Of a stretch of 64,000 nt of DNA, positions 1-64,000 are shown piece after piece. The translations under genes were made by a program, and so were the position numbers. The notes beneath the pieces are model-generated. The model was not told the origin of the DNA. It did no database searches and was given only the letters and a program-made list of their open reading frames with translations. This DNA comes from Nemertoderma westbladi (lineage: Eukaryota > Animalia > Xenacoelomorpha). Numbering within the stretch: the first letter of the stretch is position 1; each line of letters starts with the position of its first letter. The stretch lies in NCBI GenBank assembly GCA_032718475.1, contig JAUCBJ010005572.1:1-64000 (forward strand), written 5' to 3'.

Positions 1-1
1 C

Positions 2-559
2 TGCTAACTGTTTACTGAAGTCGTCTTGCTTCTCTTGAAGATTTTCCAACTCCAGTTGGATGATCTCTTCAGCCGCTTTTCGTTCTACTTCCGCCACTGC
101 TGCCGCTTTTGCCTCTGCTGCTGCCGCTTTTGCCTCTGCCGCTGCCGCTGTTCGTTCTGCTTCCGCCACTGCTGCCGCTTTTGCCGCTGCCGCTGCCGCT
201 TTTGCCTCTGCCGCTGCCGCTTTTCTTTCTGCCTCTGCCACTGCTGCTATCTTTCTGTCTTCTATACGCTTTTTCCTTACTTGTTCTTCCCTTTCTCTAG
301 CGATGCGGAGTTGTTCATCGAATTGAGCTTGGTTCGCCGCTAACCTATCCACATCAATCGCATCTAACACAAGTTTGGCTCCTTCGCTATTAGGGCTAAG
401 TCCATCTAGTCTTCTCCGCAACTCTTCATCACCTACGAAACGCTGATAGTCTGACAGATAGATGTCAATAGCATCTCTCTTATGCGGTTTCTCTGCTGTC
501 ACTTCGCTCTCGGTTGTATCTAGTAGACTGTCTGACAGGTTCTGCTTTGCGTCAGACAT
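2..559 (-). CDS. 5' part of an ORF running off the window edge; charged and Ala-rich coiled-coil protein, probably Gag/ORF1 of a retroelement
   Basis: Manual translation from ATG at 559: MSDAKQNLSDSLLDTTESEV...EQLRIAREREEQVRKKRIEDRKIAAVAEAERKAAAAEAK...LQEKQDDFSKQLA, with no stop before the window edge (so missing from the ORF track). It is preceded by a long repeat-rich leader. Confidence 0.55.
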   Translation of the reverse strand, partial: MSDAKQNLSDSLLDTTESEVTAEKPHKRDAIDIYLSDYQRFVGDEELRRRLDGLSPNSEGAKLVLDAIDVDRLAANQAQFDEQLRIAREREEQVRKKRIEDRKIAAVAEAERKAAAAEAKAAAAAAKAAAVAEAERTAAAAEAKAAAAEAKAAAVAEVERKAAEEIIQLELENLQEKQDDFSKQLA

Positions 560-689
560 GCTTATGTGTACAGTTGAATGTCTACTGCTGTATTACAGTC
601 TAAGCAAGTCTAGTAATTCAGTATTAACTGCTAGCCTAGTAATTAATTACCGATACTGCTACTCAGTGTAGCGTGATATATATATAATA

Positions 690-1065
690 TATTAGAATAC
701 CGGTATGCTTATAGTATATATAAGTATTATTACAGACTAGGTTTATCTCAGAATACCGGTATAATTTTAGCACAAATATATATAAATATATAACAGGCCT
801 ATCGGAATACCGGTATACAGCTCACAGTTTGTAGCATATATAATTCTGGACTAGAATTAATTACAAGTACCGGTATAATTTCAGCCTAAATTTATAGAAA
901 TAAAGATAATAGGCCTATCGTAAATACCGGTATGCAGTTTACACTTATAGTGTATATATATAAGTATAATTACAAACTAGAATTAATTACAGAATACCGG
1001 TATGATTTCAACCTAAAATTTATAGAAATAAATATAATAAGCCTACTGTAAATACCGGTATATCA
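690..1065. repeat. Degenerate AT-rich tandem repeat built on a TACCGGTAT core
   Basis: TACCGGTA(T) recurs about 7 times at 55-65 bp spacing with similar flanks. Confidence 0.7.
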
Positions 1066-2058
1066 ATTATTTTAAATAACTGAATTTCTGAATTTCAAGG
1101 GTTACTTGTTACTTTACTTACTTTATTACCGTTATTTGAACAGTAGTCCAACTGATATTGGGACCTAATGGTTGTATGGTAGGCCTACTATTTATAAATC
1201 GTTAGATTTGATTTATAATATATATTTATACCCGTTTGAATGGGTTTTGTCTATGTTTGAAATAAATGTTATTATTTCTGGGGAGTAATCACTACACAAA
1301 GCGGTGCGCTTTCAGTGAAGTGTTACGTATAGGACACTAAAACAAATAATTCTAATTTACCTAAGTTACTTAATACTACAGATTACGTACAATTCGGGTT
1401 GAGATTACAATCTCTAAATAAACACAAAAATTTACAAAAACACAAAATACGAATTTTTAGGGTAATTTTACAAGAAGTCTACAAACCAGCCTAACAAAGG
1501 GTTAGAAAACCGGTTATTACAACGGACAGAGTACTACGGTATTTGAAATAATAAGTAGTAGTAAATACACTGCGTTGTCTAGATAGGAAAATACCACCGC
1601 CTGACGACCTATAGCCGTATCGCTATAGGTTCTACGTTATGTATCACGGAGTGTTCCTACCTAGAAGTTAATAGAGCTAATCGAATGTGCCTATCAACCA
1701 CTTTACAACACAAATATAATGCCTACACTAATTATTCTCGGAAAGCACTGTACACTAAACCCTAAATTAGGTACGAGTACTTGTACAACAGATAATCAGT
1801 AATTAAATATACTTGAACAGCTAAAAGAACCACGGCATCTGCTGGAGTGACCGATGCACAAAATCACCAGTCTTTACCTACGCCGAGCAGCCCGTGTAGT
1901 ACCGGGGTTAATTTAACTATAGCGGTATGTATAACAAACACAATTACTGTAGGAACAAACTTGGGGAATGAATGTTGCGGATAATCGCATAAACTCTGAA
2001 TAATAAATATTACGCTACGCGTACAAACTACTCAAACAAAATACAGACCGAACACTGA

Positions 2059-2570
2059 CAGACTACTATCAAGCCTAAACAAACTACGGTATATGCAGAC
2101 TCCGAAATGATTAGGGAGTATGCGCTCTAACCCAGTAGTGCGACTTATTCTTTAGTTGGGGGATTACCTTACAGCGTTCGCTGCCCCTACTGCCTAATCG
2201 TACTTAATCGGACAGATGATCTACACACGCGGCAATCCGTTCAGACCTAATAACAGCCAGACAACTATCCAGCCTACAAATTATCTAAATAAAATTATAC
2301 GCTACCCGTACAGACTTACACAAACAAAGTACAGACTAAACGATGGCAGACTACTCTCAAGCCTAAATAAACTACAGGACATGCAGACTCCGAAATGATT
2401 AGGGAGTATGCGCTCTAACCCAGTAGTGCGACTTATTCTTTAGTTGGGGGTTTACCTTACCGCATTGGCTGCCCTTACTTCCTAACCGTACTTAATCGGA
2501 CAAGGGCTCTACACACACTGTAACTCGTTCGGACTTAACAGCAATCAGACAACAGCTCAGCCTACAAATT
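2059..2570. repeat. Direct duplication, period about 288 bp
   Basis: CAGACTACT.TCAAGCCTAAA...ATGCAGACTCCGAAATGATTAGGGAGTATGCGCTCTAACCCAGTAGTGCGACTTATTCTTTAGTTGGGG occurs from about 2059 and again from about 2347. Confidence 0.85.
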
Positions 2571-4164
2571 GTCTGTACAATCTGATCAGGTTTACACGCC
2601 TTCTGTTCAATACTGGCCTACAAACAAATAAAACTTGACAGAAATAAGTAGAAATCTCAATAAAAAACCAGGGCTGCAGTCCCTGATTAATTATTAAGGC
2701 CTACTGGTATATAATTATCAAAATCGAATAATACTGCTGTACCTGTACTGCTGTAGGTACCGGTCCGGGTAGTTAGGTAGTCAGGCCTACTGGTACCGGT
2801 TCTGGCAGTTGGGCCTACTGACCTACAGATGTACCGGTTGACCGGTACTTTCAACTTTATTGCTTACTGCAATAAAGAAGCTATATCCTTTAATGTTCGC
2901 GCTTTCAGACCTTTGGCAGTTTAACCCACCAAATTAAGATGTCTTCTAGATATTAAATCTGTTTTTAGTCTATGACAAGTATTTGATTCACTACACTAGT
3001 CGAAACCAATCCGTGCGCGACCATTCACCCGCTGGAGATTCCCGGGAGATTGGGTTCGACGGTTTAATTTTGTTGCTATGTAAGCCTAATGTATTATTCG
3101 ACTGACTGTATTATATAATCTCTGACAATATTATTCACCTTCGGGAATATTAACAGTTCCTTTAGGACGTGGCGCTTTATCTACATAAACAGAGTTATGA
3201 CTTAAACTACTCACAACGATATGGCTTAATTATAATTCACATATATGGCGCATTCTTTAGGAATGCTTCTTTAACAGACTCACTCATACACAATGCTGCA
3301 CAATACTGCACACTAATCTGCCAATCTTCACTGATTTTAGTCACATATAAAAGGAACACAGGCTGACTCATGTAGGGTCTATCAAATAACATTAGATTCA
3401 CTTCAAACCACTTTAACATAAGTCACAATCGTTTATCTGTAACCCTTCTCTCTTACCTTCGGTATATCAAGAATATTGGGTTTCGGGGTTGTTTATCGTT
3501 ATTCCAAATATAATAATTCATCAACCATATTATGAAGAACTGACGGTAAATAGCAGTATAAAACAACAATGAAAACACTGATTGCTATGAGTTTGCAATG
3601 TTTCAGCAGTCAGCATGTATGATCAGTTAGCAGTAGTCTTTAGGTATGTAGTCCGCAGTGAGATATTTACAGAGTGATATTTATCAGTTAAAGGATATAT
3701 GCCCTTTATAATTAAACCTACCAGTGTACGACTAAAAAACAGTACAGCACAAAATACTTCCAAGCCGTTCTTTCTTTGGCTCAAGACTGAATGTAAACAC
3801 TGCACATAGGCATTGCGTCATTTCTCGGAAATTTTCTGTACAAGGAGCCACAAAAACGCTCTCATTGGCTGACTGAACTGAGAGACGCCGTAGAACAAAG
3901 GAAATCAACACGTATGAATGTCAGCTGTTAACCGTAGTCATAGTAACTACTGTTCAAGAGTAGCTATCACCCCTTTGCGTCACGAATTGCCATAGAATCA
4001 TAAAATATGCCTTTCACAGTACACATATGGAGGAAATAGGTCTTAGATCCTCTAAAAACACCGATACAGCAATAATACGGTCTCTTACACTTATTAAATC
4101 AACTACAGAGTATTTTAATGTAAAAGATAATAAAAATAACGGGGCAATTCAGCAAAGGCTTTTA

Positions 4165-4749
4165 CAGATCTCATGGTCAGCCATACACAGTGTCGGCAGA
4201 CCCAGCTACATAGCGCCCTCAGACCCCACCGTCAACCATGCACAGTGTCGGCAGACCCAGCTACATAGCGCCATAAGATCTCATGGTCAACCATGCACAG
4301 TGTCGGCAGACCCAGCAACATAGCGCCCTCAGATATCATGGACAACCATACACAGTGTCGGCAGACCCAGCAACATTGCGCCCTCAGATCTCATGGTCAG
4401 CCATACACAGTGTCGGCAGACCCAGCAACATAGCGCCCCCAGATCTCGCGGTCAACCATACACAGTGGCGGCAGACCCAGCAACATTGCGCCCTCAGATC
4501 TCATGGTCAGCCATACACAGTGTCGGCAGACCCAGGTACATAGCGCCCTCAGACCTCACCGTCAACCATGCACAGTGTCGGCAGACCCAGCAACATAGCG
4601 CCCTCAGATCTCATGGTCAACCATACACAGGGTCGGCAGACCCATCGACATAGCGCCCTCAGACCTCATGGTCAGCCATACACAGTGTCGGCAGACCCAG
4701 CTACATAGCGCCCTCAGACCTCACCGTCAACCATGCACAGTGTCGGCAG
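4165..4749 (+). repeat. 55-bp tandem satellite, about 10.6 copies
   Basis: Unit CAGATCTCATGGTCAACCATACACAGTGTCGGCAGACCCAGCAACATAGCGCCCT; the same family occurs inverted at 41610-42112. Confidence 0.95.
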
Positions 4750-5697
4750 CCCCGCGTTTGATGAAAGTTATTGGCTGACCACATCACAACGTATATTCTC
4801 ACCAGCAGTTTGCTACATTACAATGTTGTGAACAGGTAGTCCCCCGGGAGAAAACAGTGCCCGCAATCTTCAGAGGGCGTCAATGCAGGGTGATGCAGGG
4901 TTTTAGCAATGAGCAACATCATAGGCAAAGTTGTGATCCTATATAGTTAATAACCCTATAGGCCATCATTAGGCAAAGTAGTCTTTGCTGACGACTTCTC
5001 TTGTGCTCCTCGATAAACCGTCATCAGCATATGGTTGACATCGCTAGCGCGTTGCAAAAACTCGATAAATTTCAGTTCTAATCCTATCCCACAGAGGTAC
5101 AATGAGTCCTAATTTCAATGTGCCCCCCCCCCCCCCCCATCCTACTGGCCAATAAATATAAAAATACAGAATAGGATGGATTTTTCATTTGGTATGCCAA
5201 GTTTGTAATTTGGGAAATGCATTCCTACAGTAATGAGTTTGCTTGTAATCTTTACTTGAAAGTTGAAACAGTTGAGTTTTATTGGCAAACTAAACAAACA
5301 GTCTGCGACAGGAATTATAATACGCCGATTTTACAATATGATGAAGCTACAAAGAATTTAGGCATTGAACATATTATATTACCTCACTTATTGGTGTGTA
5401 ACATCGAATAGCCCCATAGTTTTTTTACACGGAAAAGGACAGGCTGTTACTGTAACCTCGTGCTGTCCAGCACGAGGCCAGATTCAGGGGATAACAGCTA
5501 GTTACATAACGGTTATCTATCCAGACTAATGCGTTTCCCCGAGATCCACAACTCATCACGAACCCTTTGCCCCGTTCTAACTTCGGCTTCAAGAACTACC
5601 AAAAGCTGGGGTTCTAGGCCCCCCAACAGGTCGTCTTAGCCAAGATCCCCTGACACGCAACGAGTTTCTACGGTATTTTTCCATGGAATCTGTGTTA

Positions 5698-5929
5698 TGC
5701 AGAAATGTGTCAACCCCACACAACACCATTTCGAGAAAATTGAGTTTGAAGTTCCTGACCACAAATCAAATCCGGGCAAGTTCCCAGATGAAGAGAATTA
5801 ATACTTTCGGACTGTTTGATGTAAACTTAACTGTTTGACAGTAAAGTATTGTTTGTTTGATATAAATTAATATGATCCCTTCAATTATTCTGGAATTATG
5901 AGCATTTTGTGGCGTAACACATTTCTGCA
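5698..5929. mobile_element. Possible degenerate MITE
   Basis: Imperfect terminal inverted repeat TGCAGAAATGTGTCAACCCCACA / TGTGGCGTAACACATTTCTGCA. Confidence 0.4.
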
Positions 5930-6323
5930 AAATTGTTTTTGTTCATTAGACATTTTGTTAAAACATGTTAAACCACATTTTCGGTTTTTTTTGCTGTTCC
6001 CAGTGACTTTAACACTGCTAACTTAGCAATCCAAAACCCAGTTCCTCCACCCCCGTCCGTACTATTATATTAATGACAAAAAATTGACTTTTTATTTCCT
6101 TGCATTGTGGTGTACTAATGAGTAATCTAAGGTGAAGTAACAAAAGGCAAAAAAAAAAATAAAGAAAGATGGATAGCCCTACACAAAGACGGTTTTATGC
6201 CTGGGTACACGCATTGATAAATGCACCCGAAGGACTAGAAGTTACATACCCATAATTCATTCCGAAACGACCGCAGATGGTGTGATTAAAAGTATAGTTA
6301 ACCGCCATATGAAAGTACACGAA

Positions 6324-6823
6324 GTGGGGACTTCGCGCAGCACGAAGTTGGCAGAGCCTTAGCGAATTGACACTGTTAGGGGGTAGGTCAATTTATGCAA
6401 ATAGTCACGTTGGCCCTCTAGCGGCAGACTGGAGAACTGCAGATGGATTCGCCTCCTTTGAAAGTCACAGCTAATGGTCTAATACATATCTGCCAAGTTT
6501 CAGCTTAAACGGATTAAAAGCAAAGAAATGGGAGGGCATTTAATGTTTAGACATGTGGCCCTCTAGCGGGAGACCATTGCACTGATGGTGTCTGAAAGTC
6601 TCTCAAAAATCTCAACTTTTGCTCATATTGATACCTACAAATTTTCAACTTGGCAGCTTTAAATCCGACAAAGTTATTAGCATGTCAAAATCGTAACGAC
6701 GACGACAACGACGACGACGACAACGACGACGACGACGACGACGACAACTATTTGCATAAATTGACCCACCCCCTAACAGTGTCAATTCGCTAAGGCTCCG
6801 CCAACTTCGTGGCTCGCCCCACA
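6324..6823 (-). mobile_element. Non-autonomous HINE/DINE-1-like (Helentron-associated) or MITE-like element
   Basis: About 65-bp inverted repeats (6341-6405 vs 6747-6811) and an internal (CGA)n microsatellite at 6696-6746; related fragments at 43104-43205 and 43817-43865. Confidence 0.6.
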
Positions 6824-8563
6824 ACATGGAGGGACAGAGCAACTACTGTATGACGGAAATAAGATGGAATAAAACAAATTAAATCCATGAGGAACTTACA
6901 CAAAGTAATTTACTATTACAGCGAACAACAACAGTACAATAATACTGACCAGAGAATTATTCGGTGATAGAGACTCTTACTCTAAACGAACATGAACATG
7001 GAAAGTAGCCTTAGAAGTGTCTAGCTAGAGTATTCTGAAAGAGATGGGTGGAGTAATACATACCCCCACATTGCCACATTACACAAACACAATACCTACA
7101 TCTACTGCAGATAGCATTTTTTTCAAGTAAAATAGAAACACAGAAACAACACCGATACAGTAAAATTATTTAATAAATATTTACCGGTGCATATTCAACC
7201 AATTTGAATTCCACACTGTTGGTTTGGAAATAAAATATGGGAATATACAGTATGTCATAAACTAATGCAATGGGTTCATGTAATAGTCCACAATCATTGT
7301 TTTTCTTATAAAAATCATGGCTTTTCTAGTAGACTACATTTAAAAGTTAAGAGTAATGTTGGTTAAATCATTTGTGCAGAATTCATTCTTAGTGCCGCAT
7401 AGGAGAATGTGTCTTTACTGTAAATATCACACGGTCGCATTTCGTAATGACACCATTGTGGCTCTTCCACATTCCCCTTTACACTAATAAGTTTTACACC
7501 TGGCCTACCTATTTACATGTATGTTTACATGTAAACAATGTAAGTTGTAATGTAATTATGCTGTAAGAATGTCAATGTAAGTTACATGTTTACAATGTAT
7601 AAATGTGTTGTACTATATTTTGGGCGTATTAATATTTTGTATATGTGGAACGTATACAATCTACGTCTACGAATAACAATAAAAATAATATTATTATGCA
7701 TATTTATGCTGAATGTAAATAATTGTAATCGGGAATCTTCCATTGAAATAATATTGAAGAAAAACTATCTGGAACAAACACACGCACACCTGGAGCAACT
7801 AAATTCGTATTCGTTTTTTGCTTTTCAAGGCAACATAATTGTGTATAATTTGTTTACTTTTTGGAAAATCATCAATAATGCCAGTTGGGCATCAGTCGAA
7901 TTATTGATAACAACAACATTACCTCACAAAATCTGTCAAAACATTTACTAGCTACTCCCCATGCTCGGTATAATGCAAGTAACTGACGGACCATAAACAC
8001 ATTTTGATGATTTTAACAGTCTACACGGTACATTAGCAAAAATTGTGCAAAACTCTGTTAATTTTTCAGTTTAATATGTAGTTTCAATTGGGAGCCATAT
8101 TAAAGGATGCTAATGGTATAGCCGGAGTCAGTCAGTATGCCGAGGAAGAGGTATGGCCTTGTATCATTACCATCGTCTATGCATGTAATGGGGTATCACA
8201 TAGGTTAATGCACGATATTTAACAAGTTTCCCGACTCTTGGATATATAAATATTGATGAGAATTGAAGTTAAGATACAGAACAACTCATTTATCGAATGT
8301 CAATACAATTTGTCTTAAGCCAGTAACTTTTATCTTTAAACTTTTAACTTACTGTAATTGTGTTTTAATAATCAGACTTCTTAATATCACATTGTCAGGA
8401 GTACATTTTTACAGTACAAGAAACAGATCCCACCCTAAAAAAAAGAAGCCCAGAAATATCAAGTTATTGACTTACCAAATTTTGATGAAAATGCATTAAA
8501 ATTCATAGAACATGATTCAATAATAATAATATTATTTTCAAAAAAAAGTCACAATTTCCCAAG

Positions 8564-8714
8564 TGTACAAAATACAGAAATACAATAGTGTGCTAAAGTA
8601 TGTAATGTAGCCCAAACTACCAGCAACAGAGCAATCAGCAGAGATCAGTACATTGCTGTAGGCCTATGAGTCTGAGTGTGTTGAGTATGGGGCGAGCCAC
8701 GCGGTATCACCACA
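8564..8714 (-). repeat. 3' LTR of the Gypsy element (151 bp)
   Basis: Matches 13284-13453 except for a 19-bp deletion next to the terminus. Confidence 0.92.
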
Positions 8715-8759
8715 CCCCCTTTCTAGCATTGACACCGTAGTGCTGGCAATGCTATCAGT

Positions 8760-11700
8760 CTATAGTCTGCGGGGTGGGCGTCTCACCCGCCGTGGGTAGC
8801 TGCGCCGCGGGGGCTCCACCTGAGTTTCGAGCTCTGGGCTCCACGTGACGGTGCGTGGTGGCCGCGGTGGTGGTGGCGCTGGTTCTGGAGCCAGCTGCGG
8901 TTCCAGGTGTGGCGCCGAGGTGTCTGGCAATAGAAGGCGCCGGTTGCGGACCAGGGTGCGTCCCGAGGGTGTTCGAACCCTGTATTTGCGGTTGGGTGCA
9001 ACTTCCACTACCACACCCATGCGGTCCCAGCGCTTGGTGGTGGGGTGTTGTATGCGGACAGGTGTTCCCAGGGGAAGGGGTGTCAGGGCCTTGGTGCCCT
9101 GGTTGTAGCGCCTGACTTGCGCCGCCTGTAGTGAAGGGAGGACCTTGTCCAGGTGCGCCCGCGTTGCCTGGTGGGTTGCCGCGAATGCCGAGTGGTGCGT
9201 GGGAACCCGCGTCCGCGTTGGGTGGCCAAAGAGGATCTCGGCCGGTGACTTCCCATGCTCCCGAGGGGAGTTGCGGAGTTCCAGGAGCCCCTCCTGGAAC
9301 CGCGGATTCGTTGTGGAGCCGCCGGTCTTGCTAAGGAGGCCCTTGATGGCCTTGACGGCGGACTCTGTGAGGCCGTTTCCCTGGGGGTATTCTGGTGATG
9401 ACGTCACCGGGATTACCCCCCAGTCGTGGAGGAAGTCGATGAAGGAGGCGGCGGTAAACTGAGTGCCGCCGTCGGACCGGAAGTGGGTGGGGACCCCGAA
9501 CCGAACGAATAGTTCCCGTAGGTTGTCCGGAATGTCCGCCGTCTTTGCTGCTGTTGGGGAGGAGGTGACGGGGTGCACCTCGGGCCACCCGGAGTAGCGG
9601 TCGACGAGCACCAGGAAGTCCGTCCCGTTGAGGGCGAAGAAGTCCCCTGAGACTGACTCAAAGGGGCGGGTTGCTGGGGCGTCGGCCGTGGCCATGGGTT
9701 CCTTGGCCTGGCTGGACTGGTGGTCCATACAGGCGCCGCACGCAGTGACGGTGGTCCTGACGTCATTGGTAATGCCCGGCCAGTAGACGCACTGGCGGGC
9801 GCGCCGGAGCGTTTTCTCCACACCCTGGTGCGGCGCGTGGAGTCGTCGTAGGATGTCGCGACGGGACTCCGTCGGGACGACGATTCGTTGCCCCAACAGG
9901 ACGAGACTCTGGTCCGTGGTGAGGGAGTCTCTGATGGACCAATAGGGGGCCAGAGCGCCCTCGTTGGGTTTGTGGGCGGGAAACCCCGTCTCGATGGCCG
10001 ACCGTAACGCAGTGTAGTTGGTGTCGGCGTCGGCTGTCCGCGACAGCGTGAGTAGAACTGGGTCAGCGAGGCGGTCCGACTCGTCGTCGAGTTGGGCCGC
10101 CATGGACGCGGTGATCGAGTGGAGACAGTACGCCATCTCGCCATCGTCGACTACGTCCCGCGGGGAGGGGTCGTCCACGGGGGACCGGGAGAGCACGTCC
10201 GGAATGCGGTGCTCCTTTCCCTTGCGCCACACCATCTTGAAGGAGTAGGGGAGGAGTCGCGTTTTGAGGCGCTGGAGGCGTGTATTGTCGGTTGCGTCGA
10301 CAGTGTAGCGGTCAATAATAGTGACCAGGGGTGGTGGTCGACCACTAGGGTGTACTGTGGGAGGCCGAGGAGGTATAGACGACATTTCTCGGTTGCCCAC
10401 ACTACCGCGAGTAGTTCCAACTCCACCATCGCGTACCGAGATTCCGTCTCGGTAGCGAACCGCGATCCTCACTCCACGACTCGCCAGTCGGCGCCGTGTC
10501 GCTGTAGGAGGGCGTATCCGAGGCCGCGTAGTCGGGACGCGTCCGTTTGGAGCATCGTCTCCTTGGTTGCGTCGTAGGGTGCGAGGACTGCTGGGGATAG
10601 CAGGACGTCCTTGGTTGCCTGGAAGGCGCGCTCGTGGTCCTCGTTCCAAAGGAACGTATTCCTGGTGCTCAGGAGGGGCCGCAATGGGCCCAGGGTGGAG
10701 GCGATGTCAGCTGTGAACGGGGCCAGCTGTTCGACCAGGCCGATGAAGCTGTGGAGGTCGGTTAAGTTCGTGGGGCGGGGGAAATGGGAGATGGCCCGGA
10801 CCTTGTCGGGGTCGGCCTGGATCCCGGTAGCCCCCACGATGTAGCCGGCGAACTTCACAGCGGATTGTGCGAACTGCACCTTGTCCGGGTGGAGAGTTAT
10901 GTGGTGCTCCCTGCACCGCTGCAGGAAGGCGCGGATGCTGGCCACATGTCCGTCGAGGGAGGCGTTGTGGAGGAGGCAGTCGTCGACGACTTTAGCGAGT
11001 TGTGGAAGTCCGAGGAGTGCTTTGTCGCCACGGCGGTTGAACTCGTCCCCGCTGGAGACGAGTCCCATTACGCTCCTGGTATGTTTATACCGCCCCCACG
11101 GAGTTATGAAAGTAGTGTGGAGCTGCGATTCTGGTTCGAGAGGAACCTGCCAGTACCCCGAGGCCGCGTCGAACACAGAGAAGAACTTGGACGACGTGTC
11201 GATGTCGGAGACGACCGTTCTCGGGTTCGGGGACGGGTAGTATGGGCGTCGCACCTGTGAGTTGAGGTGTCGCAGGTCGACGCACAGACGCAACTTCCCA
11301 TTGGTCTTCAGAGCCACCGTCATCGGGTGAACCCAATCCGTAGGTTCGGTGACCCGCTCGATGACATGGCGTCGCTCGAGTTTGTCGAGGAGATTCTTAA
11401 CGTCATCCCGGATGGCGTGGGGGATGGGCCGGGCACCGTTTGCGTGGAAGGGAGTGGCCCCTTCTTTGAGTTCGATACGCATCGGCGGCCCGCTCATCGT
11501 GTCGAGGGGTAGCGAGGCGTTGTCGAAGACGTCGCTAAACTCGGCGAGAAGATCCTCCCAAATCCGCGGAACATCGTCGATGCGGAGATCCGGCGTAGCG
11601 TCGCTGATGGAGGCTACCGGGGCGCCGCCCGGGGAACAGCATCTCGCCGGGAAGTTGGGCGGGAGGATCCCGAGGTTGGTTATCGTCGCCCGAGAGAGGA

Positions 11701-13221
11701 TGAGACCATCGATGTCGGGACAGATATAGATCTCCGTTGTGGCGGAGGCGCCGTCGTAGTTTACCCGCACCGGGAGTCGACCAACTGTCTCGAGTGGGAG
11801 TTTATTCGCCGCGGTGAAGTCGTCGGTTGATCGGTGCGGGAGGAGGTCCTTATCTTCGCCTCCGAGTCCGTGGAAGTCGGTCAGACCCATCATGTTTCCA
11901 GTGGCGCCGCTGTCTGGGAGCGCATGCCGGATAGTCCCGAGTTCCTTGTCCCGGCGGGTGTCATGGAGTCCCACCGTGATGTAGCGGAGGCTGCAGGTAG
12001 CGGGAGTTGCCGTGACGGATCGGATCCCGAGTCGCGGGATGATCGAGGAGACCCTGTTGGGTTTGGGGCCGGGTTTCTGGGTCGCCTTGGTACCCTGTCG
12101 GCAAACCGCCTTAAAGTGGCCCTGTTTACCACAGCCGCGGCACGTGACGTCCTTAGCGGGGCAGTTGGGGCGTCCTGCGGCGTGTTGGCGGCCGCAGTTG
12201 TCGCATCCCTTGGCAGTATCGGGACGGCGGTTGGACCCGCTTCGCGCTCGGCCCTGGTCGTCGTTGCGCGGCCGGTTGTACGCGGATGGGCGTCCGCGCT
12301 TGTAGGCTGACACCTGAGTGATAGGCTGCCCGCCCCCCAGGATCGAGTCGTTTCGCCCACTCGCCTCTACACTCTGGCAGATCCTGACGCAGTCCTCGAG
12401 AGTCGGCTGGGAGAGAACCTTCAGGAGTTCGGTCCGGGTCTTCGAGCACCGGATACCGACGAGGACCTGCGTTACTATCTGTTCGTTGCGGCAGTGGCCG
12501 CACAGTTCCGCGTTGTCGGCGAGTTCCTCCAGGGCCACACGGAAGGAGTCAAAGGACTCGCTGGCGCCCTGTCGCCGATCGTGGAACTTAATCCGGTCGA
12601 TCGCGACGCTCCGCTTCGCGCGGAGGTGGCCCTGAAGTTGGTCGAGGATCAACTCCGGCGTGGTCGCATCGTCGTCGATGTCGAGGTGCAGCGTGACCCG
12701 GATCGTCTCTTGGAGGCCGCTTCCGAGGGCAGAGAGGAGGGCGTACACCTGCTCTACGTTGGGGAACGTCGCCATCTGTTGGCGGTGGGCGTGGACCCAC
12801 CAGGCTTGGCGCCACCTGCGGAAGGTAGCGTAGTCCACCTCGTTGTCGACGCGCTCGAGGCTGGCGATGTCGATGACCCGACGTCTGGGAGCCGGGGCCG
12901 GGTGAATGGGGAGGACGTCCGCGTTGGGGACCGCCGGTGCCGGACCGGGAATGCACATCCCGCAGCCGCTGCGGGGTTCATGGCCGCGAGGAGCTGCGCT
13001 AAGCGGGTGTCGGAAGCCGCTTGTTGCTGCGCGAGGATCCGGGCCAAACGAGCGTCAGAGTCAGCCTGTTGTTGGGCCAGAAGTTGGACCAGATCCGCGA
13101 AAGGTGGCCGGGTAGGAGAGGCCGCCATCGCCGCGATCGTGTCTCCGCTATCTCCGCAGGATGACTCGGAGTCGGAACCTGTAGGTAGCGGGGTAGACTT
13201 CTTGCCCTTTGACTTTGACAT
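8760..13221 (-). pseudogene. Gypsy gag-pol polyprotein, disrupted
   Basis: Zn knuckles CDNCGRQH..C and CRGCGKQGHFKAVC; protease LPDSGA; RT FDAASGYWQV...VVDDCLL; RNase H QTDAS...ELELLAVVW...DH; integrase HAPHQG..C.AC, FRSDGG, NGLTESAV. Lesions: frameshift near 12960, TGA at 10469-10471 (WRVVE*GSRF), frameshift near 10330. Confidence 0.92.
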
Positions 13222-13283
13222 TCTTGCAGTGGGTTAGCCTAAGTGATGGCTACTGAAGGATCAGCACCAACACACATGCACCA

Positions 13284-13453
13284 TGTATGGATATGGATAT
13301 ATCATACAAAATACAGAAATACAATAGTGTGCTAAAGTATGTAATGTAGCCCAAACTACCAGCAACAGAGCAATCAGCAGAGATCAGTACATTGCTGTAG
13401 GCCTATGAGTCTGAGTGTGTTGAGTATGGGGCGAGCCACGCGGTATCACCACA
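13284..13453 (-). repeat. 5' LTR of the Gypsy element (170 bp)
   Basis: TG..CA ends; followed on the minus strand by the PBS. Confidence 0.92.
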
Positions 13454-14340
13454 CCAAGTATTATTAAGAGCAACTCCGGAAGTCCCCTTCCCAGAAGTGG
13501 TACTCCACCTCTCCAGACTGCCTGCCAATGGCTTCCACATATCAACTGGACACATTGGTTACTCTACTCTGGTCTCTTGCCCTTGGTCCCACCTGGAGTC
13601 ACACCGGCTGTCTACCATATTGCGCACAAGGTATATTGTTCAAACTGGTCCGATCCAATTTCGCATTGTTTCCTGCATCTTGTGGTGTATAAGACGGTAT
13701 AAGTAGGTAAGTTGGCCTACATTTTATGCGTTGGACTTAGAATCTCTAGGTACTGAGTTCAATCGGACCGCGTTCCAGTGAATTTTTTTTGATAAAGTAA
13801 GATTGGTAGTAAGTCATTCAAGGAAACAGTTCATGCGTTAGTAGACGAGGACCTTTGCGCTTGACCATGAGGGTGTAAATTGCGGACATCCCCCCCCCCC
13901 CCCCCCCCCCGAGAGCGGCACTGACTATCTTAGAAACAAAAATAAGTTCTACAGAAATTATATGTCTTCCCTTTGAATTCATGGTTGAATAGGAAAGCGC
14001 ATTTCCTCTTACAGATCCATTGTTAGACAGACGAATGGGTTTCTTATCGATTCAATATGGGAATAAGCATGGCATAGCATACATAATTGTGGTACTTTTA
14101 CTTTTATCATTTTGTACACTTTGGTCGATTTGATAGAAACTACAAACAAACTGAAGTGCTGATGCGAATTCGTTTAGCAGCGGGACATTCAAACATTTCT
14201 AAGGAAGCTTTATTGGCGCTGATTCAGCTATGAATGAATCGCTTCTTTTTACGCGGAAAGAATTATAATCAGGAAACTTGTCAAAGATTGCACAACTTTT
14301 GTGAGGATATTTATTCATACTGCAATTGCATTTTGGGCAC

Positions 14341-14392
14341 AAGTTTAGAATAAAAAATACTTCATTCATGAAGCATTTTTTATTCTAAACTT
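14341..14392. repeat. Short near-perfect palindrome
   Basis: AAGTTTAGAATAAAAAATACTTCAT tc ATGAAGCATTTTTTATTCTAAACTT. Confidence 0.8.
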
Positions 14393-16639
14393 GGCTTTAG
14401 CCTCGTTTTCGATTTAGATGCAAGGACGCAAACACACCTAGCTGTACGGGAAGCTACCACTACCTCTCTTAGCGGCAATGCATCGGCTGTAAACGGCTAG
14501 ACCGTTTGTGAATCAGCTGCAAGCCGCTAAGTGTCGCTGCAAGCCGCTAAGTGTCGCTACGAGTATCTACGGAAGGTGTCTTTACGGTTTTGCAGGTAAA
14601 TCGAAAGGGGAACTTTAACAAACAAGAGTCAAGTTCGGGCTGGTTTGTCATCTGAAGATTGTTTGTTGATTTAAGGTTTTATTTTTTTAACGAGCATGGC
14701 TTTCCGAAGCTTGGCCTTGGGTATATGCTGATGAGGATTAAAGCAATTAATGACAAGTGCCTCTTTATAACATTTTATCAACTTCAATGCAATTGGCCTT
14801 GCGTTTTCCTTACTGCTCTAAGAGAGAAACATTCGATATCAGATATCATCGATTTAGCTAAAATTTGGTTGAAGCCAAAGGGCGCATCGTGTGAATTGCG
14901 TTACAGAATAGCTTGTGGAACCGACACTAAGTGTCGTAATCCCCACCTTCGCGGGAGGGCATATTTACTAATGAGACGAAATACGCAATCCCTCAAGTGA
15001 AATCAATTTAATTTAGCATGAAAAAGAGCCCTTTGAGTAGGGATGTAAGTAGGTAGACAAGGGGACTCTGTCAGTGTCTTATTAGTTAAGAGTATGTACA
15101 ACTGTTATGTCGTTACTGCCTGGAGTTATATCTATCTCCATTGGTACTCACCAATCATTATCATGATGGTAGCTCCACATTGCTTGCGATCTCTCTAAAG
15201 GAGTCAGCAATTAATATAATACCGTCACACATAGCCTCCGGATCCAATTCCTGATTGATAATTCCTGGAAAACAGGTATCTTTCTTTTGCCAAATCCCCC
15301 GTCACTAATGGAACGCACCAATCAAAACTTACTAATCAATAGATAAATTTAGCCCAGTAGAGTTTTGCCGCCCTTTCGGTATTTCCCTGAACGGAACGAT
15401 TCTATTTACAGAAAACGTAACTAAAGGGAATTTCTTTAACTTTGATAAGGCTTATGCATTTTACTCTGCATGATAAATTTATTTATCATATTTGTCATTA
15501 TTTGAAAATGAAAACTTGTTATTATTATGGAGATGAAAAGTACCACAATTTGTGCTCCCTGCTCAGTCAAGTAAATCCCCATTTCTTTTTCTTTATCAAA
15601 ACTAGTGACTTTCAGCAAACACAGGAATCTAAATTGAACCATGTCTAACACAGGTTGTCATTGTTCTATAATAGCAGTGTTCGCTAATACGTATCATTTC
15701 GCCTACAGGGTAACGCAGGGTTTGGGATTAATTTTGCCATGTCTTCGTTGGTTTCATAGGCGGGTTAAGTAAGACCTATCATTATCAGGATAATTGATTT
15801 TACTAAACGACCGGCTATGAAAAATATACCAGTTTATGTGACGAACTGATAAAAGCCGAAGAAGAAGGTCCGGGGACCTGTTGACCAGTTGAGGGACATG
15901 TTGGGCGGACTAGTATACATAATCCCACGCTCTGCAGAGTTGTTAGAAGTCAGTTTGCGTTTGGATTAATTGTTCTTGAGCAAGTATGTATGTATGATGA
16001 TGGCCTATAAAACCAATGCATTCCACTTTGATTTATGAGAGGGCTATTGACTGCTTAGCTTAGGAGTTTGACAAAAAGGTTTCAGCAACATTGGCTAAGT
16101 GGATGACTGACTAGCTTATCATTTTTAAGTTCTGCGTTTGCTAATTTTTTTAAACAATGCATATTGGAGAAGGGGATCCTTTTAAGGTGTTCAAAATGGA
16201 ATTCTCCAGGGAAAGCGTCTTGACTTACGATACGTAAATTTCTTCAATTCACTTTATTGCATGCTTTTTTTTTACCGAGAGTGCATTACAATATCAACTC
16301 GATTAAACATTGAGTATTATACTGTTCTTCAATGCACAGTGACCAACCACATTCTATATAATATACAATAAGGATGATTCAGTTCACCATATCAGATTAT
16401 ATGTATTATTTAAATCAAAGTAAAATAATATAAAATCAATGTAAAAAAAACTGTAAAATCAATGTTTGATTGATTTTAGATTATTTTACATTTATTTTAC
16501 ATTGTTTTACTTTGATTTAATTCAAGGAAATATCAATTAGGAGGACAAATATTATTTCCATCTATATTATTTGCATCAATATTATTTCGCATCTTTGTGA
16601 ACTTTGCATCTGATTGTTGTTATTTGTTCTATAATATAT

Positions 16640-16724
16640 ACAGACACACACCTGTCAAGACGTCGAATTTACATATTTTCCATAGAAAATATGTAAATTC
16701 GACGTCTTGACGGTGTGTGTCTGT
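16640..16724. repeat. 85-bp near-perfect palindrome
   Basis: ACAGACACACACCTGTCAAGACGTCGAATTTACATATTTTC cata GAAAATATGTAAATTCGACGTCTTGACGGTGTGTGTCTGT, with one bulged base. Confidence 0.9.
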
Positions 16725-18111
16725 TGAATGATTGCATGATCACCACCTATAATGGTTTTGCGGTGTACTTACATATATTCGAAAGTGAGGTTGGTTGTCT
16801 GAGGCATAAATAAACCTGCTCTTATGCACTTATGCAAATATAACACATGTTCATCTGTAAACTCTATATTTATTAATTAATTATTAGAAGAGGAAGGCCT
16901 CAATTTGGATTGTGTCACTTCATTGTTTACTTTTTGTTTGCTAGGGAGGGTTAGCCATAAAAATGACTACTTGAATTATAAATAGTTCCGCCTTCACAAA
17001 GAAATAGTAAATGTAATTTTCATTTGATAGAAGTACTTAATACTACAGCTGAAGCGTTTTATCTAAATAAATCTATAGCAATTAATAAGAGAGTTCGATT
17101 GTTATGTCCCTGCGTCTGGCGTTAGTGGCGTCGCATTCAGATCTCATAATGATTAGGCATCTAACGGGTGTAGCCAAATATTTCGATTGCTAATCTGTAT
17201 TAATACGAGTTTGCTCTATGCTGGTAACATTTTAACCATGTTCGTTGGGGCATTGCTGATAATTAACTGGAATCAGGCATGCCTGAACCTGATAATTAAA
17301 TAAACTCGTTCTATGATTACTGTTTTTTTATCATAATGATAACAAATACAACGCAGAAGGCCAAGTACAGGTGCTTTGAATAGTTTCTAATTAGACGAAG
17401 TTAAATAAAAGCCTCGTGGTTAAGATTAGGCTTAGCAACTTAAACAATTATTTTTTGACATTAGGTCTTCAGTCCGAGTCTGGTTTCATTACCATACATT
17501 AATGATACGTTTTCCCTGTTTCGAACTGAAGATTTGCACCGAATTATTATTAATGTAATATAATCGATAATGCCACTTATATCCCAGATTATCCTATCTT
17601 AAAAATTTGGACAAACCGCCATGCTGGTAAATGGGAATTTTACCCAGGGGGTCCGCTCCAGGGAGTACGAACTGCTAGACGTATGAACTGATAGCATCTG
17701 AGTGTGTCTGCTTGGAGGACTGGAGACACTTAGCCAAGGGGAAGCTGCATCCCCTGCATCAAGTACTTCAGTATGAGAGGTGCTAAACCATTAATATTGG
17801 TGCAGAGAACATGGGAGATGGGATGCAGTTTCTTATGTGTAAAGTAAAATATGGGCAAATAATGCTTTATATTTGAGTGCATTTGTATCCCCAGTTGAGG
17901 AAATACAATATATTTTATGTCTGTTTGCGTGTTTGGATCTTCTCAAGTGCTCCTTTCCATCATAAATTGGTAATTCTTCCAGAGTCCTTCATTCTGAATT
18001 TTCAATTTTTCTTAGTATGATTTGTAACTAACACGAGTTCCTGATCTAACGATGGCTTGGTAAAACTTGATCACGCATTGGGGATTTTGTTTACTCTTTT
18101 GGATTCTGATG

Positions 18112-18975
18112 ACTGCCAATGTGCAAAGCGACCGCGGCTAATTAGCCGGCGTTAGGACTTCTTACTGTAAAAGTATTCACTATGTATGTACTGTATCTAT
18201 TCGTAACGTAACGTAACGTAACGTACTTCGAATACGTAAGGGAAAGGCATGGGCAGCCTTGAATAGGCTTTCCAGGATTTGGAAGTTACCGAGAATTAAT
18301 CGGAAACTTAAGGTCCGATTATTTAGAGCAGCAGTAGTTCCAGTACTCCTCTATGGGAGTCCATGCTGGGCTCTAACTGCTGAGGACACCAAATCTCTGG
18401 ATGGCACATTCACAAGAATGCTACGCCGGGTTCATTGTGTCAAGTACAATGCACACATCTCCAACCAGACACTATATAACATTGGAGGTGTCTCATTGGT
18501 TCCCCCAAGCTTGACACTAGAACAAAATCGCCTCCGCTTTGCAGGACATTGCTTTCGCCGTGAGGACCAGCCAGTGCATAATCTTGTACTTTGGCAGCCT
18601 CATGGAGTGAATAAGCATGGTGGACAGCCCATGACTTTCTTGAGACGCATCTTAAAGGACACTGGCCTTAAAGATGCGGATGATCTAGCAAATGTCATGG
18701 GTGATAGGGAGTTGTGGCGGTGCAATTTTGTTGACAAGCCGGCACAGCATTCTTAAAAATGCAGCTGCAATGCAGCATGCCGATCCTAGTAGTACTGTAT
18801 CTATATGTATATCAGGTGAATTCCTCTGAAACTATAGCTCGTCCGTCAATGAAAGTTATGTCAATCGACGCAGCTCAACCCCAGGATCTTGAAAAAAAAG
18901 TTTCGAAAAAATTAAAGTGCCTTTTTTTTATTTCGAAAAATAGTCCCAAAACACGAAAATTGCCATAGACTCAAT
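18112..18975. mobile_element. HINE/DINE-1-like non-autonomous element, interrupted by an RTE and a LINE (appears to resume at 25325)
   Basis: GC-rich motif near 18130-18150, a (TATG)n microsatellite, and the motif CCATAGACTCAAT|GG apparently split by the LINE insertion. Confidence 0.4.
18226..18791 (+). mobile_element. 5'-truncated RTE-clade LINE
   Basis: C-terminal ORF ...KLKVRLFRAAVVPVLLYGS..W...RLRFAGHCFR (18259-18756); (TAG)n tail; 13-bp TSD GTACTGTATCTAT (18188-18200 and 18792-18804). Confidence 0.9.
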
Positions 18976-19025
18976 TTATTTATTTTTTTATACTGAGTCA
19001 TTAACAAAAAAGGTGAAGGTTCAAG

Positions 19026-21511
19026 ATGGCGGAAATCAAAGAAACAATGGAGAAATGAACACTGCACGCCTTAAATCATTTTTAGCAAAGCACGAAGTAC
19101 CATCTACTGGACGCCGAGCTGAACTACTGACCCGTGCGGATCGGCTTATTATTAACGGTGTCGTATCTCTGGATTCTGTCGTCCCGGTCGACTCCTTAGT
19201 GGACCCCGCTGTCATTCCCAAGACGACGGTGGTAAACAATCCTGAGTATACCTCCCTAATCCCGGAGGCAAACTCGCTGGAGAATCCCGCCCTAATCCCG
19301 GAGGCGACGGAGGAAAACTCCCCGGAGGATCCCACCCTAATCCTGGAGGCGATGGAGGCAAACTCCCTAGAGGATCCCACCCTAATCCCAGAAGCTATGG
19401 AGGTAAACTCCCTGGAGGATCCCGTCCTAATCCCGGAGGACTCAGAGGTAAACTCGCCGGAGAATTATGCCCTAATCCCAGAGGCGACGGAGTTAAACTC
19501 CCCAGAGGATCCCACCCTAGTCCCAGAGGCGACGGAGGTAAACTCCCCGGATGATCCCGCCCAAAGCCCTCCATTTGCTTCAGTTACTTGTAATTCGGTT
19601 CTAATAGAGGACTTACAAGATTATGGCTCTTGGAAACCCCGTAGGTCTAGCAGGAAGATCACTGATTTCTTCAGAAAAACCAGTTCTTCACAACACGGTT
19701 CACCAGAATTACCGCAATTTTTAATACAAACATTCGCAAAGGACTGGTGCTTTTAAAGCCAAGTGAAACTGACTGGAGGTACTTCCAACCTGGTCAGAAA
19801 TTAACAACAACGGTAGTGGACTCCTTCCTCTCATTACTGGGTATTCAAGGTGGAAACAGAATTGGCTGTATTGACACCGCTTTGTGCAGTAAATTGCATC
19901 AGAACAACTTTGATACTGCCAGTGCCATTAAGTATATTGCCTCCTCTTGCGACATTGGCACCACATCACTTATATTCTTCCCTGATTGTCACAAGGATCA
20001 CTTTGTTCTACACATTGCAGATCTAAAGCAACATTCTGTCCATACCCTGTGTAGTCTTAGCCAGTTTATGGAACCAACTACCATCACAATACGTATATGT
20101 TATCTTTTAAACCTAATTGATCACATAGCGCGGGGAGTACCTAATGCGTGGTCAACTGTGTCGCATGCTAATCCCTTTCCGCTCCAGAGACCGGGGAGTA
20201 ACGACTGTGGCATATTTGTATGTCTATATGCCCTTGCCCTCTGCAGTGACTTTTAATTAACTCAGGATGTCTGTTCTGGTGACATCAGACATTGGTTACA
20301 CAGTTGTATTTCCAATATCAAGCTATATGACCCTAACTCGCTAGAGCCTTTCCTGTACACATTGCAGGATGATCATTGACCACATTGCACAAGCAAAGAT
20401 GCAGGTATGGCAACACAAACTCATTCTGCAGGCCTCAAGAAGGACATTGGGAAGTTCACTCGGTACACCATAACAGATTTCACCCACCTGTTTAATATTA
20501 TTCAAGAAATGCAGTTCCTGGCATTCCTTGCACGTCAGAACGACAGGGACTATGCAGTGGACGTGTATGAACTCATGATTTGTCTGAAAGAAACAAGATT
20601 CACGGTGAAATGCCGCAGGCATCTCAAGTACACCTCCATAGATATGGGTGGGCCAGTATCGAACGATGTCCTCCGTCATGACCTTATAAAGTCAGTAGAT
20701 ACTTTGCAAGCTCGACTTACCAAAACAGAATTTCAGAACAATCAACTGCAGATTGAGTTGAAGAAGTTGCGAGATGAGCTGGCACATGAGCGGCACTCAC
20801 GGCTCATTCTAGAGGCTTCTATCAACAAACAGACTAAACTGGAACATCCTCCTGGAAGTCCCTTACAGTCAGCCGACTGTGACAAACCCATTAATCAAAT
20901 AACCGAAAGCACATGGTTTGAACAGAAAACTAAAAAAGTGAATCGCTCTGGTCTTAACCAACATCTGCCAACCACAACTGCTATATCCACTAGCAACCGT
21001 TTCAAAGGTCTACCAGTTGAGTATACAAACCCCAGCCAGGCAGGGCCGGCTGAATTCAGTGAAGACAACGCCTAACACTGTCGATCCAATATGTCATTCA
21101 TATGGGGAAAATAGTGACTGGAGAAAGGGAAATCCAAATACTCATATGAAGAAATACTCCGAGGCGCTGAATTTTCAAGTTGAGTCTAGAGATAAAAACA
21201 CACACGAACGTTGGCCAGTAAGCCAGAATAAGCTGTCAGCTCCAAGACACCAGCGTGTTGATTACCCTTATTCATATCTATATGTCAGTGGACTTCCTCA
21301 ACATACAAGCGAATCACAAATCCGTAACTACTTGTCCAGCAGGAAAATCATGGTACAACGAATCAGATGGACAGTAAAGTTTTGTCAATCCAATAGCATA
21401 CGCATAACCGTAAACAAAATGGATCAAAATCGTCTTTGTAGTGCTAATTTCTGGCCAAGTGGAAGAAATGTTGTGAGTGGACAACCAATAAGAGGACTAA
21501 TCAAGGCCTAG
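19026..21511 (+). pseudogene. LINE ORF1: SAP domain, 15-aa tandem repeat, Ulp1/C48 SUMO-protease-like domain, coiled coil, RRM
   Basis: SAP-like MNTARLKSFLAKHEVPSTGRRAELLTRA; repeats (EDPTLIPEATEVNSP)n; Ulp1-like LIFFP..KDHFVLHIADLK..SVHTLCSL...PLQRPGSNDCGIFVC; coil LQARLTKTEFQNNQLQIELKKLRDEL; RRM LYVSGLP...FWPSG. Broken by frameshifts and in-frame stops. Confidence 0.78.
19235..19562 (+). repeat. Coding ~45-bp minisatellite in LINE ORF1
   Basis: GAGGATCCCACCCTAATCCCGGAGGCGACGGAGGTAAACTCCCCG-like unit, about 7-8 copies. Confidence 0.85.
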
Positions 21512-21946
21512 CAACACCGAACTGTGGAGCTAACTCAATACTGGGATCAAAACTGTATTATTAGTAATGGGTTACAAGGGTCAAACTCAAGGTCGATACA
21601 TACTGTGCCCTATGATTATGCACATTGGAGTTCCCAGTTCAACTTGGATCCACAAGACCCCAATATTAAGGACTCACGCGGTCACCTAAGAAATGGGATG
21701 CCCCATGATTATGCACTCGGAATTCCAAACTTAATTTGCAACAATCTCGGCCATTCCAGCACATAGAAGCTCCAATGTTTGACTGCAAACTCGCTGATCA
21801 TGGTAGATACCCCCAATGGCCTCATCCAAACTTGGAATATCGCAATCACAAAAACATCCACACTAAGGACAAAGCGTACCTGAACCATTTTTGACCCACC
21901 CCTCAAGCAATCTCATCACCCTTGGCACTCCTATGAACTAAATAAT

Positions 21947-24900
21947 ATGGCTGAACGTATACGGATTGGTACTTTAAACTGTCATGGAATTATTAGTAAT
22001 ATCGACTACATCTCACAGTTATTGGGTGTGCTAACGTACCAGCTATCCAGGAACATTGGCTTGATGGAGTCGAGGCGAATAGTATCATAGCATAGCAGAA
22101 ATAAGCCCGGACTTCGACTGTGTCCACCTTGTGAGTGATCTAATGAAAAACCCATCACGTAAACGTGGTGCTGGAGGTGTATGTCTACTTATACGCAAAA
22201 ATGTTTGCAACAAATTCAGTGTAGTGTCATCATCCGACGACATTGTGGGTGTCATGGGCTCCATATCGGCTCCAAATCCATATCATATTTGTTTCTGGAT
22301 ATGCACCCGACTCATCCAAACCCGACTCTTTTTTTGAGGAGTTCCTTGGCAGGCTCTCAAATATTTTGGATATTAATCAACATGCAACACCATTTATCCT
22401 CTCCAATTTCAACTTTGATCTGGGTGCTCTCCAGGGTCTGGGTTGGAATAGAGAAAAGGCTACGGCTCGGGGCATTCGACTTCATCAATTCCTGCAGGAG
22501 CAGGGCTTACTACTGGCCCTAGACACCTACAGCCACTTCGACGGTCCAACAGTCACATTTATAGGTCATGGCTCTTCCTACATTGACCACATTCTTAACA
22601 CTTCAGAAGTCATGTCCAATGTTGTTAATGGTTGTGTTTACAAAACAAACCCCACAAACTTCTCTGATCACGTTCCAGTAGTTGCTACTGTCGATCTCTC
22701 CAGGTTATGTTCAAATCATGTAGAATCAGCGGACAGAATTAAATCTAGATCTGCTCCAGCTCGCATACAGTGGACGAGGGTAAATAAACAACAACTTTCT
22801 AGGTATTGAAACAATGTGTCAGAGTGTCCAAATAATCTATACGCCGAAGTTGGTATCCCACCTGCACAGTGGTCTGTCAATAACATAGATAAGTTTGCAA
22901 TGAGCCTACGACATAATCTGCATAATGCTTCCTCAAGGTACCTGCCCACTTCGAAGGGCAGGAGGAAAACAAAAAATCTAAGGATCAGGTCAACGGAAAT
23001 CAAAGAAAGATCGAAGGTCTGTCAACAACTATACAATTTACGGGTCTGCGAGGGGAAGCCAACCAACAGTATCCATGGCAACGCACTGAAAGAGTGGAAG
23101 CGCTCCCTGCGGCGTCTAAAGAACTGGGTAACAAAATCTATGGTGAAAAACGAAACCTCACATATTGCGAGCACTTCTAAATCAAATCCGAGAAAGTTCT
23201 GGCAGCACTTCAATTCAAAACAGCGTTCCGATAAACTGCCTCAAACAGCTGTGAATGCCATCAGACAGGATCTCAGAAATAACCATCAAAAGAGTAGTGA
23301 CTATTCTTCCTCCATAGATCAACTAAAGAGCGAACTTAGGCAACAATGTGCAAACTCATTTGTGCCAACAGTTTCACCTTTAGCTGTTCAGAGTGCTATA
23401 TCATCGCTGGCCAAGGGGAAGTCACCTGACAATCATTCCCTCTCCGTAGAACACTTTCTGTCCCTTGACGCACAAATCATTAGCTCTGCTCTTGCGGATT
23501 TAATCAATGCTTGTTTTAGAACTGGTCATACGCCGGAATTCATGGGGGAAACCATTTTGACACACATATATAAAGGAAAAGGCCGCAACATCAATGTGTC
23601 AAAGTCATATAGACCAATTGCTACAGTCTGCATTTTCGGGAAGATATTGGAATCTGTGATTCTACACGAATATTTCTCCTTGACGGATTTTATTCCACAA
23701 CAGCAACTCGTTTACCAGAAAAAGCTGGGGGCAGATCTAATTATCAGCACTATCCTAGAATTCTTAGAGTCCCAGCGCAGAACCGGCACCAATGTCTTCC
23801 TTTGTCAAATGGACATTTCTGGCGCATTTGGTAGCCTCAACTTTGTTCTACTGTTCCGTAAACTAAAGGAGATAATAAACCCTTATATCTGCCTAGTTCT
23901 ACTAGCGTATTATGAATCTACTTGTGCCTTTCTCAAGGTTGCCGACGAGATAGATGTTTGTGGGACCAACCTGGTAGGTGGAGTCAAGCAGGGGTCACTG
24001 TTGTCACCTTTACTGTTTCTTCTTTATATGAAGGATGTTCTGGATATCCTAACCTTAAACGGATTTGGGTCCATCGTTGGGCTCATTTGGCTGGGCATCA
24101 CTGCTCACTGCAACATCTGTCACCGAACTGACATTGGCTGCTGATATTTTCAGCATTGAAATGAATAAAGTGAAACTGGAGATTGATATGAGCAAAACAA
24201 AGTGGTCCAGCTATGGTAATGATTATACATGTGAAAATGTCCCTACATTTATGTCCATCAATGGAACATTAGTTCCACGATCAGATGACATGACCTTTTT
24301 GGGCTTCCCCATTGTACATCCACGTCGCAACAGCCTCCAGGATTGCATCCGCTCGATAGCCATAATGTCGGATTTATTTCATCGAAATGGGTGGAATGCG
24401 CGCTGGCTCGATTGCAGCACAATGGGATACCTGTGGCGGTCCATAGCTGTACCAACCATATCCTACTCATCGCGGTATCTGATTGGTTCGCTATGTTCAA
24501 AAGAAATCGCTGAACTTGACTCGTATTACCGGAAGACTCTGCGAGGTTTACTTTTCGTGGAACCTTATTCAAGCAACAACGTAACCTTTGCATTACTCAG
24601 ATGCAACGATTTTAGCGTGGAAATCTATAGACTTTGTGTCGGAACATTAACCAGAGTAAATAAGTGCCCAAATGTTTTATTACAGTCCATCCTGCGTATT
24701 GCATTACAGGCTAACTTGTCTGGGACAACAAATAACCTTTATGTAGGACTGGGCTCAGTTTTTGAAAAATATTCTCAAAAGTATGCTATCCCCAGTTTGA
24801 GCTCAATTTTGTGTTATAAACATAGTAAATGCTCACTATATAAGCTTCTAAAACCTGCAGCACTCACAATGGCGGAGGAATCCGACCGCGATTTTATTTT

Positions 24901-24991
24901 GCAGTGCTATACGCAGTCGTTGCCTTTCAAAACGCGTCATCATAGGATAGAACAATATTTTAACTGGATAAATAAAGTTAGGGTGACTTGA
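21947..24991 (+). pseudogene. LINE ORF2: AP endonuclease plus reverse transcriptase, disrupted
   Basis: MAERIRIGTLNCHG, IQEHWL, SYIDHIL, FSDHVP (APE); KGKSPD, SYRPI, QMDISGAF, GVKQGSLLSPLLF (RT). The catalytic ADD motif is missing at a frameshift near 24105; several stops. Confidence 0.88.
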
Positions 24992-26062
24992 TTGCTGGAT
25001 CGTATCCTATTTTGATTTATCGTGTATGAACTATAACTACAGTAGTAATTATTGAGTCTTTATTTAATGAACCGAATACAATCAGTAATTTTACCTGAAC
25101 TTACGAGCATAGCTTTTTTAGATGATCCTGTTTTTATTCTTTTATTATGAATGGCTTAGTAGTAGCAGTCTGTTTTAATTATCCTCAAATGTCATATCAA
25201 TTATTTTACTAACAGTGCTATTTTATATACTTCTGCAACCTGATTTTACTTTGTACTTCCCTTTTAAATTAACATAAATAAATGCCGGCTTGTCCGGATG
25301 AGGGCCAAGTAAACTACTATTATTGATTTAATGGATAGGCCCAAATTGCAGAGAAGTAAATTTCTTGCCAAGTGTGTTACCCTTTCACTCCTTCCTAGAC
25401 TGTAAGCAAACATCAACTGTTATTATTTGTATTATCTTGCGGGGCTTGAGCGAATTTCCAGTTTTCCCGTTCATGAATCAAGAAAAATGTGTAGCAATAC
25501 TGTATGGCACTTAGAAGGATAATTGAAGAGTTAAAAAGTAAAAGTAAATTTTCTTCGGCCACTAGGCCAGGGATTACGCACAAAGTCTGACGCCTTGTAG
25601 CATTGAAAAAATATATCAAATAATGCTCTAATAACCAATAGTTGTTGTAATTATTGACGCGTCCCCATAGCGTACAGTCAGTCTTATTATATCATTGAAT
25701 ATTTTTATTATTTTCCACGAACCAAGGTTGCAAACATAACTATTCTAGTTCAATCCTAAAATTTATTCTCGATTCAATATTATACTAACTATGGTGAGTC
25801 CGTTTACTGTCATCAATTTATTTTTTGTGCTTTTAATAAATTATCTCAAGAAATTAATTTCCTCTAAACTAGTCGACAACATTCAGTGCAACGACGACCG
25901 CACTTTATGCAGTTCGACAGAAAGAAACGAGGATAAATGATGTGACGTCGCTCGCAAGAGATTTCCCCAGAGTACGTCAAACGTATCTGCGTTATCATCC
26001 AAATGAAGATACATAAACACCATTTCCATTAAAACCGAATTTCACTAGAACCACCAACATCA

Positions 26063-27289
26063 AGAACCATTCGAAGTGTTATGGGGAGTCCTCCTGGGAG
26101 ACACACTTGCACCATTCTTGTTCATAATTGTGGTTGACTATGTTCTACGCGCATGTCCTTAGATCATCATAATGATGATGAGGTGATGGTAACTCCCACA
26201 TACTGGCTCCAGAAGTCGAGGAAATCCTGACACTTGCACCATTCTTGTTCATAATTGTGGTTGACTATGTTCTACGCGCATGTCCTTAGATCATCATAAT
26301 GATGATGACGTGATGGAAACTCCCACATACTGGCTCCAGAAGTCGAGGAAATCCTGCCAAGTACCTAACTGATCTAGACTTTGCTGATGACTTAGGAGTA
26401 CTCTCAGAATCACGAGAGGGAGCCCAACGGCTCCTCAGCTCATTTGAACAGGCTGCTTCTTGTGTTGGTCTTTTTATTAACTCAAAAAAGACCAAAATTT
26501 TGACAGTTACTTTGAAAGTCCTCAACAAGTCTCTGACCTTGTGAGCATAAGCTCAAAGGATGATATACTTGAGCATGTGGACGATTTCTGTTACCTGGGC
26601 TCATGGATCCGGAAGTCAGGCTAGGACCTTCGAATACGTAAGGAAAAGTCATGGGCAGCTTTGAATAGGCTTTCCAGGATTTGGAAGTCACACAGAATTA
26701 ATCGGAAACTTAAGGTCCGATTATTTAGAGCAGCAGTTGTTCCAGTACTCCTCTATGGGAGTCCATGCGGGGTTCTAACTGCTGAGGACACCAACTCTCT
26801 GGATGGCACATTCACAAGAATGCTACGTCGGATTCACTGTGTCAAGTACAATGCACACATCTCCAACCAGACACTATATAACATTGGAGGTGTCTCATTG
26901 GTTCCCCCAAGCTTGACACTAGAACAAAGCCGCCTCCGCTCTGCAGGACATTGGTTTTGCCGTGAGGACCAGCCTGTGCACAATTTTGTGCTTTGGCAGC
27001 CCCATGGAGAAAATAAGAATGGTGCACAGCCCATGACTTTCGTGGCGACGCTACCTAAAGGACACGGGTCTTGAAGATGCGGATAATCTCGCGAAAGTCA
27101 TGGGGAATAGGGAGTTGGGTGGGTGCAAGTGCAACATTGTTGATAAGCCGGCACAGCATTCTTAATGCACGCTGCAATGGGCTTGCCAATTGTGGATGAC
27201 ATGGTGGTGACAAAATGTTTTTTTTGTCAAGCTGATATAGCACCTCAATGTGTAGTTTCAATGCAGCTGGCCGATTATAGTAGTAGTAG
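26063..27289 (+). mobile_element. 5'-truncated RTE LINE with an internal ~128-bp duplication
   Basis: RT motifs GVL.GDTLAPFLF and DLDFADDL; C-terminal ORF 26661-27074; (TAG)4 tail; 26103-26230 is repeated from 26231. Confidence 0.88.
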
Positions 27290-27655
27290 ATCCGCCTTCA
27301 TCAGCATATTCCGAATCTGAGAACCGTTTTAAATTTACCAAAAATTCCCAAGGATATTATCAAAATACTAAGGTTTAAGTTTTGAGTCGTAAATCGCTAT
27401 AATTTTAATGTTTTTTTACTCAATTGAAGAATATTAATTAAGCGTAATGAAGAAACAAGATGGAGAGTTTGAATAGATAAACTAAATAATATTTAATATT
27501 CTAGAATAGAGATTCTAGAATATTCTAAAAAAACATTAGAATTATAACAATTTACGTCTCAAAATTTACGACTTAGTATTTTGATAATATCTTTGGCAAT
27601 TTTTGGTGAAATTTAAAACGGTTTTCAGATTCGGAATATGCAGATGAAGGCGGTT
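27290..27655. mobile_element. MITE / foldback element with ~125-bp terminal inverted repeats
   Basis: CCGCCTTCATCAGCATATTCCGAATCTGAGAACCGTTTTAAATTT... vs ...AAATTTAAAACGGTTTTCAGATTCGGAATATGCAGATGAAGGCGG. Confidence 0.85.
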
Positions 27656-28690
27656 CTTATATTATTTAGATTAAATTCCAAAGAAGAAAAATAAAGTCGA
27701 CTGAGATGGTTAAATATTGCTAAAAAGTCGATTTTTAACGGCTTGTTGTATCGAAATAGATAATAGATAATAGAAATAAATTTACTTAGACTTCCACTAA
27801 CATTAAATTGAAGCGACACATAATCGAAAATTTGAGGAAGTCCAAAGGTGAGCTGCAATTTTGGACACAATTTTTAAACCCTGGACCTCCTGACCTGATT
27901 TAAGTGGAAAATTGGGATGTTTTGAATAAATTGTAACTGTAAATTTAATATTATCGCACACTATAATAGGTTATATGAAGCAATGAATTATTTAGTAGTT
28001 TCCGTACCAAACTAAGTTGTGTTTCTCTGGCTATTTCCCCGATTTCGCAGTTGGAATGTAAGCAAGGGTCAGCAAGGGTTAACTGGAGGTGGAACAAGCA
28101 ATTATAATGAATTGGAACTGCAATTAGGATCTACTTTATAGCTACTGTACTAATTCAGAAGGTGGTTGGGTGCGGATGTCAAGCATTTATAGGGAGAGAT
28201 GACATATTCAACTGCCGCAAAATCCCGAGCTATCACTCAACGGAATGCAATTTGGGTTGCTAATGATGCGTCGCTAAATGAGCATTATTTGTTCAGTACT
28301 ACATGTAGAACACGTCCTGTACATCGGCAACTATGTTCCCTTTATTAATTAATCACCAAATATTAATCAAAAAACAACATTAAAAAATGTTGAAAAGATA
28401 TACTAATCATGTCCGGATTTACTAAACCCAATAATTTTAATTATACACATGCGTTAATTTGTTTTCAGATGCGGGTAAGCCGGAGTTTCATTATAATGCT
28501 ATACATCCTTCGGTGCATTATTGGGCCTTCATGGTGCAGTACCAACAACGCGGGGGATACAGCAGGTGATGACACATTAATATTTCACACTCAGCTTTAT
28601 ACCATACAAATATAAACCGTTTACTCACCTTGGAATAGAAACTTTCGAAGCTTATAAACAAACGCTTTAATATATAGAATATTAATATTA

Positions 28691-30139
28691 ATGGCAGTGT
28701 TGTTACTAACCATTACAATATGCGTGGTTGCTGTGTATAGTGAGGCGTTTAACCTCAATGAAACCACACCGAATGCATCACATGAGAATCTACGCAAAAT
28801 ATGCCCGCCGGAGCAGTGCTTCCTTGCTGGTTACGGCCATGAGGCTTTCGACAAAGAAGATGACTGTGTCTGCGAATACGAGAGTTACGACGGGTTCATG
28901 GAGAGCAACTCGGGTCTTCCTCAACACCAGACATCGATGCTACTCGACGATATGATGTCCAAGTACGATGTGCGGTTGCGACCAAGTTTCGGGGGTGAGG
29001 CGGTCACTATCAGTGTGACAATGTGGATCGACACCATTGGTCCTATATCTGAGGCGGATATGGACTTTAAAACGACATTCTATTTCCGGCAGTACTGGTC
29101 GGACGAACGTCTCAGATTCAACGCCAGCAACGCTATGGATATTAGCCTCAACATGGACATCAAAGGCCAGCTCTGGATACCGGACACGTTCTTCCCTCAA
29201 GACAAGCATTCCTTCGTGCATGACGTCACCAAACAGAACTCTCTTTTACGCATCTCTCCAAACGGAGATGTTCTCTATAGCGTCAGGGTTACCGTCCAAG
29301 CCAACTGCCCGATGGACCTGAGTTACTTTCCCATGGATGTACAGAAATGCCGGTTGAATATCGAGTCCTTCGGTTACACTGTCAAGGATTCCATATACCG
29401 CTGGAAGGAAATTGAGGGAGAGGAAGCTGTAGATCAAAACGAAAATATCCATATCAACCAGTTCCAATTAGCGGCTGTCACCAGAGAAGAAATATTTATT
29501 ATTCTATCCACCGGTAATTATAGTCGTCTAAACGTCGACTTCATCCTGCGACGATCACTCGGCTACTTTCTCATCCAGACCTACTTCCCCGCAATGCTGA
29601 TTGTCGTCATCAGCTGGGTCTCCTTCTGGATCTGCCGCAAGGCCGTCCCTGCTCGCGCCAGTCTGGGAATAACCACAGTGCTCACCATGATCACCATAAT
29701 GAACGGCGCCAATGATACACTCCCAAAGATCAGCTACATCAAGGCTCTAGACGTCTACATGGTTGTCTGCTTTATCTATGTATTCACGGCAATGCTAGAA
29801 TTTGCGGTTGTGTGTTTCCAGGACCAAGAGCAGGGGATAAGCCACCCGCACAAAAACAGCCTCGAATCTATTCACGAAACCGCCACTCAGTCAGAGCTGA
29901 AGCGTCTGTCGTCAGCTGGTGCCAACAACATAATCTCTGACCGACGTAGGCCCAGCCGTTGGCTGACAAAGTTGCGCACCAAACCGGTGCCATCCAGGTT
30001 CGACATCTACGCCCGCTGTTTGTTCCCGCTCACTTTCACTCTGTTCAACGGACTCTACTGGGGAATCTACCTCAGCATCACCTGGAACCTGATCGAGGAG
30101 TTACAGATGAAGCCCCATTTAGGGAAAGCAGCAACCTAA
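28691..30139 (+). CDS. Cys-loop ligand-gated chloride channel, GABA-A receptor beta / Rdl-like subunit (482 aa, uninterrupted ORF)
   Basis: Signal peptide; YDVRLRP; loop D FYFRQ; loop A WIPDTFF; Cys-loop CPMDLSYFPMDVQKC; loop B IESFGY; loop C TGNYSRL; M1-M4; anion-selective PAR motif before M2 (PARASLGITTVLTM). Confidence 0.95.
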   Translation: MAVLLLTITICVVAVYSEAFNLNETTPNASHENLRKICPPEQCFLAGYGHEAFDKEDDCVCEYESYDGFMESNSGLPQHQTSMLLDDMMSKYDVRLRPSFGGEAVTISVTMWIDTIGPISEADMDFKTTFYFRQYWSDERLRFNASNAMDISLNMDIKGQLWIPDTFFPQDKHSFVHDVTKQNSLLRISPNGDVLYSVRVTVQANCPMDLSYFPMDVQKCRLNIESFGYTVKDSIYRWKEIEGEEAVDQNENIHINQFQLAAVTREEIFIILSTGNYSRLNVDFILRRSLGYFLIQTYFPAMLIVVISWVSFWICRKAVPARASLGITTVLTMITIMNGANDTLPKISYIKALDVYMVVCFIYVFTAMLEFAVVCFQDQEQGISHPHKNSLESIHETATQSELKRLSSAGANNIISDRRRPSRWLTKLRTKPVPSRFDIYARCLFPLTFTLFNGLYWGIYLSITWNLIEELQMKPHLGKAAT

Positions 30140-31146
30140 CAGATCAGCTTGGATGACTCCATGGAGGTGTCATGTTTAGGCCCGGGTCACACATGAGCTT
30201 TCAACTTTCAACATTCAACGTTCAACATTCAACTATCAACTTTCAGATAACTAAGTCCCGGTTCACACATAAACATTCAACTTTCAGCTCATAAAAATTA
30301 TTGTATATTGCTTAGAGCAGATATAAAGGGTTGAACAATTTTCAGTTGGCAGTTATAAAAATCGGTATTGTTTTCTAGATTATAAGTGTTTTTTTATTTT
30401 ATCTAAAGTAATAATTTTTAATATGGATAAATAAATCGATGACGTAATATTAGCATAATTCTGCCTTACATAGGCGGCGAAATAAACGCCGATATTGGGT
30501 TCACCCGATCAATCAAAAAAAGGTTGTTGTACGGCGTTATCGGAAAACTTTATCAAGATTTGCGGACAGATGTTATAAAGGAAATAAAGGAAATTTTTTA
30601 ATTGCATATACGAGAATGTCAATTTCATCCTTTGATGAATTAATCTCATCTATTGAACCCCATATATAGAGAGATAGCAAGTGGAGGAAGTCTATACGCT
30701 ATGGAAGACTACTTCTAACTTTATAGGTATTAACTATTTACATACTTGTGTGTAAAGTAGCACTTTACAGGTGATGATCCGAGTGGCTTTGTTACCAGAA
30801 CTAACGTTAATGAGTGATTGGAAATAAAGCCACGAGGATCAGAACACTGTAAAGTACTTTGCAACAAGTATGTTTGTGTTTATGTTTATGTTTTATTCCA
30901 AAATGTTAACATTACGAAATTATTGTACACATACATTATAAGTGATAGAAACTGCACAAATTATACTAGTAGTTGTATAAATAAATGTAAAAATCACATA
31001 AATTATGTTATAAATAAGTTAACTTATATTTATGGTGGCGTTTGGAGCCATGTTATAATAATATAGCTAGGCCATACTGGTTATTAATAGCTATACCCCT
31101 CCTACCGGTAGGTAATGCAGTAGGCATATCTGGTTGTCAGACAAAT

Positions 31147-31680
31147 TGTGACGGGATCCAGGAGGGATCCCGATTTATCCGATGTTTAGTTCACGCGTCC
31201 CCGCCGTGTGTAAAGAGTAAAATGAGTTCTGATGTTCGGTGTATATAATGATCAGTCTAATAAGATATAGATATAGGTTGTTGTACACGGAAGGCGGGAT
31301 ACGGTAACTAAAGTCCCGGTCCTTCCCTAGCTAAACTATCTAACCTAACTAGCACCAATATGATACTGGGATAACTGACTGGTATGATTACTGGTAACTG
31401 GTTATATTGCACGGTGGCCTTATTGCTGTACCTAATCGATGCCTTTCCCCCCCTCTGATTGGTTGATACCCTTGTTGGCGCCCTTTGGAGTGTTTCCCTT
31501 CACTCCCTGTGTTCTCTCTCGGTTAGGGGTTTGGCCCCTGACCTCCATTGTGTGTTTCTCCTTCCCTTCCCACTTTATTGGGGTAACACGAGGTTGATAT
31601 TGGTAATCAACCTCGTGCTCCCAATATTGCTTAATGGCTCACTCTATGGGTTTGTGTTAGCGGAATTGGATAAGCTAACA
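31147..31680 (-). repeat. 3' LTR of copy A
   Basis: Direct repeat of 38679-39212. Confidence 0.95.
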
Positions 31681-32299
31681 CTCCCCCCCATGCTATCTTC
31701 CCGGTAAGAAGATAGCATCCAACTAAAGTGCGCTACAATTCCGCTGGAACTCGATCTATTATCGGGTGTGGGGTGGGGTTATTTTCTTGGAGTCGGCTTT
31801 CCAGGCCGCTCCCTATGGGTATGATGTCACTACCCTCTGGCGTCTCGTGTCGGGCCGATCGTGCGCTTCCCTCACACAATTTTTGTTTCCCCAACACTCT
31901 CGCCACTCTAACTTCGCTCTCTAACTCAACTCGCTCTCTCCCCACTCTTACAACTCTCCCCACACCTGAATCGCACTCTAACTTCTCGCCAACAGCTCTT
32001 CTCACTATCTCCTCTCTACTCTCTGCCACTCCCTAAGGCCCTAATCTCTAATGCTACCCCTGTGCTATCATACTATCTACCTTATCTAAGGTCTAACTTG
32101 CTAACTATCTAACTTCTCTAACTCTAACTAACTCCTAACTCTACTAACTCTACTCTACTCTCTGCTAACTCTTACTACTTCTAGCTCTAACTAAAAGCCT
32201 CTAACTTTCTACTAACTCTAACTAGAACTCTCTAACTTTCTGCTAAGTCTACTAACTCTTTTCTAACTCTGACTAAAATCCTCCAACTAACTCTATCTC

Positions 32300-33200
32300 T
32301 ATCTACGTGGCGCTAACGGTGCCCACAACCACAACCGGTACTACGTACCCTCTTACTAACTCTATCTCCATCTACGTGGCGCTAACGGTGCCCACAACCA
32401 CAACCGGTACTACGTACCCTCTTACTAACTCTACCTCCATCTACGTGGCGCTAACGGTGCCCACAACCACTCTACTACTGCTTCTACTCTGCTACTATCT
32501 TTCTAACTCTACTAACTCTCTACTATCTCTAACTCTACTAGCTGGCACCCTATGTGCCCGTCTCTACCACTCTACTCTATCTACATCTCCACCTCCACTA
32601 ATACCTCTATCTACGTGGCGCTTGCGGTGCCCATAACCACTCCCTGCTACTACTTTCTACGTGGCGCTTCCGGTGCCCACAACCCCTCTTACTACTTTCT
32701 ACGTGGCGCTAACGATGCCCACAACCACTCTCTTGCTACTTTCTACGTGGCGCTTCCGGTGCCCACAACCCCCCTACTACTCGTGGCATGACAATATGCC
32801 ACACTCCCTTACCCCGCCGCCTTCTAACCTACTCTCCTTCTACGTGGCGCTTACGGTGCCCACAACCCCCCTACTACTACTCGTGGCATGACAATATGCC
32901 ACACTCCCTTACCCCGCCGCCTTCTAACTTCTCTACTACTACCTAACTTCTAACTGCTACTTCTTACTATCCTCTACTAATTATTATTTAATTATTTTAA
33001 TTATTTGTTTTTAATTAAATAATTATTTTCTTGTGGGAAGGGCGTCTCGCCCTCATTCCCACCCCCCTCAGTCCAAAATATTGGACGACTAAACCTCTTA
33101 ACTAGGGCGATTCTTCCAACAGGCACTCTCCCACTGCTGCTCTTGTAGGTCCTGTAGGATTCGCCGCTACTCGTGGCATGACAATATGCCACACTCCCTT
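32300..33200 (-). repeat. 3' non-coding tandem stem-loop repeats of copy A
   Basis: About 8 copies of CTACGTGGCGCT.{2}CGGTGCCCACAACC; 3 copies of GTGGCATGACAATATGCCAC; a 136-bp duplication (33032-33167 of 33318-33453). Confidence 0.85.
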
Positions 33201-33383
33201 GCCCCGCCGCCTTCTAACTCTACTCTCCTATCTTCGAACTACTTCTTACTTCTACTAACTATTATTTTAATTATTTAATTATTCATTAATATTTATTTAA
33301 ATTAAATAATTAATTTGTGTGGGAAGGGCGTCTCGCCCTCATTCCCACCCCCCTCAGTCCAAAATATTGGACGACTAAACCTC

Positions 33384-35768
33384 CTAACTAGGGCGATTCT
33401 TCCAACAGGCACTCTCCCACTGCTGCTCTTGTAGGTCCTGTAGGATTCGCCGCACTCTCTTCGCCAATTCCATCTCACCAGGAATTGGTTCTCCCTCTTT
33501 CACCACCCTAAGGTTGGGTCTCTCCACCGTCTTCTTAACTAGCTCATCTCCTGGCATCAAAATGCCACCTCCCTCCTTGCTGTCTCCCGCCGGCAGAATG
33601 AATAGAAAGTGAAAGAACAGGCAGAACAGAAGGTAGCATAATAGTCCTATCCCTTTCCATCCTGCCTTCCTTCTCGACTTCCCCCTTGTCGGTATGCCTC
33701 CAACCCGGACCTGCGTCTCTTCCGGACACTCCTCTGGACACTCCTCTAGACACTCCTTCCGACACTCCTCCGGGCACTCCCCCGGAGTGTTGTCCTTCGG
33801 ACACCTCGCCGTCCGCTCCGCTCCATCTCCATACCGATGCTTGCTGGGAAACCTACTCTCCTCTGCCCACTTTCTTACTGTCACCTCCCTATCTGGCTCT
33901 ACTATCTCTTGTTTCTCCTCTACTTCCTCTGCGCCTGCGGTGCCTGGTAACATGCACCCTGATGTCTCTGTCACACTGCATGGGATCTTAGTTTTAACTG
34001 GGCCGCTAAGCATCCACCCGAACGGCGTGAGGATCGCCGTCGGATCCCGCTGCCTGTCTTCGCCGAAGACCGTCTTCGTTCTCTCGTGGGCCGTCGGGCA
34101 GTCCATCCCTACTATAATGGACACCTTCCTAACGTCCACCGTTGGTATTGAGAAATCGATACCGTCCAGGAATCTATATTGCTCGACCTCAATGTTGGTT
34201 GGTCGCCTGGCGTTGATGTTTATCGATTCTATGACGTGGATGGGGTCGATCGTCGCCCCATAGCCGCATCCCGGTGCAATCGCTGCTATCCTGCACCGCC
34301 CCGTCCTCGTCTCCAGGACCTCATCTTTACTCGAGACGGTAGTTACCGCCATTCTGTTCGGCCTCGTCTTTAGCCCTATCTCTTCGGCCACCCAGTTCTC
34401 CACCAGCGTGAAGGCTGCTCCGCTGTCGACCAGCATTAACGTCGTTACTGATCGACCGCCCTCTCCTGATATCTTTACTGGTACTACCCCGAGTAGTACT
34501 TTTCTCTTCTTCTCCTCTTCTGTCGTGCTTGTGGCCATTGCCTGGCCTCCAGTCTCGGACTCTCTAACTGCTGTTTCTTTACACTCTCCGGGTCTGTGTC
34601 CTTCTAACACACATCGATGACATAGTCCGTTTGCGTCTGTGTAGGCTACACGATCTTGTTTGGGCAACGCTTGCCAGTGCTTACAACTCCTGGTCTTATG
34701 TGTTCCGTCCCGATGTAATTGACATTCGAATCCTGGATTATAGCGTTCCCTGTATAGTCCCTCACGTATCGCGCCTAGGTTTATATGTACCGATTTAGTG
34801 TTTTGGTTGTCTGTATTCGGCCTACTGGGTACATTGGGATTATGTTTATTTATGGTGTTATTTTCTTTCTGTCCCTGCCACGGTGTGGCCCTACTACCAG
34901 CTAACTGTGGACTAGCAGTCCCCTGTGTGGCCGCATGTGGTAGTGATTGTCCTACTCTCGGGAATGGATCTGCAGGATCGTGTTCGGGTTTATGGCTTGT
35001 CCCCAAACTATCCTCGCTATAGACTGGGTCTGTTATTAGTTCGGCTTCATAGTTGAGGAAGCTCGACATCTCTTCTAAGCCCGGTTCCGCACCCTTCTTC
35101 TCCCGTGTGGAGAAGGCTATCTTCCTCCACTTCCTTCGTAACCAGATCGGCAGTGCCTGCGCTATCGTGGTGATGTTGTTAGACGCGTTGAGTTCGTATG
35201 GTGCGTCTAGCGTCTTTAACACGATTAACGCCTTCTCGACCTTGTTTGCAAAGGTCCTTATGCTAACGGGATTGTCCTGTAGGCCATCCGATGTTATGCC
35301 TCTCAGGGTTTGCCGGATGATCTTGGCCGGGTGCCCGTATTCCCTATCTAGCGCCCGCCATGCTGTTGTGAAGCCGCCCTCGATGCCCTGGTATTGCCTC
35401 ACGATGTCGTATGCTGGGCCTCCTGTATATACTTGCAGATATTTTAGGCACTCCGCCTGCATCAAGTTCTTACTTAATATTTCGTTACTATACATGCGCC
35501 GAAACTGTAGATATTCTTCCGGCCTACTCCCATCGAATTTAAATGGTTCCACAGGTGGTAACTCGATCCTAGTTTTTAATGCATCGATTAATGTGGCCAT
35601 TCCCATCGCTTGCGCTTCTAATGGGTTCGATGGATGTTGTATAGTTTCTCTTGTTGGGTACGGTCCGTTCGTCCTATCTGTTGTTGATTTAATTTGTTGC
35701 GTCGGATATATCATTGGGGGTAACGGCCCCCTCCATATTTCCGTGTCGCACGATCTGTTCTCGTCCAA
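33384..35768 (-). CDS. Bel/Pao-type Gag, Zn knuckles, aspartic protease, Cys/Glu repeat and C-terminal TM segment (794 aa; probably the 3' part of a longer polyprotein)
   Basis: PFKFDGS..EY..F (DUF1759-like Gag); CQLH...H....C; CHRC...GH....C; LVDSGA; TPFGWML; ECPEECRKECLEECPEECPEE; hydrophobic GIGLLCYLLFCLFFHFLFILP. Confidence 0.85.
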   Translation of the reverse strand: MDENRSCDTEIWRGPLPPMIYPTQQIKSTTDRTNGPYPTRETIQHPSNPLEAQAMGMATLIDALKTRIELPPVEPFKFDGSRPEEYLQFRRMYSNEILSKNLMQAECLKYLQVYTGGPAYDIVRQYQGIEGGFTTAWRALDREYGHPAKIIRQTLRGITSDGLQDNPVSIRTFANKVEKALIVLKTLDAPYELNASNNITTIAQALPIWLRRKWRKIAFSTREKKGAEPGLEEMSSFLNYEAELITDPVYSEDSLGTSHKPEHDPADPFPRVGQSLPHAATQGTASPQLAGSRATPWQGQKENNTINKHNPNVPSRPNTDNQNTKSVHINLGAIREGLYRERYNPGFECQLHRDGTHKTRSCKHWQALPKQDRVAYTDANGLCHRCVLEGHRPGECKETAVRESETGGQAMATSTTEEEKKRKVLLGVVPVKISGEGGRSVTTLMLVDSGAAFTLVENWVAEEIGLKTRPNRMAVTTVSSKDEVLETRTGRCRIAAIAPGCGYGATIDPIHVIESININARRPTNIEVEQYRFLDGIDFSIPTVDVRKVSIIVGMDCPTAHERTKTVFGEDRQRDPTAILTPFGWMLSGPVKTKIPCSVTETSGCMLPGTAGAEEVEEKQEIVEPDREVTVRKWAEESRFPSKHRYGDGAERTARCPKDNTPGECPEECRKECLEECPEECPEETQVRVGGIPTRGKSRRKAGWKGIGLLCYLLFCLFFHFLFILPAGDSKEGGGILMPGDELVKKTVERPNLRVVKEGEPIPGEMELAKRVRRILQDLQEQQWESACWKNRPS

Positions 35769-35826
35769 GGGGTTCGATGTTCTCGCTCCTATTGGGGTAT
35801 ATTGTTGATATTGTGATGGGGGAATG

Positions 35827-36777
35827 TCACCCTGTCCCCCCCCCCACCGGTATGTTTGGTACTGGGGTTGATGTTAATATATTGGGGCCCATACATCTAT
35901 CTACAATGACTCTCCCCTCCCCTGGATATATGTTATGTCCCTGGAAATTATAGTCATGCTGCTGTACCGGTACCGATATAGGCCTATTCACTTCTTGCCT
36001 ACCTACCGGTATGTACTCCGCGACTTCCGGGTTTAATCCCGTCGTCCGCGCTACCCTATCGCCTACTCTATCTCTCCCAGCATGGCCTATAATAGTATGT
36101 GCAGTAAGGCCTACAGTATGTCCTGCAGTCTGCATGTGCCCTTCCGAATCGAAGTTTATTCTTCGCGAATCTCGAATCTCCCCGCGACTACCGTACTCTC
36201 GATCGGCAGCTATATCCCGTCGGGAAGCTTCTCTTCGATCCCCATTCCTGTTCTCTTCTTCGTATCGGTACATCCTGTACCCCTCTCTTGGCGTGCGGTG
36301 CGTTTCTCCGGGGCGACGGCAATCTCCCGAAGTTCGACCCCACTGACTCCCTAACTCCATCTCTACTATCGACGGCTCGCTATCCGTCCTCGCTCTCCTA
36401 TCGTTCGTGGCGACACTTCTTCTACTATCTTCTCTTCTTCTCTTTTCGACCTCTCGGTTAAACTCTACTAATCTTCTTCTATCTTCAACCCCTCTATTAA
36501 ACTCTACTAATCTTCTCTCTTCTGACTGGGCTCGACGTTCCGTCGCCCGCCCTTTCGCGACGTCAACCTGTCTCTCTCTGCTCGATCGCACGCCGCTGGG
36601 GATACTCGCAATCCCCCTATTACTCTCCGTCGCCGGGTATTGCGGTTTACCTGATTCGGCCCGCGCATTATCCGCTGACGGCTGTGGGACACTCTCTGCC
36701 CCCCCTCTCTCTCTACTAATCCCTCGCGGCGGGGTGCCCGTAGCCCCCCCCCCCCCACCCGCTACTTCTAACTTCAC
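35827..36777 (-). CDS. Arg/Glu-rich disordered segment of the copy A polyprotein
   Basis: 316-aa ORF homologous to 57512-58336 of copy B; ends at a G10 run out of frame with the Gag ORF. Confidence 0.55.
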   Translation of the reverse strand: MKLEVAGGGGGATGTPPRGISRERGGAESVPQPSADNARAESGKPQYPATESNRGIASIPSGVRSSRERQVDVAKGRATERRAQSEERRLVEFNRGVEDRRRLVEFNREVEKRRREDSRRSVATNDRRARTDSEPSIVEMELGSQWGRTSGDCRRPGETHRTPREGYRMYRYEEENRNGDRREASRRDIAADREYGSRGEIRDSRRINFDSEGHMQTAGHTVGLTAHTIIGHAGRDRVGDRVARTTGLNPEVAEYIPVGRQEVNRPISVPVQQHDYNFQGHNIYPGEGRVIVDRCMGPNILTSTPVPNIPVGGGTG

Positions 36778-36911
36778 TATCTCTTACTACACTTCTGCGT
36801 CCCTCTTGTCGGACACTCTCTACCCCCTTTCTCTCGCCACTAATCTTCTGTGGTGGGGCGCCCGTAGCCCCCCCCCCCCCCACCAGCCACTTCTAACTTC
36901 ACTACCTCTTA

Positions 36912-38579
36912 CTACACTTCTACACCCCTCTTGTGGGGCATTCTCTGCCCCCCCTCTCTCGCCGCTAATCTCATGTGGTGGGGCGCCCGTAGCCCCCCCC
37001 CCCCCCACTCGCCACATCTAACTTCACTATCTCTTACTTCGTCTCTACACCCCTCTCTAGTCGACACACTGTCTCTACTGCGGCCGGGTCTATTCACCCC
37101 CGCCTCTCTCTCTACTACTGCGTGGCCTACCAGGCCCACCTCGGGTTGGCTCAACCGCGCCACTTCCTGCCTACTAACTACGTGGCCTACCAGGCCGCCG
37201 TCTGCCGGGCTATACACGTCTGACGCGTTCACATTAATAGCACCATTCCCAATATTATTTGTTAAATCAATTAAATTATTAGAATTTGAAACGGAATTAT
37301 TTAAATTATTTAAGTTAGAATTATTATTATTTTCAAAATTTAAATTGCTATTCGAATTATTTGAATTATTTTGATTATTCTGAATATTTGAATTAATATT
37401 ATTATTTGAATTTAAACTTAAATTACTACTACCGGGTAAGATATTTCCTGTAATAAAGGGATTAGGGTTATTTACTACGGTACTATTAATACCAATATTT
37501 CCTAACGCACTACTACTACCCCCCCCCCCCCCGCCCGTACGGTTACTGTACATACTGTAAGTGTACCGCACGCTCTGTTCTCTTGCCTCACGCTCTTCGC
37601 GTTCACTCTCTCGCTCCTTCCTTCCCCTCAGTCGCCACTCTAATTCTTCCATTTTTAATTTATATGCCATGCGTTCACTCTCTCGCACCCGTCTTTCTTT
37701 TGCGGAGGATGTAGCAGACTTATAGGTTGCGACGGACTCCCGCCGCCCCTCCGTCCTACTAACTTTCCCCCGCTCTCCGGGGTTCTCGCTGACCAACGAG
37801 ACCGAATCCTCGGAGCTAACCTCGGATTCGCCCTCGTGCGGTCCCGCCCAACCCACTAACTCAACTTCCCTGGCATCGACTAAGTATGGCCCTATGTACA
37901 CTACACCAGGCCCCATACCCCTACGTTCCCATAGCCCAAACAGTTCGAAGGCAACCCCTCTCGCTCTCTCCTCGGCCAGTTCTCCCTGCCCAGAACGCAC
38001 TAGGTAATCAAAGTATCTGTTCGACTCACCTAGTCGTCTCCTCAACTTCACCTGGTCTATCTCAACCCCTCCTCTAGCTTCCTTCAGTTGTTCCCGGGTC
38101 GCGGCGTAGGCTCGTCGAAGTCGATCAGAAACCCCGACATCCTCGTCGCCGACCTCCCTTCCATCTCTCCGGGTCCGACGTCGTACCGGCAGCCCCACCG
38201 TTGCCGTTCTGGTGGGCCGTCCGTCGCCCTCGGCCTGTGGCTGGCCGGCGACATCGGTACGTCGACCCTCGCTCCGTGTCGACTCGTCTTTCTCCTCTCC
38301 CGTCTCACTCTCTCCTCTACTCGACTCGCTCTCTCCTCGTAGACGACCCCCCACATCTTGGTTCGCCGGGTTGCTCGTTATCGACGTGGCGTCAACCGGC
38401 GTCGACGTGGTCGACGTAGCATCGACCGGCGTCGTGGGTTCGTATCGTATCGCCGTGGCCTCGCGGATCGTTAGATCGTCGTCCGGGGTCCGCGGCGGTG
38501 TCGTTCCTCTCTCTCGACTCATCTTCGTCTTTAGTGATTGGTGGCTGGTGGTTATTGAGTTTATCCAGGGCAGCAGCAC
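36912..38579 (-). CDS. N-terminal segment of the copy A polyprotein (charged coil, Asn-rich tract, GLVGH repeats)
   Basis: 555-aa ORF, likely starting at MSRERG; homologous to the fragmented 55242-57414 region of copy B. Confidence 0.6.
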   Translation of the reverse strand: MLLPWINSITTSHQSLKTKMSRERGTTPPRTPDDDLTIREATAIRYEPTTPVDATSTTSTPVDATSITSNPANQDVGGRLRGESESSRGESETGEEKDESTRSEGRRTDVAGQPQAEGDGRPTRTATVGLPVRRRTRRDGREVGDEDVGVSDRLRRAYAATREQLKEARGGVEIDQVKLRRRLGESNRYFDYLVRSGQGELAEERARGVAFELFGLWERRGMGPGVVYIGPYLVDAREVELVGWAGPHEGESEVSSEDSVSLVSENPGERGKVSRTEGRRESVATYKSATSSAKERRVRESERMAYKLKMEELEWRLRGRKERESEREEREAREQSVRYTYSMYSNRTGGGGGGSSSALGNIGINSTVVNNPNPFITGNILPGSSNLSLNSNNNINSNIQNNQNNSNNSNSNLNFENNNNSNLNNLNNSVSNSNNLIDLTNNIGNGAINVNASDVYSPADGGLVGHVVSRQEVARLSQPEVGLVGHAVVEREAGVNRPGRSRDSVSTREGCRDEVRDSEVRCGEWGGGGLRAPHHMRLAAREGGQRMPHKRGVEV

Positions 38580-38678
38580 GGATTTAGTTACTGCCGAAGG
38601 GTTTAGTTACTAGCTAGGGCAGCAGTTGGTTTTAGTTACTGTTACAGTTTAACTAGGGCGGCAGCTCGATTTAGTTAC

Positions 38679-39212
38679 TGTGACGGGATCCAGGAGGGAT
38701 CCCGATTTATCCGATGTTTAGTTCACGCGTCCCCGCCGTGTGTAAAGAGTAAAATGAGTTCTGATGTTCGGTGTATATAATGATCAGTCTAATAAGATAT
38801 AGATATAGGTTGTTGTACACGGAAGGCGGGATACGGTAACTAAAGTCCCGGTCCTTCCCTAGCTAAACTATCTAACCTAACTAGCACCAATATGATACTG
38901 GGATAACTGACTGGTATGATTACTGGTAACTGGTTATATTGCACGGTGGCCTTATTGCTGTACCTAATCGATGCCTTTCCCCCCCTCTGATTGGTTGATA
39001 CCCTTGTTGGCGCCCTTTGGAGTGTTTCCCTTCACTCCCTGTGTTCTCTCTCGGTTAGGGGTTTGGCCCCTGACCTCCATTGTGTGTTTCTCCTTCCCTT
39101 CCCACTTTATTGGGGTAACACGAGGTTGATATTGGTAATCAACCTCGTGCTCCCAATATTGCTTAATGGCTCACTCTATGGGTTTGTGTTAGCGGAATTG
39201 GATAAGCTAACA
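38679..39212 (-). repeat. 5' LTR of copy A
   Basis: Direct repeat of 31147-31680; the sense strand has TATAA followed about 30 nt later by an Inr-like TCAGTT. Confidence 0.95.
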
Positions 39213-40724
39213 CAAATTTCCACCTATTGTTTACATGGTATCCAATGCGGCGTTAAGTAATGTTCCCTTAGTGGTCATAACTTAACGCCGTCATGGTTTA
39301 CCACGTAAACAATAACACCAAATACAATACTAAATGTACAGGCCAATACAATGCTGTAATGTCCTCGAAAGTTGTAAAGTTCTAAATAACAACTCGCTGG
39401 TAATAGTAACGGCGTTGAGTAATGTTACAATTTTGGTATAAAGTATATAACATAAATGTTATATACTGTAGCTGCTATAATTTATAAACATTAATTACTT
39501 TCTGATTGGTTGTCAATGCTGGAAATGCCAGCTTTCAACTTTCATGTAAGATAGAACTAGTGCATTTTGAAAGTTGAAAGTTGCATGTTGAAAGTTTACT
39601 GTTATGTGTGAACGTAAAACGTCCCCATAGGATACGATATGTTCTGTCTTTTAATTGATAGTTGAATGTTGAAAGTTGAAAGTTTGTGACTCGGGCCTTA
39701 TGACGGATTTAATGTAGTTTCATTTCCCTATTAAACATATTTATATTTTAACGAAATTATTGGAACGAAAGCTCAATGAAAAGTGATGAAATGGAAAAGA
39801 TAAGAATCATTTTATTTATTGTCTGTATTTGAAAATATTTTTATTCAAGCAAGAAGGAAAAACATACCGGTAGGCGCTAAGTGTGATATGAGCATAATTA
39901 ATTAGAGGATGACTTTAATTGGAATTTATATAAGTTACACTAAAAAGTATAAGTTTTAATATTTTGTTGTTTAAAATGCACCTTTCTTTTAATCTGTAAC
40001 ATTTAGCAACGCATATCAACCATTACTGTGTTATTTTACTTTATTTTTAATGTTGTGTTGTTGTTATTCTCCTTTACCAAGGGGAACGGGAATGTTCCCA
40101 CCCCACCACCATCTGACCTTATTGCATTACATTTGTTTTCAATATTTTGTATTTTCCGATTTTTCATTTAAACTTATCAACTATCGTGATAAAATGGCTA
40201 CCTATAATGTCACATAAAAATTAACTGAAATATAACCAATAAATTATTTATTATAATTATAAATTATGATACCCCAAATAATTATTTAGTACCAAAAGCA
40301 ATTATTCAGCATTAAATAAATAAACAGTCTCCCCAAAAACGAATTATCCTTACCTGATCGGATATTTAATTTTGGTAAATCCTTCCCAAATTTAATGGCA
40401 AAACCCCAAAATATATACAAATTCCCACAAAATGGATTACGATTTCACCAAACAAAACAGATATACTCCAAAAATATATACATATCCCCCGAAAAAATAT
40501 ATTTACATTTTCCCGAATTAAATATATATAATATATTCTCCTCAGGGGCGATTTTTTCTGAATCATATATTATACACATTTTGATATGATTTTTGAATTT
40601 TTTTTTATTTTTATTTTGATTCTTGATTTTGATATGATTTGTTATAGTATTATAAAAATATACAGTAATATAAATAAATAATAAGCATTTCTATGGTTGT
40701 TGATGTATAATTAATGTCGAAAAT

Positions 40725-41610
40725 CTATGTTCTACGCATTTCCTTAGATCATCATAATGATGATGGGGTGATGATAACTCCACCTACTGACTCCAGCTGA
40801 CGACTTAGGAGTATTCTCAGAATCACTAGAGGGAGCCCAACGGCTCCTCAGCTCATTAGAACAGGCTGCTTCTAGCGTTGGTCTTTTTATTAACTCCAGA
40901 AAGATCAAAATTTTGACAGTTAACTTTGAAAGTTCTCAGCAAGTCTTTGATCGGATGAGCATAAGCTCAAAAGATGGTATGCTTGAGCATGTGGACTACT
41001 TCTGTTACCTGGGATTATGGATCCGGAAGTCAGGTGAGGGCCTTCGAATACGTAAGGGAAAGGCATGGGCAGCCTTCAATAGGCTTTGCAGGATTTGGAA
41101 GTCACCGAGAATTAATCGGAAACTTAAGGTCCGATTATTTAGAGCAGCAGTAGTTCCAGTACTCCTCTATGGGAGTCCATGCTGGGCTCTAACTGCTGAG
41201 GACACCAAATCTCTGGATGGCACATTCACAAGAATGCTACGCCGGGTTCATTGTGTCAAGTACAATGCACACATCTCCAACCAGACACTATATAACATTG
41301 GAGGTGTCTCATTGGTTCCCCCAAGCTTGACACTAGAGCAAAATCGCCTCCGGTTTGCAGGACATTGCTTTCGCCGTGAGGACCAGCCAGTGCATAATCT
41401 TGTACTTTGGCAGCCTCATGGAGTGAAAAAGCATGGTGGACAGCCCATGACTTTCTTGAGACGCATCTTAAAGGACACTGGCCTAGAAGATGCGGATGAT
41501 CTAGCAAATGTCATGGGTGATAGGGAGTTGTGGCGGTGCAATTTTGTTGACAAGCCGGCACAGCATTCTTAAAAATGCAGTTGCAATGCAGCATGCCGAT
41601 CCTAGTAGTA
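40725..41610 (+). mobile_element. 5'-truncated RTE LINE
   Basis: ORF 40913-41572 is near-identical to 18259-18756; ends in a CTAGTAGTA tail. Confidence 0.9.
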
Positions 41611-42112
41611 TGTTGCTGGGTCTGCCGACACTGTGTATGGCTGACCATGAGATCTGAGGGCGCTATGTTGCTGGGTCTGCCGACACTGTGTATGGTTGAC
41701 CATGAGATCTGATGGCGCTATGTAGCCGGGTCTGTCGAAACTGTGTATGGTTGACCATCAGATCTGAGGGCGCTATGTTGCTGGGTCTGCTGACACTGTG
41801 TATGGTTGACCATGAGATCTGAGGGCGCTATGTTGCTGGGTCTGCCGACACTGTGTATGGTTGACCATGAGATCTGATGGCGCTATGTAGCTGGGTCTGT
41901 CGAAACTGTGTATGGTTGACCATGAGATCTGATGGCGCTATGTAGCTGGGTCTGTCGAAACTGTGTATGGTTGACCATGAGATCTGAGGGCGCTATGTTG
42001 CTGGGTCTGTCGAAACTGTGTATGGTTGACCATGAGATCTGAGGGCGCTATGTTGCTGGGTCTGCCGACACTGTGTATGGTTGACCATGAGATCTGATGG
42101 CGCTATGTAGCC
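41610..42112 (-). repeat. 55-bp satellite, about 9 copies (reverse complement of the 4165-4749 array)
   Basis: Unit TATGTTGCTGGGTCTGCCGACACTGTGTATGGTTGACCATGAGATCTGAGGGCGC. Confidence 0.95.
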
Positions 42113-42115
42113 GGT

Positions 42116-42399
42116 ACAAAATCGCCTCCGCTTTGCAGGACATTGCTTTCGCCGTGAGGACCAGCCAGTGCATAATCGTGTACTTTGGCAGCCTCATGGA
42201 GTGAATAAGCAAGCATGGTGGACAGACCATGACTTTCTTGAGACACATCTTAAAGGACATTGGTCTTGAAGATGCGGATGATCTAGCAAATGTCATGGGT
42301 GATAGGGAGTTGTGGCGGCGCAATTTTGTCGACAAGCCGGCACAGCATTCTTAAAAATGCAGCTGCAATGCAGCATGCCGATAGTAGTAGTAGTAGTAG
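42116..42399 (+). mobile_element. RTE 3' fragment with (TAG)6 tail
   Basis: Matches the 3' ~285 nt of the other RTE copies. Confidence 0.9.
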
Positions 42400-43289
42400 T
42401 AATGTCCAAAAAAAGTAGGGCAAACATTTCATATTTGGTGAAGAAATATTTTTTGTTAATAATGAGTTAAATTTGGGGCTTATGCCAATTATATTAGATC
42501 ATATTATAAATTTCTTCTTAATCTTATACTGAATCATATCATAGGCCTATATATATATGTGATTTATTAAATTTATTTATTTTTCACAATTTAATATTGG
42601 AAATGAAAGCGCACCGAAAGTCTATAAAATTAATATAAAATTTAATATTTGGTTATTTATGTAGGATCTGTCCGATATTATATCCTCTATCTTAGGACTG
42701 ACTGCGCTGCTACTACTTTTTCATTCACAATGTGAACTATTTTGCGCGTTTATTTCATATTACAGGGGTGGCTGGTTTTGTCATCCCAAAACAAAATATA
42801 TGATAATATTAAATATATTGCTTATTTCTTCAGTATGTTTCCATAATATTAGATTGACGTATTAAATATATTTTATTATAATTCTCTGTAGAACTACTAC
42901 TTTTATTAGTTTTATAGGCTTTAGTATATTATTTGTTTCTATTTGTTAATAATTTGTATCTTTCCATTTGTAATTCAGTTGGCCATGACAAATCCATGCT
43001 AACTGCTGCAATATTATATAGTATTTAGTTGAATTATATATTATATTAAAATGTACGTACGAGGTTGTTAACTCAAATTTTCTTACCTTCAAACATCAAT
43101 TAGGTTGTGGGGCAAGCCACGAAGTTGGCTGAGTCTTAGCAAACTGACACTGTAGCGTGTTACGTATGTGGGTCAATAATGGCAAATAGTTGTTGTCGTT
43201 GTCATTGTTATATGGGTCCTTAATTAACCCAGGACCAAGGGCGTCCCTATCCCAGAACGAAAGGGGTCCTAGTTACTTAATTTGTGTCT

Positions 43290-43817
43290 AATGTTGACGG
43301 TGACCCTGAACTATTTGTTATGGGGAGTCCTCCCGGCAGGGAGACGCACTTGCGCCATTCATATTGCGCCATTCTTGTTCATAATTGTGGTTGACTATGT
43401 TATTCGCATGTCCTTAGATCATCATAATGATGATGGGGTGATGGTAACTCCACCTACTGGCTCCAGAAGTCGAGGAAATCGTGCCAAATACCTAACTGAT
43501 CTAGACTTTGCTGATGACTTAGGAGTACTCTCAGAATCACTAGAGGGAGTCCAACGGCTTCTCAGCTCATTCTAGTGTTGGTCTTTTTATTAACTCCAAA
43601 CAGACCAACATTTTGACAGTTAACTTTGAAAGTCCTCAGCAAATTTCTGGTCAGATGAGCATAAGCTCAAAGGATGGCATGCTTGAGCATGTGGACGACG
43701 TCTGTTACCTGGGATCAAGGATCCGGAAGTCAGGTGAGGAGGACCTTCGAATACGTAAGGGAAAGGCATGGGCAGCCTTGAATAGGCTTTCCATGATTTG
43801 GAAGTCACGTAGAATTC
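43290..43817 (+). mobile_element. Internal RTE RT fragment lying inside a HINE-like remnant
   Basis: LWGVL...APFLFIIVVDYV...YLTDLDFADDL; flanked by fragments of the 6324-6823 family. Confidence 0.82.
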
Positions 43818-44031
43818 TCAACCCATTTCCATCATTTTAATTCGTTTAAGCTGAATCTTGGCATTACTCCAACTACACTTCTACTCAGTTTGCTGCTATA
43901 GGTCGAAAACTCTCAATGTGAAAAACCTTCTCTCATTTCGTTATTTGTTTTCCATTCAGGCTGAAACTTGCAGATATACATGCTACTCCGTAGTCCATCT
44001 ATATACATTATATATACACTATATATATAAA

Positions 44032-45745
44032 TATTAATGAGGGACACAAACATTAACGAGGGACAAAAACATTAATGAGGGACACAAACATTAATGAGGT
44101 ACACAAACATTAATGAGGGACCCAAACATTAATGAGGGACACAAACATTAATGAGGGACACAAACATTAATGAGGTACACAAACATTAATGAGGTACACT
44201 AACATTAATGAGGTACACAAACATTAATGATGGACAAAATTATTAATGAGGGACACAAACATTAATGAGGGACAAAAACATTAATGAGGGACACAAACAT
44301 TAATGAGGGACACAAACATTAATGAGGGACACAAACATTAATGAGGGACACAAACATTAATAAGGGACACAAACATTAATGAGGGACACAATGACATTAA
44401 TGAGGGACACAAACATTAATGAGGGATACAAACATTAATGAGGGACACAAACATTAATGAGGGACACAAACATTAATGAGGGACACAAACATTAATGAGG
44501 GACACAAACATTAATGAGGGACACAAACATTAATGAGGTACACTAACATTAATGAGGTACACAAACATTAATGAGGGACAAAAACATTAATGAGGGACAC
44601 AAACATTAATGAGGGACAAAAACATTAATGAGGGACACAAACATTAATGAGGGACACAAACATTAATGAGGGACACAAACATTAATAAGGGACACAAACA
44701 TTAATGAGGGAAACAATGAATTAATGAGGGACACAAACATTAATGAGGTACACTAACATTAATGAGGTACACAAACATTAATGAGGGACAAAAACATTAA
44801 TGAGGGACACAAACATTAATGAGGGACAAAAACATTAATGAGGGACACAAACATTAATGAGGGACACAAACATTAATGAGGTACACTAACATTAATGAGG
44901 TACACAAACATTAATGAGGGACACAAACATTAATGAGGTACACTAACATTAATGAGGTACACAAACATTAATGAGGGACAAAAACATTAATGAGGGACAC
45001 AAACATTAATGAGGGACAAAAACATTCATGAGGGACACAAACATTAATGAGGGACACAAACATTAATGAGGGACACAAACATTAATGAGGGACACAAACA
45101 TTAATAAGGGACACAAACATTAATGAGGGAAACAATGAATTAATGAGCGACACAAACATTAATGAGGGACAAAAACATTAATGAGGGACACAAACATTAA
45201 TGAGGGACACAAACATTAATGAGGGACACAAACATTAATGAGGGACACAAACATTAATGAGGGACACAAACATTAATAAGGGACACAAACATTAATGAGG
45301 GAAACAATGAATTAATGAGGGACACAAACATTAATGAGGGATACAAACATTAATGAGGGACAAAAACATTAATGAGGTACACAAACATTAATGAGGGACA
45401 CAAACATTAATGAGGGACACAAACATTAATGAGGGACACAAACATTAATAAGGGACACAAACATTAATGAGGGAAACAATGAATTAATGAGGGACACAAA
45501 CATTAATGAGGGATACAAACATTAATGAGGGACAAAAACATTAATGAGGTACACAAACATTAATGAGGGACACAAACATTAATGAGGGACACAAACATTA
45601 ATGAGGGACAAAAACATTAATGAGGGACACAAACATTAATGAGGGACACAAACATTAATGAGGGACACAAACATTAATTAGGGGCACAAAGATTAATGAG
45701 GGGCACAAACATTAATGAGGGACACAAACATTAATGAGGGATACA
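44032..45745 (+). repeat. 19-bp minisatellite, about 90 copies
   Basis: Unit ACATTAATGAGGGACACAA with a palindromic CATTAATG core; about 1.5 inverted copies at 45847-45877. Confidence 0.97.
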
Positions 45746-47020
45746 ACCCTCACACTCTAAATATTAATTTAGTTAATAGTGCCCAACAAAAAGTTATAAT
45801 AATATGAAGGCACTCATTCACCCATAACACCAATAATAAATCATTCATGTTTGTGTCCCTCATTAATGTTTGTGTCCTGGCCGCTATGGGCTTCCGTAGT
45901 TATGTTATTAGGGGACATCTGGTTAGATTTTGCTTTAATAATTCTTCCGATTAACACTTTACCATCATTTTATGCCACGTGCTGCGCAAACGCGCCACGT
46001 CGTGTATGTATGTGTTTTAATCCAAAATTATATCATATTATTGGACTTGTAAATGATGGGTAATTGTTTTTTAAGAATTTCTCAAATTTTATATTTTATA
46101 CAAATTTTATTTGTTAATATACGATTATAATATATACTGTAGTATAAAAGTTTGGACGTAGCCTAATATGAAAAACCTTCAGCCACTACATCTACTTTAT
46201 TAAGTTCGCAGTTACCTGTAGTGTACTGTACAATCCACGATATTGTATTAGCTAATATTTTAATTTATTAAATAATGGCGTACATTCTCCTCTCCTCTAA
46301 AGATGTCATGTTCTAGGTCTACATAACAACCTCTCGTCTTCGATTTATAGATATGTAGGGAAAACAGAACGATTACAGACGATATATTTACAATAATTTC
46401 TAACGATAGATTTAAATTCAAAACAAAAAGGTTGGAGTAAAGGAAATATAATGATAAATATATCATGAGATCGATTTGAGCAGCAGTAATCGAGATCATT
46501 GTTTTTCTCAGTAGAACAAATAATCCTCGGAAAACAAACCACTCCTAACGACAAACAAGATAAGGATGAGAGGTTGGAAACATATCCATTATATATATTC
46601 GATCAATTCCATTACGATGAAACGTAAGGAAAATTGAGAATGCGACTGTAATAATACAATTTGAAGGAAGATGTAATGTTAGTGTTTTGGTTTATAAGTG
46701 GGTTCCCACCCACCCATTAATTACTGATACATTTTACTCTCATAAATTATATTTCCGATTTTTTTCTTCATTGTATACTAGACATTAAATTGTTTTTGAT
46801 ATATATATATCTATAAAGAACATCATAAACATTTAACGGCATATCACAGGGTTAACACTTTGCACGCCAACAGGCTTTTTAATTCATCCCCATGGAACAT
46901 GTAACACAGGATGGACCAGTTTTCCAGAGAAGAATAATTTCAACAGCCGCTGACTAAGTTAAAAGTTATTAGGAGCCCACTCGACAGGCGAGATACTTAT
47001 TGTAAAAATCTGCGGGATAC

Positions 47021-47803
47021 TTACTGTAAAAATCTCAGGATATATAACACTGACTGACTGACTGACTGACTGATAATTATCCAGGTTCAGGCACTTCCTG
47101 CCTGGCGATTTTGTTGAAATTTTACAAGTAAATTGCTTTGGTGGTTCATAATCGCGTTACAAAATATCAGATCGATTCTATGTGTGGTATTCGATATATT
47201 TAGTTTTTTGAAATTATTTTGTCGCGAAATTAAAAGCAATGTTAAAGTAACAACTCCTCCCTGAGCTGCAGCAGCTTTATAGCTGTGTAGGAATAGTTGA
47301 GTTCAGGGCTGCCTGAGATAGAATTCCATCAAGGCAGAATTTCTTGACTACACCCCTTCTGCTGCTGGCTGCTGGCTGAGTCTACACATCCTTTATCAGC
47401 TCTCAGGGATAAACAGAAAATAGTTCAGTTGTCAATAAACAAAACAAATTATACCACTGCAGTAGGATTATATTATTATTATTCCACGAATCATTGGGCT
47501 GATTATTTTGTATAGGATATATGTAAAAAGTTCTTAAAAATAATATTCTTATTTTTTTTTATTACATAGGATTAGCATCATTATTTAGCTGAAGCATTAA
47601 TAGTGTAAATTAATTTAATTATATTTTAATACCATTACTACATTGGCATACTGTAAGATAAGTTTTAACATTTCATACAAATAGTGGTGCGAGCATAAAA
47701 CTCAAATCACGCAAATTTAAAAGAACCGGGTGTGTTATAGCAAAGTTTCATTTTTTATTATGTGGGACGAGCCACAAAGTCAGCTAGCCCCACGCCTTAT
47801 AGT
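47021..47803 (+). mobile_element. Helitron/HINE-like non-autonomous element
   Basis: (CTGA)n microsatellite near the 5' end; imperfect 3' hairpin GTGGGACGAGC...GCTAGCCCCAC followed by TAGTT. Confidence 0.45.
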
Positions 47804-49005
47804 TTAGACAATTGTTTAGTTTTTACTCACTGCTGACCGACAAGGTTTATTTGTAATAGTCTTGTAAATAGGATTTTTCCCCCGGGCTCCTTCCAGCCAG
47901 CTTGCTGGCTTTCTAGTTAATGTAGTCGAATCATTGTATGCCGAAATAATACATTTTACGATCAGTACTAATAAGGTTCGTATAGGCCTATTAGCTCCTA
48001 TATTCTAGGTCTGTGGTACTTGTATACTCACTCAGATACAGTACAATAATTAATTTAATTAATCGTTAATATTAATGGTAAATAATTAAATCTGAAACAC
48101 ATTTCATTCAATTCGGCACCCATTAAACCCATATATTCCACATTCTACCCCCGAAAACTAGCCGGTATGAAATATGGGCACAAAGAAGCAAAAGGATTTA
48201 ACCCACAATGAAAATTGCCACCAAGTAAAGGTGAAATAATAGTGCAAGATACTGAAGTATAATATAAATATATCAATCACCATAACCACCAGATATTTTA
48301 AATACTAACTTTTCATTTAATTAAACTAATTCATATTAGATAACCTATGTTCTAGATAACCTGAAAGAATGAGAGAATTTGAATGTAAATTATAATTTTA
48401 TTATTAATTTATTGACTGTAAATAATGAAAAATAATGATATAAATAATGATGTAAATTATGAAATAAAACATTGATAAATATCACGCGGCCGACGCTACA
48501 TTTAAATTGTTTCGAACGGAACAACAATAATTTATTTATCAACTAATAAAATAAATAAAACCATGAAAGACCAATAGGTGAGGGTTCGTAAGAGTTAACG
48601 TTTTTTGGTGGTAATGGGGGGGGGGGGGGGGGGCAGTAACGTCTGTAGGCCGAAACCCCCGACTGCATAAAGTAAAATGATTTACGACTGACGAAATATA
48701 TGGCCTACAAATATTAGGCAGGGGCGCAAGTGTATGATAGATTATCATAAAAGCGGGTGGTGGGAGCATAGCAGACACTGCTCCAGATACAACAACCGGC
48801 CATTGAGATGATTTTTTTAATTGCCTCTTTTAAGATTGTAGTTGCAAATCAAATAACATTACCGTTGCGCTGTCGCCAAATGTCACCATATTTACTGTAC
48901 TGTACGTACATCGCTTTCACCATACAAACAATACTGCATTATAAATATCAGAATTATTACTTTTTTACAATATTATTTAAAATGAAATGACTATGTAATT
49001 TAGGC

Positions 49006-50337
49006 TTACATGAAGTAAATATTCCACCCCCTTATTTTAGCTATTAACATATGAATTAACAGAGTTAATATTAGTGGCAAACCAAACATACTGAATATAC
49101 AGCATGCCATTGGGAAACCAAAGTAGTCAGTTAGTAAGCCACCGAGTATGGGTCCTAAAATATTGCCGAGCGAAATGGTTATCTTCAATCCAGTCTGTAG
49201 GAGAGTCCTGGTGTCTACGTTGTCATGACATCCCCCGGGTCCTAGTGCGATTCGAGTCTGCAACTCCAGACCAGGGTGGCGGGTTATCCCTGTAGTTATG
49301 CCCAATAGTGCGCAACCTAAAATCGATGAAGCGAAACCAGACGACCCATCTTCGTTATTGGTAGGTCCAATAAGTTGCATGGTAACGGGAGTCAATAAGT
49401 AACCCAAAACAGTTGGATATGTTGGGTTAATTTGCGGGTATTTCTGCATCAAGTGAGCGGATAAGAGTCCGAGAGAGGAAGAAACCAATGGATAAATCGC
49501 GAAAATACCTCCGATCTCGTTCTGGTTTTTATGGAAAACTCGGTGTAAATGCAAGGCGTAATTCGCTGTGACCATCATGATGCATCCTTTATGGTAGGCT
49601 TGGATGAGAGCTAATATAGAAATACTGAAGTTTTTGTATAGACTCCAGTAAGAGGGTCTGTTTCCAATGGACTCGGGCCTATCAGTAAGAATCGCTGGAG
49701 ACTCCACATAAGAGTAGAGGCAAATTATGGTAAACAGAGCTCCAGGTACGACAAATGTTGCGAGGAATCCGATATTAGCGTACGCCAAGGCGCCAAAGGT
49801 GGGACCAGAGGCAGACCCTATTATTGATGCGATAACAGCCAGACCGGAGAAGAAAGTCCTATGTCTTGGAAACACATCCATTAGTAGACTGTAACCATAG
49901 TTGCAACTAATATTGAGACCTATTGCTTCGAAGATCCTGAGTGCGAAACACACAATAATATACACGATGTTGTTGGAGATATACTCTACGAACCCGAAGC
50001 AAAGAAGGGAGATTGCGCCAAATGTTCCAAAGACGGCGAGAGATACACGAGTTCCTAAGGAGTTAATTGTGAGAATAAAGAAGGAATTGATAATGATTCT
50101 CACCACAGAGAATGACGTAAATAGTGATCCGATTAGAGTGTTTGACCAGCCGCGTGGTTGAACCACCAAAGGAAAGAATGATTCTAGCAGAGTTACGCAC
50201 CAACCCGGCACGATCTGCAAGGCTGTCAACATCACCCCTAATATGATCATTCGTTTTGAGTAGGTTTGATTAGGCTGGGGACCGGTGGGTGTCTGTATGT
50301 CAGGGTTATCTTCTGGATGGCCCAGGGTCTCTGCCAT
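49006..50337 (-). CDS. MFS transporter, SLC18B1-like (443 aa, uninterrupted ORF)
   Basis: About 12 hydrophobic segments; LRIFEAIG, GSASGPTFGALAY..GF and SLGNILGPILGGLLTDYFGF motifs resemble the SLC18 vesicular amine/polyamine transporter group. Confidence 0.85.
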   Translation of the reverse strand: MAETLGHPEDNPDIQTPTGPQPNQTYSKRMIILGVMLTALQIVPGWCVTLLESFFPLVVQPRGWSNTLIGSLFTSFSVVRIIINSFFILTINSLGTRVSLAVFGTFGAISLLCFGFVEYISNNIVYIIVCFALRIFEAIGLNISCNYGYSLLMDVFPRHRTFFSGLAVIASIIGSASGPTFGALAYANIGFLATFVVPGALFTIICLYSYVESPAILTDRPESIGNRPSYWSLYKNFSISILALIQAYHKGCIMMVTANYALHLHRVFHKNQNEIGGIFAIYPLVSSSLGLLSAHLMQKYPQINPTYPTVLGYLLTPVTMQLIGPTNNEDGSSGFASSILGCALLGITTGITRHPGLELQTRIALGPGGCHDNVDTRTLLQTGLKITISLGNILGPILGGLLTDYFGFPMACCIFSMFGLPLILTLLIHMLIAKIRGWNIYFM

Positions 50338-52860
50338 GGTTTGATAAGTCTTTATCTAACAATAGAAGCCAACGGGCGAGAATTCTAGTTGGTGATATTA
50401 AATGGTACTACAAATAAAATACAAATGTCACGCACGGTTAGAATGGGAAAGCAAGCGCGGCAAGCTACTGTATGTTAGCTAAATGGAGCGATCTATATTG
50501 ATACAACATAAAAAAAACACATTTACAGCTCGTGGTGGCCATCAATTGCGTCTCAATATTACAATCACGCTTCATGCAATGAACGTGATACAGTTTTGAA
50601 ATAAGTTGTTTCATTTTTATTTAAATTTCGAATTTGAACCTAATAAACAATCATCTCCAGCAGATATTTCTTCGTGTGACCGAAACGAAAATTGTCATAA
50701 ATTTTCGCATAAAGTTTAATAAAATGGTGTCGAAAGCAACATTTTGAAATTTCGATGTAGCTACAGTAGTATAGCGCATATCGGCGTTAGCGCCCAACGT
50801 CTGTTGGGCTGTTGTGAAACTACCAGAACAAGATAAAACTGTACTGCACCAAAATAAGAGTACGAGGAAGCTACACTACAGAATAACAGTCTGTTCTTGT
50901 AGAAACACCCATGACTCTTCCCCTGCCTTGAATGGGGCCAGCCCTTTTAAAGACCACACCATCTGATTTATCTATATTTGCTTGCAGATAACTCAACTAC
51001 ACTGCTATGCTGTAAATATTAAACTAAATCCATTCACACATTCATATTCATACAGTACAATGACAGTCATAAATACATTCAATTTGTGAAAAAAGTAAGT
51101 ATAATACTGTAGCCCAGAAATGGCTGTGTGTAATTAAACCGTTTTCTGATTAAAACGTTTTTTTCATAATAACAATAACATAAAGTTTATTGAAAAACCC
51201 CTAATTTCTAAGTGAACTAAAATTGTAAAACTATATTTAAATTGTTTCTAGGTTAACCAACTGCCTTAATTTTTTAAATAAATGATGGGAAAAGAATGCA
51301 AAATCCCAAAAACAATACAATAATTAACTACATAATCGAGTGTTGGGGCTATTACTAATATAGTGATATTATGGATAAATAGATATCTATTTAATGGTAA
51401 TTCTGATCTTTAGTGTGAATGGAAAAGTTATGGCAGTGCCAATATTTCGGCCACAACATGTGATAACACGTAAGGTACTGTACTGTAAGTACAATACATA
51501 CAGTAGTTAATAGTTATAGTGTTGAATGTCAGAATTTAGAACACAACAGTAGCCTACCGTTAAATGTTTAAGGTTATACGTAGCCAGATGCATCCCGACT
51601 CGCCCTGTTAAAGGCCTGTTATTTGTGTAATAATTAATTTTTTTAATAATTTTTAATAATTTTTTTTCAATAATTATATTACATGACTTCGTCAAAATAG
51701 TAACACTGAAAAAATATTTTTGATGACAATAAATATCCGACCTGCATATTTCCATTATGTGTACCCCGCCCGGTGATCTTGGCCCACAGCTATAATTGCA
51801 GATGAACTATAACTACACGTAAATCAACTATTGAATTGAATATGTAAAACATTGATTCATAATAGCTTACAACACTGCATCTAAAGTATTTGATAATTAT
51901 TGTAAATTATATGTAATAAATTCTCCATTTTTTTTCCTTGAATAACGTGGAATGAACAGGAAACAGAGTACCAGATGTTGGCAATGAAATGATCGTAAAA
52001 CTTATCATCATTTCTATTATCGAAACATTTGGCAGAAACATCGCGATTGCTATAAACATACTGTATTAGCATTGACTTACTGACTGACTGGATCTACAGT
52101 CAAACAGGCTAACCGTATTCTACGGTCCCTGGGATGATCGGCTTCTCCGCCCATAGGCTGGACTCGAAAAATAGACATAAACGAAAAAGCGTAATAGGCG
52201 CAATGATAAAAACACCAGCTGGCACTCATAAAAATGGATAGAGATGGCCTAGTAATGATATTCTATAGGAATGGCTGTTACGGGAGCGATCCCTGATGCA
52301 CTTCGGCACAGTGCATTGTAACTAACCTACAAGGTTTCGATGTCCTGACATTAGGCCGCCTCCAATATACAGTACACCATGTCCCAGAATATAGTGTCGT
52401 ATTTCAATGACCCTCCCCCCCCCCCCCCCCCCCCAATTTTTCTACAAATCTTAATGAGATTGCATGCAATTTGAAACAGAGATAGTTTCACCTCCCGACC
52501 ACTAACTGGGTGAGCCAGAATTTTTGTTTTTGCTTTCAATCTTTAGCTACAAGTGTTTAAGAAACACTATACTATTTCTTGTTGTCTCTTTTACTTGAAA
52601 TAAAAAGTCGGTTCCTTTTCGGGCCGCTAGGCCCGTCACGACTATTTCCCTCTAATGCGTTCCAAATTTCTGACCTCCTAAAACCTGATAAAAATAGTTG
52701 TTATTAAAATGGACTAAAATTAACTGGATCTGGACAGCAATAATATCCGGGCACCTAGAGACGAGCTTTTTGTGTAAATTCATCGAGAAGTTTTACCTCT
52801 AGCCTTCCTAATTTATTATTGGTGTTTTGGGGAATGAGTAGTTTTCATATTAATATAACA

Positions 52861-53146
52861 TTTGTTGGGCGCAGCTTTGCAAAGTTGGCAATAACGTCAA
52901 GGTGGGATCGAACTGGTGACCTCCGGGTTGGAAGTCTGACGCTCTAACCATTCAGCTAGCGTTAAATTTCTCCGTGTCTTCATGGCCTCCCATCGGATGG
53001 GAGGCGGATGGGAAGTATTTCCTGGTCTACCTTATACCTGAGCCGCTAACTGAATGGTTAAAGCGACAGACTTCCAACCCGGAGGTCACCAAGTTCGATT
53101 CCACCTGGACTTCATTGCCGACTTTGCAAAGCTGTGCCCAACAAAA
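52861..53146. mobile_element. Inverted pair of tRNA-derived (SINE-head-like) sequences
   Basis: 52861-52961 (-) and 53044-53146 (+) are ~100-bp inverted repeats with an A-box-like TAACTGAATGG, a B-box-like AGTTCGATTCC and a CTTCCAA loop. Confidence 0.65.
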
Positions 53147-54113
53147 GGTTAAAAACAACAGTATCACGGAGTAACACTAGCTACAGTATGGACTTCCACT
53201 TATTTTTCGCAAACCTATTATGAGTTAGGTTTATATTTCGGGTCTTCCTTAACCTTGCCTGCGTCGTACACTAAAATGAGCCGATGATGCGTTGCTAAAA
53301 TAATGTAACTTGTCATGTAGGCATACAAGTACAGTATAAACGTATACAGTTACATGCTTTTCATTTACAACATGTTGGTTGTTACAAGTTTTTGAAATAG
53401 CAAGATTTAACAAACCATTCTATTGGTGCGAAATCCATTAATTAATAATTTATACGTACATATTGGCTCTATATTTTTTTTTCTATATATTTATTATATA
53501 TATATATTTACAGTATATTGTGAATTTTTCTATATATTTAAATTTACGCCCCCATGCGGGGCAATTGATGACTTTATTTAGAAAATATATCTTAATTAAA
53601 ATTAACACAGTTTTAAGTAAAATATTATAAATTAAAACAAAAATAATATCCTTTAAAAGTAACCAAATAAAGGTTATATCAACGCTCGACTTGAAAGTGT
53701 TGGGGAAGAGGTACAGTTTAACACATGATAGCGGTTGGCGGCTATTTCACCGCAGGCTCATTCCATGAAAAGGTCAACCTCCCCACTAATTTCTAAAAAT
53801 GAGAATCTTTGAATTTATACTTATTTTAGGTCAAAATTTATCGTACTTCATGAATTCAGTGCTAAAAATTGTATCAACACAGGTGGTTTCTCAAAAATAG
53901 TCGAATTACAAATTATGCACCTGTTCTGCACAAAATGTGAATAAAAGTGTGCAAAAGTTTCGTTTCCTGTAGGCACTTCCTATGACCAATAAATTAACAT
54001 TTCTGAGGATGTACCAAATCAAAAACAAACCCATTTTTGATTTTTTTTAGTTTCGTTTAATTTCACCAGTGTTTAATTCCTCTGTAATGAAATCGATAAA
54101 GTTAATCATGTGA

Positions 54114-54621
54114 TGTCCCATACTTTACCTAAAATGTGAAATTTTTAGTTTTTTCACAGAGATGTAACTCAGCCTAATCACCCAGTGGAATGTAAAGCAC
54201 GTTTGTGTTGCGTCATCGTATAAAACAATTAGTTTCATTTTCACTCCCTCAGAAATATCATGGCGGCCAATTGAAAATTGTCCCATACTTTACCATTAAA
54301 ATGGCGATTATATTAGTGCACTGTATTAATGTAAAATGTGAAGCTAGGAGTGTTATTATTATAACACTCCTGGCTTCACATTTTACATTAATACAGTGCA
54401 CTAATATAATCTCTAAGGTCATAGTAGGCCGTAAGAATATGAGTCTATATTTGAACTGAGAATCATTCATCAGTCAAGTAATCTTTGGGTTTATGCATGT
54501 AAAGTCCCATACTTTACCAAAAAATAGTGAAATTTTTAATTTATACACAGAGAAGTAGTCTAACTCAGCCCAATCACCCAGTGGAATGCAAAGCACGTTT
54601 GTGTTGCGTCATCTTAAGAAA
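54114..54621. repeat. ~390-bp repeated unit with GTCCC(A/G)TACTTTAC motifs; second unit is split by copy B and resumes at 62559-62815
   Basis: 54165-54340 matches 54560-54621 joined to 62559-62680; the motif recurs near 63328, 63351 and 63540. Confidence 0.75.
54306..54411. repeat. 106-bp palindrome (51-bp arms, 4-nt loop, one mismatch)
   Basis: GATTATATTAGTGCACTG...GGAGTGTTAT tatt ATAACACTCC...CAGTGCACTAATATAATC. Confidence 0.93.
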
Positions 54622-55214
54622 TGTGAGCGGATTCAATTCCGCATCACCAACCCCCATACAGTTGGAAAGGGCGCCTTTAAGCAATATTGGGAAGTACGAG
54701 GTTGATTACCAATCAACCTCGTATCACCCCCAATAACGGGCACAATACACAGCCCCAAAGAGCCACACAATAGAGGTTAGAGGTCAAGCTACCTCGAGGA
54801 GAGAGAGTAACAGCAGCGGGGGGAAGCACTCCCACAGAGGTGAAGGCGAGAAGTAGGTTATCAACCAATGGGGGGACAGGAAAGGCATCCGCTGAGTAGT
54901 AGGGCCAAGGTAATGTAGGGTGATTAGATATATATTACCGGTCAATGTTTGTGCCATTTAGTTTACTCAGTAGTTTACTCAGTCACTTAGGGTAGTACGG
55001 TGACACTTTAAGACCGTCACCGCCGTCACCAATCAGTTACCATATCATTACCGGTCAACTGTGCTATCTCAGTATCTGTTATCACCTATATTATATATAT
55101 ATTACCGTTCAAGTTTATTAACAACACTGGAACAACAGACTCTCTTTTTCCATCACACAGTGCGGCTGACGCGTACATAAACCAAACTGGTCGGGATCCT
55201 CTGATCCCATCACA
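54622..55214 (+). repeat. 5' LTR of copy B
   Basis: TG..CA ends; carries 65 bp absent from the 3' LTR, plus roughly 9 substitutions. Confidence 0.93.
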
Positions 55215-55241
55215 GTCTTAAAGTCTAAGAACTGCCAAATT

Positions 55242-58200
55242 GTGACTGCCAGCCACCAGAGAAGAACAGAGTTAAGAGATGAGTTAAGAAGGAGAGACGA
55301 CACCGTCGCGGACCCCGGACGACGACCTAACGATCCGCGAGGCCGCAACGCGATGGTATCAACCCACGATGCCGGGTTCGTCGACAATAGACGATCCGGC
55401 AATCCAAGCGGAGGGGGCCGTCTACAAAGAGGAACGATCGAGTCGAGAAAAGGGAGAGACAAGTCGACGCACGACGGCGGTCGAGGTACCGATGTCGCCG
55501 GCCAACCACAGGCCGAGGGTGACGGACGGCCCACCAGAACGGCGATGGTGGGGCCGCCGGTTTGACGCCGAACATGGAGAGAAAGAGGGGATGTCGGCAA
55601 CGAGGACGTCGGAGTCAGCGACTGGCTCCGACGGGCCTACAATGCGATGAGGAAACAGATGAAGGAAGCTAAGGAGGGGCAAAACTGGACCAGGTGAAAC
55701 TAGATCAGCGACTAGGTGAGTCGAACAAACATTTTAACTATCTAGTTCGATTTGGGCAAGGAAAGTTGGCGGGTGAAAGAGCGAGAGAGACTGCCACTGA
55801 ACTGTTCGAACTGTGGCAATCTAGGGGTGTAGTGTACATAGGGCCATACTTAGTGGATGCCAGGGGAATTAAGTTAGTGGGTTGGGCGGGACCGCGGGAG
55901 GGCAAATCCGAGGTTAACCCCAAGGATTCGGTCTCGTCGGTCGGTGAAAACCTCAGAAAGCGGGGGAAAGTTAGTAGGACGAGGAGGCGACGGGAGTCCG
56001 TCACGACCGACAAGTCTGCTACATCCTCCGCAAAAGTAAGAAGGGTGCTAGAAATAGATCTGGCGTGCCAGTTGGATATCGTGGTGCTAGACCAAAAGGA
56101 GTTAGAGAGGCAGTTGGAGGAGGGAGCTGCGTTGCTAGAGAGAGAGAGAGAGAGAGTTGGCGAGGGAGTGTAAAGAGAGAGCTGATAGGGTAGCCAGGAA
56201 CTGTAGGGAGAAAGAAGAGAGGGAGAAAGAGAAGCGCGAGGAGCGAGAAGGGAGGGAGAAAGAGGAGCGCGAGAGGGAGAAAGAGGAGCGCAAGAGGGAG
56301 AAAGAGGAGCACAAGAGGGAGAAAGAGGAGCGAGAAGGGAGGGAGAAAGAGGAGCGCGAGAGGGAGAAAGAGGAGCGCAAAGAACAAGAAGTGAGAGAGG
56401 CAGCAAGGGTGGAGAGAGAAACAAATGAACATAGAGAGCGGGTTGCGAGAGAGGCAGAGTTGGCCGAGCAAAGTTTACGAGAGGATAGAGAGAGGGAGAG
56501 AGAGGGGAAGCGTATGCGGGATGATATGCATACCCGGCTAAGAGGGCTTATGCAGTATCAGGCCAAGCAGAAGCGCCGACTAGAACTGGCGCAGTTGGGG
56601 CTATCAGAGAGTGAGGCTGGCTCGGGTAGTATTTACGAGGAGCCAGAGGTAGTGAAAACGTTTGTTAATACCCCACTTACAGGCACCGAGAGAACCAGAA
56701 CTGGTGTAGCCGTACGGGCGGGGGGGGGGGGGGGGGGGTAATAATAATACGTTAGGAGATATTAATATTAATAGTACTGTAGTAGATAACCCTAATCAAA
56801 CTTTTATTACAGGAAATAGTATTTTACCCGGTGATTTAAATACAAATAATCCAAATAATAATTTAAACCCAAATATCCAAAATAATCCAAATAATAATAT
56901 TAATTTAAATATAGAAAATAATAATTCTAATTCAAATATTCCAAATAATTCGATTAATAATTTAAATTTAGAAAATAATAATAATTCTAATTTAAATAAT
57001 TTAAATAATAATATTGATAACGGCTCTATTAATACTAATGTAGACACAGGTAGTCCAGCCAACGAGGGCCTGCAAGGCCACGCAGTTAGTGCGCAGGGAG
57101 TAGCGGGGGTGAGAGACCCCGAACGGGGCCTGGTAGGCCACGTAGTTAGTAGGCAGGGAGTAGCGGGGGTGAGTCAACCCGACGGGGGCCTGTCAGGCCA
57201 CGCAGTTGCACAGGGAGAGGCGGGGGTGAGTAGACCCAGCCGCAGTAGAGACAGTGCGTCGACTAGAGAGGGGTGTAGAAGTGAAGTAAGAGATAGTGAA
57301 GTTAGAAGTGGCGAGTGGCGAGTGGGGGGGGCTACGGGCGCCCCACCACGGAAGATTAGTGGCGAGAGAGGGGGGCAGAGAATGCCCCGCAAGGGGGGCG
57401 TAGAAGTGAAGTAAGAGATAGTGAAGTAAGAAGTGGCGGGTGTGGGGGGGCTACGGGCGCCCCACCACGAGAGATTAGTAGCAAGAAGGGGGGGCAGAGA
57501 ATATCCCACAGGTGTCGGCGGATAATGCGTGGGGCAAGTTAGGTGAACTGCGGCAGCCGACGACGGAGAATAGTAGGGGGATGGCGAGTATCCCCAGGAG
57601 GGTCCAGCCGGACAGAGTAGAGACAGATGTTAGCACCGAGAGTGGGCGAGCGAGAAGATGTCAGTCGGAAGAGAGAAGAAGATTAGTAGAGTTTAACCGG
57701 GAGGTCGAAGAGAGAAGAAGTGAAGAGAATAATAGAAGAGTCGTTGCTAGGAGCAACCGGAGAGCAAGGACGGATAGAGAGCCGTCGATATTAGAGATGG
57801 AGTTAGGGAGTCAGTGGGGTCGAACTCTGGGAGATTGCCGTCGCCCCGGAGAAACGCACCGCACGCCAAGAGAGGGGTACAGGATGTACCGATATGAAGA
57901 CGGAAACAGGAGAGGGGATCGAAGAGAAACTTCCCGACGGGATATAGCTGCCGATCGAGAGTACGGTAGTCGCGGGGAGATTCGAGATTTGAGAAGATTA
58001 AACTTCGGTTCGGAAGGGCACATGCAGACTGCAGGACATACTGTAGGCCTTACTGCACATACTATTATAGGCCATACTGGGAGAGATAGTGTAGGCGATA
58101 GGGTAGCGCGAACGATGGGATTAAACCCGGAAGTCACGGAGTACATGCCGGTAGGTAGGCAAGAAGTGGATAGGCCTATATCGGTACCAGCACAGCAGCA

Positions 58201-58595
58201 TGACTATAATATCCAGGGACATAACATATATCCAGGGGAGGGGAGAGTTATTGCAAATAGATGTATGGGCCCCAATATATTAACATCAACCCCAGTACCA
58301 AACATACCGGTGGGGGGGGGGGGGGGGACAGGGTGACATTCCTCCATTACAACATCAACAATATACTCGAACAGCAACGAGAACATCGAACCCCCTGGAC
58401 GAGAACAGGTCGTGCGACATGGAGATATGGAGGGGGCCGTTACCCCCAATGATATATCCAACTCAAACAAAATCAACAGACAGGACGGGCGGACCGCACC
58501 CAACAGGAGAATCTGTACAGCGTCCTTCGAACCCATTGGAAGCACAGGCAATGGGAATGGCGACACTAATCGATGCATTAAAGACCAGGATCTAG
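55242..58595 (+). pseudogene. Fragmented N-terminal polyprotein of copy B (Glu/Arg coil, Asn-rich tract, Arg-rich region)
   Basis: ORFs 55694-56173, 56157-56741, about 56737-57414 and 57512-58336 are homologous to copy A; nonsense TAG at 58593-58595 (KTRI*LPP vs KTRIELPP). Confidence 0.7.
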
Positions 58596-58661
58596 TTACC
58601 ACCAGTCGAGCCATTTAAATTTGACGGAAGTAGGCCGGAAGAATACCTGCAATTTCGGCGC

Positions 58662-60785
58662 ATGTATAGCAACGAGATATTAAGTAATAACTTGACGCAG
58701 GCGGAGTGCCTAAAATATCTACAGGTATATACAGGAGGCCCAGCGTATGACATCATGAGGCAGTATCAGGGCATCGAGGGCGGCTTCACGACTGCATGGC
58801 GGGCGCTAGACAGGGAATACGGACACCCAGCCAAGATCATCCAGCAGACCCTGAGGGGTATAACATCAGGTGGCCTACAAGACAACCCTGTTAGCATAAA
58901 GACCTTTGCGAACAAGGTCGAGAAGGCGTTAATCGTACTGAAGACATTAGACGCGCCATACGAACTCAACGCATCTAATAACATCACCACGATAGCGCAG
59001 GCACTGTCGATCTGGCTGCGGAGCAAGTGGAGGAAGATCGCCTTCTCCACCCGGGAGAAGAAAGGTGCGGAGCCAGGGCTAGAGGAAATGTCAAACTTCC
59101 TCAACTACGAAGCCAAGTTGATTACAGACCCAGTCTATAGTGAGGATAGTTTTGGGAAGGCGCCAAAGATCGAATACAACAGGCCTAAACCCAAACACAA
59201 TCCTGCAGATCCATTCCCGAGAGTAAGACAGTCACTACCACACGCAGCCACACAGGGGGCTACGAGCCCACAGTTAGCTGGGAGTAGGGCCACACCGTGG
59301 CAGGGACAGAAAGAAAATAACACCACAAATAAACATAATCCCAACATACCCAGTAGGCCGAGTCTAGATAACCAAAACACTAAATCGGTAGATATAAACC
59401 TACGCGCGATACGTGAGGGACTATACAGGGAACGCTACAATCCAGGATTCAAATGTCAATTACATCAGGATGGAACCCATAAGACCATGAGTTGTAAGCA
59501 CTGGCAAGCGTTGCCCAAACAAGATCGTATAGCCTACACAGACGCAAACGGACTATGTCATCGATGTGTGGTAAAAGGACACAGATCCGGAGAGTGTAGA
59601 GAAACAGCAATAGGAGAGGATGAGACTGGAGGCCAAACCATGGCTACAAGCATGACAATAGCAAGAAAAAAGAGGAAAGTACTACTCGGGGTAGTACCAG
59701 TGAAGATAACAGGAAGGGGCGGTCGATCAGTAACGACATTAATGCTGGTCGACAGCGGAGCCGCCTTCACGCTGGTGGAGAACTGGGTGGCCGAAGAGAT
59801 AGGGCTAAAGACAAGGCCGAATAGAATGGCGGTAACTACCGTCTCAAGTAAGGATGAGGTCCTGGAGATGAGGACGGGGCAGTGCAAGATAGCAGCGATA
59901 GCACTGGGATGCGATTATGGGGCGACGATCGACCCCATCCACGTGATAGAATCGATAAATATCAACGCCAGGCGACCAACCAACATTGAGGTCGAACAAT
60001 ATAGATTCCTGGACAGTATCGATTTCTCAATACCAGAGGTGGACGTTAGGAAGGTATCCATTATAGTAGGAATGGACTGTCCGATGGCCCACGAGAGAAT
60101 GAAGACGGTCTTCGGCGAAGACAGACAGTGGGATCCGACAGTGATCCTCATGCCGTTCGGATGGACGCTTAGCGGCCCAGTTAATACCGAGATTCCATCC
60201 AGGGTGACGGAGACATCAAGGTGCATGTTACCAGGCACCGTAGACGTTGTGGACGAAGAGGAGAAACAGGAGACAGCAGATAAACCAGATGGGGAAGTAA
60301 AAGTAAGAGAGTGGGCGGAGGAGAATGGATTTCCCAGCAGGTATCGGTATGGGGATGGAGAGGAGCGGACGCCGAGATGTCCGGAGGACAACAGTCCGGA
60401 GGAGTGTCTGGGGGAGTGTTGGAAGGAGTGTCCAGAGGAGTGTCCAGAGGAGACGCCGGTCCGGTTGAGAGGCATACCGACAAGGGGGAGGTCGAGTAAG
60501 AAGACAGGATGGAAAGGGATAGGACTACTATTGTACGTTCTGTTTTGTCTGTTCTTTCACTTTCTTTTCATTCTGCCGCCAGGAGACAACAAGGTGGGAG
60601 GTGGCATTTTGATGCCAAGAGACGAGGAAGTTAAGAAGGCGGCGGAGAGACCCGATTTTAGGGTGGTAGAAGAGGGAGAACCAATTCCTGGTGAGTTGGA
60701 ATTGGCGAAGAGAGTGCAGCGAATCCTACAGGACCTACAAGGGGAGCAGTGGGAGAGTGCCAGTTGGAAGAATCGCCCTAGTTAG
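58662..60785 (+). CDS. Bel/Pao-type Gag, protease and TM tail of copy B (707 aa)
   Basis: Colinear with 33384-35768 down to an equivalent C-terminus (QWES..WKNRPS*). Confidence 0.82.
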   Translation: MYSNEILSNNLTQAECLKYLQVYTGGPAYDIMRQYQGIEGGFTTAWRALDREYGHPAKIIQQTLRGITSGGLQDNPVSIKTFANKVEKALIVLKTLDAPYELNASNNITTIAQALSIWLRSKWRKIAFSTREKKGAEPGLEEMSNFLNYEAKLITDPVYSEDSFGKAPKIEYNRPKPKHNPADPFPRVRQSLPHAATQGATSPQLAGSRATPWQGQKENNTTNKHNPNIPSRPSLDNQNTKSVDINLRAIREGLYRERYNPGFKCQLHQDGTHKTMSCKHWQALPKQDRIAYTDANGLCHRCVVKGHRSGECRETAIGEDETGGQTMATSMTIARKKRKVLLGVVPVKITGRGGRSVTTLMLVDSGAAFTLVENWVAEEIGLKTRPNRMAVTTVSSKDEVLEMRTGQCKIAAIALGCDYGATIDPIHVIESININARRPTNIEVEQYRFLDSIDFSIPEVDVRKVSIIVGMDCPMAHERMKTVFGEDRQWDPTVILMPFGWTLSGPVNTEIPSRVTETSRCMLPGTVDVVDEEEKQETADKPDGEVKVREWAEENGFPSRYRYGDGEERTPRCPEDNSPEECLGECWKECPEECPEETPVRLRGIPTRGRSSKKTGWKGIGLLLYVLFCLFFHFLFILPPGDNKVGGGILMPRDEEVKKAAERPDFRVVEEGEPIPGELELAKRVQRILQDLQGEQWESASWKNRPS

Positions 60786-62030
60786 GTGAAGTTGAGTCGT
60801 CCAATATTTTGGACTGAGGGGGGTGAAAATGAGGGCGAGACGCCCTTCCCACACAAATAAATAATTATTTAAATAAAAAAAAAAAAAATTAAGTAATCAA
60901 ATAATTAAATAAGAAGAAGGTAGAAAGTAATAGTTAAAAATAGTAAGAATAGTAAGTAGCAGAATAGTAATAGTAAGAAGTTAGTAGTCAGATAGTTAGT
61001 AGAAGCTAGATAGTAAGTAGAAAGTTAGAAGATAGTACGTAGTAGTTAGAAGATAGTAATTAAGTTACCGTTAGAAGTCGGCGGGTATAGGGAGTGTGGT
61101 ATATAGACATACCACGGGAGTAGGAGGGTACGTAGTACCGAGAGAGTTAGAAGTCGGCGGGTATAGGGAGTGTGGTATATAGACATACCACGGGAGTAGG
61201 AGGGTACGTAGTACTGAGAGGGTTAGAAGTCGGCGGGTATAAGGGAGTGTGGTATATTCACATGCCACGAGTAGTAGAGGGGTTGTGGGCACCGCAAGCG
61301 CCACGTAGACAGAGGTAGTAGCAGAGTTAGAAGTAGTAGTAGAGTGGTTGTGGGCACCGCAAGCGCCACGTAGATGGAGGTAGTAAGCAGAGTGGTTGTG
61401 GGCACCGCAAGCGCCACATAGATAGAGGTGGTAGCAGAGTTAGAGGTAGCAGTAGAATTAGGAGTTAGTAGAGTTAGAGTTAGTAGAGGTAGAGAGTTAG
61501 TAGAAGTAGAGAGTTAGAAAGCTAATAGAGTTAGAGTTAGAATCAGTAGAGTTAGAGTTAGTAGAGTAAGTAGCAAGTTCGACTTTAGATAAGGTAGATA
61601 GTATGATAGCACGGTATGATAGTATAAGAGATTAGGGCCTTAGAGAATAGAGGAGTATGAGAGAAGTCTGGAGATGAGACAGGATGCGAGAGAGAGTGCA
61701 GACAAGTGCGATTCAGGTGTGGGGAGAGAGTGAGAGTGTTAGAGTAGAGAGTAAGGTAGAGTGGAGAAGTGTTGGGGAAACAAAAATTGTGTGAGAGAAA
61801 CCCACAATTGGCCCGACACGGGACGCCAGATGTCTTGGTGCAAGATAGATGAAGTTGCACCAAGACAGGGTAGCGATATCATACCCATGGGTAGCGGCCT
61901 GGAAAGCCGGCTCCGAGGAAAAAATAACTCCACCCCACACCCAATAGTAGATCGGGTTTCCAGCGGAATTGAAGCGCGCTTAGAGGTTGATGCTATCTTC
62001 TCACCAGGAAGATAGCATGGGGGGGGGGAG

Positions 62031-62558
62031 TGTGAGCGGATTCAATTCCACCTCACCAACCCCCATACAGTTGGAAAGGGCGCCTTTAAGCAATATTGGG
62101 AAGTACGAGGTTGATTACCAATCAACCTCGTATCACCCCCAATAACGGGCACAATACACAGCCCCAAAGAGCCACACAATAGAGGTTAGAGGTCAAGCTA
62201 CCTCAAGGAGAGAGAGTAACAGCAGCGGGGGGGAAGCACTCCCACAGAGGTGAAGGCGAGAAGTAGGTTATCAACCAATGGGGGGACAGGAAAGGCATCC
62301 GCTGAGTAGTAGGGCCAAGGTAATGTAGGGTGATTAGATATATATTACCGGTCAATGTTTGTGCCATTCAGTTTAGTCAGTAGTTTACTCAGTCACTTAG
62401 GGTAGTATGGTGACACTTTAAGACCGTCACCGCCGTCACCAATCAGTTACCATATCATTACCGGTCAACCGTGCTATCTCAGACTCTCTTTTTCCATCAC
62501 ACGGTGCGGCTGACGCGTACATAAACCAAACTGGTCGGGATCCTCTGATCCCGTCACA
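62031..62558 (+). repeat. 3' LTR of copy B
   Basis: TG..CA ends; follows the PPT. Confidence 0.93.
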
Positions 62559-64000
62559 AGAAACAATTAGTTTCATAATCTACTCCCTCAGAAACATCAT
62601 GACGGCCAATTGAAAATTGTCCCATACTTTACCATTATAATGTCGATTACATTAGTGCACTGTATTAATGTAATATATGAAACCTGGAGGGCAGGAGTGT
62701 TATAATGCTTTAGGGTGATAGTAGGGGGAAGCATAGAAGTATGTATTTGAACTAAGAATCATTCCTGAGTTAACTAATCTTTGGGTTTATCCATGTAAAG
62801 TCCCGTACTTTACAATAAATATCACATGTAGTATTTTAGCAGATAAGAAGATCGGTAAGTACAGTAATTGATACAATTACAGAAATGGAAAGAATTTCTA
62901 AACTTTTCACAGAATACATCTGTACCAAGTTTGGTTATATTTCATCAATAATTGGCGGACTTATTTCGGTTTTTATCAAAATTTTGAATCTATCGGTACC
63001 AACAGACAGACAGTCTGATATGTAACCTTTGATTCTTAAACCTCAGATTATTTCCAAACTTTTGTCAGACTTCATACGTACCAGGTTTGGTTTAATTTCA
63101 TCTATAAATGACCATAATACAGCATTATCGATCAAAAATTAGACAGATGACAGACAACTCCTCAATGGCACCCATATGCTAAGACTTCGGCTCAATTTGT
63201 GGGCCGCCCCACATTTTGTATCCATATCTTGGTTGGAAATACTTAGTTGCACTTTATTATCACTAATTATCCAGAAATTACTGTTAGATCACAAGTGTAA
63301 GACCATTTCGACCATAAAATTCGTACAGGTCCCGTACTTTACTTAGCAATGTCCCATACTTTACCACACAAACCACGTTGTAAATAATTAGCAATGTAAC
63401 AATTAGTCTGATATTTATATTTTTATTTAAGCTAAATAATACAGCTTTATCCTAAACATCAACTCAACACCGTACCTGCGCACAATTCGCTAAACTTTAG
63501 AATTGAAATCATAAAATAGAAAAAACCATTTCGTACGAATCCGTACTTTACCTTAATTGGACAAGCTTGTTGCTGCACGTGTGAACTTAGCCTTTTAGAT
63601 TACTTATTTTACTAATTTTAAGCTCAAAACACCATTTTATATTGATAAAGTCGGTTACGATATAATATTGGCTATTTCTCGTTAGATAATTCCTTGTCTG
63701 AGGGTTGTGACGCCATCTAGTGCCATTATCTGCATATCCAGCTTGTATTCGGCCTGTATAAGGATCCACCTTATTGGCTATGCTCCTTACTGATAAGCTG
63801 ATATATAAGTACGATTAGTTCTGTGGTTGATTCACTCTTTTTGTTATTGTTGGACAGAAGAAGTCGTATTGCCCATGCAGAGGCACTGATCCCCGGTCAG
63901 GTTTAATTGACTGGTGGTTATTACAGGCCTAAGGTCTCCACTTAAAGAGTTAATAATTGAATTATAATTATTTATCGTTATATTGGATATTCTACTGGTA

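Follow-up and report, generated by a model that had tools for sequence, protein, structure and literature searches.

Two retroelements in the genome of Nemertoderma westbladi raise the question of how reverse transcription is primed where the 5′ LTR is not followed by a tRNA-type primer-binding site (PBS). The window, that is, the whole stretch of DNA analysed, comprises 64,000 nt (GCA_032718475.1, contig JAUCBJ010005572.1, positions 1-64,000, forward strand), and comparing it with itself revealed two related LTR elements, termed here A and B. Element A lies at 31147-39212 on the minus strand between copies of the target duplication ATTTG, and its 534-bp 5′ LTR (38679-39212, TG..CA) is identical to its 3′ LTR (31147-31680). 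Element B lies at 54622-62558 on the plus strand with the target duplication AGAAA, a 593-bp 5′ LTR (54622-55214) and a 528-bp 3′ LTR (62031-62558); its LTRs share 97.6% identity across the first 460 nt and are separated by one 66-nt indel. All features of A given below are read on the minus strand and all those of B on the plus strand. Both elements have the LTRs, polypurine tract and target duplication expected of Bel/Pao, the duplication being 5 bp and the polypurine tract directly adjoining the 3′ LTR in each. The insertion of A is very recent, and its identical LTRs and target duplication indicate that its PBS worked recently. Three further hairpins are common to A and B, one where the LTR begins, one within U3 and one that overlaps the polypurine tract (39118-39212 and 31681-31720, minus; 54622-54724 and 61990-62030, plus); the U3 hairpin has 13-14 bp with changed outer pairs, the polypurine-tract hairpin has 12-13 bp, and the three may guide plus-strand priming.

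The long frame of A (33384-35873, minus) encodes a gag with DUF1759 and CCHC motifs followed by an aspartic protease (DSGA), and that of B (58596-60785, plus) likewise encodes gag and protease, the two proteins being 89% identical. In the long frames of A and B, DUF1759 was matched with E values of 1e-10 and 7.5e-10, together with an aspartyl protease match, so that Gag and protease are both of Bel/Pao type. The best database proteins shared 23-35% identity with A and B, and all ten of the long protein hits scanned were Pao polyproteins carrying Peptidase_A17 and DUF5641. The gag and protease domains and these hits bear out the Bel/Pao origin that had been proposed for both copies in an earlier note on this DNA. 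Because scanning five long frames from A and B gave no match to RT, RNase H or integrase, the two elements are classed, from their sequence, as non-autonomous Bel/Pao derivatives, and the lack of RT in these frames implies that a helper is needed. Of two word-based protein searches, one gave two distant hits and the other none, neither yielding a helper element, and a protein scan of viral contigs gave no relative of A or B. The ICTV profile of the Belpaoviridae describes an 18-nt PBS for tRNA-Arg or tRNA-Gly (PMC8742986). A and B resemble that family in the DUF1759 Gag, the protease, the TG..CA LTRs and the polypurine tract, and differ from it in having no 18-nt PBS for either tRNA and no detected RT, RNase H or integrase (PMC8742986). 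A tandem duplication of about 290 nt (32877-33457) directly follows the gag-protease frame of A. Elsewhere in the window, Gypsy-like pol frames encoding RT, RNase H and integrase occur at 8760-13054 (minus), separate from A and B; LINE-like pieces (endonuclease, RT) at 18944-24991 (plus) follow a frame with a weak SAP match; single-frame, apparently intronless genes at 28658-30139 (plus) and 49006-50355 (minus) encode a ligand-gated ion channel subunit and an MFS transporter; and two related 55-nt tandem arrays in opposite orientation, together with a long 19-nt array, are found at 4055-4824, 41499-42224 and from 43994 onward.

What follows the 5′ LTR in both copies is a short complement of the LTR itself. 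On rechecking, every coordinate in the earlier note proved correct. In B, the 10-mer at the PBS position (55215-55224) is the exact reverse complement of 55005-55014, which lies inside the hairpin CGGTGAC/GTCACCG (54998-55022); in A, the 9-mer at 38670-38678 is the exact reverse complement of 38836-38844, inside a CGGGA/TCCCG hairpin. Both candidate primers end in AC and are followed by CGT. As had been noted, the match starts at the first base past the terminal CA (offset 0) in both copies, and if begun one base earlier it shrinks to just 5 nt in A and in B. No TGG start of a tRNA-type PBS follows either 5′ LTR. No tRNA gene was found within the window. Dinucleotide-shuffled LTRs contained the word in 64 of 20,000 cases for A and 12 of 20,000 for B, and when offsets 0-3 were permitted, 5 of 500 (A) and 0 of 500 (B) shuffles did as well. 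Within the first 2 kb past the LTR, such a complement occurs in B at position 1 alone of 1,990 and in A at 6 of 1,991 positions, four of which are the PBS and its three leader repeats (38639, 38610 and 38591, minus). A PBS complementary to the element's own LTR and adjoining it, as in Tf1/sushi elements, is therefore present in both copies. In the leader of A (38591-38678, minus), the four occurrences of the PBS 9-mer lie in units that also repeat CCCT(A/G)G, and other family contigs skip parts of this region. Rfam gave no match over element B up to an E value of 1. A pattern scan for the LTR end gave no stretch in the metagenome contigs and one in the viral contigs, which reads as unrelated phage-like DNA and was set aside.

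The pairing is specific to each copy: primer and PBS pair at -7.3 and -10.4 kcal/mol within their own copy and at -0.2 and +0.4 kcal/mol when A is crossed with B, as phased in these two copies. Thus, that part of the earlier claim of a compensatory change which concerns differing letters without cross-pairing stands, whereas a base-by-base compensation is uncertain, since global alignment pairs the A loop with a second motif in B. By the same token, the position of the two loops in the LTR is equivalent only approximately, the A loop aligning with an A-like B motif at about 55031-55047. As the A loop is aligned to this second motif, the change of primer between the copies may be a shift to a neighbouring duplicated unit, the two primers not being strict orthologues.

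Where the primer lies in the RNA depends on the start of transcription. The A LTR contains a promoter-like module at 38908-38994 (minus), with CCAAT at 38994, ATATAA at 38939 and TCAGTT at 38910, which would place the start at 38908, and the B LTR contains one at 54865-54963 (plus), with CCAAT at 54865, TATATA at 54929 and TTAGTT at 54958, which would put the start at 54960, the 3′ LTR of B having TCAGTT where the 5′ LTR has TTAGTT. We take these words to be CCAAT, TATA-like and Inr-like elements, and the modules are identified by motif match only. The spacing between the TATA-like and Inr-like words is 29 nt in both copies, and neither A nor B has a TATA-like motif about 30 nt ahead of the primer. 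If the motifs are read correctly, the distance from transcription start to primer would be 64 nt in A and 45 nt in B, and the primer would hence be internal. The loop had earlier been put 55-73 nt past the start; counted from the Inr-like A, it begins 64 nt (A) and 45 nt (B) downstream, so that figure does not hold for the loop.

Folding from the putative start gave, in both copies, a nested architecture without a pseudoknot, as computed with a program that has no representation of pseudoknots. The predicted fold consists of the primer:PBS helix, a helix P2 that begins where the cut is predicted (AC|CGT), a U5 stem-loop, and pairing of upstream R with the leader. The bases directly after the primer read CGT..CCGCC in both copies and form P2 with a U5 segment ending in GACG. 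In A, the 5′ strand of P2 (38818-38835), which is also the 3′ arm of the local hairpin, is predicted to pair with 38728-38740, whose terminal GACG is common to B; in B, 55015-55024 pairs with 55160-55171. The U5 stem-loop is predicted at 38684-38704 in A, just before the terminal TCACA, and at 55192-55209 in B, so that both copies would have such a structure adjoining the PBS, as Tf1/sushi elements do. Lin and Levin reportedly found in 1998 that a U5 inverted-repeat stem-loop is required in Tf1. The first three P2 pairs in A have a probability of 0.94 at all six leader lengths. In B, P2 is better than shuffles (6 and 11 of 2,000 as good), and in A alone it is not significant (158 of 2,000). 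The P2 arms of one copy can also pair with those of the other, which makes P2 a conserved helix more than a clearly covarying one. Ahead of the primer, a stretch of about 50 nt in A finds an in-register partner in the leader (0 of 1,000 and 4 of 2,000 shuffles as good), with a core formed by 38645-38658 and 38857-38870 (minus). The outer pairing of B is limited to a pair of short helices and does not reach significance (235 of 1,000; 216 of 2,000). The folding z score of the 5′ domain is -4.2 in A and -2.8 in B. Between P2 and the U5 stem-loop there are poly(A)-like hexamers at 38722 (minus) and 55176 (plus); the stretch concerned in A can mimic the PBS by pairing with the primer segment.

The predicted states lie close together in energy. 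The primer:PBS helix is part of the minimum-energy fold of B with a short leader (probability 0.85), and in A it has a probability of 0.01 and lies 3.6 kcal/mol above the free fold, in which a PBS-like U5 stretch takes the place of the PBS as partner of the primer segment. Imposing primer:PBS pairing on the fold raises its energy by 3.6 kcal/mol in A and 0-3.7 in B; for the local hairpin the corresponding cost is 9.6 kcal/mol (A) and 0-2.4 kcal/mol (B). The 7-bp local hairpin of B (54998-55022), a competing conformer, wins with at least 80 leader bases (probability 0.83-0.92), and the hairpin of A has a probability of 0.00 at all leader lengths. The hairpin arms pair best within their own copy (-18.0 and -12.6 kcal/mol versus -6.4 and -7.4 across copies). 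On these models, the local hairpin may be a real alternative state, and the region is best seen as a switch between near-equal states. The earlier proposal had offered internal-loop self-priming or a loop-PBS pseudoknot: a self-primer within the transcript is probable, given the exact LTR complement at the PBS position and a putative start upstream of it, and the pseudoknot is not required, as the predicted fold is nested and the 3′ arm of the hairpin pairs with U5.

Further variation was available from public contigs, which, from three studies of one organism, contain many variant LTR pieces. When the contigs of that organism were compared with A at 38640-38885 (runs X2, X3 and X5), summed contig depth, which is not copy number, peaked at 38820-38864, 38721-38747 and 38676-38711, that is, over the primer with the 5′ strand of P2, over the 3′ strand of P2 and over the U5 stem-loop, all of them parts predicted to be paired. 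Between these peaks, depth was about 15- to 55-fold lower in X2 and X3, and some contigs skip 66 or 73 nt of the middle part. The 66 nt missing from the B 3′ LTR are likewise part of the region enclosed by P2. These islands of depth are a rough sign of conservation. The listed variants around the U5 stem-loop affect its loop or positions flanking the stem. A primer variant at 38840 makes up 15% of depth in X2, 17% in X3 and 0 in X5, and removes the AG that a spliced primer would need; no matching PBS change was found among the variants listed, and two X3 substitutions of the right kind stand outside that listing. One contig carries the same 9-mer followed by a different leader, where the tenth base would extend the unspliced pairing. 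The 66-nt LTR indel of B and the 66- and 73-nt contig skips were also considered as introns and rejected, as they lack GT-AG ends.

Self-complementary primer sites also occur in autonomous relatives, which supports self-priming. Aligning 20 long hits led to 78 metagenome loci, five of which form a strict set in which the 5′ LTR end, at CA, is fixed by the LTR pair (L020 was dropped because its repeat does not end in CA). Four of the five (L002, L003, L026 and L034) match a GT-AG junction within the LTR over 12, 15, 11 and 10 nt, with 8, 0, 5 and 2 of 500 shuffles as good, respectively, and their LTR introns measure 71-186 nt. In L026 and L034 the PBS starts with GT directly after CA, and in three of the four loci the primer ends in AC. 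The fifth, L005, carries a TGG-type site, as does L068. An open scan of 57 loci, the other 21 of the 78 having too little upstream DNA or no gag match, gave junction-type hits in 22 versus 20 of 114 shuffled controls, direct hits in 10 versus 8 of 114, and TGG-type sites in two; given this high background, the strict set alone was used as evidence. Open-scan junction matches include L006, L009, L011, L017, L022, L028, L032, L038, L041, L049, L055 and L059, and the junction-matching loci of both sets are autonomous Bel/Pao relatives. L002 has a TATA word 36 nt before the donor, which suggests a first exon of few bases. The four strict-set relatives thus have a self-complementary PBS too, but need an LTR intron removed, whereas A and B match best unspliced (9 versus 8 nt exact in A, 10 versus 5 nt in B). 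In a quick gag-protease tree with long branches (58 rows: 47 of the 78 loci, nine proteins, A and B), A and B (support 97) sit on a long branch, set with two TGG-type loci and not among the junction-matching ones; their nearest neighbour, L053, has no definable 5′ LTR end.

Tf1/sushi elements are among the closest known systems. The consulted parts of PMC7175516, PMC4600332 and PMC5341516 describe the Tf1 primer as the initial 11 bases of the RNA, freed by an RNase H cut. In Tf1 and Tf2 of S. pombe, Tj1 of S. japonicus and the Tf1/sushi group of Ty3/gypsy, as far as the sources consulted describe them, the PBS beside the 5′ LTR complements the element's own LTR RNA, as it does in A and B. By phylogeny, Tf1/sushi elements are Ty3/gypsy chromoviruses, whereas the A and B proteins are of Bel/Pao type, a different superfamily. 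Against the first 11 bases given for Tf1 in those parts, the primer of A and B would be 9-10 bases lying 45-64 nt into the RNA, and A and B further differ in the predicted pairing of a 5′ extension with the leader, in the competing hairpin and in being non-autonomous. By analogy, the feature would work like Tf1 self-priming outside the Tf1 group. Self-priming has also been predicted, in the portion of PMC6317226 consulted, for plant Tcn1 (gypsy) and TAR/Houba/Osr-1 (copia) elements on the basis of complementarity to the LTR over 10 bp or more, 0-5 bp past it, a rule under which the 9-nt match of A falls short. The Tcn1 and TAR lineages belong to other superfamilies and hosts than A and B. Titles and abstract openings yielded no report of Bel/Pao self-priming; subscription journals, Repbase and supplements lie outside their reach, and an earlier mention is possible. 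Term searches gave no mention of PBS, tRNA or priming in the searchable text of the Bel/Pao papers PMC554778, PMC3118150, PMC6238403 and PMC8556966, and the parts consulted of PMC3601003 and PMC8220671 say nothing on Bel/Pao self-priming.

Self-priming in some form is very probable for both A and B, and within it we lean, with limited confidence, towards an internal, unspliced primer presented by the nested junction fold and cut at AC|CGT. The splice-built primers of the relatives suggest another source, in which a candidate GT-AG intron of A (38840-38963, minus) is spliced out to leave a junction near the RNA 5′ end that serves as primer, B having lost the need to splice. The A junction, which also pairs with PBS and leader, does so at -22.9 kcal/mol versus -15.4 unspliced (13 of 500 shuffles as good), the A primer holds an acceptor-like site, TTTAG|TTAC, in the same register as in the relatives, and four of the five relatives with pair-defined ends match junctions over 10-15 nt. 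We nevertheless consider this unlikely for A and B, as the exact junction match is just 8 nt in A (49 of 500 shuffles) and 5 nt in B (495 of 500), the TATA/Inr-like module sits within the proposed intron and would be removed with it, two runs show variation of the acceptor G in 15-17% of depth, and the two bases ahead of the donor vary in 19-60%. Classical Tf1 geometry, with the start at or just before the primer, the primer as the first bases of the RNA and no upstream pairings at the 5′ end, is the sole geometry with experimental proof in the consulted part of PMC7175516, and the B 10-mer does start at a CA step. It seems distinctly improbable here, where neither primer has a TATA-like motif some 30 nt before it and the A leader matches about 50 nt upstream of the primer.

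The hairpin might instead stay closed while its loop, within a single RNA or between two packaged ones, pairs with the PBS as a pseudoknot or kissing complex that is cut there. That the arms pair best within each copy, that the leader pairing largely skips the hairpin 5′ arm, and that a long leader favours the hairpin in B would all fit; we give this low credence in view of the probability of 0.00 for the A hairpin at all lengths, the conserved island over the P2 partner, and the steric strain generally expected of a 10-bp helix made from an 11-nt closed loop. Some Ty1/copia lineages use half-tRNA primers, according to the part of PMC6317226 consulted, the PBS of such half-tRNA-primed elements (Osser, Bryco, Bianca type) being complementary to a tRNA half, and a host RNA such as a tRNA half could likewise prime A and B, the LTR match then being a structural switch or mimic that regulates access to the PBS. 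Two elements that are 89% identical in protein would, however, need two different host RNAs, each matching an LTR word ending at offset 0, and we regard this reading as of little probability. Chance is scarcely credible: the words are short and AT-rich and the LTRs are full of AGTT repeats, but only 64 and 12 of 20,000 shuffles held the word and both matches stand at offset 0. Priming from a natural RNA 3′ end was rejected, there being no poly(A)-like hexamer before the primer and the hexamers lying near the LTR end.

Under the preferred reading of an internal, unspliced self-primer, transcription would begin at the Inr-like site, as the motifs suggest, and the local hairpin is predicted to form first and then to be displaced. 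The primer would pair with the PBS and the bases following it with the U5 segment ending in GACG, forming P2, with the U5 stem-loop next to the PBS, while the 5′ extension would pair with the leader and clamp the short, AU-rich primer duplex. If Tf1 is a guide, a helper Bel/Pao RT would use its RNase H to cut between the primer helix and P2, at AC|CGT, predicted to lie about 55-73 bases from the putative start of the element's own unspliced RNA. From the new 3′ end, minus-strand synthesis would then start at the LTR's terminal A, and the 5′ part left uncopied would presumably be regained from the 3′ LTR.

A broader scheme can be put forward tentatively, and we consider it rather doubtful as a whole: much of Bel/Pao would not be tRNA-primed, many lineages would build the primer across an LTR splice junction, and the A/B family would have moved to an unspliced primer deep in R, which an RNA switch from hairpin to junction would release and a leader helix, perhaps copied from the primer's 5′ extension, would clamp, with copy A, which has spliced and unspliced matches, recording the transition. 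Bel/Pao elements are officially described as tRNA-primed, and experiments are known to have established self-priming only for fission-yeast Tf1-type elements, in which the primer is the first 11 bases. The proposal made here predicts exact cap and cut positions, with caps near 38908 (A) and 54960 (B) and uncapped 5′ ends at 38835 and 55015. If it is true, a primer that lies internally and is clamped by the leader, in a family both young and abundant and beside relatives with splice-built primers, would mean that a major animal superfamily makes widespread and flexible use of tRNA-free priming, and would explain elements in which annotation tools find no PBS.
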